Part shown: one piece after another, positions 1-64,000 of the stretch | Layout: every line of letters begins with the position of its first letter | How positions within the stretch are numbered: position 1 is the first letter of the stretch | Assembly (NCBI GenBank): GCA_000004985.1 | Contig: GG738848.1 | Source: Naegleria gruberi | Taxonomy: Eukaryota | Strand: one strand, 5' to 3' | Length of the DNA stretch: 64,000 bases | Notes under the pieces: model-generated | What the model was told of the DNA's origin: nothing | The model's database searches: none | The model's input: only the letters and a program-made list of their open reading frames with translations | Made by a program: the position numbers and the translations under genes

Positions 1-1072
1 TGTCACTGTCCAATAAATCTTCCATCGATTGTTCAATAGAGGAGAGTAAATCCTCAGCAATAATGGTATCTTTCTTTTCTGAATTATTGTCAAGTGATTT
101 TTGCTTCATTTTGTGACGTTTCACAACAGAAGGAGCAAGAGCAAATGTTGGAGATTCTAGAGATGGATACTCTTCCTCATCATAGAATTCATCATATCGA
201 TCATGATGATTCTCATCGAGGAGAGAAAATGAATTGATAGAATTTGTGGTTGTCTGATTCAATAATGGATTATTTGCTGTGAAAGACAAGGAAGAAGAAC
301 TCGAGCCACTTTTTCTCAATTTTTTCTTTCTCTCACTTGAAAAGGTTCCTCCTCCACTGCCACTAACATTGATAAGACCATCATCTGATAAAGTATCCTT
401 CCTGAATGCAGGTGGAGAATGTGGTGACTTGATGGATTCATTCTCTCCCAATTGAATGTTTGCTCTTCCTTGATTGATGGCAAGATTGGGTATTGCCTTA
501 TTGTTTGGACTTGAATTGTTACTACCACTGCTGCTGCTGCTACTAGAGTTATTACTATTGACAGAATTTGTGCTGTTATTATAACTGTTTTTGAAGGGTG
601 TGTTGGTAGTGTTGGAGCTTGATGCTCCTTTTCCGAATTTTGAAAAGATGGTTTCATCATCATCGTCCAAAATTACTCCACTCTTTGAGATGCCTGAAGA
701 ACCAGAATTTGAAATGATAGATGAAGTATAATTGAATCTGGAAATGGAATAGATTGAGTTTTGAGAAGTGGTTGATTGTTTGTTGCTATTGTTTGGAGGT
801 GTTGATGATGGTTTGGTTCCTGATGTTGGTAATGTTGGTGGAGGTGAATTGCTACTACTCGTGCTACTACCATTCGATGAATTGCCACTACTACTACTAT
901 TATTAGTAACTGATGAAGATTGTTGTTGATTATTACCAGTTGCTGCAAATCTATTGAAAAGTTGATTATTTACATGAGTTTGAATGGGAGTTGGGAGAGG
1001 TTTCTTTGTGGGAGTGGAAGGTAGAGCCGTTGCAGGAGGCTTTTTAGTATTACTATTGTTAAATTGATGCAT
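1..1072 (-). CDS. Low-complexity S/N/T-rich protein, 3' part runs off the window start (partial)
   Basis: A continuous minus-strand frame starts at ATG 1072..1070 (MHQFNNSNTKKPPATALPSTPTKKPLP...) and stays open to position 1. An in-frame TAG lies upstream of the ATG. The supplied track ORFs 316..663 and 673..948 are off-frame artefacts of the same low-complexity DNA. No recognisable domain. Confidence 0.4.
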   Translation of the reverse strand, partial: MHQFNNSNTKKPPATALPSTPTKKPLPTPIQTHVNNQLFNRFAATGNNQQQSSSVTNNSSSSGNSSNGSSTSSSNSPPPTLPTSGTKPSSTPPNNSNKQSTTSQNSIYSISRFNYTSSIISNSGSSGISKSGVILDDDDETIFSKFGKGASSSNTTNTPFKNSYNNSTNSVNSNNSSSSSSSGSNNSSPNNKAIPNLAINQGRANIQLGENESIKSPHSPPAFRKDTLSDDGLINVSGSGGGTFSSERKKKLRKSGSSSSSLSFTANNPLLNQTTTNSINSFSLLDENHHDRYDEFYDEEEYPSLESPTFALAPSVVKRHKMKQKSLDNNSEKKDTIIAEDLLSSIEQSMEDLLDSD

Positions 1073-1619
1073 GATTAATATTCGGATCAAGCAATCAATT
1101 AATATTGATTAATATTATTATTCTAATGAATACAGTGTTGATTAATGTACAGGAGAAGACTCGATTTGAGTATATTTACAATATATATCTACCACGAGTA
1201 GGAAATTTACTGTACAGTTCGATTGAGAGTTTCAATCAAAATTCGAGAGTTGATCAAGCAAGAAGATATGGAATCGGAAAAGGCTTTTTTTGTTGTTTGA
1301 TGACCAACTAATAATAGAGGTCAAGAAGTGGTTTGAAACATATTGTTGTACAGTAACGGTATGATGGCTTCCATCATGACCTCAGATCCATGTATTTCAA
1401 CTTTCCATCCATGTTAATATATTACAGCATCACTAACTTATTGGAAGGTGTCAAGGTTAAATATCATGTTGAAGATTATTCTCAATAAATTTATTAAAAA
1501 CTTTGCAGGTTAAAAATATTCATTGTAAAATATCACTCAGCCAAGAAATATTTTAAATTTCGTTTGAAAAAAAAAACTTTTAAGTGCGAGCACCCCGTTG
1601 TTTTGACCACCACATAAAA

Positions 1620-2054
1620 ATGTCATCTCAAATTGAAGTCGTTGACCAACTCCTCACCCAAGAACCAAAGGAAGAACTTAACTTGAACACTGCTATCAAG
1701 AGAGTCTTGAAGACTGCCTCTGCTAACAGATCTGTTGCTCGTGGTTTGAGAGAAGTCTGTAGAACTTTGGCTAAGGATAAGGCTCAATTGTGCGTCCTCG
1801 CTGACGACTGTGACAAGGATCAATACAAGAAGTTGATCAAGGCTTTCTGTGCCTACAAGAAGGTTGATCTCTTGGAAGTCCCATCTAAGAGACAATTGGG
1901 TGAATGGGTTGGTCTTGCTAAGTATGATAAGCAAATGAGAACCAGAAGAGTCCAAAAGTGTGCTGTTGCCGTCATTACTGATTTGAGCGGTTTCGGTGAA
2001 GAACAAGATGAAGCTTTGAACTTTGTCTTGAAGCATTTGGGCAAGTCTGATTAA
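1620..2054 (+). CDS. rps12: 40S ribosomal protein S12 (eS12)
   Basis: MSSQIEVVDQLL...NTAIKRVLKTA...ARGLREV...LCVLADDCD...KLGEWVGL matches the eS12/L7Ae-fold family along its whole length. ATG is at 1620 and TAA at 2052-2054. The track ORF begins earlier at a GTG. Confidence 0.9.
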   Translation: MSSQIEVVDQLLTQEPKEELNLNTAIKRVLKTASANRSVARGLREVCRTLAKDKAQLCVLADDCDKDQYKKLIKAFCAYKKVDLLEVPSKRQLGEWVGLAKYDKQMRTRRVQKCAVAVITDLSGFGEEQDEALNFVLKHLGKSD

Positions 2055-2262
2055 ATTTGCATCATATGAACGAATAAAATTTAAAATTTATTTAAAAAGT
2101 AATTTTGAATGTGTTAATATTTTAATGTTGTGAAAAGATAGCTTACCATACCACTTGAAAGATGGTATGATTTTTGGTGAATTATCACTTGCAAGTTGTG
2201 ACTTCAATCAAGGAATAACGGAAAAGGTTGAAGCCACAAAGAGAAATTAAAATTACAAAAAA

Positions 2263-3195
2263 ATGTCCTTCATCATTAAACCAACCCGTATCTTGTCAAA
2301 CTCTTTGAGATCAAAGAAGATTTGCTCTCCTCTTTTCCAACAACAACAAATCATCACTAGACAACAATACAATTTTTCATCATGTCTTCGTTCTATGCAA
2401 CAACAAATCACTTATCCAACCAATCTTGAAAATATTCTCTTTGAAAAGAAGGATTCCGGAGTTGCCATCATCACTTTGAACAGACCAAAAGCTTTGAATG
2501 CATTGTGTAAACAACTTGTTCAAGAATTGGGACAAGTTGTCTCCTTGTGCGAAAAGGATCCATCTGTTAGAGTAATGATCATTACAGGAAGTCAAAAGGC
2601 TTTTGCTGCTGGAGCTGACATTAAGGAAATGAGCACCATGACTGCTATGCAAGTTTATAATGAAAATTTATTTGGAGAACTTGATGCTGTTTCTAAAGCT
2701 AGAAAGCCAGTTATTGCTGCTGTTAATGGATTTGCTTTGGGTGGTGGATGTGAACTTGCCATGATGTGTGACTTTATTGTTGCTGGTGAAAATGCCAAGT
2801 TTGGTCAACCAGAAATTAAGCTTGGTACTATTCCAGGTATTGGTGGTACTCAAAGACTTACTAAAGCTATTGGTAAGGCAAAGGCTATGGAATGGAATTT
2901 GACTGGAGATCTCCATGATGCTGTTGAAGCTGAAAAGGCTGGTTTAGTTTCTCGTATTGTCAAGACTGAACAACTCCTTGAAGAAACTCTCAAGATTGCT
3001 GAAAAGATTGCTTCATACAGTCAACCTATTGCTGCATTGGCTAAGGAATGTGTTAATAAGGCTCATGAAACTGGTTTGCAAGAAGGTTTAGTTTTCGAAA
3101 GAAGAGTTTTCATGTCCACTTTTGCTTCAAAGGATCAAAAGGAAGGTATGAGTGCTTTTGCTGAAAAGAGAACTCCAAAGTTTGTTGATGAATAA
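2263..3195 (+). CDS. Enoyl-CoA hydratase (crotonase family, mitochondrial ECHS1-like)
   Basis: Core motifs ITLNRPKALNAL, AFAAGADIKEM, NGFALGGGCELAMMCD and KFGQPEIKLGTIPGIGGTQRL are present. The S/Q-rich N-terminus is consistent with a mitochondrial presequence. A-rich context before the ATG. Confidence 0.9.
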   Translation: MSFIIKPTRILSNSLRSKKICSPLFQQQQIITRQQYNFSSCLRSMQQQITYPTNLENILFEKKDSGVAIITLNRPKALNALCKQLVQELGQVVSLCEKDPSVRVMIITGSQKAFAAGADIKEMSTMTAMQVYNENLFGELDAVSKARKPVIAAVNGFALGGGCELAMMCDFIVAGENAKFGQPEIKLGTIPGIGGTQRLTKAIGKAKAMEWNLTGDLHDAVEAEKAGLVSRIVKTEQLLEETLKIAEKIASYSQPIAALAKECVNKAHETGLQEGLVFERRVFMSTFASKDQKEGMSAFAEKRTPKFVDE

Positions 3196-3356
3196 ATTTC
3201 CAAGTTGTGTGAAATCTCTCAATTTATCTCTCTGAGTTTATAAAATGGAAACAAATTGTAATAAAGATATTTCACACGAGTCCTCAATGAGGACTGTAAA
3301 GTAAGGCGCGCAATTTCTGCAATTCCACAAACGCTTAATCAAAGTAGAAGAAAAAA

Positions 3357-4052
3357 ATGATCAAACCAATTAATATTGCACTATATTGTTTTCTAGCAAT
3401 ATTGCTAATGGTTATCAATCATTCACTTGCTCTCATTACTCCTCGTGTTACTCTTCCGAGAATGGTGAGCACAAAGCAAGGAGAGGAATCATGTTGTTTA
3501 CCTCGAAAGATTTCCCTTCAGGGCTCTATTTTCCAAGTAAGCTATGAAGGAAATATGACCAATACCTTCTTTGGTACATGGATACTCAATAATGATCTTG
3601 ATAATGGAAAGGCAAGATCTGATTTGGTGTCCTCCAACTCGGGACCGAATGTCACCACAGTATCATATAGAAATGGGCAAAATACTTTTACCTATACCTA
3701 CATTCCAGGTCAAACATGTTATTGTGTTAAAATAATCAATGCAGATTGGAATAGAAACTATTGCACAAGTAGTGGAAGACTTTTGGAACAATCGAATGTC
3801 GGATTCAATAAGGCAAACAAGTATGGCTTTGAGAATGTTGTGGCTGGAAACAAGTATATTGACGCTAGTTATTATTGGACTATACCAGTTGATCAAAAGA
3901 CATGTATCTTCGTGAGTAATGTTGAAGCAATTGCGCAATCAATTGGAACTTTCTCAAAGAATACTCAATTCTATGGAGCCAGTTATCAAGTAGATCCAAA
4001 ACTATTTGTTATTCCACAATATTGTCCACCAGAAAGTCAATGTCCACTTTAA
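3357..4052 (+). CDS. Secreted cysteine-rich hypothetical protein
   Basis: Hydrophobic signal peptide (MIKPINIALYCFLAILLMVINHSLA). About 10 Cys and several N-x-S/T sites. No recognised domain. Confidence 0.5.
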   Translation: MIKPINIALYCFLAILLMVINHSLALITPRVTLPRMVSTKQGEESCCLPRKISLQGSIFQVSYEGNMTNTFFGTWILNNDLDNGKARSDLVSSNSGPNVTTVSYRNGQNTFTYTYIPGQTCYCVKIINADWNRNYCTSSGRLLEQSNVGFNKANKYGFENVVAGNKYIDASYYWTIPVDQKTCIFVSNVEAIAQSIGTFSKNTQFYGASYQVDPKLFVIPQYCPPESQCPL

Positions 4053-4394
4053 CAATAAAACTATGTTTATCATTTTATGATCAATAAATATCAGTGGTGA
4101 TAATAGACTTGTTGAATCACTCCTACATTGAACCCAAGATTCGTATAGAACTCTTGCCTTCACTGTTCATACAGTCAAAGACTGTAGCGGGATTGTCGCC
4201 ATATTCCTGGCAGGCTTCCTGTCTTGTCAATTTAAAAGAATGTGAAATATTTGAATGTGCCGTTTCAATGAAGTTATAGATTTGCCTTGTAGGATTGAAC
4301 CTCATAATCTTGATTCAGAAGCAATAAGCGATTCATTATTAAATTGGTAAGAAGGAAATAACTGAAAAATGATTTTGTTTTCCTTAAATTCAAT

Positions 4395-4485
4395 GGTGAG
4401 TTGGTCGAGTGGTCTAAGACGACACGTTAAGGTATGATTAATACCGTGTTCCGCAAGGGCGTGGGTTCAAATCCCACACTCATCA
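4395..4485 (+). tRNA. tRNA-Leu (AAG) with an 11-nt intron 3' of position 37
   Basis: Acceptor GGTGAGT/ACTCATC+A. D-arm GGTCGAGTGGTCTAAGAC. Anticodon stem ACACG/CGTGT with loop TTAAGG[TATGATTAATA]C. Long variable arm and T-arm GTGGGTTCAAATCCCAC. Followed by a T6 Pol III terminator. Confidence 0.85.
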
Positions 4486-4596
4486 GTTTTTTAGATTCAC
4501 CTTTTTCATCCCTTAATGGAAAGGTGAAAAACAAGCAAATAATTGTGTTCACTAATACTTTGGTTATAAAACAATGACAAGTTTAATGAATGTGCT

Positions 4597-4667
4597 CGTC
4601 TCGTGGTGTAATGGTAGCATAGTGGACTTTGAATCCATTGACGGAGGTTCGATTCCTCCCGAGACGG
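4597..4667 (+). tRNA. tRNA-Gln (TTG)
   Basis: Acceptor CGTCTCG/CGAGACG+G. D-arm GGTGTAATGGTAGCAT. Anticodon loop CTTTGAA. T-arm GGAGGTTCGATTCCTCC. Confidence 0.85.
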
Positions 4668-5217
4668 TAACGTGGCGAGCCATGAAATTTTTATGTATAT
4701 TTTTATTTATATTAATGACAATTTGGATTTCTAAAGTAAGAGTTGCTTCAAAGAGATGGAACTGTGCTGACTTGACAATTACACCATCATATTTCAATAA
4801 AGAGTTGAACTGTTGCATCTTTTTTTTCCATAAGAGAAGATTATGGATTGTCCACATGGATATTAAATGTTCTTGTAAGCATAAGAATTAAAGATAATTA
4901 ATTCTGTTACGAGAGCACAAAAGAAGTTTTCAAAGTATCTAAATTATATTTGATTTTATTTACAATTAGATTCAATAATTTCAAAGATTTATATGAATTT
5001 TCCATCATGATATTCTTCAAAAGCATGTTCGATTTCCTCTCTAGTATTCATAACAAAAGGTTCACATGTACAAAATCAAAAGTTGATCTTCTGAAGTTTC
5101 AGAAAAGAGAAATCTGCCTTGAGTCAAGACTCTACTTCCCTCAATGACATATACGGATACAACATTTTCAAATCCCTTCTTCGCCAAATCATTACATTAA
5201 ATCATAGTCATATGAAA

Positions 5218-5288
5218 TCGGGTGTGGTATAGTGGTAGCATTCCAGACTGTCACTCTGGCGACCCGGGTTCAATTCCCGGCACTCGAG
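5218..5288 (+). tRNA. tRNA-Asp (GTC)
   Basis: Begins with U1 (TCGGGTG/CACTCGA+G), as is typical of eukaryotic tRNA-Asp. D-arm GTATAGTGGTAGCAT. Anticodon stem CCAGA/TCTGG with loop CTGTCAC. T-arm CCGGGTTCAATTCCCGG. Confidence 0.85.
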
Positions 5289-5684
5289 ATAAATTTTTGA
5301 TAATATCCCAATGTTTGAGTTTTACTTTTTTCATCATAGGAGGAATGAAATGCAATCTAGCTATTTATCAATTTTCAAAGTTTCATCTCTTAAAACCATC
5401 GAGAAAATAATCAAAGATTTGACACTCTCCATTTTTCAAAAAAAAATTCCTTTTGAAAAAGTTCCAAGTTCCTTGCCTATCTTTCAAATTATTTCCGCTT
5501 ATCAATCAAACTCGAAACAATTCTATTGGTTGATTCACCACCAATCTTTCAAAATTGTCTCCTTTCTGCACCCAAATTGCAACAAGTCCACTTCAAAATA
5601 AATATAAATATTTCCATTGTGTTCTAAACTTTTGAAAAACAACAACAAAACAAATATCTAAACAACTAAACAACTCAAAACAAA

Positions 5685-5873
5685 ATGATGCTTAATTGCC
5701 AATTCAGTGATGAAATTATCAAAACCTATGAAGAAATGAGAATGGGAAAGGGTTCTAATAAGGATAAAAAGTTTCTAGTATTGAAAATGCAAGAAAGTTC
5801 CATTCAAATAGATCATGATTTGAGTCAACTCTCTTCATTGGATGAATTGACTTCAAATCTCCCAGATCCCTAA
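5685..5873 (+). CDS. ADF/cofilin (ADF-H) N-terminal fragment, 62 aa, probably a truncated gene or pseudogene
   Basis: MMLNCQFSDEIIKTYEEMRMGKGSNKDKKFLVLKM...LSSLDELTSNLPDP aligns to the N-terminal half of actophorin/cofilin (..DDCVQKFNELKLG...RYVTFKM...YEDFKSQLPE). It stops before the conserved CRY..D motif, and no downstream exon exists: a convergent gene ends 57 bp away. Confidence 0.35.
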   Translation: MMLNCQFSDEIIKTYEEMRMGKGSNKDKKFLVLKMQESSIQIDHDLSQLSSLDELTSNLPDP

Positions 5874-5929
5874 TTAATCAAAATCCTTTCAATTTCCAAT
5901 CTTATATGTAAATAATAATAAATATGCAT

Positions 5930-6472
5930 TTAATTATGTTGTGGAGTAACATTTTGATAAGCAACAGCTTCAATTTCAACAACACCACCCTTTGGCAAAG
6001 CCTTAACAGCAAAAGTAGCTCTTGCAGGCTTATTATTTGGGAAATATGATTCATAAATCTTATTGACAACTTCAAAGTGAGCCATATCAGTCAAAAGAAT
6101 AGTAGTCTTCAAAACATTATCCATTGAACTACCAGCATCTTCCAAAATAGCAGACATATTCTTCAAAGCTTGATGACATTGAGCATCGAGACCTTCAGCC
6201 AAAGCACCAGTCTTTGGATCAAGACCAAGTTGTCCACTAACAAAAACAAGTCTTTCATTGAGAATGGTAGCTTGACTGTATGGTCCAATAGCCTTTGGTC
6301 CTCTTTCAGTGTTGAACAATTTGTGAGAATTGTTAGTTGGTGGACAAGTTGGAGTGAGACAAATGTTTTGACATGTTGAGAAACATTGAATAGCAGCTGG
6401 AGTATTCTTTCTCATCAATGAAAGAAGAGAAGAAGCCTTCTTGGTGGTGGTGGAACGAACAGATCTGATCAT
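5930..6472 (-). CDS. RidA/YjgF/UK114-family reactive-intermediate deaminase with an N-terminal presequence
   Basis: GPKAIGPYSQA...VFVSGQLGLDP..., ...ARATFAVKALPKGGVVEIEAVA are canonical YjgF/RidA motifs. ATG 6472..6470 is preferred (basic S/T-rich presequence MIRSVRSTTTKK...). An alternative upstream ATG is at 6517. Confidence 0.8.
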   Translation of the reverse strand: MIRSVRSTTTKKASSLLSLMRKNTPAAIQCFSTCQNICLTPTCPPTNNSHKLFNTERGPKAIGPYSQATILNERLVFVSGQLGLDPKTGALAEGLDAQCHQALKNMSAILEDAGSSMDNVLKTTILLTDMAHFEVVNKIYESYFPNNKPARATFAVKALPKGGVVEIEAVAYQNVTPQHN

Positions 6473-6940
6473 TTTCTTTAAATATATTATTATAATAATA
6501 ACATTATCATCATTCATTAAATCACATCATCATTATTGTATTCATCATCATTCCGAAATAATTATTGTTGTTGATCAACAACATCATCAATGTCCAATTA
6601 TAATAGTAATTCGCATAAATTGCCAATGTGTTGAGTGTTCAAGAAGTAACAACACAACACCATCATCATCAAGAAATAATAAAAATGTTAAGCTTGTTGT
6701 TGTGCACAAAGAAAAACAAACCTTTTAAAATATTTTTTTTTGATATAATTTTTGTAGTTCTATTTCAACAACATCTACAAGGTTAATAAGTTCATGATCA
6801 AGCTATCTTAATTATCATTTCACAAATACTATTCGAAACAAGTAATGTCTCATCTTTCTAAACCAAATGAGATTTGAATCTAGATTACTTGTTAGATGAT
6901 TTGAGGAGTCTCCACTGAGTATCAAAATTTGAGAAGGTTG

Positions 6941-8578
6941 TTAAAACATGGATTGGTCATTTAGTTTGGTCAATTTGGGAAATAGTTTAAAATTTTCATG
7001 TTGTAGGGCACAATTCACTTTCAACAATTCCAAACTTTTAAAATTTTCTGGATTATTTGCAATGCAATTAATATTCGTAATGACAGGTTCATCCAAAGTC
7101 AATTTTGTCAATTGTTCTGTTTTCCCACATTCAGCAAATATTCTAATATCGTTACCCGAAAGTATACACCATTCCAAAGAAAGGTCAGTAATATTTGGAA
7201 GAAAACTGCAAGCCACAAGTACTTTCATATCTATTGAACAGTTTTCTAGCCTGAGACTTCTCAAATTGCATGCAAACTTATCCAGAGACCTAAAGTCAAT
7301 TCCTGAAAAGTAAGCCAAATCCAAATAAATTAAATGTTTCAAAAATTTACAATTTTCCAAATTAAAAAAGGTTTTTTGTAAAGAATCAAAATCAAGTTTT
7401 AGAGTTGTCAGATTATCAAATATTGGCTTTCTTAGGAAGCTGTTGTCTGCAAAGTAATCAAATACCTTTAGTGTCTTGATGTTTAACATGGAATCATTGT
7501 CAAATAGTTCAATAAATGTTGGAGTGACATCTTTAAAATCATTAATCACCATAACGATAGAGTTTAAATTATTCGTGGTGGGATTGTTCATCACAATTTC
7601 GTAGAGTTTAACCTCATCTGTTCTGTTAAAGAAAAATTGAAAATTCGTTAGATTATTAAATATTGGTTTTTCAAAGAAGGAAGTTGACTGTTCAGTAATA
7701 TAATTCATGCTAATGTCTAAACTGGTTAAATTTCTCAAACTTTCAACTTTCAGTAAATCTTCATCTCTTAAACAATTTCTTCCATAGTTGAGATCTTTCA
7801 GATTTTGAAATGTGGATAAAATTCTTGTGAAATATTGGGATATTCCCTGAGTAAATTCATTGAATTCAGGACTGCAAGAGTTCATATTTAAACTTGTCAA
7901 TGATTCGGCAAACTTGCTAGTCAATATCAATTCGCATCCATCTTCCTCTAAAATATTACTAGAAATATCCAAAGCTGTCAAATTTTTCAAAACTTCACTA
8001 GAAGTAAGATGCTCCACTTGAAATCTCACTAAATTAATTGATTTCAACTCTAAAACTTGCAAATTACTCAAACTTGAGCTATTTGCAATGGATTTTACCA
8101 ATTCTTCACCAAGTTTCACTTCATTCAAACGAAACCTCTTCAATTTTGGATAATTCCAAACAAAATGATCATCCTCATCCTCTTTTCTCTCATCCCCCCA
8201 TCCAGATTCTATACAAATATTAAATTTCGAGTATGAAAAATCCAACTCTTCCACATTTTCAAATTCCTTCCTCGAATTTAATAATTTAAAACTTGAATCT
8301 TTCATGTAATGTGCCTTCACTGATCTAATTTTTAAATCTCTTATTTCCACTTGATCTTTTCTTTCAAAAGCAAACAATTCTTCATGTTGCTGATCATCAT
8401 CAAAATAAATAAAAGTATTTAACATTTTCCGATTGTAGAATGAAATAGCTAAAGGAATATTCCGAGATTGTAAAAGCCACTGTTTGGACACAAGACTTGT
8501 CGAGTGGATAAGTGATGGCGTTGGAAGGAAGGAGAGAATTTCATACAGCTCATCATTATTGAATAGTTGTTGAGACAT
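6941..8578 (-). CDS. F-box-like / leucine-rich-repeat hypothetical protein
   Basis: N-terminal F-box-like LYEILSFLPTPSLIHSTSLVSKQWL, followed by irregular LRR-like L..L.L..N repeats. 545 aa, single exon. Confidence 0.5.
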   Translation of the reverse strand: MSQQLFNNDELYEILSFLPTPSLIHSTSLVSKQWLLQSRNIPLAISFYNRKMLNTFIYFDDDQQHEELFAFERKDQVEIRDLKIRSVKAHYMKDSSFKLLNSRKEFENVEELDFSYSKFNICIESGWGDERKEDEDDHFVWNYPKLKRFRLNEVKLGEELVKSIANSSSLSNLQVLELKSINLVRFQVEHLTSSEVLKNLTALDISSNILEEDGCELILTSKFAESLTSLNMNSCSPEFNEFTQGISQYFTRILSTFQNLKDLNYGRNCLRDEDLLKVESLRNLTSLDISMNYITEQSTSFFEKPIFNNLTNFQFFFNRTDEVKLYEIVMNNPTTNNLNSIVMVINDFKDVTPTFIELFDNDSMLNIKTLKVFDYFADNSFLRKPIFDNLTTLKLDFDSLQKTFFNLENCKFLKHLIYLDLAYFSGIDFRSLDKFACNLRSLRLENCSIDMKVLVACSFLPNITDLSLEWCILSGNDIRIFAECGKTEQLTKLTLDEPVITNINCIANNPENFKSLELLKVNCALQHENFKLFPKLTKLNDQSMF

Positions 8579-8712
8579 TTTTTAATCTATTGTATTTGTT
8601 ACAAACCTTTCGAAAACAAAAAATCAACAGATTATTCAATTAATTACAAGGTCTAAAATAATTCACACATGATTTGTAATCATAAGTATTTATTATTTTA
8701 ACTTGATGTGAA

Positions 8713-8793
8713 GCGGTCTTGACCGAGTGGTTAAGGTGATTGACTAGAAATCAATTGGGGCGACCCGCACAGGTTCGAATCCTGTAGTCCGCG
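8713..8793 (+). tRNA. tRNA-Ser (AGA), type II with long variable arm
   Basis: D-arm ACCGAGTGGTTAAGGT. Anticodon stem ATTGA/TCAAT with loop CTAGAAA. Variable arm TGGGGCGACCCGCAC. T-arm ACAGGTTCGAATCCTGT. Acceptor GCGGTCT/AGTCCGC+G has one mismatch. T-rich tract downstream. Confidence 0.8.
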
Positions 8794-8895
8794 AAATTTT
8801 ACCTTTTTGTGATCTTAAAAATGAGTTCACATTTTCACCAATAACACACTTATACTTGCTAATTAGAAACAGTTTCTTCTTTTATTGCTATTGTT

Positions 8896-9789
8896 TTACT
8901 CGTATGAAGTAGAACTCAAAAAGCTATCGCAATCATCATCAGCTCCACCTTGAGCAGAATTCGATGGATGTAAGTTACCATTCAATTGATATTGTTGATC
9001 TTCCACAAACCAACAATCAATTGCATTACTAGTTGATTGACAATTCAATAATGGTTGCATGTTTCGTATTCTATTTTCTGTTTGCATGTTAGGCATCAAT
9101 GTTGGAAAGGTTTGAGATGGAATATTGTTCGAAGGTAGAACACTATTCATATTAGTTTCAAAGGGAGGGCAAGGTAGCTGACCCACAGATGAACAGCTCG
9201 ATGAAGAATTGATCAACATTGAGTCTTTCTGTAGTAAGTTTTGAGAATAGTTTCCAATAACTTTTTGCATGTAGTGTAGACATGCATGAAGGTTACTGTT
9301 TGAATAAGATGTTGGAGGATCAATGGAGGTATTACTCGATGATGATGAATTTGGTGTAGAGAATCTATGTTCTGAGTAGTAACTATCAGATGAAACTAAA
9401 CTATTCTTCCTGTTAGTTTCTTTGACTTGAACCTTCTCTGAAGTAACCACTCGATTCTTCTTTGATGGATTTCTTACACCTCTATTACATGTCCTTATCT
9501 GATCATGCTTTGGATTAGTACCAGAATCTAATAGATTAGTTTCATTTCTATCTGCATGTACTAAAGGTGGAGTAACAATCTTGTACACAGTAAGATCGCC
9601 ACCAGAGGGAGCACTCTTATCCCATTCAAAATAGTTTTCTAATAACTTGTCGTGTTGCAAAGTCTGTCTCAATCTGGTGTTTCGAATATTCAGTTGATGG
9701 TTTCGTTTCATAACCTTCACTTTGGCTTTAATATTCTTGGTTTCGTCAACGAAAGAGAATGAGTTGTTGTTGTTGTTTTGATTCTTCAT
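8896..9789 (-). CDS. Hypothetical N/S-rich nuclear-type protein with a basic region
   Basis: 297-aa ORF starting at an ATG. Basic stretch KAKVKVMKRNHQLNIRNTRLRQTL near the N-terminus. Low-complexity S/N tracts. No confident domain. Confidence 0.4.
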   Translation of the reverse strand: MKNQNNNNNSFSFVDETKNIKAKVKVMKRNHQLNIRNTRLRQTLQHDKLLENYFEWDKSAPSGGDLTVYKIVTPPLVHADRNETNLLDSGTNPKHDQIRTCNRGVRNPSKKNRVVTSEKVQVKETNRKNSLVSSDSYYSEHRFSTPNSSSSSNTSIDPPTSYSNSNLHACLHYMQKVIGNYSQNLLQKDSMLINSSSSCSSVGQLPCPPFETNMNSVLPSNNIPSQTFPTLMPNMQTENRIRNMQPLLNCQSTSNAIDCWFVEDQQYQLNGNLHPSNSAQGGADDDCDSFLSSTSYE

Positions 9790-10307
9790 TGTTGCTTCTT
9801 TTTTTTAAACGATTCTTCTTCTTTCTAATAATTAACAAAAACTAATTGGACTCACCAATCAGACAGTACCACTTTCGAATAATAGGTAAAAAATAAAACC
9901 TACATAATTCATCCGTAGTAACACAACTTTGTGTGCGCAATTTTCACATGAACCACTGAAAAACAGAACAAAACTATTAATTAAACGTTTTTTTAATATT
10001 TTGATATTCTGAATATTTACACAATGAACCCAGTTAAACCGCATCCAAACGCTTAAATTCGATTTGACCCCTCAATCATAATTCTACTCATTTCAGACAT
10101 TGACTAAAGTGGACTAAGCGAAGAGAGATCTACATTATCTGAAATGCCAGATAACTGCACTTTTAACAAGCTAGCTCCAATTTAACAATTATGTACCATA
10201 TTAGCAAAGAGACATGAAACAAGTACCTTCTTAATTACTAAACTCGAATTCAAAATGAAGTACTAATTGGAACTATTTGTGCTTGTTTGCTTCAAATGGA
10301 ATTTGCT

Positions 10308-11519
10308 TTACATTTTCATATTTCGCTTAAATTTTCTATGAATTTTCACCAATTCTTCGCATAGACAGGCTTCCATTTCTCTGAATAAATCAAATCTCAA
10401 GAGTTGAGTTGATTCCTGCTCATGGAGTAAATAATTTTCTTGAATTTCTTTGCAAATGGAAGCAATCAAGCTCTTGCTGACATACTTGTATGGTTGTTTC
10501 TTAATGGAATCTTTTAGATAGTTTCGATAAATGGAAAGTGCTTGCTCTCTTTTAGCTTCATCATTTTGTAAAGTGTTAAATGTGATAATTTCTTGTAAAA
10601 GTGCAAAAACATGTTCAACATTTTGAACTTTGCATGCTTGTTTGAAATATTTGGACAGGTTTGGATTCCTAATTGTATCCAACATTTGCATAGTTTTGGA
10701 ATTGTTCAATGTTTCGGATACAACAGATTCTCTCTTTAGATTAATGAGTGTCATTCCCAAAACAATTGGAAGGACAATTGCCAAGCAAGCACCAACAACT
10801 GCAAGGTTAGTAGTTGAGGCATCATAGACCTTATCATCCTTTCCTCTTCCTTCATTCTTAATAGTACCAAAGAATGAACCTTGTTGTTTCGACCAGTTTC
10901 CAATAGCATTCTGATAAATTTGACCCTTGTACAAATCCTTAGCACGCGCATAATTGCCATTCTCTAACTCTTTTATAATCTCTTCCATCAATGGTAATGT
11001 ATACATATCACTTCCATTCTTACTTGCATGATTGAAATTTGTGGAATTTGTGGTTGACTCAATATTTGCAAAGATTCTATTGAGAGCTTCGACCATTTGA
11101 TCCCTGTAGACGTACCACAGCTTGGTTTCTTCATTACTTCCTGATAGTGCGCCTACTCTCACAATATCCAACAAGAGCTCACCAGTATTGAGCGCGTCAC
11201 CTCTTGCAATTAATGTTCTGACAGCTGGCTGATTGGAAATTTGAAACATGTTGATTGTTATACCGGCAACAATAATAAAAGCAGCAACATTGATCAACAA
11301 ACTAACAATTGAAAACAATCTCAAACAATCCAACTCTAAAATGCCACAACAAATTTTGACTTTGACGTTTAAAGTAGAGATGGTTGTCTTGGAGAAACGA
11401 GATGTTCTAGAGGTTTTCGAGTTGGTTCTGGATATTATGGATTTAGTTTCAGCTATTGTTGGTACAGAATTTGAAGTTGCGTCAAGAATTGCAACTTTTT
11501 TGAGTTGTTTGTTTTCCAT
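10308..11519 (-). CDS. Two-TM membrane protein with extracellular LIARGD domain and C-terminal RGS-like domain (paralog A)
   Basis: TM1 IVSLLINVAAFIIVAGITINMF, then about 160 aa starting ..LIARGDALNTG.., then TM2 LAVVGACLAIVLPIVLGMTLINL. The C-terminal YFKQACKVQNVEHVFALLQEIITF...ALSIYRNYL...FDLFREMEACL follows the RGS-box pattern. ATG 11519 is preferred over the GTG at 11591. Confidence 0.5.
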   Translation of the reverse strand: MENKQLKKVAILDATSNSVPTIAETKSIISRTNSKTSRTSRFSKTTISTLNVKVKICCGILELDCLRLFSIVSLLINVAAFIIVAGITINMFQISNQPAVRTLIARGDALNTGELLLDIVRVGALSGSNEETKLWYVYRDQMVEALNRIFANIESTTNSTNFNHASKNGSDMYTLPLMEEIIKELENGNYARAKDLYKGQIYQNAIGNWSKQQGSFFGTIKNEGRGKDDKVYDASTTNLAVVGACLAIVLPIVLGMTLINLKRESVVSETLNNSKTMQMLDTIRNPNLSKYFKQACKVQNVEHVFALLQEIITFNTLQNDEAKREQALSIYRNYLKDSIKKQPYKYVSKSLIASICKEIQENYLLHEQESTQLLRFDLFREMEACLCEELVKIHRKFKRNMKM

Positions 11520-11964
11520 TTGAGTTTTGACTTTTTTTTTTTGATTATACAGAGATTGAACAGTTGATATCAGATTTCTTCTGTTTGACACCTATTGAAA
11601 TGTTTGATAAGAATGGATTGTTTCAGAAGCTAGTTTCTCAAAGATAAGACAGTTGACTTGACTTGACAAGAAATTCGCAAATGTTCATTCCCTTCGAACA
11701 AATGAAAGTTATGAAACATAGAAGAGTCCCCACCATTTAATACACGCATGCCATTTGAACATCATCATTGGTTCCCTTGTTACAACAATTTTCAAACCAT
11801 ACCTTCTATATTTAGTAACAAGTAATGAAATCAAAAAAAAAGAGACGTTAGATTTAATATTTTTATTGTTTAGTAGGTTCCAATTTTGAGTTTGGTTCAT
11901 AGGGGGAAGGAGGCATCAAAGATAATCAAATGGCGATATTGAAAAAACAAACAGAAAAAAAAAG

Positions 11965-13431
11965 ATGACACTTGGTGCTGAAGAGACAATAGACGAAAGA
12001 TTGGACGAAAGTCCACCACAAGAAGAGTTCAACTCGGTGCAGATGCAGGAAATACAGATACAGGAAAATGCATGCAAGAAAGTGGTGACACTGATGGAAG
12101 AACATGATGGTCATGTTGTAGTGTTCAAGAGAGATTCGTCTGAAGAAGAGGATAACGATTCGTCTACTGATGTAGATTCTAATATTGCCATCGATGAATT
12201 TGAGATTGAATTACCAGATATCAGAGACGTTACTAGTTTGACATCTGCCACACCAATTTCAGCCAAAAGTCCAGTTGGAAATCCAGATCTGCCACTTGTC
12301 AGTTCACAATCTCAACAACCTAACAAGAAAAAATTCAAGATCAAATGCAATGCCTTTCGTTTGATCACATTAGCCAGTTTACTTTTCAACATTGTTGCAT
12401 TCCTTGCCCTCATTGGCCTCACAATCAATACCTATCTCAGTTCGAATAATACTTCAGTTGAGATTCTAATAGCTCGTGGTGATACGAATTATTATAATAC
12501 GGTACTTTGGGACACTGCCAAGTTGGCAGTCTTGACAAATGACAGTTCCACAACCAGTCGTTACACAACCAATGCCAAGAATTTTAGAAATTCATTGAAA
12601 AATATCCTTAATGGACTTCCGTCTGGTTTCCAATGGAAAATTTTGGATGGAACGAATGCGACCTCAAAAGCTCCAATGTTTCCTTATTATGACAGATTAT
12701 TCAATTTGACAACTGCCAAGAAATGGACAGAAGCAAGACAACTCTATTTTTCAACTGATTATCAGTCAACCTTAACACAATGGAATATTGATTATCAACA
12801 ATTTCATGAATCCATTACAAAAGTAGGTCAAGGATTAGATGACTATGTATTTGCCTCAAGTATTGCCAATTTGGTGATTATTGGTATTTCTTTGGCTATT
12901 GTTGTGCCAGTAATTGTCTTTGTTTTCGTATTGATGGTTAGAAAGGATGGAATGGCTAAGAGTTCATTGCAATCACTCAATTCTGAAATGATTTTAGAAA
13001 CGATGAGAAATGAACAGATGAGAGAAGATTTTAAGAATCATTGTATGGCAAGTAATATGTATGAATATTACTCTATATTGGAAAAGATGGTTATTTATTC
13101 TGAAATTTGTGGTCAAATTGCAGAGTTGACTAAACATGGTAAAGCCAGTGAACAAGTTCAGTTGTTGGAAAAGACAAAGATTGAAATTGCTTTTGAAATC
13201 ATTGCTGATGTCCAAGAAAGTAATAGCTCAGTACTCGATGAAAATACACGAAACTACATTAGTTCAACCGTTGATGAAGTGAATAATTCACTGAATGAGA
13301 GAGAAGATCTTGAGCAGAATAATCTTTCACCAACTCTATTCCACGACTTGGAAAAGGAAATCCAAGATCAACTTCTTTATGTACACTATGTCTTTAAACA
13401 CCAAAACACAAAAGTAATAAACACAGTGTAA
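11965..13431 (+). CDS. Two-TM membrane protein with extracellular LIARGD domain and C-terminal RGS-like domain (paralog B)
   Basis: Same architecture as the 10308..11519 gene: TM1 LITLASLLFNIVAFLALIGLTINTY, ..VEILIARGDTNYY.., TM2 LVIIGISLAIVVPVIVFVFVLMV, C-terminal EDFKNHCMASNMYEYYSILEKMV.... Transcribed divergently from a shared 445-bp region. Confidence 0.5.
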   Translation: MTLGAEETIDERLDESPPQEEFNSVQMQEIQIQENACKKVVTLMEEHDGHVVVFKRDSSEEEDNDSSTDVDSNIAIDEFEIELPDIRDVTSLTSATPISAKSPVGNPDLPLVSSQSQQPNKKKFKIKCNAFRLITLASLLFNIVAFLALIGLTINTYLSSNNTSVEILIARGDTNYYNTVLWDTAKLAVLTNDSSTTSRYTTNAKNFRNSLKNILNGLPSGFQWKILDGTNATSKAPMFPYYDRLFNLTTAKKWTEARQLYFSTDYQSTLTQWNIDYQQFHESITKVGQGLDDYVFASSIANLVIIGISLAIVVPVIVFVFVLMVRKDGMAKSSLQSLNSEMILETMRNEQMREDFKNHCMASNMYEYYSILEKMVIYSEICGQIAELTKHGKASEQVQLLEKTKIEIAFEIIADVQESNSSVLDENTRNYISSTVDEVNNSLNEREDLEQNNLSPTLFHDLEKEIQDQLLYVHYVFKHQNTKVINTV

Positions 13432-13462
13432 AGATTTAGATAAATCCAAAATATCAAAACAA

Positions 13463-13550
13463 TCCGATGAGACGGAATCGAACCGCCGACCACAGGATGA
13501 CAGTTTTTCTTGCTACAGTCCCATGCTCTACCAGCTGAGCTATCATCGGT
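13463..13550 (-). tRNA. tRNA-Tyr (GTA) with a 14-nt intron
   Basis: Reverse complement reads CCGATGA TA GCTCAGCTGGTAGAGC A TGGGA CTGTAG[caagaaaaactgtc]A TCCTG ..GGCGGTTCGATTCCGTC TCATCGG A. The intron sits 3' of position 37, as in all eukaryotic tRNA-Tyr. Confidence 0.85.
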
Positions 13551-13696
13551 TACAGAAATTGAATCAATGAAAACTTTTTGTATTAATAAATTCCTAGGAG
13601 AAAGGATCTATCAGATGAAATCAAAAAAGTGAAAATAATGACACTGTTGAAAATATAGTGTTTACTCTTTCATCACCAAATGGCTTCCTTTTCCGG

Positions 13697-15469
13697 TCAT
13701 TCATTGCAAGAGTAATAATATCTGGAAATACTGAAGGTACCTAATGATGCTACATTATCATGGGAATCATAAAACTCTTTGATAGACCTGTGATCGGCAG
13801 CTTGAATGTCACCATTAGGTCTTGGGTCTGTATTTGTTTCAACCACCACATATTTCAATGTTTTTGATACTTGACTCAATCTAGATGTGAATTCAGTCAT
13901 ATTTAACCATCCATTTGTGTGTCTTGAATTGTAATCAAATACAATATCAATATTATACAGCTGTTTGAGAAAATCTATTTGATGAAATAGATATTCATTT
14001 TCATGAAATCCTGATAAGACCAGATATTTCAAGTTAGGCATAACTTTGCATGATAACATGGATTCTAAAATTGTTCTACTGGTTTTTCCTATTTTCATTA
14101 CTGATTCATTATCTCTATACCCATCATCATCTTCAACAACGATTCTCAAATATTTCACTCCTGGAAATGTACATCCATTGAAAAATGAACCCCACCTATT
14201 CTGAGGATGCTTACTGTATGCGCTTAAATTATTATATTCAATGGAAAGAAATCTGATATTTGAAGGGAATTCGAAATCTTTCAAAGGATCCAAATAAAGA
14301 AGATTGATTAAACTTAGGCATATTGATCCTAACAATCTTTCCTTCAATTCGTTTAGGTTAACAGTTTCGTCTATCTCCTTATTAGTTGATTCCTTTTCTT
14401 CATCAATTTGCAAATTTGTCTCAACGTTGTCTCCATTGGAAACTTGAGTAAAGTCTTCATTTTTCAGTAATAGTAATAGAGGTGAGGCCAAAAGAGAGTA
14501 AACGTTCCAATAGGAAAGTAAGGCAATTGTCAAAAGGCCGGCATACATTATTCCATCATTGCTTTGAATATTTCTTGATAGTTCTTTGGGATGCATTCCT
14601 GTGAATGGCATTTGTTTTTCAATATTCTTTACAAAATATTCCCAACCAATAGATGATTCAATTCTAATTCCAAGACTTTTTCCGCTCTGTTTCCTTCCAA
14701 TAACTACACTTTTAACCCTTGATGAGAATGACTTGATAGGCCAGTTCTCGACATGGTTTTCAGAAAGTAGGAAATTCTCTCCAACAGACCAATAGTCAGA
14801 CAAAGATTCTGTATGCATGTATTTGTACATTTCAAGTGAGAGCATTAGTGACTGTGTGAGAAACATTTCAAAAGCATGCTCCTTATTTTTGTAATATAGC
14901 TCATAATCCTCAAATGAAATGTTAAATCTATTCAATCTTGATTGAATCATCTCCTTACAAGCATCCTCATCACAATAATCATTCATATGCAATGGATCTG
15001 TAATAATACTGCTTATTGTATCAAAATCCAGTTTTTGACTTGTTTTTCCTCTCTCAATAGCTCCAATCATTACCTCAAGTCGAAGAGCTTCATCCATCTC
15101 AGTGGTATTCAAATCTCCTTGGCACAAATCCAAAGAATCAAAAGAGTTTGTTCTAATCCAGTACATGATTTTCTGATGAAAAACAAATCCTTTCAACCAA
15201 AACCTCTCAAAAGCCTCATCTCCATTCCCCACTATCATTTCCCTCAACCTTCTCGTAATGGATCCGAATCGGATCACTGATTTAATATTTTCAAAAGGTG
15301 GTATGTAATTTTCTACCTGACTAACCAATCTCATATCCACCCTATCATCATGTAACCTATCGAGATCACCAACCAGATACGAAATAATCTCCAAAATAAG
15401 TTCCTTCGGTATTGATTGAAAATTGTAAGTCGAATAATCTCTTTCTAAATATCTTTGATTTGATATCAT
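13697..15469 (-). CDS. F-box-like hypothetical protein
   Basis: N-terminal IPKELILEIISYLVGDLDRL is F-box-like. Long C-terminal region with LRR-like periodicity. ATG 15469 is preferred; the track ORF extends to 15523. Confidence 0.45.
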   Translation of the reverse strand: MISNQRYLERDYSTYNFQSIPKELILEIISYLVGDLDRLHDDRVDMRLVSQVENYIPPFENIKSVIRFGSITRRLREMIVGNGDEAFERFWLKGFVFHQKIMYWIRTNSFDSLDLCQGDLNTTEMDEALRLEVMIGAIERGKTSQKLDFDTISSIITDPLHMNDYCDEDACKEMIQSRLNRFNISFEDYELYYKNKEHAFEMFLTQSLMLSLEMYKYMHTESLSDYWSVGENFLLSENHVENWPIKSFSSRVKSVVIGRKQSGKSLGIRIESSIGWEYFVKNIEKQMPFTGMHPKELSRNIQSNDGIMYAGLLTIALLSYWNVYSLLASPLLLLLKNEDFTQVSNGDNVETNLQIDEEKESTNKEIDETVNLNELKERLLGSICLSLINLLYLDPLKDFEFPSNIRFLSIEYNNLSAYSKHPQNRWGSFFNGCTFPGVKYLRIVVEDDDGYRDNESVMKIGKTSRTILESMLSCKVMPNLKYLVLSGFHENEYLFHQIDFLKQLYNIDIVFDYNSRHTNGWLNMTEFTSRLSQVSKTLKYVVVETNTDPRPNGDIQAADHRSIKEFYDSHDNVASLGTFSISRYYYSCNE

Positions 15470-15620
15470 TTTTTTGAAATATTTAATTTTCTTTTTTTTT
15501 GTAAATATCAAAATTGCACACAAATCTCAAATATTGTTAAAACTCATTGAGTCAATTCTTCATCCCGATTTTTATAATCAATTATCGGGATTGAATGCTA
15601 ATCAGGTTCCAAAAAGAAAA

Positions 15621-16052
15621 ATGCCACCTTATTCCCTTCACGATAATCAAGTCTCTACCTCTTCATCATCAGAAAGGAGAAATATTGCTAGTATCGGAGT
15701 GTTGGAACATCGTGTTAATTGTATTATTGGAGTGAATCCAGAGGAGAGAGTCAATACACAAGATATTCTGATTGATATTGAAGTACAATATGATATTAGT
15801 CAAGCTGCTGCATCGGACAATGTTGTGGATACGTTCAGTTATGTGGATTTGAGAGATTTAGCAACAGAATTGGCTACTACGAGAAAGTACCAATTATTGG
15901 AAACTTTCTGTGTTGAATTCATTGATAGAGTTGAGAAGGATTACATCTCCAAGGGAGTCTTGAGTTGTTTTATCCAAATTAAAAAGCCAGAAGTGATGAA
16001 AACCACCAAATACCCATACGTTGCTCTGAAGAGAAATTTTGTCCAATTCTAA
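15621..16052 (+). CDS. folB: Dihydroneopterin aldolase (FolB family), stand-alone
   Basis: IGVNPEERVNTQDILIDIEVQYDISQAAASDNVVDTFSYVDL...LLETFCVEFIDRV...IQIKKPEVM is collinear with bacterial FolB (IGVYDWEQ..QKLVFDIEM..AAKSDDVADCLSYA..LVERVAEEVAELLL..IKLSKPGAV). ATG at 15621. Confidence 0.7.
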   Translation: MPPYSLHDNQVSTSSSSERRNIASIGVLEHRVNCIIGVNPEERVNTQDILIDIEVQYDISQAAASDNVVDTFSYVDLRDLATELATTRKYQLLETFCVEFIDRVEKDYISKGVLSCFIQIKKPEVMKTTKYPYVALKRNFVQF

Positions 16053-16423
16053 ATCATCATCTACTACTTTCAATGAACACAACAACATGACATTTGTTTT
16101 TGCCATCATGATGGTGATGACTTTTAAATAATATTGTTTGTGTAACGGCTAGTTTTTTAATTTTCTTCAATAACGTTCTTCAACAATACAAATGAATGCA
16201 TACGGAAGATTTAAATTCTCACTTTTTATTAAAATTACAATGTAATATATTTGTTGTTTTTGTTGTTGTTTTATACCTAGGGTCTATTCTCTCGCTCCAT
16301 TTGTAATATATTGAGAGAAAATTCAACTCTTCTCTCTCAAATATATTGAAAATAATAATAATACATAATAGTAGTAGTGGTAGCATATCATTATCATGCA
16401 ATATTTTCGATACGGATGATATT

Positions 16424-16963
16424 CTATTGAGAGGTAGTAGCAATAATACTTGTTCCATTGCTCAAATTGCTAAAGATTGGAATGTAAACAAGTGACAAGA
16501 CAAACAAGGCAACCATACAAATAGTAATGATAGAACCATTCAATACAAATGAAGCAAAGTTAAATCCAACACTGCCATTATTGTTTGATGATTGTTGTTG
16601 CTTCTTTTTCGAAGTGTTATTAGAATTACCTTCATTGCCAGTAGTAGATGAAGAAGAAGAAGTGAAAGAAGCCAAAACAATCCAAGCCAAACCAGTCAAG
16701 GCATGAAGTGCCAAACTTGCAAGATAATAAACCTTCAAATTCATGAGGAGTTTCCATTGAAAGAATTTGACGTGATTCAAACCGATTGTTCCCAGAAATG
16801 TGTGAACAAGTCCAAGGATGAAATGTTCTGAATAGAGTTCGTGGATAACTCTTGGATCATCGACTGCTGTTGCATATTTTGCTCGATCGAAACCTATCAG
16901 GAAGAAGGAAAGAAGAACACCTGAGGAGGCAAGGAGAAGGAGGTTAAGATCGAATTTTTGCAT
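16424..16963 (-). CDS. Small multi-pass membrane protein, hypothetical
   Basis: 179 aa from ATG 16963. Hydrophobic segments LLLASSGVLLSFFLIGF, HFILGLVHTFLGTIGL, YLASLALHALTGLAWIVLASF and IITICMVALFVLSLVYIPIF are separated by an S/N-rich loop. Confidence 0.4.
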   Translation of the reverse strand: MQKFDLNLLLLASSGVLLSFFLIGFDRAKYATAVDDPRVIHELYSEHFILGLVHTFLGTIGLNHVKFFQWKLLMNLKVYYLASLALHALTGLAWIVLASFTSSSSSTTGNEGNSNNTSKKKQQQSSNNNGSVGFNFASFVLNGSIITICMVALFVLSLVYIPIFSNLSNGTSIIATTSQ

Positions 16964-17318
16964 TTTTTTTAATGATGTGCTGCTTGTGTAAAACACGTCA
17001 GAAATCAACTTTTCCACATGTCAAACTTGTGTGAAGGCGGTTGAAATTTAGAAGTGAATTTCCTCAAGGTTGATTTTCAAAGAATAACAATTCCATAAAT
17101 ATGGGACTAAGGAACTCTTTTTTAGCGCATTTCCACCTTACTACAATTGTAATGCAAATGAAGTATCAGAATTGTAACATTTCCACATGTTTCATTTAAT
17201 GTTTTACAACAATTAGTCGGTCTCTCAACAAGGTGCGACCAATATGATAATTTGGCATGGTGACCATAATTTCCTAAGTACCTCAGTTGAGTTGACCCAT
17301 GTTGTAAATTGCAAAAGT

Positions 17319-18803
17319 TTACAGTTTGAAAATCTTATTGACATTTTCCCTTGTCTTGGTGAGATAGAAATCTGGATCTTTTGGACTATAGTCAAGGTAG
17401 GCAGATGCAATATTATCAAATTGGTCAGAGTTTGGATTATTAACGGTTATTGGGATGGCTGGCTCTATTTGGGTACCTTCATGCCATTCATTATAGGATG
17501 TTATGGTAATGTATTGAGGGAAATGCTTTAGATTGAGAACAGCATCAAACATTCTTTGATAATATTGACCATTCTCTCTTCCTTTGGTGTTTTGCTTGTT
17601 CCATGGTCTAATCTTTTCATCTATATAACCAGGTGCTATTGAGGGTATGAATAACAAGTTATTATTATGAGCCCATTCACTAATTTCCTGCCACTTTGAG
17701 CATGTAGACCCTTCTGTGAATTGATCTGCAGCGAAGTATGTATAAAACCCATCCATAAACGAATTCTTAATATTATCCCTCATTCCTGAATTTAAATATA
17801 GTCCAATAATTATAGAATCGTACTTTGTGTTTCTGATGGTGTCCTTTCCATTTGGTGATAGAATAGTTTTCCACTCTTCTGCTGATAAAATGTATGAATC
17901 ATACATATAAAATAATGGTTTTCCATTATGTCTAAAGAATGCCTTTGAATTTCCATACTTATCAATGACATATTTGATATCTCTCTTGACACTGGCAGCA
18001 TTTCTTCCTTTGTAAGGTTCCATATGGAAAATAACCTGCAATCCAGCTTCCTCAGCACATTCCATAAAGAATGGTGTTATCAATTCAGTATTGCTTCCAT
18101 TCTCATCAGCTTCTGAAACGCCCCACCAGCTCAATACTATAACATGCACATTGGCCTTATTTTTAATTTCCAAAAATTGTTCCATCACCACATCCTTATC
18201 AGTGGAAGAATATGCTCCTCTACTTGGATAGAAATTAGTTGCCAATTGTTTCAGTTTAGGATCATGTTCCTTTCCAACAAGATGTTTATATTGTTCATTT
18301 GTACTTGCAGTCCAGTGAGGTAAAACTTTGTGATTCCAATGTTCATACTTTTTATCATGTTTCTCATTCTTATACCATGCATAGTAAAAGATGTGAGCAA
18401 AGGGATGAAAATTATTTCCTCCACTATTTGATTGTGTTACATTGGATGGTAAAGTTTTATCGGATGATGAATTTTCTTCCAATTGATTATTATTATTGTC
18501 AATATTACTACGTCCTGAATTTAATTTCATATTATTATTGTTCTGATGATGATTATCCAAATTACTCGTTAATGATTCAATAATTTCCTTTGCAGAGTGA
18601 TGACGAAGAGAAACCAACGAATGTTGATACAATGAAAAGATTAAAAACAAGAGAAATCCAGCCAAGACTGTATACCACAGAAATCTTCTCTTACCAAAAA
18701 ACAAACTCGGAATGAATGTACTTCTTCCCTTGGATGATGATGAAGATGTTGTAGAATAAGAAGGGGCAATAGGAGAATCAAAGGCGACTTCTTCAATGCC
18801 CAT
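17319..18803 (-). CDS. Glycoprotein endo-alpha-1,2-mannosidase (GH99), type II membrane protein
   Basis: HIFYYAWYKNEKHDKKYEHWNHKVLPHW, VIVLSWWG, FHMEPY and ITSYNEWHEGTQIEP are diagnostic of GH99. N-terminal signal-anchor FLWYTVLAGFLLFLIFSLY. ATG 18803; the track ORF starts at an upstream TTG. Confidence 0.75.
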   Translation of the reverse strand: MGIEEVAFDSPIAPSYSTTSSSSSKGRSTFIPSLFFGKRRFLWYTVLAGFLLFLIFSLYQHSLVSLRHHSAKEIIESLTSNLDNHHQNNNNMKLNSGRSNIDNNNNQLEENSSSDKTLPSNVTQSNSGGNNFHPFAHIFYYAWYKNEKHDKKYEHWNHKVLPHWTASTNEQYKHLVGKEHDPKLKQLATNFYPSRGAYSSTDKDVVMEQFLEIKNKANVHVIVLSWWGVSEADENGSNTELITPFFMECAEEAGLQVIFHMEPYKGRNAASVKRDIKYVIDKYGNSKAFFRHNGKPLFYMYDSYILSAEEWKTILSPNGKDTIRNTKYDSIIIGLYLNSGMRDNIKNSFMDGFYTYFAADQFTEGSTCSKWQEISEWAHNNNLLFIPSIAPGYIDEKIRPWNKQNTKGRENGQYYQRMFDAVLNLKHFPQYITITSYNEWHEGTQIEPAIPITVNNPNSDQFDNIASAYLDYSPKDPDFYLTKTRENVNKIFKL

Positions 18804-19113
18804 AGAATTAAATTGTTGCAATTTTTTGATCTGATTTCAAGTCCTTCTCCTCCGAAGAAACACGTGTTCGTTGATAAAGAGTTGAATAATTCTTCTTGCA
18901 CGATAATGTGCCTATTCACTAGGGAAGAAGCAACATTTTCTTATTGAGAAAATTTGATGTTGAAAAGTGTGGCGCCTTAATTTTACTTCTTAAAAAAAAT
19001 ACAAATTCTTCATCATACCACTCGTTCTTAAGAGTTACTCCCGAGAGCAGTTGCTGTTGTTTTTAAAGATTTGATCAACAAATTTTGTACTTTAAATTGT
19101 ATAATAGAGAGAA

Positions 19114-19845
19114 ATGAATATGCAACCGGGTGTTCCTTTTCCTAATAACAATTATAATGCTATGAGGCCTCAATCATCTGGAAATGTTCAACCAAACACT
19201 TTTAATTATCATCCAAACATGATGAATACTCCTTTAAATTTACAGAATAATCAGGTTCTCCCAGAATCGATAACGTATCAATTAATGGAAATGATAAATT
19301 CAGCAATATTCCAACTTCAACAACAATCCCAGAGTCCTCAATTCATAATGCCATCTCCATCAGTGCAGAATCCACCTGTTCCACAACCATCAAATGTACA
19401 CACATCACTAAATGATGCTTCAATAGCCCTCACTGAAGATGTGGAATATCTCTATCAAGAGTTTGAGAAAATTCAAAAACAACATGCAAAACAAAAGGAA
19501 GTCAACAAATCTGTGGAATTTATTGTTAGGGAGAAGTATCAAACACACAAAAAGGAGGAAAGAGAAAAGAAATTGAAAAAGGAGATTGCACAGAAATATC
19601 AGAATCCATCGAATAGGCAACATAGTGCTGCAATTAAAATACAAAGGTGGTTCAGACAAGAATTATCGAAAAAGAAGGATAAGAAAATAACTACTTTAAA
19701 ACGAGAAGTCGACATGTTGAAATACCAGGTTCAAAGATTACAAATAGATCAAAAAACAACGTTACAATTGGTTAGATTGCTATTTGAGCAGGTGCAATTA
19801 CTTACAAGAGAAGTTAGGGAGAGGGATAGTAGCGAAGATCAGTAA
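19114..19845 (+). CDS. IQ-motif coiled-coil hypothetical protein
   Basis: N/Q/P-rich N-terminus. IQ motif AAIKIQRWFRQELSKKK. C-terminal heptad-like coiled coil. Confidence 0.45.
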   Translation: MNMQPGVPFPNNNYNAMRPQSSGNVQPNTFNYHPNMMNTPLNLQNNQVLPESITYQLMEMINSAIFQLQQQSQSPQFIMPSPSVQNPPVPQPSNVHTSLNDASIALTEDVEYLYQEFEKIQKQHAKQKEVNKSVEFIVREKYQTHKKEEREKKLKKEIAQKYQNPSNRQHSAAIKIQRWFRQELSKKKDKKITTLKREVDMLKYQVQRLQIDQKTTLQLVRLLFEQVQLLTREVRERDSSEDQ

Positions 19846-19995
19846 CTTTGGAAGGATTTTTGAAAAGTTAACTTAACATTTCTAATTAACTTGAAATAAA
19901 TCTCTTCCACATGGAATTGGTAGATTTCCACTTGTGTATAAGCAGGTAACTGACAACCAGATCATTTACTTTCATTGTTTTTTGAGATTCTCATA

Positions 19996-20041
19996 TGACC
20001 AAACCAGTTGACCAAAAAACATGGACTGTTGACCAAAAAAA
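19996..20041 (+). promoter_or_regulatory. Direct repeats of GTTGACCAAAAAA (W-box-like TTGACC cores) immediately 5' of the 20042 ATG
   Basis: tgaccaaacc / aGTTGACCAAAAAAc / tGTTGACCAAAAAAAA occur within 46 bp and end at the start codon. Confidence 0.3.
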
Positions 20042-21856
20042 ATGTCAAGACAACTAGTTGAACTTCCCACCGATATTCTTTCCAATATTTTTGTATTTCT
20101 CTGTGATGATCAAGGTGAAAATAATTTAAATTCCATATTTGCACTCCTCCGAACATGTAAAACATTTCGATATGTGATAAGGAATGATAATTATCAATTG
20201 TGGGGATTTTTCACGTTCAATTTTCCGTTTTTCAATAGAAAAATTGTGGATGGAAGATGGATGAGAAAAGTCAGTGATGAGCCACTTGAAGAGGTTAGCT
20301 TGATGATTTATGAAAAGTTTATGAAATTTGTAGAGTTGCTTTGTGGAGATTCGAAAATGGTTGGACGATTGGATGTCACATTGTTTGGCAAGGAAGATTG
20401 TGGATGGTTGGTGAGGAGTATTGAGAGGGATTTTGTAAATTTAAAAACGTTAACAGTGAAAACGAATATCGAAAAAATTATTCAACATGATTTGAGATTT
20501 CCATATTTGCAAGAATTGATATTGCAATGTCGGTGGCCATTGTTAATTTCAAATCATGAATCAACTTTGAGAAGAATAGAAATTTATTATAGTGAAAGTA
20601 TTTCTAGATTGTGTGAAATTTGCAATTTTCCTAAATTACAATCAATTAAGGCTCCTTGTCGTAATCGATTGAAATCAGGAGATTGTGATCCAATTCTTGA
20701 AAAATTGGAATACTACACTGCAAGTTCCATAGATCTGCTTCCTAAACTTGTAGCAGCCAAGAAATTCTCCATTTCTTGTGATTGCCTCATTCTGAAACAA
20801 AATGAACTGATCAAAAACTTGACAATATTGAATATTGAATGTGAAGTAACGGAACTATGTAATATTAATTTTCAAAATTTGAAATATTTTAGCTTCATTG
20901 TGAAGAAGTTTTCAATTGAAAATGTTAAATTTCCAAAATTAACTAATCTTGATGTAAAATTGGATGACTATGAGAAATTATTTGAAATTATACCGTGTCA
21001 TCAGATTTGTGACCTTTCATTTGATGGAAATTCAGCCAAGGTCATTCATCTCAAAGAAGATAAGTGGAAGTCATTGAGGAATATTCAACTTATGTATGTT
21101 CTAGATGGCAGCTCAATTGAGTTTAGTAGCTTGCATTTTGTAACCACAAGTGGAAGTAACGTTATATTTAGAGGTACTAAGAAATCACCTCTCCTCATTG
21201 ACGCTCTATTTGTAACTTCAATTGATGAAATAATTATTGAAGAGAAGGGAGAGTTACTACAAGTTAATTATTTAGTATTAGACTATTCCTATCATTTATA
21301 CACATTGAGAGACAAAATTTCAAAGATTGACGATCTATATATTAGCTATGGGTATTATTACACGGTTAACTCGGACTTCATGGCCATAGACATGATTAGC
21401 ATGTATTCACTCTGTCCTGATATTCGTACAGGCGGAAAGAAATTGAGAAATATGAATATTGAACTGTCTTGCAATTTCACAATTTCACTACATGGATTGC
21501 ACATCCCATATGAACCTACCTATCCTCTGTTGTCGACCCTTACACTGTTGGAGCTCACTGGATGCCTTATTGAGGAATTGGATTTATCTTTATTACCAAA
21601 ACTAGAAAATTTTTCTATTAGCGATTCCACTTTAAATAATTTTATAATAGCAAAATCAGAGAATTGTCATGAATCTCTAAAATATTGCTACATTTACAAG
21701 TTGAATAATATAAGAATCAAATTGCATTTAAACGCTCCTAATTTAAAGGTGTTTATAGTTTGTGATTGTGCGAATTTGAATTCTGATAATTGTGAAATTG
21801 AGTTGGTAAACTCTCCATGTTTAAGCCTGTCCTGTTTACCCAAATTTCTTCTTTAG
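20042..21856 (+). CDS. F-box-like hypothetical protein
   Basis: LPTDILSNIFVFLCDD...LLRTCKTFRYVI is F-box-like. 604 aa, single exon. A8 directly before the ATG. Confidence 0.5.
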   Translation: MSRQLVELPTDILSNIFVFLCDDQGENNLNSIFALLRTCKTFRYVIRNDNYQLWGFFTFNFPFFNRKIVDGRWMRKVSDEPLEEVSLMIYEKFMKFVELLCGDSKMVGRLDVTLFGKEDCGWLVRSIERDFVNLKTLTVKTNIEKIIQHDLRFPYLQELILQCRWPLLISNHESTLRRIEIYYSESISRLCEICNFPKLQSIKAPCRNRLKSGDCDPILEKLEYYTASSIDLLPKLVAAKKFSISCDCLILKQNELIKNLTILNIECEVTELCNINFQNLKYFSFIVKKFSIENVKFPKLTNLDVKLDDYEKLFEIIPCHQICDLSFDGNSAKVIHLKEDKWKSLRNIQLMYVLDGSSIEFSSLHFVTTSGSNVIFRGTKKSPLLIDALFVTSIDEIIIEEKGELLQVNYLVLDYSYHLYTLRDKISKIDDLYISYGYYYTVNSDFMAIDMISMYSLCPDIRTGGKKLRNMNIELSCNFTISLHGLHIPYEPTYPLLSTLTLLELTGCLIEELDLSLLPKLENFSISDSTLNNFIIAKSENCHESLKYCYIYKLNNIRIKLHLNAPNLKVFIVCDCANLNSDNCEIELVNSPCLSLSCLPKFLL

Positions 21857-21913
21857 AGTGAAGAATTTATTTACCTTAATTCAAAACCACATTCCTTAGC
21901 ACCTTAACAAGAA

Positions 21914-21984
21914 GCGTCGATGGTTTAGTGGTAGAATACGGCGTTGCCATCGCCGTGACCCGGGTTCAATTCCCGGTCGACGCA
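21914..21984 (+). tRNA. tRNA-Gly (GCC)
   Basis: GCGTCGA TG GTTTAGTGGTAGAAT A CGGCG TTGCCAT CGCCG TGAC CCGGGTTCAATTCCCGG TCGACGC A. T-run follows. Confidence 0.85.
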
Positions 21985-22214
21985 GCAATTTCTTTTTGAT
22001 TTCATAGTCTTACATTTTCTATTTATCCACTTTTTACCACTGAAACTAGAAATTCATTACTGTCTGTGGTCCAAAAATCACGACTCCAAACACAATACCT
22101 ATCAAGAACGAGCCCACAGTTTTAACTCATTTTTTTTAATTTTTTATTTTTAAAATTCTCCAAATTTATTCTATTACAAAATTTTAAAGAGTTTGGACAA
22201 ACAAAATAATAATT

Positions 22215-23708
22215 TTAATAAAATGTGAAAACTTCAATCTTTTTAACTTCAAAATCAGTTAATTGATCATCAGGTATATTAAATGCACCGTTGTTCATAG
22301 TGGCATACAGATTGTTGGTCGTTGGATTTCTCAATACTGATATTCCACCCAAATCAATAACTTCATCAGCATTTTGCGAATACAGTTTGTGAGGACAAGA
22401 TATTGGATTTTTGATGGTATGTATTTGAAATTCATCAAACAAAATGTCAAATATAAAGTCATACTTGTAATGTTGAGGAGTTCCCTTAGACTTTACGTAG
22501 GCACAAAGAAGAGCTCCATATTTTTTCTCATCGTTTGTTTGAATAATCACAAGTGTTGGATTTTGAGTAAAGAAATAAATGAGAGATTTAGGTGTGGTTA
22601 GAGGAGAAGTTATTGAGCACCCCAAATTCCAAGTACCCGTCTTTAAGAAGGGCATATTCTTCTTGGCAATAAATGATCCCAACACTAATTGTTCCTCTGG
22701 TTCTAAAATAGTACAAAAATCAATAAATAATCCAGGGAGTTGAGAATAGATGGATTGAAGTGAAAGAACGTTGGCTATTTCAGCAAGTCCAAATTTAAAT
22801 GATGCTGGTTTGGATAGAATAGAGCTTGGAACTATTCCAGTATTGATAAAATCCACAATTGGTTTGACATATTCCTCAGGAACTGCATCGAAAATTACTG
22901 GTATTCCTCTCTTATTAACCTTAACTGTAAAGCCCTCTGATGGATCAGCAACTTGTGAGAAGAGTGCAGATCCAGATTCTTTCATTTTTTCAATATTCAA
23001 TGTAACTAGCTTGGAACCTAGCATGCATTGCATATCCTCATCATGCATCTCATTTGATACTTGATGCATTGGAGTATTATCATTACTGCTTGATGCATTG
23101 GCAACAGTTCTAGATGAGGAAGCTGCTTCTTTTTGAGCTCGTCTTGTGGCTTGTTTTTCCAAGGTTGCTTGCTGTTGTTTTTGTAATTTAAGTTTAGCTT
23201 TTTCTTGATTGGTGAGCTTTCTTTCAGGTTGAGAACTCGTTTCATTTGAGATTGGTTCAGATGACACACTTGTCGAGTCACTGTCTGCCACATTTGTAGA
23301 GTTTCCTCCTTCGATCATCACATGATCTGAAACTTCATCCATCATGCTTGTTAATCTTTCATTAGGTTTCGCCTTCTTTTGTTTGTTTCCTTGAAGATTT
23401 GCACTCTTACGAGAACCTTTTGATACAACAGAAACCTTCTCAAAATTATGATTATCCAAATCCACATCCACAATCAATAATTCCAATCCGAAATATTCAG
23501 CAACACATTTCAATCCCAATTTTGAATGATTCATATCGGAAATGTATTTTCCATAAACAATCCAATATGATAATACCTGTAAAACATCTTTGGAACAATT
23601 TATAAAGTATTCATCTCTTTCCAGGGCATTCCAAAAATCTGGATGAGAGTCTGTCTTCCTTCTGATGGTTAATTCACCATCAAAACATTTGATCAAGTGG
23701 AGAGACAT
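22215..23708 (-). CDS. BTB/T1-like plus TLDc domain protein
   Basis: The C-terminal PTLVIIQTNDEKKYGALLCAYVK...YDFIFDI...EVKKIEVFTF fits the TLDc (TBC/LysM-associated) fold. The N-terminal LHLIKCFDGELTIRRKT...DEYFINCSKDVLQVLSYWIVYGK is BTB/T1-like. ATG 23708 (A7 context) is preferred over 23801. Confidence 0.55.
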   Translation of the reverse strand: MSLHLIKCFDGELTIRRKTDSHPDFWNALERDEYFINCSKDVLQVLSYWIVYGKYISDMNHSKLGLKCVAEYFGLELLIVDVDLDNHNFEKVSVVSKGSRKSANLQGNKQKKAKPNERLTSMMDEVSDHVMIEGGNSTNVADSDSTSVSSEPISNETSSQPERKLTNQEKAKLKLQKQQQATLEKQATRRAQKEAASSSRTVANASSSNDNTPMHQVSNEMHDEDMQCMLGSKLVTLNIEKMKESGSALFSQVADPSEGFTVKVNKRGIPVIFDAVPEEYVKPIVDFINTGIVPSSILSKPASFKFGLAEIANVLSLQSIYSQLPGLFIDFCTILEPEEQLVLGSFIAKKNMPFLKTGTWNLGCSITSPLTTPKSLIYFFTQNPTLVIIQTNDEKKYGALLCAYVKSKGTPQHYKYDFIFDILFDEFQIHTIKNPISCPHKLYSQNADEVIDLGGISVLRNPTTNNLYATMNNGAFNIPDDQLTDFEVKKIEVFTFY

Positions 23709-23868
23709 TTTTTTTAATGAGATTGATTGTAAATTTGTTGCCGTAATCCATAAATAAAGAATTGAATCATATGCAAGGTTCACCAGGAAACATAGGTGCA
23801 ACCATCTAAAATATCTGGTTGCAGAAATATTAAGGTAATATTGAGAATATTTTCATTCTGAATAAGAT

Positions 23869-23940
23869 TCCCGTGTAGTCCAATGGCTAGGATACCTGGC
23901 TTTCACCCAGGAGGTCCGGGTTCAATTCCCGGCATGGGAG
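23869..23940 (+). tRNA. tRNA-Glu (TTC)
   Basis: TCCCGTG TA GTCCAATGGCTAGGAT A CCTGG CTTTCAC CCAGG AGGT CCGGGTTCAATTCCCGG CATGGGA G. It lies 68 bp upstream of the start codon of the 22215..23708 gene. Confidence 0.85.
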
Positions 23941-24054
23941 AATAGTTTTGTTTTAATTTTCAATATCAGGAAAAGATAAAATGGTTTTTTTATTGGATTG
24001 TTCAACAACATTCACTAAGCCACATAAATTTCAACAAAATGACCAGGTCAAAAA

Positions 24055-24172
24055 GACTACAGCACCACAGGTTCCCAAGTTGTCTCCAACCTCAGTACTG
24101 ATGTGGCTCTACGATGCTTAACTTCTCAAATCGGACGGGATGAGGTGCATTCATAGTGATATGGCCGTAGCC
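24055..24172 (-). rRNA. 5S ribosomal RNA gene (chromosomal copy)
   Basis: Reverse complement reads GGCTACGGCCATATCACTATGAATGCACCTCATCCCGTCCGATTTGAGAAGTTAAGCATCGTAGAGCCACATCAGTACTGAGGTTGGAGACAACTTGGGAACCTGTGGTGCTGTAGTC, followed by TTTTT. Helix I (GGCTACGGC/GCTGTAGTC), loop C (CCCGTCCGATTTG), GAAGTTAAGC and AGTACT...GGAGAC...TGGGAA are all conserved. About 118 nt. Confidence 0.8.
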
Positions 24173-25512
24173 ATCCACTATCTTATAGTTATGATTAATA
24201 AGCGATTTCTTTTACAGTAACGTTGGAGGTACTCACATAAAGTCAATTCATTTGAAAATAAATCAACAATTTCAATTTTCCTTACAAACTTTTCAATTTA
24301 TTCTACTGCAACTTGGTTGTGAGTACGAACCACTTGTAAATTATTCAAAGCGAGTTTAATGAAAATTGTTTGTTATCAAGGAACAGACACACAACAATCC
24401 CAATATGAGATTCATTTCCACCAATGTCACATAATGAACCTCAACAATATGCACTCATCAGAACATATCTCTAATAAACAAGTTGACTGTGAACAACAAC
24501 ATGACCTCACTCAATTATAATTTAATTAAAAAAGCAAAATTCTACTCAATTTGAAAGAAATACAAAAGAACTAATAGATGAAGAGATTCTTTGAAGAATC
24601 TTTGAAATGTAGATTGTAGATAAAGAGGTGACCTGATGGAGGTTTGCTTTCTATTCTCAGAAGACATACTCAAATATCATAATTGGGATGCAGAACTCTT
24701 ATAGGAAGTATGATAATCTTCATAGTAATCGTTCCTGAGAAGTGTTCTTCATCAATTCTTTCATTCAAAATTTTAGCATTATCTCGTCTATCAAAAGAAA
24801 TGTTAGATCCTAAATAATGCCAGACATTTGACACTGTTAAATATTTTGTAAAGTATTTTTAGAATTGATAACAAAGACGGGTGATACAACTTTCAAATTA
24901 CAATTTTATTTCCAATTATCATTGCCTACAACCCTTCCTTTTCCACTCCATTTTACTTTTTCCAATAAATACTCAACAACCTGACCATGAATCACTACCA
25001 CTCAAAAACACAAACATAAAAAAAAGCCAAAGCCTTTTGTGCAGCAGCGCCGATAGGAAACACCACACTGAGAATCTTAATAGACATCAACGAGTATCAT
25101 CTCCACCTTGTTATTGTTCATCTCTTGCCAGACAACCATCATCAGCCACTCACCCTTTATTAATTAATTTGATTATTATCCATTTCAGATCAAGGACAAC
25201 CATTGAGTGGAGAACAAATACATCAGCAACAGCACAACACAAATATTGTTCATTGCAGCATTGAGAACTTTGCTTTCATCTAAATTTAAAAACAAATAAC
25301 TGAAAAGCAATAACTGAAAGAGAATCCAGTATTCATCATCAACAACAATACACCAGTGAACACGACGATAGTAGTAGTTAGAAAACAAACTCATTGAAAA
25401 AACAAAACTCATTCTCTTCAATATTAGTAGTATTAATTATAGTAGTATCAAACTCTTCTTGGCCATCTCAAACATTATATTCAATCCAATCAAATAGTAA
25501 CACTTCAACAAC

Positions 25513-25890
25513 ATGTCTAGTAATATTACCATGCATCCACTCCTCAATGATATGTCCAGATCAAGATCAAGATCCTCACCTGCTACAATGATTGGAAATA
25601 GACAATCTCTCTCAAATATTGATAGCACAACAGCCACAACTCCATTCTCCTATCATAAGGATCTTCAAAAGACACCTTCCGTACTCTCTGATTTGATTCA
25701 AAACCAAACCGTTGATGGTAAGAAGGAATTGGATTTTCCAACTCTCTTCTTAATGAAGAAGATGAAACAAAAGGTTGAACAAGTTGGTTTGTCTCCAAGA
25801 AATAGAAGCCAAAGTTTAATCACCATGATGAAACATTCAGGCCAACCAATGCTCTCCTCTGGTGGTAGTAATGAAGATCATTCTCGATAA
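25513..25890 (+). CDS. Small S/T-rich hypothetical protein (125 aa)
   Basis: ATG-initiated ORF after about 1.3 kb of ORF-free A/C-rich sequence. SRSRSRSS tract. Its PTLFLMKKMKQK resembles the DFLMKRLQK segment of ENSA/ARPP-19, but the FDSGDY core is absent, so no family is assigned. Confidence 0.3.
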   Translation: MSSNITMHPLLNDMSRSRSRSSPATMIGNRQSLSNIDSTTATTPFSYHKDLQKTPSVLSDLIQNQTVDGKKELDFPTLFLMKKMKQKVEQVGLSPRNRSQSLITMMKHSGQPMLSSGGSNEDHSR

Positions 25891-26424
25891 ATGTACTACA
25901 CAATTTATCAGATTTTCAAGAGTGTTTTGATAGGATATTGAGAATCTGGATAGTGTCTCTCTATCCTTTCAAAATGACTGCACACACCAATTATAACATT
26001 TAATACCGAGTCAATACATACGAGCAACAAACCTTCTAACCTGTTAATAGGGCACAAACATATTCGATGCCTTTTGTACATTAGCTGAATCTTTCGATTC
26101 TTGTATTATTATTTCTCAAATCTTCTAACTGTGTAAAATAAACGTAATATCAAACCGGTTTAGGGACTTTTGTAATTGAATCATTCCAATATAAGACACT
26201 TTAACGAAAATTGAGTCAACCTCCACCACTTATTCACCACTCAATTTTCGAGATAGGCTAATTTTAAAAATGCACGAGGCTGTTATCCTTTCTGGAACTG
26301 CTCTATTTAAAGAATAGTACCACTCCTATTTGTTATGGAAAAATCAATCCATATTGCTCCATCCAGGGTATATTGTCATTGTATCCGCATTGGACCACTT
26401 CACTTCTCATTAGCAACGTAATAA

Positions 26425-26500
26425 TTGAATGATTTGGAGATTTCAATGAATCGTATATTCACATCTACATGATTTATTCAAAAATCTCCAAATCATTCAA
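26425..26500. repeat. Perfect 19-bp inverted repeat (hairpin with 38-nt loop), about 200 bp upstream of the histidine-kinase ATG
   Basis: TTGAATGATTTGGAGATTT (about 26425-26443) and its exact reverse complement AAATCTCCAAATCATTCAA (about 26482-26500). Positions +/-1. Confidence 0.6.
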
Positions 26501-26703
26501 TTTCCTTGTTCGATTCATTTCAACCAAAGTTGAACACATCTCTCAAGAATCTTTTAAGATTTTTGCTTGAATTCCTTATTGCTTATTTTCTTCCTTAAAC
26601 AAGTCGTTGAGAAGTGTTTGGCGCTTTGTCCATAAGCACTTTTTTAGCAACCGGTCCGATCCTACAAGCGCGAAATGATTAACACGACAAGAAGAATAAA
26701 AAA

Positions 26704-28812
26704 ATGACTCAACATCACTGTGATTCTGTACTATCCACATCGTCACCCATATCATCCTCATTCTCTTCTGTGGAGTCTCTTGCCGGCAAGGAATTGGAAA
26801 ATCATTCTTCCTCCAGTGTTGGTGTTGGTGCCGAATCAGATATTCAATATAATAATAACCAACAAGTACAACATGAATCATTGTCTAATAACATGCATCC
26901 AAATCATCATCATAATACCACAACTACCACTAGTAATGTCGACGAGCCAATACATAGACCATCACTGAGGAAAAATAGTACAACGGACGAATTTTTTCTA
27001 CCACTTTCATATATTCACTTTTCAGGTTCTTCGAGTATACCTGATTATTGGAAACCATTCATGTCATTACAAAGCTTTTTATTGGTGGGAATTGTTTATT
27101 TTGCTTACTTTTTGAATATATTATACTGTTTTCATAGTGGTGGAATGACTAATGGACTGTTGATGTTGCTGGTGAATGCATCAACAGTGGGTGTTAATTT
27201 TTATTGGTTTTTCTATACTGTGAATCCAAATGTGAAAGTTTTGATTTTCAATTTATTAATGTTTACATGCAGATTTTCACTAGTTCATAACAAAATGATG
27301 GTTCTGCCCAGTGTCTTTTCAACAATAACTACAACTTCAAAGGGAAGTTTAAATAGTCCTTTTAAAGCATTCTTTCCAATAGTATACACATGTGCTCATT
27401 ATTTTATTTGGGGTATGGCAAAGTATGAATTTAACTTGATGGACATGGATTCACTGTTAGAGTTTTTATTTCATTATGGAACTTTGATAATTTCCGCATT
27501 GCTTTTTGGAATTTATAATTTATACTTGATGATTCAGTTATCATCAGAGTGTAAGGCAATGAAGGAGGCAACTAGAAAAATTCAAACAGCACTCGATGTT
27601 AAATCAGATTTCCTCAGTCACATCACTCACGAGTTTAGAGTCCCTTGTTTATCAAGTTTGGGTTCGATATCACTGCTTAAGGAAACTGAATTGGCACCAC
27701 AACAATTGGATTTCATTGCCACTATAGAATCTGCCAACAACATTTTGTTATCACTTATTGAGGACATTTTACTTTTTGCCAAGACAGAACATGATGTAAA
27801 TCATCCACCTAAGGAAACCAGCTACATATCTTTCAGCTTGTTCAACTCCATCAATTCACTCTACTCTCTCACAAAGGGCTATGCCACCAACTTTAAAGTG
27901 GATGTGAAATTTTACATTGATAAGAATATTCAAAATATGAAAGTTTTCTTCAATCACACCAAATTGCAGCAGTGCCTATCCAATCTTCTCACAAATGCCA
28001 TCAAGGCCTCAAAACCAAACGATACAGTGCAATTAAAATGTGAAATCCTAGGCAATGGCCAAAATGAGGGAGAAACCATTTTCCAATTCCAAGTTATTGA
28101 TCATGGAATTGGTATTCCTAAAGAAAGACAAAAAGATTTATTCGTTCCATTTGCTCAATTGCATCAAATCAATGAAGATTTGGTTCCTAGCTCTGGACTC
28201 GGATTGGTAACATGTCTCAATATTGTAAAATCCGTGAATGGAACAATTGATCTATTTTCTGAGAATGGAACAACAATATTTACTGTACAAATTCCAATGA
28301 AAGCTAGCAATATCGAACAAGAAGATATACTTAACTTTTTTGAAGAACCATCCAAACTGAATACTTCTCTCAAGAGACAACTACAAGTTCACACAGATTA
28401 TCTGTACAGAATGGAACAAGATAAGAAAATTTTAACAAACAGAGAATCTAATCCTAATAGCTCCTTACCAAAAATTATCCTAGCAGAAGACAATTTTGTC
28501 AACAGAAAAGTCCTCATTAAATTATTCGAAAGTTTGGGGCAGAGTTTAGATTCTGTGCGAGATGGAAAGGAATTAGTTGATTCATTCAAACCTGAACAAC
28601 ACAAATTAATTATCACCGATATGCACATGCCTATCCTTAATGGTTTAGAAGCATCCAAAGTTATCAGAGAAAAACATCCCAATTCAAAAATTGTAATGAT
28701 TACAGCTGATGCTCTAATTAATATTTCTTCCTATTTGGAAGTTGTTGATAAAGTTATCAGCAAACCTTGCAGCAAGGATGATTTGAAGAAAGTAATTAGT
28801 GAGTATCTCTAA
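26704..28812 (+). CDS. Hybrid sensor histidine kinase (multi-TM N-terminus, HisKA, HATPase_c, receiver)
   Basis: N-terminal hydrophobic segments (FLLVGIVYFAYFLNILY, LLMLLVNASTVGVNFYWFFY, ...). H-box SDFLSHITHEFRVP. N/G boxes LLTNAIKAS...IDHGIGIP...SGLGLVTCLNIV. Receiver ILAEDNFVNRKV...ITDMHMPILNG...K. 702 aa, single exon. Confidence 0.85.
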   Translation: MTQHHCDSVLSTSSPISSSFSSVESLAGKELENHSSSSVGVGAESDIQYNNNQQVQHESLSNNMHPNHHHNTTTTTSNVDEPIHRPSLRKNSTTDEFFLPLSYIHFSGSSSIPDYWKPFMSLQSFLLVGIVYFAYFLNILYCFHSGGMTNGLLMLLVNASTVGVNFYWFFYTVNPNVKVLIFNLLMFTCRFSLVHNKMMVLPSVFSTITTTSKGSLNSPFKAFFPIVYTCAHYFIWGMAKYEFNLMDMDSLLEFLFHYGTLIISALLFGIYNLYLMIQLSSECKAMKEATRKIQTALDVKSDFLSHITHEFRVPCLSSLGSISLLKETELAPQQLDFIATIESANNILLSLIEDILLFAKTEHDVNHPPKETSYISFSLFNSINSLYSLTKGYATNFKVDVKFYIDKNIQNMKVFFNHTKLQQCLSNLLTNAIKASKPNDTVQLKCEILGNGQNEGETIFQFQVIDHGIGIPKERQKDLFVPFAQLHQINEDLVPSSGLGLVTCLNIVKSVNGTIDLFSENGTTIFTVQIPMKASNIEQEDILNFFEEPSKLNTSLKRQLQVHTDYLYRMEQDKKILTNRESNPNSSLPKIILAEDNFVNRKVLIKLFESLGQSLDSVRDGKELVDSFKPEQHKLIITDMHMPILNGLEASKVIREKHPNSKIVMITADALINISSYLEVVDKVISKPCSKDDLKKVISEYL

Positions 28813-28896
28813 TAAAACAATCATCTTAACAGAACAAAAGATTCCACAACTATCTATTCACAAGAAATTTTTTCTAGTTAAACGAAGGCTAAACAT

Positions 28897-30411
28897 TTAT
28901 TTACAAGTAAAAGTTAAATCTGAAAAGTTTCCCTGTTCCATACCTTGCCTTAAGGATTTGAAAAATGATAACAAATCCAAAGACATTTCCATTTTTAAAA
29001 CACAACCAAAATCAAATCGATTTGGATATAAATGCAATTTTCCAAATATTCTTTCATCTAATGAGAGTAAAATTTCAACCTGTTGTTTAACTTGATCAAT
29101 AAATCTTTCCTGCGCTAAATATTTTTTAACCCAATTTGGTCTATAGCCAGTTGTATCTATTTTTCTTTTTCCAACTACATGTACCTTTCTATCTTTTGTA
29201 ATAACAAGCAAATATAATTGACCAAGACTAAATAATTGATCAATTTCGCCATCTAATGGATAAATATCACCAACTGAAATAATTTCAGTACCATTTTCAT
29301 CAAAATATTTTCCACACATCAATAATTTCTTATCTTTTGTTAAAAAAATACATCTTTCATCATATCCAATTGGATAAACGTGTTGAATTTCATATTTCTC
29401 ATCAATTAAATCACATTTACATGCTGGATATGAATGAAATTGGCCAACGTCTGATGCAATATAATCATATATTTCCTGCTTTGTTTTACCTTCTGAACAT
29501 CCAAGAACATAATTGGAATTCACACCTGATGCATATAATGCACCACTTTCAGTAATGAAATGGGTTTTATATGGACCTGGCATTACCTTTTTAATAGGTA
29601 AAGAATCAAATGAAATATCTGATAAAAATTCAATGATATTATCATCTTCACCATCTAAATTTAATTGACGATATGTATTATATCCATATCCATAAACTTT
29701 ACCACTTTTAGTTGTAAATACAGAATGTCCATTACAATCAAAATCAACTATTTCATCATTAAAATTATCAATATATTTAACTTTCTTTTCAACAAGTAAT
29801 ACATTGTAATGTGTATCATCAAATATTAAATGTTCCAATATATTATTATTAATACTAATTACTGAACCAGTAATATCCCAAATCGAATTCAAATTAGTTT
29901 TCATTAAAGTACCACTTGTATCAATTTTGATAACATGTTCATTCTTTCTAAATTGGAATGGTAATAATTTCAAATATTCATTCTGAATTCCAATAAAATC
30001 TTTCGAATCATTGAATAAATCATGACCAATTATTTTTTTAGCTTGTTCAGCAGGCCTGATAAATTTACTTGCATTTTCCATTTTAGAATAATTTAAATAA
30101 TATAAATAGTTAATACCATAAATGTCAATTAAAAATACTGCCAGATATGAACAATGCTGTGAATGCTCTATTTGTTTAATATTAAACAAATTTGATTCCG
30201 AATTAAATTTCAACATTCTAAATTCACCACCAACAAAGTCCTCCTCCTCATCAATATCCAAATTATAATACAAACACAATTGTTTACTATTTTGATGATC
30301 GGATAATTTAGTATTGGACATTATATCACAAAAATTAAATACTCCTTCAATGATGGTTGCACCATTTGATGTTGATGCAGTGGAATGATCATTGACATGA
30401 TGTTGAGACAT
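28897..30411 (-). CDS. RCC1-like beta-propeller repeat hypothetical protein
   Basis: Repeated GxVYGYGYNTYRQL and GALYASGVNSNYVLG blocks resemble RCC1/BLIP repeats. 504 aa. A-run before the ATG. Confidence 0.45.
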   Translation of the reverse strand: MSQHHVNDHSTASTSNGATIIEGVFNFCDIMSNTKLSDHQNSKQLCLYYNLDIDEEEDFVGGEFRMLKFNSESNLFNIKQIEHSQHCSYLAVFLIDIYGINYLYYLNYSKMENASKFIRPAEQAKKIIGHDLFNDSKDFIGIQNEYLKLLPFQFRKNEHVIKIDTSGTLMKTNLNSIWDITGSVISINNNILEHLIFDDTHYNVLLVEKKVKYIDNFNDEIVDFDCNGHSVFTTKSGKVYGYGYNTYRQLNLDGEDDNIIEFLSDISFDSLPIKKVMPGPYKTHFITESGALYASGVNSNYVLGCSEGKTKQEIYDYIASDVGQFHSYPACKCDLIDEKYEIQHVYPIGYDERCIFLTKDKKLLMCGKYFDENGTEIISVGDIYPLDGEIDQLFSLGQLYLLVITKDRKVHVVGKRKIDTTGYRPNWVKKYLAQERFIDQVKQQVEILLSLDERIFGKLHLYPNRFDFGCVLKMEMSLDLLSFFKSLRQGMEQGNFSDLTFTCK

Positions 30412-30751
30412 TTTTTTTGCTTGGTTGTGAGAAGTTGATTGTAATGTTGAAAAATCTTTTCTTATTCATGGATGTGGTGTTACATTGGAGATGGTGAAAA
30501 AGCGAATCAATAATGATGATATTCTTGAAGGAGGTCTTCAAAAATTCATTGTAAACATTAGCAAGGTTACATTTTGAAACAGAACACAATTATCTCAACA
30601 AGAAGATGAAATTTTTAATCTATTTTTCTAATGATTATGAACACAAAGGGAAATGATTCATAATATTGTTGAATTCAACATCTATATGATTCAGAATTAT
30701 TAATAGTTCTTAATGAGAGACTATTTTTTAATGGTTAATGTTACAAAAAAA

Positions 30752-32704
30752 ATGACGAACAATCAAAACCAGAGAAGTTATTCATCCTCATCAAATAATA
30801 ATAATAATAATAAGAATAGTGGTAATAATAGACGACAGAATCAGCAACAGCAGCATAATAATCAATCCAAGAAGAGGAAGCAAGATCAAACAATAAGCAA
30901 TAATTCAAATAATGATCATCATCGGAAACGAAAGTCTTCTCCAGAGGATATGGATAGTAAAATTGCAAGAATTCTCGGAGTAAATAATAATAATCAAAAT
31001 CAGCAACAATTTGCAAGTGCTTCTTCCTCTTCAACGACTTCTCATTCTACTGGAAGGAATAAATCCAAACAGAATAATAGAATAACATCACAAAAATCAA
31101 ACAATACAATTGCATCAGCATCATCTTCTGGGAATGCATTGCCAGGCTTTTATTTTGATAGTAAGGCGAATAGGTATTTTCCAATTCCAAAGAATGGACT
31201 TGAATGTTCTCTATTGGTAGGAAATTCGGAGGATAGAATGGTAGAGTTGGAAACCCACAAGATGAGTCAATTGAAGATTAGAAAGAAAATTGAAGTCCCA
31301 TCTACGAGTAGTCGCACAATTCAGTCAAATGTTGTGAAATATCAATCCTCTACATTATTGAATCATGATAGGAAGAATCAATTTTACACTCATATCAAAT
31401 CGAGAATGATTCATCCTTCAGATAATAGGTTGTACAATAAGCATGTTGTAAATAGAATGGAAAATTTCAAATTGTTAAATAATCTTTCGAATATTGATGA
31501 ATGGGAACAAAATGATGAGATTTTAAAATATCAAGATGTGCAGTCTAACATTCAAATTACGAGTTGTTCGTTAGTGAATAGAAATCAACAAGTTGTAAAT
31601 AGAAATATCATGACATCAATTCATAATGACATACTCTGTATTGGAGAATTTAAACTCCAAAAAGAGGATAATTATCAAGACATTATTCATTTATCATTCA
31701 GTGGAAAACCAATTTATTCCATCTCGATTAAGAAAAATAATAGAGGATCACATCTACATTTCATAGTGACTCCAAAACAGACCAGTAATTTATTCATTAT
31801 TCGATTTAGTTCATATGATGAACCAATCCATGAAAAATTCGCCCTTTCTAAGAATAAGACTGTATTCTCCCAATCCATTCATCCAAACAATAGGTGGTGT
31901 GCCATAGGGCTCAATAAGGGTGGCATTATCATTGATTTGAATTCTCTTATATCAAAATCTGCTCCAAACATTAAGGCATCTACAATAGCTTTTATTTCGA
32001 ATCAATATTCGGATATTTTAATCACTTACTGGAACCCATTCATTGTGGAATTTGGAGAATTGATGTATGCTAGAAGAGATGGAGGTATCTACATTTCACA
32101 ACTCCAACAATCCAATTCTAACAATTCCAACAAGAGCAATAATAGAAATCCAACCTTTTCACAACAAGAAATTTGCTCTCTCCAATATGGAACTGAAAAT
32201 TTCATTGGACAAATATTGAGCTTAGATGAGGATAGATTCTTGGTGAGATCAATATGTAAGAATGAACTCGGCTACAGCATCTATATTCACATGTTCGACA
32301 AGAGGAAGTTGTCATTGAATTCTTCTCCATTCCATAGCTGTCTAGTTTCTTACGATTTCGAAGAGAAACATCAACAACTCTTCAATCTTTCCACCATTAC
32401 AGAAGAAGTCAATGTTAAAATGTTCATCCACAACTCTCGCTTCCTAATTTGTGGCGATTCAAAAGGATGGCTGAGAGTGTGGGATATCTACAAGGGAGGA
32501 AAACCAATCTCTACGAAAAAGTTACAAGATTGTACCTGTTCAGAATTGGTATTCTTTTCTCCGTCTTGTTCTTTGGAACCAGCATCACATTCTTCATCAT
32601 TAGGTTCGGATGGATACCTTCTCATGCCAATGGTGCATCATGTAAGGAATGGTGGCTACTTCTCTTCTACTAGTAGTACGTGTGTTGCAATTCCTCTGCA
32701 CTAA
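30752..32704 (+). CDS. N/Q-rich hypothetical protein with a C-terminal WD40-like segment
   Basis: Long poly-N/Q/S N-terminus. FLICGDSKGWLRVWDIYKG is WD-repeat-like. ATG 30752 (A8 context) is preferred over the upstream TTG at 30713. Confidence 0.4.
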   Translation: MTNNQNQRSYSSSSNNNNNNKNSGNNRRQNQQQQHNNQSKKRKQDQTISNNSNNDHHRKRKSSPEDMDSKIARILGVNNNNQNQQQFASASSSSTTSHSTGRNKSKQNNRITSQKSNNTIASASSSGNALPGFYFDSKANRYFPIPKNGLECSLLVGNSEDRMVELETHKMSQLKIRKKIEVPSTSSRTIQSNVVKYQSSTLLNHDRKNQFYTHIKSRMIHPSDNRLYNKHVVNRMENFKLLNNLSNIDEWEQNDEILKYQDVQSNIQITSCSLVNRNQQVVNRNIMTSIHNDILCIGEFKLQKEDNYQDIIHLSFSGKPIYSISIKKNNRGSHLHFIVTPKQTSNLFIIRFSSYDEPIHEKFALSKNKTVFSQSIHPNNRWCAIGLNKGGIIIDLNSLISKSAPNIKASTIAFISNQYSDILITYWNPFIVEFGELMYARRDGGIYISQLQQSNSNNSNKSNNRNPTFSQQEICSLQYGTENFIGQILSLDEDRFLVRSICKNELGYSIYIHMFDKRKLSLNSSPFHSCLVSYDFEEKHQQLFNLSTITEEVNVKMFIHNSRFLICGDSKGWLRVWDIYKGGKPISTKKLQDCTCSELVFFSPSCSLEPASHSSSLGSDGYLLMPMVHHVRNGGYFSSTSSTCVAIPLH

Positions 32705-32863
32705 TGGCATTAGTGAAGAAATGTCGACCAAATAATAATTCAAAAGATCATCCTAGGAAATTAATGTATTTGTCATAATTACAGGATTGTACAAAGATCC
32801 ATGATACATTTTATTCCCATCACGAAAAACATAAATTATAAATTATTATTATTATTTGATGAT

Positions 32864-33220
32864 TTACTTCTTGATAACAACTCTCAAATATTCTTCAATA
32901 TCGGCACCCTTTCCTACCTTGTAGCTGTGATAGTATCTATCGAACAAAGATTTACAAGACTTTTGGAGGACTGGGAGTTGCTTGGAACAAACAACATTAA
33001 TAACTTCTTCTCTATTCTTAAAATCAAAGTTTTGTTCATTGAGTTTAGAAACTTGAGCTTGGATATCCTTGTCCACAGCAGTCAAGGTTTCTGTGAGTTT
33101 ATGAGATGAGAATTTTCCACTTCCATCAACAGAGTCGTGTCCTCCTTTGAAAGCAACAGCATTAGCTGCAACGAGCAACATTGAAATACCTCCAATCTTG
33201 ACAAGTCTTGAGATGGTCAT
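32864..33220 (-). CDS. Small secreted hypothetical protein (118 aa)
   Basis: Signal peptide MTISRLVKIGGISMLLVAANAVAF, then a mainly hydrophilic 95-aa body. Confidence 0.4.
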   Translation of the reverse strand: MTISRLVKIGGISMLLVAANAVAFKGGHDSVDGSGKFSSHKLTETLTAVDKDIQAQVSKLNEQNFDFKNREEVINVVCSKQLPVLQKSCKSLFDRYYHSYKVGKGADIEEYLRVVIKK

Positions 33221-33836
33221 TATGTAATATTTTTTTTTAAAATTTCTTAGTATTACAAAGCTAATTTTTGCTTGCGATTTTTATTCTTGAGAGAAATTTT
33301 TGATTTTGATAGAAGAAGCTAACACACAACATTGCAATACATCAAACTCTGAGCACTACTTGAACAGCAGAGGTATGAATGAATATTAAATTAATCAGCA
33401 CAGCACAAAAAGCCGGCTCTTGATATTACTGCTTTTTGTTGTACATCAATAAAAGGCATCAATAATGTGCCCGCTCTTCTATTGTTCCGAAATTAAAGGC
33501 AGCATTCTTACATCAACAACTCGAAATACATGCATCATCAACCGATGTATGCTTCCTTATAGTCTCATCCCCAGTATACTTCTATGAACATACTATTGTA
33601 AATTCAATTCCATATATCCCTACTGGTCCTGTAGGAATTTTTTTAATCTGGGCACTAATGGAGATTTTACATGTAGCTCTTTATTGAACAAGTGCTACAA
33701 AAGTAGAAAATTATGTGCATTGAGAGAAGAATAGTGTTATCCGAACTGTTGTTGCACAACTGTTGACCACCTTTTGATCTACTGTTATTGTAAACAACTG
33801 AGTGGTCTACAATGCAATATTACAGACAAAATAGGT

Positions 33837-35441
33837 TTATTCCTCATCTTCTCCATTCCATTCAATATCAAAAGTCATGGCAGAAATCAAATTGACTCTA
33901 AAACGCCACATTTTAATGATTGGATCCAGGGCAAAGTATGCCTGCATGAAAAATGGCAGTGGATCATTAGGTTTAAATAGGGCATCCTTTTCAATTCCAC
34001 ATTTCAATACATCTGCGAGCCATGATGAGATTAATTGCATTGAGGAACATCCTACAAAGAGAGTGAGAATCATGGCACCTAATAATTGAGATTTGGTACC
34101 AAATGGTGGTGAGAGAATTTCATGTTCTGCCTTGTTATCTTCATTGCTGGTGGAGGTTGCTTGTTGTGGGAAGAAACATTGAATGAATTTGGCACGATTG
34201 ACATGAGGGGTGTTAAATAAGTGAGCTCCACTGGTGGCTCTTGGATTGCATTCAATTGGATGAATGATTAATTCTTGCCCCTTCTTGGTGACAATAAAAT
34301 CAAATGAAATTTGACCTGTGAAATTTCTATGTGAAACCACTGAGGAAATCCAAGATTTGAGGGCTGTATCAATTTGATCATTACTAATCTGTTCAAAATA
34401 GACAGTACTTCCAACAGGTGTTCCATTCGGCGTGTGAATTCCTCCCAAGTAGGTACAGTGAGCTAGCAATTTTCCTCTCTGAGCAACTCCAAAACTGCAA
34501 ACAATTTGACCATCAACGAATTTTTGGGCTACCCACCAAGTCGATGAATCATTTGAAACCTTTGCACTCTTTACAATATCAATGTAGCTTTCATAGCTTG
34601 GTTTGACAATGGTCTGAGAGGCAAATCTCGAATAACATGGCTTTAAGACAACTTGACCATTACATTTCTTCCAAAAATTGATCATTTCAGTGTTATCTTT
34701 CAGATGGCTATGATTAATGAGAATGGTTTCTGGATTCTTGACTCTAATTTTAGTATTTTCATTCAATGTTTCCTCATTATTTCCAATATATTCCACAAAA
34801 TCATACTTGTTGTGAAGTTCACGTAAATTTTCCAATGGTTCGCAACATACGAAACAGTTGGCCTCCTTTTCAACCTGGACTTTAGCTCTAGCAACATGAA
34901 AAACTTCCTCACAAGTAGGAATGACAATATCAATCTTCAATTCTTTACAAATTTCAATCAATTCCTTTTGAAATGTCTTGAATTTCTTGTTAGGATATAC
35001 TGAAAAGTATCTAACTGACTTGGCATATTTCGAAAGATTTGCCACAAACATTGGTCTATACGATGGGGATTCCACCAAATGAACTGAATGTCCCATCTCT
35101 GAAAACATTCTCAAATAATCCAAACAAACAGGAGCTCTCCCTCCCAACAAGAGAATATTCCTTTTCTTTTTCAATTCTGAATCCTCTTCACTCGATTTCC
35201 TGACCAAATTATAAACCTTTGATGTATCATCAATTTCACAATTATTCACACTACCATCGCCACAATATTCATTTAAATATTCTCCAATAATTAATACAAT
35301 CTGATAAAAGGTAGCCAACACTACAATCACACTCACAATCATCATCTTGACCATCACGAGTGCCACCTTTTTCATGAATGCAACAACAGATGATACGATC
35401 ATTCCTTGATGCATTGTTTGCTCTTCCTTTTGACTTGTCAT
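33837..35441 (-). CDS. ATP-grasp fold enzyme with an N-terminal membrane anchor
   Basis: Pre-ATP-grasp NILLLGGRAPVCLDYLRMFSEMGHSVHLVES. ATP-grasp core ...WVAQKFVDGQ...IIHPIECNPRATSG. TM MIVSVIVVLATFYQIVLII near the N-terminus. ATG 35441. Confidence 0.5.
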   Translation of the reverse strand: MTSQKEEQTMHQGMIVSSVVAFMKKVALVMVKMMIVSVIVVLATFYQIVLIIGEYLNEYCGDGSVNNCEIDDTSKVYNLVRKSSEEDSELKKKRNILLLGGRAPVCLDYLRMFSEMGHSVHLVESPSYRPMFVANLSKYAKSVRYFSVYPNKKFKTFQKELIEICKELKIDIVIPTCEEVFHVARAKVQVEKEANCFVCCEPLENLRELHNKYDFVEYIGNNEETLNENTKIRVKNPETILINHSHLKDNTEMINFWKKCNGQVVLKPCYSRFASQTIVKPSYESYIDIVKSAKVSNDSSTWWVAQKFVDGQIVCSFGVAQRGKLLAHCTYLGGIHTPNGTPVGSTVYFEQISNDQIDTALKSWISSVVSHRNFTGQISFDFIVTKKGQELIIHPIECNPRATSGAHLFNTPHVNRAKFIQCFFPQQATSTSNEDNKAEHEILSPPFGTKSQLLGAMILTLFVGCSSMQLISSWLADVLKCGIEKDALFKPNDPLPFFMQAYFALDPIIKMWRFRVNLISAMTFDIEWNGEDEE

Positions 35442-35874
35442 TTCAACCTCCGAAAAACCAAGAAGCCTTTCTCTGCTTTTGAATATCAAAAAAACGAACA
35501 GCAACAATTTGCCTAGTAGTCTTAAAGTCTTTTTTTTTGTGAGTGACAAATGTGGGGTGGATTTGCAAGTGTGTGAAGGTCCTTCGCCAAAAACCAAGCC
35601 AATCAGTTACGGAAGTTTTGTTTTGAACCTCAGACAGTGGACGTGGGGAGGATTTGTGGGAAAATCGAGGAAATTTGAAAGTCCTTAATGTACAGTAAAT
35701 TTTGAGAACTTTCAAAATTCCACATGATGATAACAAATTCCACACTACACTTGCTATTTTCCTCTCAGATCAATGAAAGATTCAATTTATGATTGAATTA
35801 AAATGTGTTGTTGTGTTTATAATGAAGAGAATAGATAAATTGAGAAAGTGATAGGTTGCGTGTGAATTCAATAT

Positions 35875-37075
35875 TTACATGACCAGACAGCAACCTTTCT
35901 TTTCACCATTTCTATTCTGTGATGCATTATTGGGTGATGTATTGGTCTTTGATGTGTTGTTTCCTCCACTTCCACCTTCGAGATCAGAACTGTTCAAAAC
36001 ACCTTGATATAATAGACCTGTCTCACTTGCTTTTTTGAAAACTTCTGTAATACCAACTTGTGTCTTACCACTACACATACAGAATGCGTAGGCACCAAGC
36101 TTTTTGGCAAGGGCCTCTCCTTCCTCTTTGGTCACTGGTTTTTCGCCATGTTCTTCAAGTTTTTTCAAAGTTTCTGGATCTGTAAATATTTTGTAAAATA
36201 GTTTTCCAATTCCAATAAAATTTCACACAATTATTGAAAGGCAGTTCAACAGTTTGAACATTGTCAAATTCACATCCATCAGATTATTATTTAAATAATA
36301 ATAATAATAATAATAACAATAGAAAATATTCAAAGTCATCATTCGAAAGAAAAACCTACCATTTGCACTATCCAATTTAGTTCCACACAAAACAAATGGA
36401 ACATCCTTTGAAAATGTTCTAATTTCTTTAATCCAATGCGCATCAACATTTTCAAAACTCGATCTACTAATCAATGAAAAACAAATTAGAAAAACATGAG
36501 TTCCAGGAAAAGCTAATGGACGCATTTGTTCATAGCTGTTTTTAAATATTAATAATAATTAGTATTATTATTATCAAGAATATAGAGAGCGTTTAGATAT
36601 ATCAGAAAAAAGGTGATGATGATGGTTTGTTGTTCCTTTCTATTAGAATTATTAGAATTGATGAATGACTTACTCACTGTAAAGAATTGTGTTATTGGAA
36701 TGTGATAAAAAGTACTTACTCTTGACCAGCTGTATCCCACAGCCCAAGGGATACGTGAATTTGTTTATTGTACACCATTGTACATGTCTAATTTAATGTC
36801 AAATGTCTATTTTCAAGTTTTGAAAGTGAATAACAACACTTACATAGTTATCGAAAACTGTTGGCACGTAGTCTTCTGGGAATTTATCTAAAGCGTATGA
36901 CATGAGTAAAGATGTTTTACCTAATCATCATCATTTAGTTTCCAATGAAAAAATTAAATTAATAAAAACATACCGACTGCACCGTCTCCTACGGTCTTGT
37001 TAAAAGGTTGATGATGTTATTATTGGGTGTTTTACTTACCATCAGTTTGACGCTTTCCATGCGAGGTTGAGACAT
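35875..37075 (-). CDS. Rho/Rac-family small GTPase, 6 exons (227 aa, CaaX = CLVM)
   Basis: Exons 37075..37040 ([12 protein letters not shown]), 36995..36974 (TVGDGAV|G), 36920..36844 ([26 protein letters not shown]), 36787..36720 (...[10 protein letters not shown]), 36535..36360 ([21 protein letters not shown]...VLCGTKLD) and 36179..35875 (...CCLVM*). Donors GTAAGT/GTATGT/GTAGGT, acceptors AG. Phases are consistent, 684 nt in total. G1, G3 and G4 boxes are present. Confidence 0.7.
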
Positions 37076-37440
37076 TTTTTATTTTTCCTTGTCAAATGTC
37101 TGTTGATAGTTTTCGCAACAAAGACTTGCAGATAATGGAAACAATTTTTGATGAGAAATTAGTTATCAACAATAAGAGTCACTTGTTCAGTGTTCTAATT
37201 GTATCATGATGTTAAATATTGACCTAAGATGAAGAATTTAATAACATTTCAATATGTTTCAACTAATTAACTATTTCTGACTTGGTCTCAGATGATCTTT
37301 GAACGGATGTTTTTCAAGATAATAAGAAATTCAAAACAAATTTCACCTAACAACAAGATTAAAAAAGAAATGGAATTACTTTTCAAAATACAATTTTATG
37401 TTTATTCGAATCTAATATTCTGTCTGCTTAATAAATTAAT

Positions 37441-39338
37441 TTAGTGTAAATTACTAGTTCCATAATTTGAGTGGAATGAAGAAGTTGGACTTCCCATATC
37501 AACTCTAATATTGTTTACAAGTTGTTTTCGTTGCTTTTGTTCCAAAACGAATTGTTCTTGTTGAGAATCAATCATCTTCTTCATGTTGTAGAGTCTTCTC
37601 TTTTCCAAATCAGCTAACATGAGTTCGAGAGCAGCTCTGGAGACAGTTTCTTCATAGGCAGAAACTTCACTGAATTCCAAGGCATCCAAACCTTGTTCTT
37701 CCTCTTCACGAGTATTGACCAACAAGTGTGGATAGTATCTATTGATCATTCTAATTGAGATGGCAAGAATGAAGGTAATGAGTCCCGACCAGAAGAAGGC
37801 CAAACCAACACCAACCAATTGAGCCATTAATTGCCATCCATTACCATAGAAAACACCATCAGCTCCATCTGGATTGACTGAGGTTGTGGCACAGAAACCA
37901 ATGGCAATACTTCCAATAAGACCAGTAATACCGTGAACACTCTAATTTTAATTGTGAATGGTTCAAGTGAAATATAAATTACAGATTAAAACTCTATTTC
38001 AATAATACTTACGGAAACATCAAGAGCATCATCAATTCTGAGTTTATGCTTCAACAAGTAAATACCCAAATAACTGAAAGCACCAAGAATCAAACCAAGA
38101 ACCATAGCAGCATGAACAGTGATATAACCAGAAGCTGGTGTAATACCAGCAAGACCAGCAATACTACCATTTAACAAACTGACCAAGGATGGCTTCTTAT
38201 TCTTGATCCAGTGCATGATAAGCCAAACAACTGTTGATGTACAAGCAGCAGCTTGGGTATTGACAATGGCAGCAATGGCAACACTTGATGATGAGAGAGC
38301 ACTACCAGCATTGAATCCAAACCAACCCATCCACTATTTAATTCAAGTTAAAAAAATGAATTCACACTTTTTGTAAACTTACCAATCTATTAACGAGGTC
38401 AGTAAATATGAAATATTATAAAAATACTTACAAAGCAGCACCAATAGCAGCAAGTGGAAGATTAGATGGATGAGGTTCACCGTGGTGATCATCAAAATCT
38501 TTTCTTCTACCAAAAACAAGAGCACACACCAAAGCAGCAATACCTGATTGGACGTGAATGACAATACCACCAGCAAAATCTAAAGTATCCAATGGTTTAT
38601 GGGATAAGAAACCACCTCCCCAAATAATGTGAGCAACTGGGTAGTAAACCAAAAATTCCCAAATAAGAATGAAAGCAATATAAGCTAATTTGGTTTAGAG
38701 ATTGAAAAGTTTGAATGAAAAACATACCCCTCCATTTTAATCTTTCAGCAAAAGCACCTGTCATCAAAAGTGGTGTAATGCAAGCAAACCTATTTACATT
38801 GAAAACAAGTGTTTGTAAAAGATTGGTTCAATATATGTGAGAAATTATAATACACTTACATCATTTGGAAAATTGCAAAAGATGCATGTGGAATTGAGAG
38901 AGCATGTTGTGAACACTTATTCAAATCAACTCCAATGAATGCAATATAATCAAGACCACCAATAATACCACCTTGTGTTGGACCAAAAACAAGAGTGTAT
39001 CCAAATAAAATCCATGCCACAGCCAAAACTGCCAGACCAATCCAAATTTGACTGAAAATCGTCAAGGTTTCTTTCTTTCTACTCAGACCTGCTTCAAAGA
39101 AAGCCAAAGCACTCATCATGGCCAATACGAGAATTGATGAAACAGTAACCCAGGCGGTATCACCTATTATATAGCAATGGTCAACATCAAACAAGAAGTG
39201 AATTTTCATGATTATCCACACACAACAATCATCAAGATAACTTTAAATGACAATAAACATACCATCATCAATTAAACAATCCACATCAGGATTAAATCCT
39301 CCATTCACTATACGTTTAGCAGTTAATCCGGAAACCAT
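37441..39338 (-). CDS. amt: Ammonium transporter (Amt/MEP/Rh family), 7 exons including a 4-nt micro-exon
   Basis: Exons 39338..39263, 39163..38860 (GDTAWVTVSS...FAIFQM), 38789..38728 (MFACITPLLMTGAFAERLKWR), 38684..38432 (AYIAFILIWEFLVYYPVAHIIWGGGFL...DFAGGIVIHVQSGIAALV...PSNLPLAAIGAAL), 38386..38383 (ATTG), 38333..38013 (LWMGWFGFNAGSA...DDALDVS) and 37941..37441 (SVHGITGLIGS...). The phases sum to 1521 nt, 506 aa. Amt signature motifs are present. Confidence 0.7.
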
Positions 39339-39742
39339 TTTCAATGATCAAATTATATATTATCTAATATGTATACTCTCAACTCTCGTGTTTATATTGA
39401 TTTTAAATGATGATATATTCTCTTCTTCTTCTTCCCTATATTGTTATTGTTGTGAACACAAAAAATCCTAGCAAGTATTCAAAAAAAAGAAAGTATGAGT
39501 GAGAGCGTCGTTTGATATTTTTTTTAAAGTTTTCCTCCGGTCTTCGGATAGCATTTTACGGAACGCCTAGTTTTTATTTGGTGGTGGCGGAGTTGGAAAG
39601 GAACGGAAGATGATTTGTTTGGTTGTGCAAGCTTTTGTTGATGGGTGGTTTTGTTTGTGAGAATCTGACGTGGCTAGCCTTTAATTTTGAAACATTATTT
39701 TGTAAAAACATAAATATTGAATGGAATTGAGATTTATTGAAC

Positions 39743-40459
39743 TCATTTCAAAAAAGTGAGCAATTTCTGATCGATTTTGGATCTGGAACTTTCAATGGAT
39801 GTGAGAAGCTTTCCCAATTCAACATGGCTGAGTTTTGCAATGTCCCTTTCCTGAATACTTGAAAATCTTCTGGTTACTCCAATATTCACTTTTAGCTTTG
39901 CATTGGTTGTTGCGAGAATTTTAATTTCGTTCCACAGGTGTTTCGTCTCTTCACTCAACATTTCACCCAGATGTTTTGAATTCTCCATGGATTCATGATC
40001 TTGTTGATTCTCTTCTTGCTGAATATCATCGGTTTCGTTTGTAAGTTGATTTACAGAACATCTAATATTGAGCTGATTGTAGTACATAAACTTGACGCCT
40101 GCAATTATTTTTAATAATTCAGTGAGCTGGTCGTAATTCAGTGGTATCAATTCTTGGTCTGTAATTTGCATTTTGTTAATTGGACTTGACAATTGTTGAT
40201 TTTCTTCGCATAGAACAGAAACCTTTTCTTCAAGTTTTGAGAGAATATTCTTGATGTTACCAAGACGTTTCTTTGGAGAATGGACATCATGAGGGGCATC
40301 AACTTGTTCTTCATCACTTCCCTCATATTCAGAGTCTTCTTCTTCTTCTTCTTCACTATTCTCTTCTTCACCGTTGATAGCAGGTCGACGCACAGTTACC
40401 TTGGCTAGATTGCATTCTCCGTCTTCTTCACATTTGATAGCAAGATGTTTTCTCTTCAT
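39743..40459 (-). CDS. Acidic coiled-coil hypothetical protein
   Basis: 238 aa. Poly-E/S acidic tract EEENSEEEEEEDSEYEGSDEE. Heptad regions. A-run before the ATG. Confidence 0.45.
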   Translation of the reverse strand: MKRKHLAIKCEEDGECNLAKVTVRRPAINGEEENSEEEEEEDSEYEGSDEEQVDAPHDVHSPKKRLGNIKNILSKLEEKVSVLCEENQQLSSPINKMQITDQELIPLNYDQLTELLKIIAGVKFMYYNQLNIRCSVNQLTNETDDIQQEENQQDHESMENSKHLGEMLSEETKHLWNEIKILATTNAKLKVNIGVTRRFSSIQERDIAKLSHVELGKLLTSIESSRSKIDQKLLTFLK

Positions 40460-40642
40460 TTTTTTTTGGTGTGTTTTGTTTGGCAGGACAAGAGTTTTTG
40501 TTTCAAAACCAAAAGATTGGGTACAATCTAATAAACTGTATTATTGATTTTTCTTTCATAATGTATTCATCTGATTCATTTAGTAACAATCGTACCATCC
40601 AACACTTTGAGAACAATCCAATCTTTAATATTAATTTAAAAA

Positions 40643-41612
40643 ATGTTTAATATTCAGAGGAAGGCACACAAGTTGATATCAAATAAGAATTTTCAACCTC
40701 TTTGGAATACCAAATCAAACAATATTGGTACAATACAACAATTTCATTGTTTAAATTGTAGATTATTAGCTTCACTGAAGAGTTTTGATGAATATAATAA
40801 TCATGTTATGAAACTTGTATCGGACGATGATTTTCAGATTGGGAGGAGAAGTAGAACATTGAGATTGGGTGAAAAATTGGTGGATGAATTTATGGAATCG
40901 AGGAGGAACAAGTCTTTAGAGTACGATCTTGAATTAATATTTAAAGAAGGTATGATGATATAATAATTAATATAATTTTTATAATGATATATATTTATTA
41001 AAAGGCTATTTAATTCCTAGTGAGATTTGGGAATTTATTCAACAAGATTTGGAAAGAATATTTGCATGTTTGAGGGCTCCTAGAAATATTGATACTTCAT
41101 TCGAGTTGGCTGTTGAAGTGAGGAATGATATTGATGTGTTAAAGTCAATATGTGAATTTTATAATATATCTGCTTTGATTAACTCTAAAAATCCAGAAGA
41201 AGAGGAAGATGTTAATCAATTGAAAAATTTGATTGTAAAATTGGAGGAAGAATGTGAACTGTTTGAGATTTCAGAAAAAATTAGGGAGTTGGATATGAGA
41301 TTAATTAATTTGAGTAATACTGATGGTGGTAATAGAGAAGTGGATGATTCGGAAGAAAGAGGAGATGATATATTTATCAAATTGGAAAAACCAAGAATTA
41401 TTATCAAGATTGTTGACCTTCTTGAGAGAAGGTTTAATTTACTGAAAAGAATGAACAAGATTCAGGATGCTAACTCTGATTTAAACAAGGCAATTTCCTT
41501 GTTAACTTATCATATCCAACAAATCGAGCTAGGAAACCACTACGAGGGAGATACTAGCTTGTCGAGAGTTAAATTCTGGTTGAATCATCTCAGTGAACAA
41601 TTAATCAAATAA
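40643..41612 (+). CDS. Hypothetical protein, 2 exons (40643..40949, 41005..41612)
   Basis: Track ORFs 40643..40963 and 41049..41612 join through a 55-nt intron (G|GTATGA ... AAAAG|GC, phase 1). This gives ...YDLELIFKE-G-YLIPSEIWEFIQQDLERIFACLRAPRN.... No recognised domain. Confidence 0.45.
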
Positions 41613-42206
41613 TAGAGCTGTTTCATCATTTCCCTTTTCCATTAAATCTACATTCTTATATTTGAATGGTTCTTTCTAGATAATTTCAATCCTTTTGGAT
41701 AGGGATAAACTTTTCAACATTGGTTTCTTCTTGGAGAGGAATAAGATAATCGAGAACTTTAAATATTTTGATCAAATATATTACAACGAGAGATATCAAA
41801 TTGAATTGTCATTTATGATTCAATCCTAAAACAATCATAAGATACTCAGTTAACATATTTGGTGAAAAATTTTGAAATAGATATTTACTCAACAAAATAT
41901 TTAAGGCAATTTAAATAACAGCTGATCTTTGAGTTACAATAATTGTAATTAAAAATGGCGCTAGATTTTTTCAAAGTCCCAACATGTTCTTCTTCACCAT
42001 TTTCAACGTTGGAAGGTTGTGAATTAACTTCCATCACGCTTCATACTAAAATTATTGTTTTTTTCAATTATCAAAATAATTTACAATCGAAATTTCTAGT
42101 GTTCTGTTCAACAAAATTTTGGTAACCGAAAAAACGCGGGTTGACGTTGATGCTTAAAACAGACAGTGCAAATTTTACCTTCTCTTAATATGTAACGTCA
42201 AAAAAA

Positions 42207-43121
42207 ATGACTGAACGTGATGATCATCAGTACTCCAAAGCTGACTGCAAATGTTTGAACGTCCGATCAAGTTGTACGGAAGGTGGAGAAGCAACAAGCC
42301 TTCAACACGAAAAGTCAATGATGATGATCAAGCGTGATTGTAGTAGTATTTGTTCGAGCGTTGTTGTTTCTGAGGATCATAAGGAAGTGATTGGTAGTGT
42401 TTTGTATGACGGCAGGAAGTACTCTTCGTCCACATGCAATAGTAGGGAAGTTAAAAGCTCTTCACAAAAACCATTGCGAGAGAGAAGACATTTTGTATTA
42501 TCACCCCTTTCAACGTTTGACTCTAAAGAGGTCCACCAACACGTACTTTTAGAGTGTAAAGAGAAAGAATTGTATTTTAAAACCAAGCCGTCGAGGAGAG
42601 GAAACAAAATTGAAGAAATTTTGAATCTCTTTGAGAGAAACACCCAAATAATAGAACCTACTTCCCAACAACCAACCGAAACCAAAGACTTGAGCGATAG
42701 AGTCTCCTGTAAATATATTCCTACCAATCACAGAAATGTAAATCAGATTATTCTCTTTAGAAGAGATGAGCAACATCATGGTATGTCTTTGACTAAACAC
42801 CAACATTCAACAATCATTCAAAAATCATCACCACAAAAACCTTCGGTACAAAAATCTTTCAAACGAAAATTTATTGAATTAGAAGAAAGTTGTAGTACTT
42901 TTCCACACGTTAACAATTCCCCTTCAATGAAGAGGTTAATTGTTGCTGCACCTACACCAATAATAGCAAAGGAATTATCAAACAACTCTTCACTTCCAAA
43001 GACTGCATCAGTTTTTGCACATGCCAAATTGCGCAAACAGAAAGCAGCTGCTTTGAAACAGTCAGCTCTTAACACCACCATCATCACTCCTAACTGTACT
43101 TTTCATGACAGGATAGCGTAA
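42207..43121 (+). CDS. S-rich hypothetical protein
   Basis: 304-aa ORF with A8 before the ATG. Ser/Cys-rich with basic patches. No domain recognised. Confidence 0.4.
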   Translation: MTERDDHQYSKADCKCLNVRSSCTEGGEATSLQHEKSMMMIKRDCSSICSSVVVSEDHKEVIGSVLYDGRKYSSSTCNSREVKSSSQKPLRERRHFVLSPLSTFDSKEVHQHVLLECKEKELYFKTKPSRRGNKIEEILNLFERNTQIIEPTSQQPTETKDLSDRVSCKYIPTNHRNVNQIILFRRDEQHHGMSLTKHQHSTIIQKSSPQKPSVQKSFKRKFIELEESCSTFPHVNNSPSMKRLIVAAPTPIIAKELSNNSSLPKTASVFAHAKLRKQKAAALKQSALNTTIITPNCTFHDRIA

Positions 43122-43326
43122 ATCATTTCTATTTGAAGAGAGATGAATAAATGCTTCATTCCAAGAAATTCTCGAATATTTATTTTCCTTAATAAAATTA
43201 TTTGAATTTTTCAAACGGAAAATCAATCAATTTTGTAATTTTGTCCAACCTTCTTTCAATACCGTCAGCAAAATCATTTTAATTATCGAGTCATCATTTT
43301 TCTCATTACTATTCAACAACAATATT

Positions 43327-43785
43327 TTAAACTCCTTTGAATAAAGATAATATCAATCTAATAATCCACTCCAAACCTAGCCAATTGCTAGTATTGTTAT
43401 TATTTAATTTTCTCAATCCTGATGTAGTATTATGTTCTATAATTTCCGAATTATGTTTTTCACTCCCTGCTAAAACAACTGATGTAGTATGTTTCCGATG
43501 AAGATCAACAATATTATAATTTCTAAATGCCTTCTCCATCAATTCCGATCTCTTTCTTTCCAATTGATTTTCCAAACCTTGTTTCTTTTGTTGCAATTTT
43601 TGAACATTTCTTGTCATGGTTTGTTCACTACCCAACAATTGTTCAATCATCATCTTGTCATTTATTGTTGTAGAAACATCTCCGAACATGAATCGTTCAA
43701 TCACCTCCCTCACCAACACTCTAATATTTGTAAAATTGAGTTTTTGTTGTCTGGTTGATGAATTTCTTGTTGCATTTTCGTTCAT
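43327..43785 (-). CDS. Small coiled-coil hypothetical protein
   Basis: 152-aa ATG-initiated ORF. Q/K/E-rich heptads (VQKLQQKKQGLENQLERKRSELMEK). Confidence 0.35.
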   Translation of the reverse strand: MNENATRNSSTRQQKLNFTNIRVLVREVIERFMFGDVSTTINDKMMIEQLLGSEQTMTRNVQKLQQKKQGLENQLERKRSELMEKAFRNYNIVDLHRKHTTSVVLAGSEKHNSEIIEHNTTSGLRKLNNNNTSNWLGLEWIIRLILSLFKGV

Positions 43786-44126
43786 TTTTATGAGTGTGGG
43801 AAATCATGAGGAAAATTTCAAATTTTCAATTTGCAATGAAGGTGAGGTAAGCATCTCTCCTACTGTTGTAAATTTGCTTTTGAATGAATAGAGGTTCCAT
43901 TTCAATAAAAATCTTTCTTTCCAAGCAAAAACCAATCCATGCCATATGTGGTCAATTTATCCAAAGCACCCTTATCTCATTTACCACCACTACAATAATG
44001 TTATGGCACTAAGGCTTCCCAATTAAAAACGAAACTTATTAATCAATTATTTAAGAGGAATAATTTGAGTGGATGGTCTCTTGAATGATAGGTAAAAGAA
44101 GCTATTTGGTGATGAAAGTTAGTGTT

Positions 44127-45410
44127 TTAAAAGTGAATTACAACATTTGTTGAATATTTCAATTTCTTGAGAGTCATCATTCCTTCCTCACTAATATTGT
44201 TTTGAGCAATCCGCAATGTTTTCAATTTTGTCAATCTAGTGAGTGATTTTGCTCCATCATCTCCAATGTCATTATTTCTAATATCGAGTTCAGTTAAATT
44301 TTCCATTGTACTAATTGATTTGGCACCTTTGTCACTTACAATATTGGAATCTATACATAGATTTTTCAACTGTGATATTTCACTAATTGATTTGGCACTC
44401 TTGTCACCAATATTATTTTCTTGAATAAAGAGACTAGTTAATTGTTTCATTGAGCTGAAAACCTCAGCTGATTGATCGCTAATAGAATTATATCCAACAT
44501 CCAAGTTGGTCAATTTCTTCAATTTTACAATAGATTCATCAAGTGATGATATCCTATTGAGAGACACTCTCAGAAACGTTAAATTTTCCAGCTTTGAAAT
44601 AGGCCCAATTGACCTAAGGCCATTGTTAGCACAATCAAGATATGTAAGATTGATCAATTCACTGATAGATTCCAACCCTTCATTATGTGGAATGCAAACA
44701 CCACAATAGCTAATATCTAGAATGGTTAAATTTTTCAATTTTCCAATTAATTTGGCACCATCTGAGTATAAACTATTTGAAGCAATGTGAAGTTCAGTTA
44801 ATTGATCAAGTTGACTAATCGATTGAAACACATCTTCATAGTCTATACAACAACCAACAGCGCAAAGTTTCTTTAGATTGGTTAGTTGTTTCAATTTTTT
44901 AAATCCTCCATTCCACCTATGACACTGTTTTCTATTAATATCCAGCTCAGTCAATTGTGTCATTTCAAAAACCCCATTGAGTGCATTGCTGTCTACATCT
45001 GCGTACAAATAAAGAGATTTTAATTGTTTCAATTGACTAATTGCCTTGATTCCATCTTCTCCAATTTTCAATCCGCTAATATCAAGTTTGGTCAACTGAG
45101 ACATCTTTGCAAATATTCCACAATACCTTGAACAATCCTTTGATCCGAATGTTTCCACATGAACACCCACAATACAATCTAAAAATTGACTTCTTTTCAA
45201 CAAGGATTCCATCTTGTTTGTTAATTTCTTCTTAAATTCAAGCAAAAATTTAGAATAATTTAGAATAATATTTAACCACTGTTTGGAAATAAAGGAACAA
45301 GTCTGCATGAGAAATTTAGAATCATCAATGTAGGAAATAATTTCGCAACAAATGTCATCAGAGAATATTTCATAACTCTGATCGGAACGTTGTGTTTTGA
45401 GTCGTTTCAT
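44127..45410 (-). CDS. F-box-like / RNI-type leucine-rich-repeat protein
   Basis: N-terminal F-box-like DICCEIISYIDDSKFLMQTCSFISKQW. About 12 regular 24-28-aa LRRs of the ribonuclease-inhibitor type (LTELDISGLKIGEDGIKAISQLKQLKSLYL...). Confidence 0.55.
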   Translation of the reverse strand: MKRLKTQRSDQSYEIFSDDICCEIISYIDDSKFLMQTCSFISKQWLNIILNYSKFLLEFKKKLTNKMESLLKRSQFLDCIVGVHVETFGSKDCSRYCGIFAKMSQLTKLDISGLKIGEDGIKAISQLKQLKSLYLYADVDSNALNGVFEMTQLTELDINRKQCHRWNGGFKKLKQLTNLKKLCAVGCCIDYEDVFQSISQLDQLTELHIASNSLYSDGAKLIGKLKNLTILDISYCGVCIPHNEGLESISELINLTYLDCANNGLRSIGPISKLENLTFLRVSLNRISSLDESIVKLKKLTNLDVGYNSISDQSAEVFSSMKQLTSLFIQENNIGDKSAKSISEISQLKNLCIDSNIVSDKGAKSISTMENLTELDIRNNDIGDDGAKSLTRLTKLKTLRIAQNNISEEGMMTLKKLKYSTNVVIHF

Positions 45411-45759
45411 TTTTTTAAATCAACCAACTTCTAGCCTTTGAAATTGATTATTGTAAAGATCAATTTGATCCCTCCCCACATCTTAGATGAAGTTTTATTC
45501 TTACTAGCTAGATTTTTGCACCAACATGAATCCAACAATTAAAACCATTTTTTCATTTTTTTCAATTTCAGAAAAAACTTTTCTTATTCTGCTCTATAAT
45601 TTCCATTCCTTTGTATTATACCCACCAACTCCTACTGACCTTTCACTCCATGTTATCTTGTTACCTCAATTCCCATACTGTCATCATCTCCTCAATTAAT
45701 TGATTGTTTGCCCACTGATGATTTATTCAAAATATATTTTAATTTCAACAAAGAAAAAA

Positions 45760-48700
45760 ATGGAGCTCCATACAATTAGCCATGCAAATAAGAGGCGAAA
45801 AATATCAGCAGCAGCTCTTGTAGTAGTGGTGATGATGGGTATCATGATGATGGCCCAATTATTGTCGGCTGAAAGGTTAAAGAGTGAGAAGAATTGGTTG
45901 GAAATTGCTAGAATGACAGCATCTTCATCATCCAACCTCCGAAGAAGTAATATGATGACAGCATCTTCAGTATCCATTTCGGGTTTGGATGGAGGAAGAA
46001 GAAAAATTACATTGGATGACGTCAAGACTCTCAAGAGAGATGGATTTTTAAATTTGGATGCTTTCAAGAGTAATCCTTTTGTTGCTGTTGATAATTCTTG
46101 GTTGCATGATTTGAATCATATGATTAATAGAAAGGATCAACAACAACATGTTATTGTTACATTGAAGAAGGATGGAAAGTTGAATAGCAATATTCTTTCT
46201 ACAATGATTGGCCAACAATCATTCACTGCCAATGTTGACATGACACAATTGGAAAGGTTAGTAGTAGAGGAAATTATATGATTGTCTAAATTTCTGTATA
46301 ATTTTGCTTGTCAAATTATTAATTAGCTTATTGATGGATGACAATGTGGAAAAGGTTGAATATTTTGACCCAATTTACAAGTTTGTCGTTTCTCAATTTT
46401 CTCAAGAAAATTCAGGCTCCCAACAATTAGATCTCGACATTAATGGAAATATAAAGGATACTATGCAACCAACACCATCTAAAAAGGAAAAGGATTGGAG
46501 ACTTACTTTCCAAGATAAAAATGGAGAAGAATTCGTTGTTTTGAGAGTTATTGCTGAAGAATTGACCAACGAAAGAGAATTGAATGGTTTGGAAAGAGTT
46601 TTCAATAATATCAAATCATCATCTAATGGTGCCATTTCTACTATCAAGAGAGCAGGATCAAAGAAATTCATGATGTCTGTCAAGAAGAGTCAAGCTCTTG
46701 CTCTTTCATATGAAATTTCCAAGATTTCTAACATCTTTTGGGTTGAACCAGCTCCAAGAAATGAAGTACACAATCATTGGGCTAAGGGTATCACTCAAAG
46801 TGGTTCTCCATTCGTTGAACCAGTTACTGCTAGAGGAATTACAGGAAAGGGTCAAATTGTTACTGTTGGTGACTCTGGTTTAGATCCAAACTCTTGTTTC
46901 TTCTATGATCCAGATCATGCTTGTCCATACACTAACGTAACCACCAATCTCAAAGTAAGCAACCACAGAAAGATTGCCTCTTACTGGTCTGCTATTGATG
47001 ATGTTTCTGAAGACGATGCTCACGGCACACACGTCAGTGGTACAGTTGTCTCTCAATCCATTGTAGGTTCACTCAGTGAACATGATGGTATTGCACCTGA
47101 TGCAAAGGTTGCCTTTACTGATGTTGGTTGTTCTGATCCAAAAGGTTGTACATGCAAGGGTACTCCTAAGGGATGTCCTTGCGATTTGATGGGTGGTGTC
47201 TGTAGTCCAAATGAAAATGCCATCTATCCACCTAATTCCATGTCTGAAGACTACTTCCCATATGCCTATAATTTAGGAAGTAGAGTTCACACAAACAGTT
47301 GGGGAGAATCATCTGGAGTTTTGGGATATAGTAGTGATTCAGCAGATATTGACAAATTTATTTGGGAACATAAGGACTTTTTAATCTTGTTCTCAGCTGG
47401 TAATAGTGGAAGTGCTTCAGGTTATTCTTCTGTTTCCACACAAGCTGACTCTAAGAACGTTATTGCTGTTGGTGCCTCAATGAATCCAGTCTCAAATTTC
47501 AAATATATTACAGATAATATTTTGGATATGGAATACTATACTACCAGATATGCTCAACAACTCATGAACATGTATGGTTGTCCACCTGTTAACGTCACCT
47601 CTTCAGATAGTTGTGATCAAATTTCATCATCAGTTCTCAAAGTGTGCAACTTTTTGAGAAATTTCAAGACTGAAGCCGATTGTTGCAGTACTGAAGGTGA
47701 ATATTGTTCTGGAACTGGATGTGGATGTAACTTTTTTGGACTTGGAAGTCAATGTTGTAGAAAGTGTAGATCTGCCAAATATGATTCAAACTTGTCTAAA
47801 ATGATTTACAATTCTGAAAATATTGCCTACTTTAGTAGTAGAGGACCAGCTTCTGATGGTAGAATTAAGCCAGATATTGTTGCTCCTGGCTATTTTATTC
47901 TTAGTGCTCGTTCACACAATACTCTCTCACCAATGACTTGTGCTGAATCTAGTACATCTGTTGCCAAGTCTGTTACTCAAATGGGAGGTACATCAATGTC
48001 ATGTCCGTTAACCGTACGTATTTATTTCTTAATATTAACAATATTCAAAAAATTTTAATTACTATTAATTCAATAGGCTGCTAATGCTTTACTTGTTAGA
48101 CAATACTATGTCGAAGGATGGCATTCAACAGGAAAGAATGACAGTTCAAAGGGATTTGCTCCATCAGCTGCTCTTATGAAGGCCACTTTAATCAACTCTG
48201 GTGTTCCATTGCTTGGTTATTTGGACTTCTCTGGAACTTACATTCCAATTCATGACACAAGTAAGGACCCATTCTTCAACCTTCAAAGCAAATACATCGA
48301 AGGTTTTGGTAGAGTTCAATTGGATCGTGTATTGATGTTTGATAATAGTACTAGAAAATTATTAGTCGGAAGAAAGGACAATATTAAGACTAGCTCCAAG
48401 ATTACTACAGAGTTTGGAGATCCAGTCATTTCCTCAACAGAAGATTCCCATACTTATTGTGTTGCTCCAAAGAGTTCTGGTAAGATGAATGATGTCAAGA
48501 TTACTCTTGTTTGGACAGATTATCCAAGTAATCCTGCCAGATCCAAGCACCTGATCAACAATTTGGATCTTGGTGTTAAGGTCAATCAAGATATTTACTT
48601 TGGTAATGCTGAAGAAAAGAATACTTTCGAAAGAGATAATACCAACAATGTTGAACAAGTTATCATTTCAAACACTGATTCCAGAATTGTTATCAATGTT

Positions 48701-49015
48701 GCTGCTTCCTACATTTTCAAGGCACAAAGTTATGCATTGGTTATTACTGGTGAAAATGTTAAATTTGACGAATGTACATCAAGCGATTACTTTGAATACT
48801 CTGCCACAGCCAAGAGCTTCTCGAGCAGTCTTGGAACTGGTATCAAAATCTTTGGATTTGATCTTGCCTTGGTTATGGTATTCATTGTTTTGGTTCTCCT
48901 CATTATTGCTGTTGCAGCCATCGCAACTTGTGTCTTTTCATTCTTTGTTTGGAAGAAACAAAGTCAACCTCAACAATTCGCACGATTGGAAGATGAAAAC
49001 ACTCGTGAATTGTAA
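45760..49015 (+). CDS. Subtilisin-like serine protease (peptidase S8), membrane-anchored, 3 exons
   Basis: Exons 45760..46256, 46327..48013 and 48077..49015. Intron 1 is AG|GTTAGT ... AATTAG|C, phase 2. Intron 2 is ACC|GTACGT ... CAATAG|GCT, phase 0. Catalytic triad motifs VTVGDSGLD, DDAHGTHVSGTV, NSWG and GGTSMSCPL. Signal-anchor-like N-terminus, Cys-rich insert, C-terminal TM LALVMVFIVLVLLIIAVAAIATCVF. About 1040 aa. Start 45760 (A7 context) is preferred over the track's 45700. Confidence 0.7.
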
Positions 49016-49166
49016 TCTTTAAACTATTTATTAAATTCAAAACAAACTTATTTATGATTTGATATGTATTTTACCATACCAATCACTACAAAATCTCTAG
49101 AAAACCTTATCAACAACCTTCACCTTGACAATTGCTAAGGATTTTTGAAGTTTGGTTTCCTTGATA

Positions 49167-51410
49167 TTACACATTTTTGAGAGGCGTATCCTGTATGTGT
49201 TCTTGTAAACTGTTGATAGCTTTCCACTCAATATATTGTTCTGTCCTTTGCAAACGTGAAAAAGTATCTCCAATATTGAACATGAGATCCAACATGATAA
49301 CTTTGTACAATTGTTGAATTGTCACACCACTTGCTCTTCGTGATGTGTTACCTCTTGGTGTTGCATCTTCCAGTGATACATTTTCCACTTGATTCGTCAG
49401 ATTTCTGCATGTTTCTACTAACTCTAAAAACTTTTCTTTGGTGCTATGTGAAATGTTAACTTCATACTTTGCGTAAGTTCTCACAAATTCCTCCTCAAAT
49501 TTCAACAAATCATTCAAGGAAACGGTCTTGTCCATTTGTGCAAAATTATTAGACCATTGCCTAATCTTTTCAAAGCACAGAACATTTTCTAAACTGTATT
49601 CATTTCTTGAGTATTCTGTCAATAATTCTCTGATGGAGGCATTGGTAGCCAAAAGATTCTCCAATTCACTTTGTTCTTTCTTTTCCACTCCTCTGAATCT
49701 AATCTTATTAACTATCTCCACAATCATTGAATTTCCTCCACAAATCATCAAGATACAAAAGCAGGCAACTGTATTGAGAAAACCACCAACTGGACCCAAA
49801 CTACCATCGATAGGTAATGCCAGTAAACCAATTACAATACCCAAAGCAATCAAAAAAATTAGGAAGAATGATATCAAATCAATTCTGATGTGGAATGGAT
49901 CGTCAAACAATAAGAATTTCATGATACCATCCTGCTTAATTTTCTTTCGATTCATAACCATATCAATGACAAGGGCTAACATGGCAATAAGGCAACCAAT
50001 AATGAAATAAGCAAAGAGATTGATGGTTCTGAAAATAACTGAAGTGCTACTGTCAGTAAAAAAGCAAAAAATACCATCAGATGATATTACAAGTGCCAGT
50101 CCAAATGAAAATAGTCCTGTGAAAACAAACCCAAATTTGGAAGAGGCCAGAAACCTGTGCATTTTCTTGTGGTTAGAAGTCGAAATGATTTGATACAAGT
50201 TTCTCAAGTACACAAATCGAATCACTGTAAATGTGTAAATGAGAACCCAATATATGGTAATAACCATGGCCACATAATGCACTGGAGCACTGCATACAAA
50301 CGACATGAACGATGTGAATAGAATAAACATGACCCAGCTCAGTAGTGGAATGTAAGGCACAAGCATACGTCTTTTGAGTGATGGCAATTTGAAACTTCCC
50401 GTAGAGAATAAACAAATAAAGTAAATGAGTGTGAGTGAAGTGTAAGCTATGATGAAATAGTCTCCATTAATGAAATTCTCTCCCAAACAGTTTGTAGTGG
50501 TACAAAAGTGACAAGTAGAAGGGAAGAGACGAGACATTACATAATCATTCGACCAATAAAGAGATGTCAAATTATTCAGTGCTAGAAATGATGCTTGGTT
50601 ACTTGTCAAGAGTGAAGTATCGTACTGAAGTGAAATATTCAATACATATTCCAATGTCTGAATATGCAACGGTGTGAACATGGAATACCCAGTTAAAAAC
50701 CTTAAAATTTCAGCATCTGCAATATTTGAATTTTCACAAGTCATTGGACTAATTTCAAAAACATTCTGAGATGCATTCACTCCCTCAATAGACATGCCAT
50801 TTCTATTCTTAATATAAACCATCGAGGGTATCAATGGAAATGGTTTGAAATCATACGAATTAATGAGACCATTTGCTGACTTGGTTTTCTGGTCTCCAAA
50901 ATAGTCCCTGTATCCTCTGACAAAGTACGTAAAATTGTACGTGTCCATCAACACTCCACCAAACGACTCAAATGGATTGATATTCCTTCCACAGGGCATC
51001 AATGTTGGATTGATGACAGTAGTGGAAATAATCCTGTCATGCGATGATGAAATATTGTTGAATGAGAGCCACTTGTTGAAATATCGGAGGTTATCTTGCT
51101 GGGATACTCCAATAGCCACTTGTTGATTGGTGCCAATAATCTGATTCTTCCCCAGGAATTGAACCAATTCATTGATGGTTGAATTTGACGAGGAGAAATT
51201 TGCGGCCAGAGGAGAATTGACCGAAACGAAGAGAGTCAAGAATGATTTCACGCCAACAATGATATCCTTCGCTATCAAATCTCTAACATCCACCAGAGAA
51301 ATCCCATCACCATTAGTGGCAGTGGCCAGCACAGTGCAAAGCAATGTTGGTGATGAACTCACAACCAACAAGACGAGTAGCAGAAAACCCACAAAAAACG
51401 GTGGGCGCAT
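49167..51410 (-). CDS. Signal-peptide, large ectodomain, 7TM and C-terminal RGS domain protein (receptor-like RGS)
   Basis: Signal peptide MRPPFFVGFLLLVLLVVSSSP. About 320-aa N-glycosylation-rich ectodomain. Seven hydrophobic helices (FIIAYTSLTLIYFICLF ... TVACFCILMICGGNSMIV). RGS box NEYSLENVLCFEKIRQW...FEEEFVRTYAKYEVNIS. 747 aa, single exon. Confidence 0.65.
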   Translation of the reverse strand: MRPPFFVGFLLLVLLVVSSSPTLLCTVLATATNGDGISLVDVRDLIAKDIIVGVKSFLTLFVSVNSPLAANFSSSNSTINELVQFLGKNQIIGTNQQVAIGVSQQDNLRYFNKWLSFNNISSSHDRIISTTVINPTLMPCGRNINPFESFGGVLMDTYNFTYFVRGYRDYFGDQKTKSANGLINSYDFKPFPLIPSMVYIKNRNGMSIEGVNASQNVFEISPMTCENSNIADAEILRFLTGYSMFTPLHIQTLEYVLNISLQYDTSLLTSNQASFLALNNLTSLYWSNDYVMSRLFPSTCHFCTTTNCLGENFINGDYFIIAYTSLTLIYFICLFSTGSFKLPSLKRRMLVPYIPLLSWVMFILFTSFMSFVCSAPVHYVAMVITIYWVLIYTFTVIRFVYLRNLYQIISTSNHKKMHRFLASSKFGFVFTGLFSFGLALVISSDGIFCFFTDSSTSVIFRTINLFAYFIIGCLIAMLALVIDMVMNRKKIKQDGIMKFLLFDDPFHIRIDLISFFLIFLIALGIVIGLLALPIDGSLGPVGGFLNTVACFCILMICGGNSMIVEIVNKIRFRGVEKKEQSELENLLATNASIRELLTEYSRNEYSLENVLCFEKIRQWSNNFAQMDKTVSLNDLLKFEEEFVRTYAKYEVNISHSTKEKFLELVETCRNLTNQVENVSLEDATPRGNTSRRASGVTIQQLYKVIMLDLMFNIGDTFSRLQRTEQYIEWKAINSLQEHIQDTPLKNV

Positions 51411-51857
51411 TTTTTTTTTAAAAATGAAAGCGGAACGAGAATAATGTTTTTGGAAAAGTTTGACACTTTATGAAGTAGCAAAGGAACAAGAAGGATTTCA
51501 ATGCATTATCGATACAATCAGTTAAAGAAGTATAATGTATACATGGGGTTTCTTGATAAATAGTTGAATGTAAAGTTTTTTCATGTTTATTCTCTATGAA
51601 AATCAATGTTGCTTTCCTGTATGTACACATTCGCATGATTGGAAGATGATAAATTATTCTCAAATGCATTTTTCCACCATTTCACAAATACATCAACTAA
51701 TTCATGCCATTTCTGTATTTCCAATTTTGGAAAGAGCAATCCTAATCTGGTTGTACTCAGACTCTCATTAAGATTTTAAAAAACTGTAGCCAATATTTCA
51801 TAATATCGTGTAAAAATTCAATAATTTTGTCCAAAATCTAATCTTGTTGCCAATAAT

Positions 51858-53048
51858 TCATAAACATTCGTCATTACTATTATATTTCAAGTATTGAGGA
51901 ACAATTCTTGACACCTCATTTAGTGTTAATTGTAAAACATCATTTCCAAAATCAATATCATTGTCAGTGTCCATTTCGTCTTCTTTTTCAACTGAAGAAT
52001 TTTCGTTGTCATCCAAAGATTTGATTTCATATGGTGATTCAGTTTTTACCATTTGAGTTTTGACTTTTTCAAAGTATGTCTTTCCAAACTTGTGACAATA
52101 TGATAAACTCACTTCCTTCTTTGTAATCTTTGTAATAGCTTCATAGATGGTCTTATCTGAGATTTGCTTGCAATTGACATCATCTCTTTGAGAATTAATT
52201 TCCAAAATGACAGAAGTAATTTCTTCAGCTGTTAATTTGGGAGATTTACAACCTCTTGAAAGTTTTTCTTTTCCAGTCAAACAGTTATCATCAAATTGTG
52301 CTAAAATTCTTCCTAATTGATGAATAGAAATCTTATTTTGTTTACAATATAATGATTTTGAACCGTATTCTCTTTGTGGATGGTTTGTGGTATATCGTTT
52401 CGCATGTATCAACATTTCTTCTCTGGACAGTTGAGTGTAAGAGTTCTTCACCTGTTTCCTCTTGAAAGACACTACCAAGGGCACTATAGTATTTGATTTA
52501 TCTGTTAAAGTACTGATGGAAAGCAGAGTATTTTCTGATGAATTGGAGGATTTATGAAAATTCTCTGCCTTCTCTGTCCAATCATTAATTAATTTTTCTT
52601 CTGCTTTTGAAATTTCATCTTCTTTCGGAGTTGTTGTTGTTGAAGATGATGATGATGAAGAATATAATTTAGTAATAATTTCTTGAATCAGTGTCTCTTT
52701 CAATGCTGATACCCCATGGTGTGTAACTTTAAATTCTTCCTTCAATAAATCTCTCAAGATTCTATTGGAGAATAGTCGTAACTTGTTTGCTGTTATTAAT
52801 TTCTTCTCGGCAACAGCTTCATCGTACACAATCTCTTCACTTTTCATTGTGTTGTGTTCGTGATGATCATCATTATTATTGGATTTTTCTTGTAATACTT
52901 GTTTTTTGCTATCATCTTGTGTTTGGCAAGTCCAATCGTTGAAATATAATGTATCAATGTTGTGGATATTTGCTAATGAAAGAACAACGTCGACGTTCTG
53001 TGGTGGAGTATTGTTGGATAGCTTAATAACCTTTCTAATTCTTCTCAT
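51858..53048 (-). CDS. Hypothetical S/K/E-rich protein
   Basis: 396-aa ATG-initiated ORF. Poly-S and poly-T runs. No domain recognised. Confidence 0.4.
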   Translation of the reverse strand: MRRIRKVIKLSNNTPPQNVDVVLSLANIHNIDTLYFNDWTCQTQDDSKKQVLQEKSNNNDDHHEHNTMKSEEIVYDEAVAEKKLITANKLRLFSNRILRDLLKEEFKVTHHGVSALKETLIQEIITKLYSSSSSSSTTTTPKEDEISKAEEKLINDWTEKAENFHKSSNSSENTLLSISTLTDKSNTIVPLVVSFKRKQVKNSYTQLSREEMLIHAKRYTTNHPQREYGSKSLYCKQNKISIHQLGRILAQFDDNCLTGKEKLSRGCKSPKLTAEEITSVILEINSQRDDVNCKQISDKTIYEAITKITKKEVSLSYCHKFGKTYFEKVKTQMVKTESPYEIKSLDDNENSSVEKEDEMDTDNDIDFGNDVLQLTLNEVSRIVPQYLKYNSNDECL

Positions 53049-53359
53049 TTAGTTTTTTTGATTGTTTTCGTCTTTTGAGAGGAAAATGTTCGAGTTTGTT
53101 TGCATCTTGGAAATCCACAAAAATCAAGAATTGTAAAGTGATACAATTTTTAAAATCAAATTGTTGTAAAAAAAATACTTTGATCCAATTTGAATAAAAA
53201 GAAAATCAAAGAACCTTGCCTAAATATATTGAAGACATAAATCAAAAAAGAATTTAAACTTTTATAATTTTTCTTCGAGTAATAAAGAAGGTATTTCCAA
53301 AATAGTGCAAATAATTAATTTGTAAATTACTATATCCATCCAATCTATAAAATGTACCA

Positions 53360-56169
53360 ATGACTGCAATAAATAAAATGGAAGAAAGTAAACGAAAGCC
53401 CTCCTCCCACGTATCATACTCAATGGGAACTCAAAACTCAACATCCAATAATGGAGATTCAACTTCCAATCACAAACGATCCCTTTCCACATCTAATTGT
53501 GTTTCTCCTCCAACCATCAGTCACTACTCAATGCTTCAAACCAAGAATGTCAAATCAAACATATCAAGAGAAATCCAACTCGATCAATTACAAGATCTTT
53601 CAAGTAGTGAATCATTTACAATGGGTGATTTAATCATTGTTTCCAATCGTTTACCAATGACCATCACTAGAAAGAAAAATTGTGATCATTGTGAACATCC
53701 ATTTAATTATCAGAAAAGTTCTGGAGGTTTAGTCACTGCTCTGACTGGAATGAATCAGGAATTCACATGGATTGGTTGGACAGGTTCTGAGGTTTCAGAT
53801 AAGAATGATCAGGATATTCTAAAGAGGGAATTATTGGAAGATTTCAATCAGTTTCCAGTCTTTTTAGAGAAGGAAGAGGCAACCATGTATTATGATGGTT
53901 TTTGTAATGGAGTATTGTGGCCTGTTTTTCATTACATGTATGAGAAGAATGTTACTTATAAACAGGAAGAATGGGATGCCTATAAGAAGGTGAATGAAAA
54001 GTTTGCTGATGCTGTGTTGAGTGTTTATAAGGAAAATGACTGTGTTTGGTAAGTTTGTTTACAACAACATTACAAAATATTTACAATGAAATTGTTAAAA
54101 TTGTTAGGATTCATGATTATCATTTAATGTTACTACCAGCAATTCTAAGAAAGAAGAAACCAGATATGAATATTGCCTTCTTTCTTCACATTCCCTTTCC
54201 ATCAAGTGAAATTTATAGAATTCTACCTGTCAGATCTCAACTTTTGGAAGGTTTGCTGTCAAGTAATTTGGTTGCATTTCACACATTTGATTTTGCAAGA
54301 CATTTCCTAAGCAGTTGCACAAGAACTTTGGGTTCAGATACAACTCCTAGAGGATTATTCAGCTCATCATCTGGACTCTTTGTTTCAGTTCATTCATTAC
54401 CAATTGGAATTGATCCACACACGTTCAGAAAGGAATTACACACTGAAGCATGCCAGAAAATCTTGTCAGATTTCAAGAATGTCAAGTATAAGGGCAAGAA
54501 GATTGTTTTGGGTATTGATCGTTTGGATTACACAAAAGGAGTTCAATTGAAATTTGCTGCCTTTGAAAGATTTTTAACAAACTTTCCACACAGAGCTCAG
54601 GATACAGTATTGATTCAAGTTGGTGTTCCAACACGTCCTAACGTTGTCGAATATCAAGAATTATTGAGTGATGTGAATGAAACTACTGGAAGAATCAACT
54701 CAACATTTGGCAGCTTGAATAATGGATTTCCTGTCCATTTCATTTACAAATCAGTTAATATGAGTGAATTATGTGCGCTGTATGCATTAGCTGATATCTG
54801 TTTAATTACATCCATTCGTGATGGTATGAATCTTGTCAGCTCTGAATATGTCGTTTGTCAAGATGAAGCAGTTCGCTTAGGATTAAAAGATCATGTAGGT
54901 GTTTTGATTTTGAGTGAATTTGCAGGTGCTGCCAGATCACTTGGTGGTTCTCTCATCATTAATCCATGGGATGTTGAACAAACTATGAAGAGTATTGCTG
55001 ATGGTTTGGATATGAAAATGTCAGAGAGAAGTGCACGTCACAAACATAACAATTCAATTGTCATGAGAAATACTGCAGCTCAATGGGGTAAAGATTTCAT
55101 GCAAGAATTTGAATCTGCATGTCGATATCAGAAAGATCCAACAGTGTTCAACAGATTGTCAGTTAAGGGGCTTCCAGTATTGAACTATGAAACCCTTGCT
55201 CAGGACTATATTCACTCAACTGCTTGTGGAAAGAGATTATTTCTATTTGATTATGATGGCACTTTGGTTAGATTGAACAAATTCCCATCTCTTGCTCTTC
55301 CTTCTGAAAGATTGTTGCAAATTTTGGAGAATTTGACAAGTGATCCAAATAATATGGTTTACATTATTACTGGAAGATCTGAAGAGCAAATGACTGAATT
55401 TGTTGGACATGTTAAAGGATTGGGAATTGCATGTGAACATGGGTTCTATTGCAGACATCCAAATCAAATAGAGTTTACAACATCTCTTTACAATATCGAT
55501 CCAGAATCTTTGGCATGGATTGAAATGGTCAAACCAATTCTCGAACATGTGACAAGTAGAACACCTGGATCATTCACAGAGGTAAAGAATTCATCCCTTG
55601 TCTTCCATTATAGAAATGCTGATCCAGATTATGGTGAATGGAGTGCCAATGAATTGAAACTCCACTTGGAAATGTCATTCAATTCACAACCATTGGAAAT
55701 TATTCGTGGAAGAAATAAGGTTATTGAGATTCGTCCACAATCTGTCAGTAAGGGTGCCTGTACAAGAAAGCTCATTGAGAAAGGCGATTACAGTTTCATA
55801 TTCTGTTGTGGTGATGATAATACAGATGAATCCATGTTTGAAGAAGTGGAAAGACATTCCAAGAAGAATATGTTAAGTAATCCTCAATCTCCATCCATTG
55901 GTTTGTCCTCATTTGGTGATCATGCAAGACCTGCCTCTACTTTCTCACCACTCAATCCTACTACTGGAACACCTCAATCACCAAAATATTCACCAGCCGT
56001 TGGAGGTTTCTCTGCAAGGAATATTGCAAATATTACTCCAAAGACTGTCTACTCTGTGGTCATTACGAAAGGCACTGAAAAGATTGCAAGTAAGGCAAGA
56101 TATCAGATTAGAGGAGTGGATGGATTGTTGGATGTGTTGGAAGACTTGAATAATGAGCAATGCGTGTAA
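53360..56169 (+). CDS. tps: Trehalose-6-phosphate synthase / phosphatase fusion (GT20 + HAD TPP domain), 2 exons
   Basis: Exons 53360..54048 and 54108..56169. The intron splits a Trp codon (TG|GTAAGT ... GTTAG|G). GT20 motifs IVSNRLP, GGLVTAL, VWIHDYHLMLLP, FFLHIPFPSSEIYR and GVDRLDYTKG-like. TPP/HAD LFLFDYDGTLV...CGDDNTDE. About 916 aa. Confidence 0.8.
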
Positions 56170-56189
56170 TGAAATGGTAAATTGAAAAT

Positions 56190-58214
56190 TTATAAATTCT
56201 CTTGTACCATGGTGAATTTCCATTGTTGAGTTTTTGATTTGTCTTTGATGGTGAGAGTATGATCGTGTGAATTTTCACCAGCAAGTGTTGGTGTAGTTTC
56301 ATCAGCTTGTTGTGAGCTGGAACTGCCAACAGACATGTTAAGAGTTGATAGGTAAGGAGAACTTCCTCGGCCGTTTTCACAATCCAAAACAAGGTTCAAA
56401 TTACCAACGTTTGCAATACAGACACTTTCTGTAGAAAGTGGATTGACTGGTTGGAAAACAAGCCACTTTTGTGTTGCATTGTCAGAGTCTCGTTTCTCGC
56501 TAACAACAATATCTGAACCTTCTTCCAGTGTGATACATTCTAATACATAGTCGCAATTTTGAGATAATTCTATAAATCCAGATTCTCTAAATATAAATCT
56601 TTGAGATTGTGAAAGAAGGAATGACTTTTCACTGGTGATAACAACCGAGTTGTCATTCAAATTGGCCTCCAAAACAAACCCATTAGTACAATTCTTGATG
56701 AAAATTTGGGTATTGTAAGGTACTACCGTTGGTCCATTAGTTTTGTTCTTCTTGGCGATGGATGGTTGTGAAACAACATCTGATTCATTCTTCTTGGTCT
56801 TTGGTCTCTTGACCTTATAGAAGGCAAGATAGCATATGTACAAATTTTGATGCCAAGTTCTACTGTCAGCATGTCTTAAATTAACAGAAAATCCATACGG
56901 AGAAATTGTCTTGATAGTTACAGAGTGAATATCATTACTTGGAAGTTGAGGATCACATCTTGGTGTACAAATAACCATTCTTGGCATTACAAAATCATTA
57001 CCAGGAATATTTGGAATATCATTTTGTAAAAATCTAATTTCTCTATCAACATAATCATCATTTGTAATATTTTGTCCAACAGGTAAAATTCCAGCTTTGA
57101 TAATGCAATCCTTTCCGAATGGATTTGGAATTTGAGGTGAATTGTAAAAAACAGTCCAATTGAGTTTGATTGGTTGTGTCCAAGGTTTCGAAACACTGTC
57201 AAAACTAATTCTCCTCACAACAGCAACAAATCTATTTGGATAAACTTCTCTAACAGTAGCAATAAATGTATCATCAGAATTACCATCAGATGAATGAGGT
57301 GTTACAATGACAACTGGAGGATGGCTTGGTATGAGTGTTGGTGTATTGCTCGAGTACATTAAATTTGTAGAGACTGTTGGACTTTCAGGAACAGTAACTT
57401 GACTATTCATCAAGGATTTGCTATCAAATGATGAAGAATATAAATCTCCAGTTGATGTATAAACAGCGTGTTGTTTTGAAGGATGGGTAGCCGTTGATCC
57501 ATTATATCCATGATTCCAACTTGTTGGTATTGGTGGTAAATTAATAGTTACAGACATTAAATAGACCAAATTATTAGAATTGGCAGCTTGACTTGAAATT
57601 GAAGGATTCATAATCATTGAGTTGTTATTACCATTGGCAAGCATCATGATAGTATCGGAAGAAGAAGAGCCATGCATTCCTGAAGGAATGTTAACATTTG
57701 GTGTATGAATTGGATTAGGAACTCCAACAACTGTTCTACCACTGCAAAATGATGGCAATGTGGCAAACCATTGAAGTCTAATATTACTAATCCAAGGTTT
57801 TTCCTTCTTCTTTGATACTCTTCTCACAGCACAACAAAATCCTGTTGTTGTGGTTGAAAGTATTGTGACAGCATATGTATTTGAAACTTCCTTTACAACA
57901 CCTTGAGATGAAGAGGTCATTGTGTGTTGATCAATCAATACCTGCCCATGAACAATTGGTTGTTTGGAGAATGGTTTTGGGAAAATTACATTCACAAAGG
58001 CACATGATTTTCCATTCTTATTATCTCCTACAGAAGTTACACCTGTTTGAGTGACTACATTAGAAGAAGTATTAAAAGAGCTTGAAAGACTATTTTGAAG
58101 ATTGGTCAAGGATTGGGCATTGACTAGTGAAGGAGGTTGGGAAGATGAAAAACTCTTTCTTTGTGAAGGAGTTACAATACTGATACTTCCACGTGATGAT
58201 GTTGTATAAACCAT
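56190..58214 (-). CDS. Putative multi-lectin: three H-type-lectin-like repeats plus a C-terminal ricin-B-like beta-trefoil
   Basis: Three related ~40-aa modules (YAVTILSTTTTGFCCAVRRVSKKKEKPWISNIRLQWFA, FIATVREVYPNRFVAVVRRISFDSVSKPWTQPIKLNWTVF, HSVTIKTISPYGFSVNLRHADSRTWHQNLYICYLAFYKV). The C-terminal region carries QxW-type motifs (ATQKWLV, TQQWKF). S/T-rich linkers. 674 aa. The domain assignment is an inference. Confidence 0.45.
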   Translation of the reverse strand: MVYTTSSRGSISIVTPSQRKSFSSSQPPSLVNAQSLTNLQNSLSSSFNTSSNVVTQTGVTSVGDNKNGKSCAFVNVIFPKPFSKQPIVHGQVLIDQHTMTSSSQGVVKEVSNTYAVTILSTTTTGFCCAVRRVSKKKEKPWISNIRLQWFATLPSFCSGRTVVGVPNPIHTPNVNIPSGMHGSSSSDTIMMLANGNNNSMIMNPSISSQAANSNNLVYLMSVTINLPPIPTSWNHGYNGSTATHPSKQHAVYTSTGDLYSSSFDSKSLMNSQVTVPESPTVSTNLMYSSNTPTLIPSHPPVVIVTPHSSDGNSDDTFIATVREVYPNRFVAVVRRISFDSVSKPWTQPIKLNWTVFYNSPQIPNPFGKDCIIKAGILPVGQNITNDDYVDREIRFLQNDIPNIPGNDFVMPRMVICTPRCDPQLPSNDIHSVTIKTISPYGFSVNLRHADSRTWHQNLYICYLAFYKVKRPKTKKNESDVVSQPSIAKKNKTNGPTVVPYNTQIFIKNCTNGFVLEANLNDNSVVITSEKSFLLSQSQRFIFRESGFIELSQNCDYVLECITLEEGSDIVVSEKRDSDNATQKWLVFQPVNPLSTESVCIANVGNLNLVLDCENGRGSSPYLSTLNMSVGSSSSQQADETTPTLAGENSHDHTLTIKDKSKTQQWKFTMVQENL

Positions 58215-58805
58215 TATTAAATTAAATTATTATATGTATATATAGTATATTATTCTGATGATGAGAATGAATTTAAATAATTATTAATATTGATGATGAC
58301 TATGAAAATCCAATTCCGCTAATAATAAGTAAAATAAACTCGTTAAATTCGGCCACAAGCGTTTTAAAAGGCCTCCACAATCAATAATAAACAGAGAAAT
58401 AGCAACAATCACCGACACGAAACAGAAAGAACGCAAGGGTGAATAAAATCTTCTTAAATTTTTTGATTTATTTTTATTGTAGAGAAGTGCGAATGGGAGC
58501 GAATTTGAAATTGTTTTCTTATTTAGATTTCAAATTTTTTATTTTTAAATTTTTTTGAAAGAATGCAACAAAATACATGTCCAAATAGAAATTGGTTAAA
58601 TTCAAGGGTAATTTAGATAGAAACATGTTCTTTTTACTTTATGGTATCAAAGTAAGGGTTCCAAAGCTTCTTTTACAAGCATGAAAGCAAACAATTCGCT
58701 TTCAAAATGGACCATAAAAGTACTAATGATTCCACTTTAAGTTTTCCAACAACATTCAATTCTAAACGTTTGATTTTCAACAACACTTAAAACTCATCAA
58801 AAAAA

Positions 58806-61800
58806 ATGTCAAAACATCAACAACAACATAATAAACAGCAAACAGGAAATAACTTTTCCGTTCTAACTGTAGATCCAAGTATTGAAGATGATTCATCATC
58901 AACAAGAAAAGCATCAATGAATCAAATGATTTCCTTTCCATCATCACTTTCTCCTCAACAGGAAGTCTTGAAATCTATTCGATTGATTCTCCGTCTTGAT
59001 AAATCAAAATTAATTGATCAACTCAATTCAATGATGGATAATTTTAAGAAAGTTCTTCATCAGTTATTGAATATAGGACAAGTTAGAAAGGAAAATATTG
59101 AATTTTATTGCGAGTGGATGAGAATGATCAAACATTTGTGTATTGGAGGAGGTGATAAGGTTTCGTTTCGTTTGGGAAATGAAACAGATATTATTCCATG
59201 GCTGTTGTATATTGCTTTTGATGCCAATGTTGTGAATGAACAGTTTATTGATGGAGAAATTGTTAGATTAGGTAATTTTCTTTTACTTTCTAATATTAAT
59301 ATTCGAATATTATTATAGCCTGTACAACCATCCATGCACTAATTGATAACGTTGATGAGAATAGAATAATTGTCAGAGAAAGTAGAGGATTAAAGAATTT
59401 TCTCGACCTGATCCGAGTGAACCAACAAAGTTTTGCTGTAAATAGTGAGTGCAAGAGATGTGCTCTGTTGGTGTTAGAAAAGTTTTGCATCAATTGTAAG
59501 TGTTTCTTGACTTTTCACATGTTTAAAATTGTTGTTAAATTTCACAAAATTACACACATTAATTTCAATCATTGAATATATAATCATGACAAATAGCATC
59601 TAACAAATCCCTCTTCCCAATTATTAATGGAACACAAATAGTAATTGATCAAATGAATCAAGCATATAATACCATAATGAATTCACCAAAGAAACAAATT
59701 GATGTTGTACTGTATGGAATAATTGAGGCATGTTCGAGAGTATTGAGATCACTCTGTTTAAATCATCAAAAGAATACAGATGACATTTCATCAAAGACTC
59801 CAATTGCTCCTCTCATTTTGTGTATTTTAAACTCTTTGAATGTTTCAATGAGTGGTGGAAAGAATGAAAAATCTACATCCTCCTCAGAAGGATACAAAAC
59901 GTTGAAAGTTCAGGATAATGATTTCTCCGAGTTACTTTCCCATATACTTTTCATATTATTGGCCATCTCACAAAAAGGTAAGCAGTTTGTGAATTATTCA
60001 ATATATTGAAATATAATATTATTCCAGAAAATCGAAAGACGGAACTGATTGAAATACATTCAACACTGAAAGAGGAAAATCAATTTTTAGAATTGTTACT
60101 TTCCCTTGTGTGCTACTTGTATTCTTCATCTTCTTCGAGTGGCAGTAATTATACCAGAAAGGCTTTCAATCAAACTCTTTCAATTCTTGCAAATTTGAGC
60201 TCAATAGAAAAGGTGAGAAAGGAACTCATATCACAAAAGGAAGGAAAATCAAACAGCTCTAAATATTTCAATTACTATCTGGACAAGAAGTATCTGAATG
60301 GAGCTCAAGTAATACATGTGCAATTCACACGATTTGGAACCTTGAAAACCTCTCAGAATATCGAAGAACAGGAAGAAAGAAGTTTTGCAGAGAGTGTCTT
60401 GTCTCTGTTCACTCACATTGGAGAGTATAATTTTAAGGATTTGTACTTGTTTATTGGGATGAAAGTAACAGAAGTTTTGAATCATGTCTATACAATTATT
60501 AATCATACCAATGACATCATCATTTTGCAACATTGTTTATACTTGATTAGAATGTATCTATCACAAGAGAACAGATCCATTGTGGAGGGTGTTACTAATG
60601 ACCATTTGACCAAAGCTGCGGAATGTATTCTATCAATTTTGAATAGAGAGTTCATTATTAATCAATCATTCACCTCTACATTACACTTAAAGTCGCAATA
60701 TCACTCAGATGTTGAATTGGCCAATCTGCAATATTCTTGCCTGACCACATTCAACTCGCTTAATTTGCAAGATGTTGGAATCTGGAGAGCCCTTATTGAG
60801 AAGGCCCAAAAGTCCATTCACTATCACAGATTATGCGATTGGATCATTCAAATGGAATTGGTAGAGAAGAACTCTCGTGTCTTGCTGGCCATTCTCGAGA
60901 TTCTTAACCAAATGGTTCAATATGAAAAGGTAGATATTAGAGATATTGCACTTCTTGGTATTGGCTCCAAGATTATCAAACTTTTAGATCATGAAATGTT
61001 TCAAGATATTGCCATCTATCTAATCTATAGTCTTTCATTAGATTCAATCTTTAAGCAAACATTTATATTTGGTGGGGGACTGAAAAAGCTTTTCAAACTT
61101 GCCAAAATCAACGAAGCGACCTTTCTCAATAATGTTTTAAAGATATTTACCAACTTTTCTAGGAAGGACAGAAATGCAAAAGTGGCAATAGCTGAAACTG
61201 GTTGTCTCGATTACATTTTAAACAGATTTTCCACTGACAAGACCTATACAAACAAAAATATCAAGAATACAGTTGCCTTGTTGCAGAGTCTTTCAGAGGT
61301 ACCTACATTGGCAACGTTTATTGCATCTTTCGATATAGTTCCTAACCTGGTAAAACTATTGACATCATCAGAATCCTGTGCCATTTTGGAACAAGCAACT
61401 AATTTGATTTTTTCTGTAATTACGATTGCCAAATATGAGCAAGGAAGAAAAAGGGTTATTGAACATTTCAAAGACTTGATTCCTTTCCTCCATTGTGAGA
61501 TTCCTGAGGCACAAGAGAATGTGATTAACATCTTCTCTAATATTGCTGCCATACCTCAACATCAAAAAGCATTGAAGGAAGGAGGATTAGTCACTGAACT
61601 GGAAAATTTAGTGGAAGGTGATGATCAATACATTAGTTTGTTGGCTCAATTGGCTTTGAACAATTTTTCAGGAAAGAAGGGAGAGGAGAGTCTCAAAAAC
61701 AAGCTCCTTACTGCTGCAAACAAATCTGAGGACTTTAAAGCAAAGAAAGAATCCATCGAGAAGCAATATGTCAAAAAGTACGAAAATGAAATCAAGAGAG

Positions 61801-63320
61801 AATCTGTCATGTGGAATAGCTTGTCAAGCAGCTTGAATACCAACGCCTATGAAAAGTTGAATATTGAAATCAATTGGAGTTTCTTTGATGAGTTGAGTTC
61901 AGAAGCAGAAAAGAGAAGAGCTTTCCACTTACTCAAGGAAACCTCTTGGAGAAATCTCAGAGAATCAATTTCTCTGTTTTGCAATCAATCCCCAGTCCAT
62001 AATAGAACCTTCCTTACTTGTGTAAATATTCTGGTTGTCGAATTTGAAATGACATCCTATTTGGCTTACAAACCAATTCTTGGAAACATGAATGCCGACT
62101 TTGCTGAGCTTCCAATGTCAGCAAGAAGCAACAGAAAGACATGTGCCACTCTGAAGAATATTTCAACCTCTGAATCTGTTGCAGAAACATACAAGAGAAA
62201 GTACAACAAGTTGGGTGTCCTATTCTACAATATTGGTTACGATGATATGAATACAATGAGTAAGGAGGACTTTGTTGCTGGTCTCAATCGTCTCCTCCAA
62301 GAAGATATTTCCAAGATTAGAGAAATTACTCCCAAGTCAGTCCTTGAAACTGATAGTCTCAAATTCAGACCTTTCAAGAAGGAAATTCAAAAAGAGGATC
62401 AAAAAGTACATTCGAGAAACAACTCTCTCAATGATTTGGGTCTTGCTCCAATGAATTTGACAGATGACCAAATGTTACTTGCCAAGAATCCAATGCTATT
62501 CCTGAAAGAACAAGCCAGACAAACCTACAAGGGATCTCTATATTTGCAAAGTTTTGCCACCCTCATCAAAACCAAGTACTTTACCCAATATACAGAGGAT
62601 GATGAAAAGGCCTTTGCATTCTGTTTTGAAAAAATCAAAGCTATCGAGGAGACATTTATTAAGGGATGGAAAGTTGTCAAATATAATAAGAGTGGTTTGA
62701 AGCAAGAGAGATTTATTCTACTCACTGACAAGAATTACTACACAATCAAATTTGACTATTCCAAGAAACATGTCGATACTAAACATACCAAGCCACATGA
62801 TTTATCCAATATTCATGTCATTGATATTGGATGTTTTGAAAAGACAAGTTCTCCATGCCTCGTTGTCTACTGCAAAGAAAAGACTAGTAAGAGTAAGAAA
62901 TCATTCGCCAAAACTGCCAAGAAGAGCTTCAAACTCTCCAGCACTGCTGATTTATCCCTAGCCACTTTGGATCATGAGATTGTAATTGATAAGAATAGGC
63001 CTTCTACTTTGGATTGTTATTGTAATATATTTTGTGGTTTGAATGAAAGTAATTCCTCAACATCAGTCTCCTCAAATACTCCCACCTCTGCTCCTAGTGC
63101 AGCAGATCTTCTTTCCTTCAATACCTTAGGAAATCAGGTACAAGTTGATGAATCTAACAAGATTATTTTGGAAGAAATTGCATGGAGCATATATGCTTCT
63201 GCTTGTTGTTTAAGAGGTCAACAATTGTTTGAACCTTACTTGGAACAAATTATTGACAAACCAAAGCAAGGTATTACCAGTTTCATCTATAACAAGCTGG
63301 GATTTGGAAACTTAAAGTAA
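58806..63320 (+). CDS. Large armadillo/HEAT-repeat protein with a PH/GRAM-like C-terminal segment, 4 exons
   Basis: Exons 58806..59271, 59319..59495, 59597..59974 and 60028..63320. Donors GTAATT/GTAAGT/GTAAGC, acceptors TAG/TAG/CAG. Phases are consistent, about 1437 aa. Repeated helical LxxLxxLS blocks in the 60.9-61.7 kb region. FILLTDKNYYTIKFDYSKK...VVYCKEK is PH-like. Confidence 0.55.
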
Positions 63321-63495
63321 CCTTAAAATTTCAATCTTTTTCATTGACGCACACAATATTATTAATTGTATTATTAATCATCATTAACATGTTAATAAAA
63401 ACAATTATCATCAGATATGTGTGGATTAAAGTAACATTCCAGTTGTCACTTAAAACACCTAGAATCTCTAGAGTAACCTAGTAAATATCGACCAT

Positions 63496-63987
63496 CTAAC
63501 ATGTTTGATTAGAAACCAGTGATTTCTCTGATGGGAATTTAAAATTATCCAAAGACATTCTCAATGTTGTTGTCCTTGGATCTCGTTGTCTTCTCTCAAT
63601 TTCTCTCTCTGCATAAACAACAGGATCAAACAAATCTGGCTGCACTATAATACATGAGGAGGCCGTTGACTTTTTCTTTGTCTTTTTCGAACTTACGGAA
63701 GCAAGTGTTGAAGTGCTTAATGATGAAGCAATAGTAGGTTGGTGATTGGATGAGGCTCCTTTCACACTACCACTACTGGTATTATTGCTGCTCGAGTATT
63801 GAAGACCTGTCTGTGAATGAGAAGGTCGCATTGTAACCTTAGTGGATGCATTCGATGTAGTATCATTAGGGAAGGGAGATGATGACTTTTCACTCGTCTT
63901 GTACAAATCTTCACTCGAGCTCTTTCTTGCCTGCTTTTTGGAGCTAACATTTTTGCCTACGAATGAACTGCTGCAGGATGATCCCAT
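63496..63987 (-). CDS. Small S-rich protein with an N-terminal MGxxCS (myristoylation/palmitoylation-type) motif
   Basis: MGSSCSSSFVGK... has Gly2 and Cys5 suited to N-myristoylation/S-acylation. 163 aa. Confidence 0.4.
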   Translation of the reverse strand: MGSSCSSSFVGKNVSSKKQARKSSSEDLYKTSEKSSSPFPNDTTSNASTKVTMRPSHSQTGLQYSSSNNTSSGSVKGASSNHQPTIASSLSTSTLASVSSKKTKKKSTASSCIIVQPDLFDPVVYAEREIERRQRDPRTTTLRMSLDNFKFPSEKSLVSNQTC

Positions 63988-64000
63988 TATAATGTTGTAC

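What the first reader, a model, noticed from the sequence alone, without database searches (positions are those of the whole stretch)
23869..24172. Chromosomal 5S rRNA gene about 110 bp from tRNA-Glu
A complete 5S rRNA gene with all universal helices and a T5 terminator sits on the minus strand 114 bp downstream of tRNA-Glu(TTC). The window carries seven tRNA genes in total. In D. discoideum the 5S genes reside on the extrachromosomal rDNA palindrome, so a dispersed chromosomal 5S copy linked to tRNA genes points to a different Pol III gene organisation in this species. It could also be a hotspot for Pol III-targeted retroelements.
Basis: partly seen in the sequence, partly recalled or inferred. 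Interest (0 to 1): 0.5.

Follow-up and report, generated by a model that had tools for sequence, protein, structure and literature searches.

The report
Ordinary dispersed Naegleria 5S rRNA gene
This is a real, intact 5S ribosomal RNA gene lying tail-to-tail with a tRNA-Glu gene, but the DNA comes from the amoeboflagellate Naegleria gruberi, where hundreds of scattered chromosomal 5S genes were already catalogued in 2012, so it is ordinary.

Summary
A full-length 5S rRNA gene (Rfam RF00001, 102.4 bits, gathering score 38) sits at 24054-24172 on the minus strand. It ends in a T5 run and lies 113 bp from tRNA-Glu(TTC) at 23869-23940 (+). The window has seven tRNA genes.

The interpretation does not hold. 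Two flanking proteins are 100% identical to Naegleria gruberi proteins on a 712,659-bp scaffold, so this is a heterolobosean, not a dictyostelid.

In Naegleria the 18S/5.8S/28S genes sit on a circular extrachromosomal element whose listed content has no 5S gene. Feng et al. 2012 (PMC3369914) listed 279 putative chromosomal 5S genes on more than 100 scaffolds, not linked to rDNA, with an internal control region and a TATA box.

The tRNA and the 5S gene are convergent, and each has its own terminator, so they are not a dicistronic unit. None of 15 other 5S loci I fetched has a tRNA within the DNA recovered next to the 5S gene. About 1.4 such close pairs are expected genome-wide by chance.

I found no retroelement domains or repeats in the flanks.

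One point stays open. This copy has a U18·C60 mismatch and A63, where its closest relatives have G18-C60 and C63. I could not tell whether that is species-wide or specific to this copy.

Verdict: already known, low interest.

The parts
24054..24172 (-). 5S rRNA gene, 119 nt
   Evidence: Rfam RF00001, 102.4 bits, full model. 33 of 34 consensus pairs are standard. 93% identical to the N. fowleri 5S gene in L005.
24050..24054 (-). T5 run, the Pol III terminator; its first T is the last base of the Rfam match
   Evidence: Read directly from the sequence. Of the 12 related 5S genes compared, 11 are followed at once by 3-5 T, which with the gene's final T makes a run of 4-6; L019 has its T run a few bases downstream.
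24109..24123 (-). Box A of the internal control region (5S positions +50 to +64, AGTTAAGCATCGTAG)
   Evidence: Exact match to the box A pattern used in PMC3369914, found only at +50. Positions 50-57 are invariant in 10 related 5S genes. Position 63 is A here and C in the other nine.
24076..24093 (-). Box C-like element (5S positions +80 to +97, GAGGTTGGAGACAACTTG)
   Evidence: 16 of 18 positions match the consensus NNGRTGGGNGWCCNYNNG. Identical in N. fowleri L005 and metagenome L011.
24194..24201 (-). Upstream TATA-like element TTATTAAT at -29 to -22; a second one, TATAAG, lies at -15 to -10 (24182-24187)
   Evidence: 10 of 13 related 5S loci have a run of at least 6 A/T bases starting between -30 and -17, which is only mild enrichment in AT-rich DNA. 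PMC3369914 reports a TATA box for N. gruberi 5S genes.
23941..24053 (.). 113-bp AT-rich spacer between the two convergent Pol III genes
   Evidence: No Rfam match in an E-value search of this region.
23869..23940 (+). tRNA-Glu(TTC), with its own T4 terminator at 23946-23949
   Evidence: Rfam RF00005, 67 bits; ARAGORN; the spacer begins AATAGTTTTG.
22215..23708 (-). Flanking protein gene NAEGRDRAFT_78144 (hypothetical, 497 aa); its start codon lies 160 bp from tRNA-Glu
   Evidence: 100% identical to the N. gruberi protein P0058. No Pfam domain.
26704..28812 (+). Flanking hybrid histidine kinase gene (HisKA, HATPase_c, Response_reg), 2.5 kb from the 5S 5' end and divergent from it
   Evidence: 100% identical to the N. 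gruberi protein P0001. Pfam domains.

Best explanation
This is one ordinary member of the large, dispersed family of chromosomal 5S rRNA genes of Naegleria gruberi.

Shown: the gene is a self-contained unit with a box A at +50 to +64, a box C-like element at +80 to +97 and a T5 run at its 3' end.

Inferred from established knowledge of type 1 Pol III genes: RNA polymerase III transcribes it on its own from that internal control region, probably helped by an upstream TATA-like element near -29 to -22, and terminates in the T5 run.

The neighbouring tRNA-Glu gene is a separate Pol III unit on the opposite strand with its own T-run terminator. The two simply share an intergenic gap at the edge of a tRNA-rich 20-kb stretch.

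The 5S genes are chromosomal because the extrachromosomal circular rDNA element of Naegleria is described as encoding only 18S, 5.8S and 28S.
For: Organism: (two flanking proteins 100% identical to N. gruberi proteins, 712,659-bp contig).

Gene integrity: 102.4 bits, full length; 33 of 34 pairs standard; box A exact, box C 16 of 18, TATA-like elements at -29 and -15, T5 run.

Structure under selection in the family: (98.2% of cells paired, 13 pairs with compensatory changes, 0 of 500 shuffles reach the observed value, and partners slid by 1-3 columns collapse to 28-42% paired).

A close homolog, equally intact, in N. fowleri: (102.6 bits).

Prior knowledge: PMC3369914 lists 279 putative 5S genes on more than 100 scaffolds, 'located with rDNA units: N', with an internal control region and a TATA box. 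PMC5805870 describes the extrachromosomal element as encoding 5.8S, 18S and 28S. PMC6831594 places 5S rRNAs on the N. fowleri nuclear genome.

Independence from the tRNA: opposite strands and separate terminators. No tRNA was found in the DNA recovered around 15 other 5S loci. The chance expectation is 1.4 pairs this close genome-wide, using 279 5S genes, 924 tRNA genes (PMC2888827) and an assumed genome size of about 41 Mb (from my own knowledge).
Against: Expression of this particular copy is not shown.

It has one non-standard pair, U18·C60, where N. fowleri and the closest metagenomic relative L011 have G18-C60. It also has A63 where the nine other aligned 5S genes have C63. It could therefore be a slightly deviant copy.

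PMC3369914 found no TFIIIA in N. gruberi, so the textbook route of TFIIIA binding to box C is an assumption here.

The upstream TATA-like signal is weak statistically.
Confidence: 0.88

Rival explanations
1. This copy is a silent or decaying pseudogene among the many N. gruberi 5S copies.
For: It has a U18·C60 mismatch in helix II, and it is the only one of 10 aligned 5S genes with A63. PMC3369914 Table S1 contains many truncated or divergent entries.
Against: It is full length, with a bit score equal to the N. fowleri gene (102.4 against 102.6). Box A matches the published pattern, and position 63 falls on an N position of that pattern. The box C region is identical to N. fowleri and L011. 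The T5 terminator and a TATA-like element are present. Single unpaired cells also occur in other copies in the alignment.
Confidence: 0.08
2. The tRNA-Glu/5S pair is a functional Pol III module. It could be a co-transcribed unit as in Yarrowia, or the 5S gene could borrow TFIIIC/TFIIIB recruited by the tRNA gene in an organism without a recognisable TFIIIA. It could also be part of an organised Pol III cluster, as in Leishmania major.
For: The two genes are only 113 bp apart. Eight Pol III genes lie within about 20 kb of the window, and seven tRNA genes in 64 kb has Poisson P of about 7e-4, tested post hoc. TFIIIA was not found in N. gruberi (PMC3369914). In L. major, all 11 5S genes are associated with tRNA genes (PMC2695483).
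Against: The genes are on opposite strands and convergent, each with its own T run, so co-transcription is impossible. No tRNA was found in the DNA recovered around the N. fowleri 5S gene (L005, 22 kb) or around 13 metagenomic 5S genes of the same type. In Willaertia the nearest tRNA is 6.5 kb away. The 554 bp upstream of the 49%-identical homolog of the adjacent gene in another Naegleria-like assembly holds no tRNA or 5S gene. About 1.4 pairs this close are expected by chance.
Confidence: 0.04
3. One reading: a dictyostelid species in which 5S genes have left the rDNA palindrome, creating a hotspot for Pol III-targeted retroelements.
For: The AT-rich, gene-dense sequence superficially resembles a dictyostelid genome.
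Against: The flanking proteins are 100% identical to N. gruberi proteins, and the next-best hits are N. fowleri, N. lovaniensis and Willaertia. No reverse transcriptase, integrase or other Pfam domains were found in ORFs of the flanks. There are no repeated DNA families near the locus.
Confidence: 0

Closest known systems
Dispersed chromosomal 5S rRNA genes of Naegleria gruberi (Feng et al. 2012, PMC3369914; 279 putative copies)
   Same: Same organism. Single copies of about 117-119 nt scattered among protein-coding genes, not linked to rDNA, with an internal control region, an upstream TATA-like box and a T-run terminator. This gene is almost certainly one of the 279 listed.
   Different: Nothing substantive. 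The paper's Table 1 says the genes are in 'tandem arrangement', but its own coordinates show solitary copies and loose clusters 1-5 kb apart, and this copy is solitary within 64 kb. I could not map the window onto a named JGI scaffold.
Leishmania major Pol III gene clusters (Padilla-Mejia et al. 2009, PMC2695483)
   Same: A 5S gene lies a short distance (mean 202 bp in L. major) from tRNA genes, on either strand, within a cluster interspersed with protein-coding genes. Both organisms belong to Discoba.
   Different: In L. major all 11 5S genes are associated with tRNA genes. In the Naegleria-type sample here, 15 of 15 other 5S loci have no tRNA in the DNA recovered next to the 5S gene.
Yarrowia lipolytica dicistronic tRNA-5S genes (Acker et al. 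2008, PMC2566860)
   Same: Dispersed 5S genes sit next to tRNA genes in an organism where the requirement for TFIIIA is in question.
   Different: In Yarrowia the 5S gene lies directly 3' of the tRNA on the same strand and is co-transcribed with it. Here the genes are convergent, 113 bp apart, each with its own terminator.
Dictyostelium discoideum 5S genes on the extrachromosomal rDNA palindrome
   Same: Both organisms keep their large rRNA genes on a multicopy extrachromosomal element.
   Different: The Naegleria element is a 14-kb circle described as encoding 18S, 5.8S and 28S only (PMC5805870), so its 5S genes are chromosomal. The two organisms are unrelated (Discoba and Amoebozoa).

Membership tests
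Eukaryotic 5S rRNA (Rfam RF00001) | Full-length match to the covariance model above the gathering score | tested here: met
   102.4 bits against 38, model positions 1-120, not truncated.
Eukaryotic 5S rRNA (Rfam RF00001) | Three-way junction with helices I-V formed by standard pairs, supported by covariation among relatives | tested here: met
   33 of 34 pairs are standard in this copy. Across 10 related genes, 98.2% of cells are paired and 13 pairs show compensatory changes; slid controls give 28-42% paired.
Type 1 Pol III gene (internal control region plus T-run terminator) | Box A at about +50 to +64 | tested here: met
   Unique match to the pattern NSYYAANCNNNNNNN at +50.
Type 1 Pol III gene (internal control region plus T-run terminator) | Box C at about +80 to +97 | tested here: inconclusive
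   16 of 18 positions match a vertebrate-derived consensus. The element is identical in N. fowleri and L011. Binding was not tested.
Type 1 Pol III gene (internal control region plus T-run terminator) | Intermediate element at about +67 to +72 | tested here: inconclusive
   The pattern SNNRRN is too degenerate: it gives 10 hits in the gene, none at +67.
Type 1 Pol III gene (internal control region plus T-run terminator) | Run of at least 4 T at the 3' end | tested here: met
   T5 at 24050-24054 on the minus strand.
Type 1 Pol III gene (internal control region plus T-run terminator) | TFIIIA-dependent transcription, and actual expression of this copy | not testable with these tools
   PMC3369914 reports that TFIIIA was not found in N. 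gruberi while TFIIIB and TFIIIC were. No expression data are available here.
rDNA-linked 5S gene (D. discoideum palindrome, S. cerevisiae rDNA unit) | 5S gene lies within a unit that carries 18S/5.8S/28S | tested here: not met
   No SSU or LSU rRNA match in the 64-kb window. The flanks are protein-coding genes of a 712,659-bp scaffold.
Dicistronic tRNA-5S gene (Yarrowia type) | 5S gene directly 3' of a tRNA on the same strand, with no terminator between them | tested here: not met
   The genes are on opposite strands and convergent, and the tRNA-Glu is followed by TTTT at 23946-23949.
Tandem 5S rDNA array | Head-to-tail repeats of gene plus spacer | tested here: not met
   A single 5S gene in 64 kb. 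No direct repeats at the locus.
Obligate 5S-tRNA cluster (Leishmania major type) | 5S genes consistently associated with tRNA genes | tested here: not met
   True for this copy, but none of 15 other Naegleria-type 5S loci has a tRNA next to the 5S gene in the DNA recovered. The N. gruberi genome itself was not available for a full count.

The most novel reading that the evidence does not exclude
The 20-kb stretch holding seven tRNA genes plus this 5S gene could be an organised Pol III domain, as in Leishmania. It might act as a TFIIIC-rich chromatin hub. In an organism with no recognisable TFIIIA, some 5S copies might then benefit from Pol III factors recruited by neighbouring tRNA genes.
Probability: 0.05. 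Interest if true: 0.35.

Novelty: already known. Interest (0 to 1): 0.08.

Why it matters
It matters little. The locus illustrates a published fact: in Naegleria the 5S genes are dispersed on the chromosomes, while 18S, 5.8S and 28S sit on a circular extrachromosomal element.

Two small points are useful. [quoted passage not shown] Second, how Naegleria transcribes 5S genes without a detectable TFIIIA is still open, but that question concerns the whole genome, not this locus.

Tried and rejected
1. Looking up N. gruberi proteins with the look-up of encoding contigs to get the annotated scaffold and other 5S copies. The N. gruberi genome is not in that index, and the best N. fowleri homolog, P0003, is not either.

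2. A first metagenome scan with a pattern that fixed helix residues found nothing, because the pattern was too narrow. A second scan with the invariant 32-mer gave 13 contigs. The same 32-mer found nothing in viral contigs or genome contigs.

3. A literal sequence search of the paper library for the N. gruberi 5S sequence gave no hits. Clark & Cross 1987 (PMC367933) is not held.

4. Synteny. The N. lovaniensis and N. fowleri tandem histidine kinase loci (L001, L004) have no 5S or tRNA gene. L002, which holds a homolog of the gene next to tRNA-Glu, has neither in its 554 bp of upstream sequence. A 5S gene lies upstream of histidine kinase paralogs in N. fowleri L005 and Willaertia L006, but orthology is ambiguous (31-38% identity to every paralog). 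My own estimate for the coincidence is P about 0.06, so I do not claim conservation.

5. Retroelement remnants. Pfam scans of all ORFs of at least 50 aa between 24.3 and 26.9 kb, and of the neighbouring genes, found nothing relevant. A repeat search of the whole window found only the similarity between tRNA T-arms. A low-threshold Rfam search of 20-28 kb added only sub-threshold hairpin hits.

6. I first read T18/A63 as a compensatory pair. Covariation among the metagenomic copies shows that position 18 pairs with position 60, so I rejected that reading.

7. The bacterial promoter and terminator scan is not informative for a eukaryotic Pol III gene.

Full report
**Observation**

Rfam cmscan of the whole window finds one 5S rRNA gene at 24054-24172 on the minus strand. 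It scores 102.4 bits against a gathering score of 38, with E = 2.7e-21, and covers model positions 1-120. The same scan finds seven tRNA genes.

tRNA-Glu(TTC) lies at 23869-23940 on the plus strand. The two genes are 113 bp apart and convergent, with their 3' ends facing each other.

The 5S gene ends in a T5 run, which is plus-strand aaaaa at 24050-24054. The tRNA-Glu is followed by its own TTTT at 23946-23949.

Mapping the Rfam consensus structure onto the 119-nt sequence gives 33 standard pairs out of 34. No other 5S sequence is present in the window, and no 18S or 28S gene either.

**Organism**

The window has 29-37% G+C and is densely packed with long ORFs.

The hybrid histidine kinase encoded at 26704-28812 is 100% identical to an NCBI Naegleria gruberi protein on a 712,659-bp contig. 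Its next-best hits come from N. fowleri, N. lovaniensis and Willaertia magna. The ORF next to tRNA-Glu (22215-23708, minus strand) is 100% identical to NAEGRDRAFT_78144 on the same contig.

The DNA is therefore nuclear chromosomal N. gruberi (Heterolobosea, Discoba).

**What is already known**

Naegleria carries single copies of the 5.8S, 18S and 28S genes on 3,000-5,000 copies of a circular extrachromosomal element. In strain EGB this element is 14,007 bp, and no 5S gene is listed on it (PMC5805870).

Feng et al. 2012 (PMC3369914) searched the N. gruberi genome by BLASTn and found 279 potential 5S genes. Their Table 1 records 'located with rDNA units: N', an internal control region, a TATA box, TFIIIB and TFIIIC present, and TFIIIA not found. 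Their Table S1 places the copies on more than 100 scaffolds. Most are solitary, and some form loose clusters 1-5 kb apart.

For N. fowleri, Liechti et al. 2019 report 5S rRNAs on the nuclear genome (PMC6831594).

[quoted passage not shown] A chromosomal 5S gene in this species is thus a published, expected feature.

**Anatomy and likely mechanism**

- Box A: the pattern used by Feng et al. matches uniquely at +50 to +64.
- Box C: the best match is at +80 to +97, with 16 of 18 positions.
- Upstream: TTATTAAT lies at -29 to -22 and TATAAG at -15 to -10.
- Terminator: the T5 run described above.

I infer, but have not shown, that this is an autonomous type 1 Pol III unit. The inference rests on textbook knowledge of 5S genes and on the TFIIIB/TFIIIC inventory in PMC3369914.

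Support for the upstream element is modest. Ten of 13 related 5S loci have a run of at least 6 A/T bases starting between -30 and -17, but the background is AT-rich and the position-specific AT profile is only slightly raised.

**Comparison with related 5S genes**

I fetched Naegleria-family loci through homologs of the flanking proteins.

- N. fowleri L005 holds a 5S gene 93% identical to this one, scoring 102.6 bits.
- Willaertia magna L006 holds a 5S gene split by an insert.
- A scan of metagenome contigs with the 32-nt core shared by these three genes returned 13 contigs, each with a single 5S gene in unique flanks. The organisms behind these contigs are unknown. L011 differs from the window copy at only 3 positions.

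An alignment of 10 of these genes supports the canonical fold strongly. In it, 98.2% of cells are paired and 13 pairs show changes on both sides. None of 500 shuffles reaches the observed values, and sliding the partners by 1-3 columns drops pairing to 28-42%.

Within that alignment the window copy is the only one with a non-standard pair at positions 18-60. It has U·C, where N. fowleri and L011 have G-C. It is also the only one with A at position 63, where the other nine have C. Position 63 falls on an unconstrained N position of the box A pattern. The box C region is identical to N. fowleri and L011.

I could not obtain any other N. gruberi copy. Whether T18/A63 is species-wide or specific to this copy therefore remains open. 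This leaves a small probability that the copy is a variant or a pseudogene.

**Is the tRNA linkage meaningful?**

Co-transcription as in Yarrowia (PMC2566860) is excluded by the orientation and by the separate terminators.

Recurrence was tested in 15 other 5S loci:

- N. fowleri L005: no tRNA in 22 kb.
- Willaertia L006: the nearest tRNA (Phe) is 6.5 kb away.
- The 13 metagenomic contigs: no tRNA at all. These contigs are short, 1.0-6.8 kb.

A Naegleria-like Logan contig carries a 49%-identical homolog of NAEGRDRAFT_78144, and its 554 bp of upstream sequence holds no tRNA or 5S gene.

I calculated the chance expectation with 279 5S genes, 924 tRNA genes (PMC2888827) and a genome of about 41 Mb (my own knowledge). 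Uniform placement predicts about 1.4 5S-tRNA pairs this close genome-wide. The number would be higher if placement were restricted to intergenic DNA. One such pair is therefore unremarkable.

The window is tRNA-rich. Seven tRNA genes lie between 4.4 and 23.9 kb, against 1.4 expected per 64 kb (post hoc Poisson P about 7e-4). This resembles the Pol III clusters of Leishmania major, where all 11 5S genes sit with tRNA genes (PMC2695483). The rule does not hold in the Naegleria-type sample.

**Retroelement hotspot?**

No Pfam domain of any mobile-element protein occurs in the ORFs of the 2.5-kb gap between the 5S gene and the histidine kinase, or in the neighbouring genes. No repeat family touches the locus. 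A permissive Rfam search of 20-28 kb adds only sub-threshold hits on a hairpin at 26.4 kb. The idea is not supported at this locus.

**Verdict**

The gene is real and intact, the species attribution was wrong, and the organisation is already published. Novelty: already known. Interest: low.

Noticed in passing
window 4394-23941: All seven tRNA genes plus the 5S gene lie in the first ~24 kb, and none lies in the remaining 40 kb. They are Leu-AAG with an 11-nt intron, Gln-TTG, Asp-GTC, Ser-AGA, Tyr-GTA with a 14-nt intron on the minus strand, Gly-GCC and Glu-TTC. Together they form a loose Pol III-rich domain interspersed with protein-coding genes. About 1.4 tRNA genes are expected per 64 kb (post hoc Poisson P about 7e-4).
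   Followed up: partly
window 26423-26502: A perfect inverted repeat with arms of about 21 bp (ATTGAATGATTTGGAGATTT...AAATCTCCAAATCATTCAAT) lies about 200 bp upstream of the histidine kinase start codon. The DNA fold is -20.9 kcal/mol with z = -6.4. It gives only sub-threshold hits to miRNA-precursor families. Its function is unknown.
   Followed up: partly
L006 6788-7054 (Willaertia magna JBEGDK010000119.1), minus strand: A 5S gene is interrupted after about nt 72 by an insert of roughly 150 bp. The insert contains a poly(A) run of about 50 nt and a T13 run, and it is flanked by a duplicated AGGGCTAC. This looks like a poly(A) retroposon with a target-site duplication inside a Pol III gene, or a long-read homopolymer artefact.
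   Followed up: partly
window 24054-28812; L005 2769-12152; L006 6788-12532: In N. gruberi, N. fowleri and Willaertia magna, a 5S gene lies upstream of and divergent from a hybrid histidine kinase paralog, at 2.5, 7.1 and 2.9 kb respectively. Orthology of the kinases is ambiguous (31-38% identity to all paralogs). By my own rough estimate the coincidence has P of about 0.06.
   Followed up: partly
window 24155 and 24110 (5S positions 18 and 63): This 5S copy has T18, giving a U·C mismatch with C60, and A63. N. fowleri and the closest metagenomic Naegleria copy have G18 and C63. It is unknown whether this is the N. gruberi consensus or a copy-specific variant.
   Followed up: partly
literature (PMC5805870 against PMC3369914 and PMC6831594): [quoted passage not shown] That holds only for 18S, 5.8S and 28S, because the 5S genes are nuclear. 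Separately, Table 1 of PMC3369914 calls the N. gruberi 5S genes 'tandem', whereas its own Table S1 coordinates show dispersed copies and loose clusters.
   Followed up: yes
L003 1407-1841 (Logan SRR19745161 contig): The 3' part of this short contig matches the histidine kinase in inverted orientation relative to the 5' part. It is probably a fold-back assembly artefact.
   Followed up: no

What the first reader, a model, noticed from the sequence alone, without database searches (positions are those of the whole stretch)
38383..38386. Candidate 4-nt micro-exon (ATTG) in the ammonium transporter gene
Exon 4 ends ...GCT GCT TT|GTAAGT, and the next large exon begins TAAATAG|TGG ATG GGT TGG (WMGWFGFNAGSA). 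Joining them directly breaks the frame. Between them lies AATAG|ATTG|GTAAGTTT, a perfect acceptor and GTAAGT donor flanking 4 nt. Including ATTG restores the frame and yields ...AIGAAL-L-WMGWFGFNAGSA, which matches the Amt consensus (G.LLW.GWFGFN). A 4-nt exon would be at the lower limit of what spliceosomes use.
Basis: seen in the sequence. Interest (0 to 1): 0.6.

Follow-up and report, generated by a model that had tools for sequence, protein, structure and literature searches.

The report
Real 4-nt exon in Naegleria AmtA
The four bases ATTG are a real, conserved exon in the ammonium-transporter gene of the amoeba Naegleria gruberi; the reference gene model for this species already includes it, but the public model for the brain-eating relative N. 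fowleri misses it.

Summary
On the minus strand, exon 4 ends ...GCT GCT TT at 38432. ATTG (38386-38383) lies between a 45-nt and a 49-nt GTAAGT...TAG intron, and exon 5 starts with TGG ATG GGT at 38333. Only inclusion of ATTG gives AALLWMGWFGFNAGS, and LLW is invariant in 15 homologues.

The window is Naegleria gruberi NEG-M, not a dictyostelid.

AG|ATTG|GTAWGT is unchanged in N. fowleri, N. lovaniensis and a gruberi-like lineage, although the flanking introns have diverged to randomness and differ in length. In another Naegleria lineage the second intron is absent and ATTG is fused to TGGATGG. Cavenderia and Balamuthia have the uninterrupted sequence. Willaertia has one intron 3 nt further downstream. 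The gene is under purifying selection (dN/dS about 0.1).

The reference protein XP_002682064.1 and N. lovaniensis XP_044553058.1 already contain LLW, so the exon is already annotated. N. fowleri XP_044557184.1 skips it and loses LLWMGWFGFNAGS.

No cDNA could be examined. Exons of 1-3 nt are known elsewhere, so 4 nt is not the lower limit. This is a real but ordinary, already annotated feature; the useful by-products are two annotation errors.

The parts
37441..39338 (-). Complete AmtA coding region as reconstructed here: 7 exons, 506 codons plus a TAA stop at 37443-37441.
   Evidence: Pfam PF00909, E=8e-102. Residues 26-506 are identical to XP_002682064.1.
39263..39338 (-). Exon 1 (MVSGLTAKRIVNGGFNPDVDCLIDD). 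It is not part of the reference model, which starts at the ATG at 39209 inside intron 1.
   Evidence: This N-terminus is conserved in N. fowleri, N. lovaniensis, L008 and Willaertia.
38860..39163 (-). Exon 2 (304 nt).
38728..38789 (-). Exon 3 (62 nt).
38432..38684 (-). Exon 4 (253 nt), ending ...GCT GCT TT. The following intron is in phase 2.
   Evidence: The exon length is the same (253 nt) in N. fowleri, N. lovaniensis and L008.
38387..38431 (-). Intron A, 45 nt: GTAAGT...TACTGAC...AATAG. TACTGAC at 38404-38398 looks like a branch site; this was read by eye and not tested.
   Evidence: An intron at this position is present in all five Naegleria lineages, with lengths of 45-96 nt.
38383..38386 (-). 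Micro-exon ATTG. It supplies the third base of Leu232 (TT|A) and all of Leu233 (TTG).
38334..38382 (-). Intron B, 49 nt, phase 0: GTAAGT...TTTAAC...AAATAG.
   Evidence: It is present in the N. gruberi, L006, N. fowleri and N. lovaniensis lineages and absent in L008/L009.
38013..38333 (-). Exon 5 (321 nt), starting TGG ATG GGT TGG (WMGWFGFNAGS, a pore-lining motif).
   Evidence: The alignment to A. fulgidus Amt-1 (2B2F) has no gap across IGAALLWFGWFGFN.
37441..37941 (-). Last exon (166 codons plus stop).

Best explanation
ATTG (38386-38383, minus strand) is a constitutive 4-nt internal coding exon of the Naegleria gruberi AmtA ammonium-transporter gene. It lies between two very short, fully canonical spliceosomal introns of 45 and 49 nt. 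Removing both introns joins GCT GCT TT + ATTG + TGG ATG to encode A-A-L-L-W-M, immediately upstream of the conserved WFGFNAGS pore motif. Shown here: the frame requirement, the conservation of the residues, the conservation of the exon and its splice sites across Naegleria species, and its fusion to exon 5 in one lineage and in the outgroups. Inferred, not shown: each mini-intron is recognised on its own by intron definition, and the two are removed one after the other. The reason is that a 3' splice site and a 5' splice site only 4 nt apart cannot both hold full splicing complexes at once. After the first removal, ATTG is simply the end of a normal-sized exon.
For: Frame: the CDS is open only when ATTG is included. 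Every single-intron alternative that keeps the frame either deletes invariant residues or needs a GC or AT-AC site. Residues: L232, L233 and W234 are invariant in 15 homologues from Willaertia to archaea, and the alignment to the solved Amt-1 2B2F is gap-free. Comparative DNA: AG|ATTG|GTAAGT (GTATGT in L006) is identical in NEG-M, L005, L006, N. fowleri (L003/L004) and N. lovaniensis (L007). The flanking introns differ in length (45/48/96/82 nt and 49/57/62/53 nt) and are no more alike than shuffled sequence (z from -1.4 to 2.2). L008/L009 have only intron A followed by ATTGTGGATGGG. Cavenderia and Balamuthia have uninterrupted coding sequence for AALLWMGW; in Cavenderia it reads GCTGCTTTATTGTGGATGGG. 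Willaertia reads GCT GCT TTA TTA TGG|intron|ATG. Selection: dN/dS is 0.07-0.11 with dS about 1, and all four reconstructed ORFs are intact. Public models: XP_002682064.1 (N. gruberi) matches my model at 481/481 residues including LLW. XP_044553058.1 (N. lovaniensis) is reproduced exactly only when the 4-nt exon L007:2754-2757 is included, and that annotation used BRAKER1 with RNA-seq (PMC6125883). Intron size: the same gene has a 43-nt intron.
Against: No cDNA, EST or RNA-seq read was seen. No spliced junction was found in the metagenome collection, and no full-length transcript-derived protein of this species was found. The public N. fowleri model omits the exon; this looks like a prediction error but is formally a competing model. 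The order of intron removal and the frequency of exon skipping are unknown. The branch sites were read by eye.
Confidence: 0.93

Rival explanations
1. The 98 nt are one intron and the gene is frameshifted. It would then be a pseudogene, or the reference assembly has a base error.
For: A direct exon 4-exon 5 join is out of frame and ends in a stop codon about 60 codons later.
Against: The same architecture appears in independent assemblies: L005 (ENA metagenome), L006, L003/L004 and L007. The ORFs are intact and dN/dS is 0.07-0.11. ATTG and its two splice sites are conserved inside otherwise random introns.
Confidence: 0.02
2. The real mRNA uses one larger intron, from the exon-4 donor to a cryptic acceptor inside exon 5, as in the public N. 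fowleri model. This gives ...GAAF|ALSSS... and removes LLWMGWFGFNAGS.
For: XP_044557184.1 (N. fowleri) is exactly this model on L003, with a 194-nt intron at 3836-4029. The equivalent GT(38431)...AG(38302) intron keeps the frame in N. gruberi.
Against: It deletes 13 residues, among them several invariant in all 15 homologues (L, L, W, W, G, F, N, G, S). By published AmtB structures (my recollection) these include the pore Trp, Phe and Ser. It leaves the conservation of AG|ATTG|GTAAGT unexplained. The L008, Cavenderia, Balamuthia and Willaertia genes encode the full motif contiguously. The N. gruberi and N. lovaniensis models include the motif.
Confidence: 0.03
3. The micro-exon is real but alternatively used. 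Skipping it gives a frameshifted, prematurely terminated transcript, which would act as a splicing-level switch on transporter expression. This is compatible with the main explanation.
For: Skipping introduces a premature stop. Very short exons are prone to skipping in other systems (PMC4674806). Willaertia annotates two isoforms of the orthologue, differing by a retained intron elsewhere in the gene.
Against: There are no data on it. Both flanking introns have consensus GTAAGT donors and TAG acceptors. No special RNA structure was found (z=0.35).
Confidence: 0.15

Closest known systems
Ultra-short plant micro-exons: the 1-nt exons of APC11 and VPS55, and the catalogue of exons of 15 nt or less (PMC4674806, PMC8831610)
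   Same: These are constitutive coding exons of a few nucleotides flanked by strong GTRAGT donors. They are conserved across species, are fused to a neighbouring exon in lineages that lost an intron, and are often missed by annotation pipelines, which yields proteins lacking conserved residues. All of this is seen here.
   Different: The host here is a heterolobosean amoeba with tiny flanking introns (45-96 nt). RNA-level validation exists for the plant cases but not for this one.
The 1-nt exon needed to assemble Fusarium CYP621A (PMC12940212)
   Same: A micro-exon is inferred because only its inclusion restores a conserved protein.
   Different: It is fungal, 1 nt long, and in a different gene family. 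I read only the abstract.
Two-step removal of introns around small exons (potato invertase 9-nt exon) and the combined intron-definition/recursive model, as discussed in PMC4674806
   Same: This is the proposed mechanism here: the two introns cannot be spliced at the same time, so they are removed one after the other.
   Different: The order and the intermediates have not been observed for this gene. This is not zero-length recursive splicing, because the 4 nt are kept in the mRNA.
Amt/MEP ammonium channels with solved structures (A. fulgidus Amt-1 2B2F; E. coli AmtB 1U7G, 1XQF, 2NMR)
   Same: The match covers the full-length Pfam PF00909 domain. The query residues IGAALLWMGWFGFNAGS align without a gap to IGAALLWFGWFGFNGGS of Amt-1.
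   Different: The Naegleria protein has a C-terminal tail of about 75 residues that is specific to the lineage. The prokaryotic genes have no introns.

Membership tests
Amt/MEP/Rh ammonium transporter family (Pfam PF00909) | Full-length match to the family profile above the curated cut-off | tested here: met
   341.3 bits against a cut-off of 23.2; residues 29-432 cover profile positions 1-396 of 399. PDB Amt-1 E=1.2e-84 and AmtB E=5e-79.
Amt/MEP/Rh ammonium transporter family (Pfam PF00909) | Conserved pore and gate residues (DFAGG Asp, twin His, WFGFNxGS Trp/Phe/Ser) | tested here: met
   D183, H166, H343, W237, F240 and S244 are invariant columns in the 15-sequence alignment. Mapping them to AmtB D160, H168, H318, W212, F215 and S219 is from my memory of the published structures and was not computed.
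Micro-exon (internal coding exon of 15 nt or less) | Bounded by a canonical 3' splice site (AG) and 5' splice site (GT), each belonging to a complete intron | tested here: met
   AATAG|ATTG|GTAAGT. The introns are 45 and 49 nt with GTAAGT...TAG ends.
Micro-exon (internal coding exon of 15 nt or less) | Inclusion is required for the reading frame and restores conserved residues | tested here: met
Micro-exon (internal coding exon of 15 nt or less) | Conserved in orthologues, or fused to a neighbouring exon where an intron is missing | tested here: met
   Conserved in four two-intron lineages and fused in L008/L009. Uninterrupted in Cavenderia and Balamuthia.
Micro-exon (internal coding exon of 15 nt or less) | Presence in mature mRNA shown by cDNA or RNA-seq junction reads | not testable with these tools
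   No read-level data were available. The only indirect support is that the N. lovaniensis model from an RNA-seq-guided BRAKER1 run contains the exon and that the N. gruberi reference protein contains LLW.
Zero-length recursive splice site (ratchet point) | The 3' and 5' splice sites are directly juxtaposed (AG|GTAAGT) and nothing is retained in the mRNA | tested here: not met
   Four nucleotides separate the two sites, and they must be retained to keep the frame.
Pseudogene | Disrupted ORF and relaxed selection | tested here: not met
   The ORFs are intact in four species when the exon is included, and dN/dS is 0.07-0.11.

The most novel reading that the evidence does not exclude
The 4-nt exon forces an obligatory two-step, ordered splicing pathway in a deep-branching eukaryote that relies on intron definition. 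Its skipping, which introduces a premature stop, would be used as an on/off control of ammonium-transporter expression. The exact retention of ATTG at three potentially synonymous positions across Naegleria, despite dS of about 1, would then reflect a splicing constraint rather than a coding one.
Probability: 0.12. Interest if true: 0.5.

Novelty: already known. Interest (0 to 1): 0.3.

Why it matters
The feature itself matters little. Ultra-short exons are a documented phenomenon, and this one is already built into the N. gruberi and N. lovaniensis gene models.

The practical value lies in three by-products:

1. The public N. fowleri model FDP41_009373 lacks 13 residues, including the pore motif, because the exon was missed. 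Ammonia transporters are discussed as up-regulated in mouse-passaged N. fowleri (PMC8296547), although I did not check whether this particular gene is among them.
2. The N. gruberi reference model probably has the wrong N-terminus.
3. The gene offers a compact natural series for studying how a micro-exon arises and disappears, and how two introns 4 nt apart are spliced in an organism with very short introns. The series comprises no intron, intron A only, introns A and B, and a single intron shifted by 3 nt.

Tried and rejected
- P0001 and P0347 are not on record there.
- **Exact-sequence guesses.** Guesses for split or alternative N. gruberi models (232 aa, 272 aa, and three single-intron variants) are not in the collection.
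- **A wrong impression, later corrected.** The first protein search showed nothing above 74% identity. That wrongly suggested the gene was unannotated in Naegleria. In fact the Naegleria models sit in clusters represented by short ORF fragments, and they surfaced only through cluster listings.
- **Metagenome scans.** A scan for the spliced junction and a scan for the exon-4 donor each gave 0 hits.
- **Run accession.** A literature search for ERR1078381 gave 0 hits.
- **RNA structure.** Folding the region shows no unusual structure (z=0.35), so a structure-assisted splicing idea has no support.
- **My spliced aligner.** It absorbed ATTG into GTAA at the donor. This is an artefact, because that reading creates TTG TAA, a stop.
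- **Placing L008.** A quartet count could not place L008 relative to N. gruberi and N. lovaniensis (6, 7 and 2 sites). Whether intron B was lost in L008 or gained in the other lineages is therefore unresolved.
- **Origin by duplication.** No similarity between intron A and intron B was evident by eye beyond the GTAAGT consensus (sequences; A-versus-B similarity was not scored), so an origin by tandem duplication is unsupported.

Full report
**What is in the sequence.** The gene lies on the minus strand.
- Reading the reverse complement of 39420-37400, exon 4 ends ...GGT GCT GCT TT at 38432 and is followed by GTAAGT.
- Forty-five bases later comes AATAG|ATTG|GTAAGT, which places ATTG at 38386-38383.
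- Forty-nine bases after that, TAAATAG|TGG ATG GGT TGG opens the next exon at 38333.
- I assembled seven exons: 39338-39263, 39163-38860, 38789-38728, 38684-38432, 38386-38383, 38333-38013 and 37941-37441.
- They give an open CDS of 506 codons with introns of 99, 70, 43, 45, 49 and 71 nt, all GTAAGT or GTATGT ... TAG.
- Without ATTG the frame shifts after ...AIGAA and reaches a stop codon about 60 codons later.

**Organism and gene.**
- The product is a full-length Amt/MEP transporter (PF00909, 341 bits). Its best solved relative is A. fulgidus Amt-1 (2B2F, E=1.2e-84), and IGAALLWMGWFGFNAGS aligns to IGAALLWFGWFGFNGGS without a gap.
- The window is not dictyostelid. A neighbouring 747-codon ORF (49170-51410, minus strand) is 100% identical to Naegleria gruberi NEG-M XP_002682068.1.
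- The window's GC content of about 33% matches the published 33% for that genome (PMC8296547).

**Alternatives within the sequence.**
- I enumerated every single GT-AG, GC-AG or AT-AC intron around the junction that keeps the frame free of stop codons.
- Each one either deletes invariant residues (for example GT 38431...AG 38302 removes LLWMGWFGFNAGS) or needs a weak GC donor and still removes residues.
- In an alignment of 15 homologues, from Willaertia to a thaumarchaeon, L232, L233 and W234 are invariant and there is no gap at the junction.
- AGNNNNGTAAGT occurs once in the whole window on both strands, at this site. The expectation for 128 kb of strand is 1.22, so by my arithmetic about 1e-3 for the 98-nt gap.

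**Comparative DNA, the strongest evidence.** I retrieved the orthologous loci through short ORF fragments and cluster listings.

| Lineage (locus) | Structure at the junction |
|---|---|
| N. gruberi NEG-M (window) | TT\|45-nt intron\|ATTG\|49-nt intron\|TGG |
| Near-identical N. gruberi strain in a metagenome (L005) | Identical to the window |
| Lineage about 91% identical in exons (L006) | TT\|48 nt\|ATTG\|57 nt (GTATGT donor)\|TGG |
| N. fowleri (L003/L004) | TT\|96 nt\|ATTG\|62 nt\|TGG |
| N. lovaniensis (L007) | TT\|82 nt\|ATTG\|53 nt\|TGG |
| Fifth Naegleria lineage (L008/L009) | Intron A only, 59 nt, then ATTGTGGATGGGTTGG: the 4 nt are contiguous with exon 5 |
| Willaertia magna (L002) | GCT GCT TTA TTA TGG\|51-nt intron\|ATG GGT: one intron, 3 nt downstream of Naegleria intron B |
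| Cavenderia fasciculata (L010) | Uninterrupted GCTGCTTTATTGTGGATGGG |
| Balamuthia (L011) | Uninterrupted coding sequence for AALLWMGW |

- Outside the splice-site consensus, the intron interiors are no more similar between lineages than shuffled sequence (z from -1.4 to 2.2).
- The reconstructed CDSs of N. gruberi, N. fowleri, N. lovaniensis and L008 are all open. They give dN/dS of 0.07-0.11 at dS of about 1, which excludes a pseudogene.

**Status in public annotation.**
- N. gruberi: the reference protein XP_002682064.1 / EFC49320.1 ('ammonium transporter AmtA', 496 aa) is identical to my model over the last 481 residues, including AALLWMGW. From this DNA that sequence can only be produced with the ATTG exon, so the exon has been in the reference annotation since the genome release.
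- N. lovaniensis: XP_044553058.1 is reproduced exactly by eight exons, including the 4-nt exon L007:2754-2757. That annotation was made with BRAKER1 using RNA-seq (PMC6125883), which is indirect RNA support.
- N. fowleri: XP_044557184.1 (FDP41_009373, 509 aa) is reproduced exactly on L003 by skipping the exon and using a cryptic acceptor, with a 194-nt intron. It reads ...GAAF|ALSSS... and lacks LLWMGWFGFNAGS. I regard this as a misannotation of the kind described for plants (PMC8831610).
- The first homology search hid all three Naegleria models, because their clusters are represented by short ORF fragments.

**How it most likely works.**
- Shown: both introns carry complete consensus signals of their own. 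Their sizes are within the range used elsewhere in this gene (43 nt). Intron A also functions in a lineage where ATTG is part of a long exon (L008).
- Inferred from general splicing knowledge and the discussion in PMC4674806: exon definition cannot operate on 4 nt, and complexes on a 3' splice site and a 5' splice site only 4 nt apart would clash.
- The two mini-introns are therefore probably recognised by intron definition and removed one after the other. After the first step, ATTG is the terminal 4 nt of an ordinary exon.
- The order is unknown. No helpful RNA structure is predicted (z=0.35). Whether the exon is ever skipped, which would give a premature stop, is untested.

**Evolution.**
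- In N. gruberi CDS coordinates, the intron positions are:

| Lineage | Intron positions |
|---|---|
| NEG-M | 76, 380, 442, 695, 699, 1020 |
| N. fowleri and N. lovaniensis | The same, plus 151 |
| L006 | 76, 151, 380, 695, 699 (no intron at 442; the contig ends before 1020) |
| L008 | 151, 442, 695 |
| Willaertia | 76, 250, 273, 442, 486, 702, 902, 1020 |

- Intron 695 is present in all five Naegleria lineages examined.
- L008 lacks introns 76 and 1020, which Willaertia shares, so L008 has lost introns. Loss of intron 699 in L008 is the more likely reading.
- The position of L008 is nevertheless unresolved (quartet counts 6, 7 and 2).
- Whether Willaertia's intron at 702 is homologous to Naegleria's at 699 cannot be decided.

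**Comparison with what is known, and verdict.**
- This is an ultra-short constitutive micro-exon. It is the same kind of feature as the validated 1-nt exons of plant APC11 and VPS55 and the Fusarium CYP621A case (PMC4674806, PMC8831610, PMC12940212), so 4 nt is rare but not a lower limit.
- It is not a zero-length recursive splice site, because the 4 nt are retained.
- I found no paper that discusses micro-exons in Naegleria. Even so, this instance is already encoded in the reference model, so I rate it 'already known' and of modest interest.
- The by-products worth passing on are the N. fowleri model that lacks the pore motif, the probably wrong N-terminus of the N. gruberi model, and the intron turnover in this gene.

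**Limits.** No read-level RNA data could be examined. Two scans of the metagenome collection, one for the spliced junction and one for the donor context, found nothing. The branch sites and the mapping of residues to AmtB numbering rest on inspection and memory, not on computation.

Noticed in passing
window 39209 versus 39338-39263 (minus strand): The N. gruberi reference AmtA model XP_002682064.1 starts at an ATG inside intron 1 (MKIHFLFDVDHCYII...). An upstream exon encoding MVSGLTAKRIVNGGFNPDVDCLIDD, joined by a GTATGT...TAG intron, is conserved in N. fowleri, N. lovaniensis, L008 and Willaertia. The reference N-terminus is probably wrong.
   Followed up: partly
L003 3836-4029 (N. fowleri DNA): The public N. 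fowleri protein XP_044557184.1 (FDP41_009373) equals a model that skips the 4-nt exon and uses a cryptic acceptor inside exon 5. This deletes LLWMGWFGFNAGS, and the corrected protein would be 521 aa.
   Followed up: yes
CDS positions 76, 151, 380, 442, 699 and 1020 in the window, L003, L006, L007 and L008: Introns are gained or lost between closely related Naegleria lineages within this single gene. The intron at CDS 151 is absent in NEG-M and L005 but present in the other four lineages. The intron at 442 is absent in L006. L008 lacks four introns.
   Followed up: partly
L002 4021-4071 (Willaertia magna): Willaertia has a single intron after the TGG codon, exactly 3 nt downstream of Naegleria intron B, and no intron at the position of intron A. 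This is either intron sliding or an independent gain. The Willaertia annotation also lists an isoform with a retained 60-nt intron (P0125).
   Followed up: partly
Homologous-protein output: Full-length Naegleria proteins were hidden because their 90% clusters are represented by ORF fragments of 107-128 aa. The returned hits also seemed limited to lengths close to the query length. A missing hit in this tool does not show that a protein is unannotated.
   Followed up: yes
window 26704-28812 (+) and 49170-51410 (-): Two neighbouring long intron-free ORFs. By eye, one looks like a hybrid histidine kinase with a receiver domain. The other is a multi-pass membrane protein with an RGS-like C-terminus and equals NAEGRDRAFT_45907. 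Neither was analysed further.
   Followed up: no
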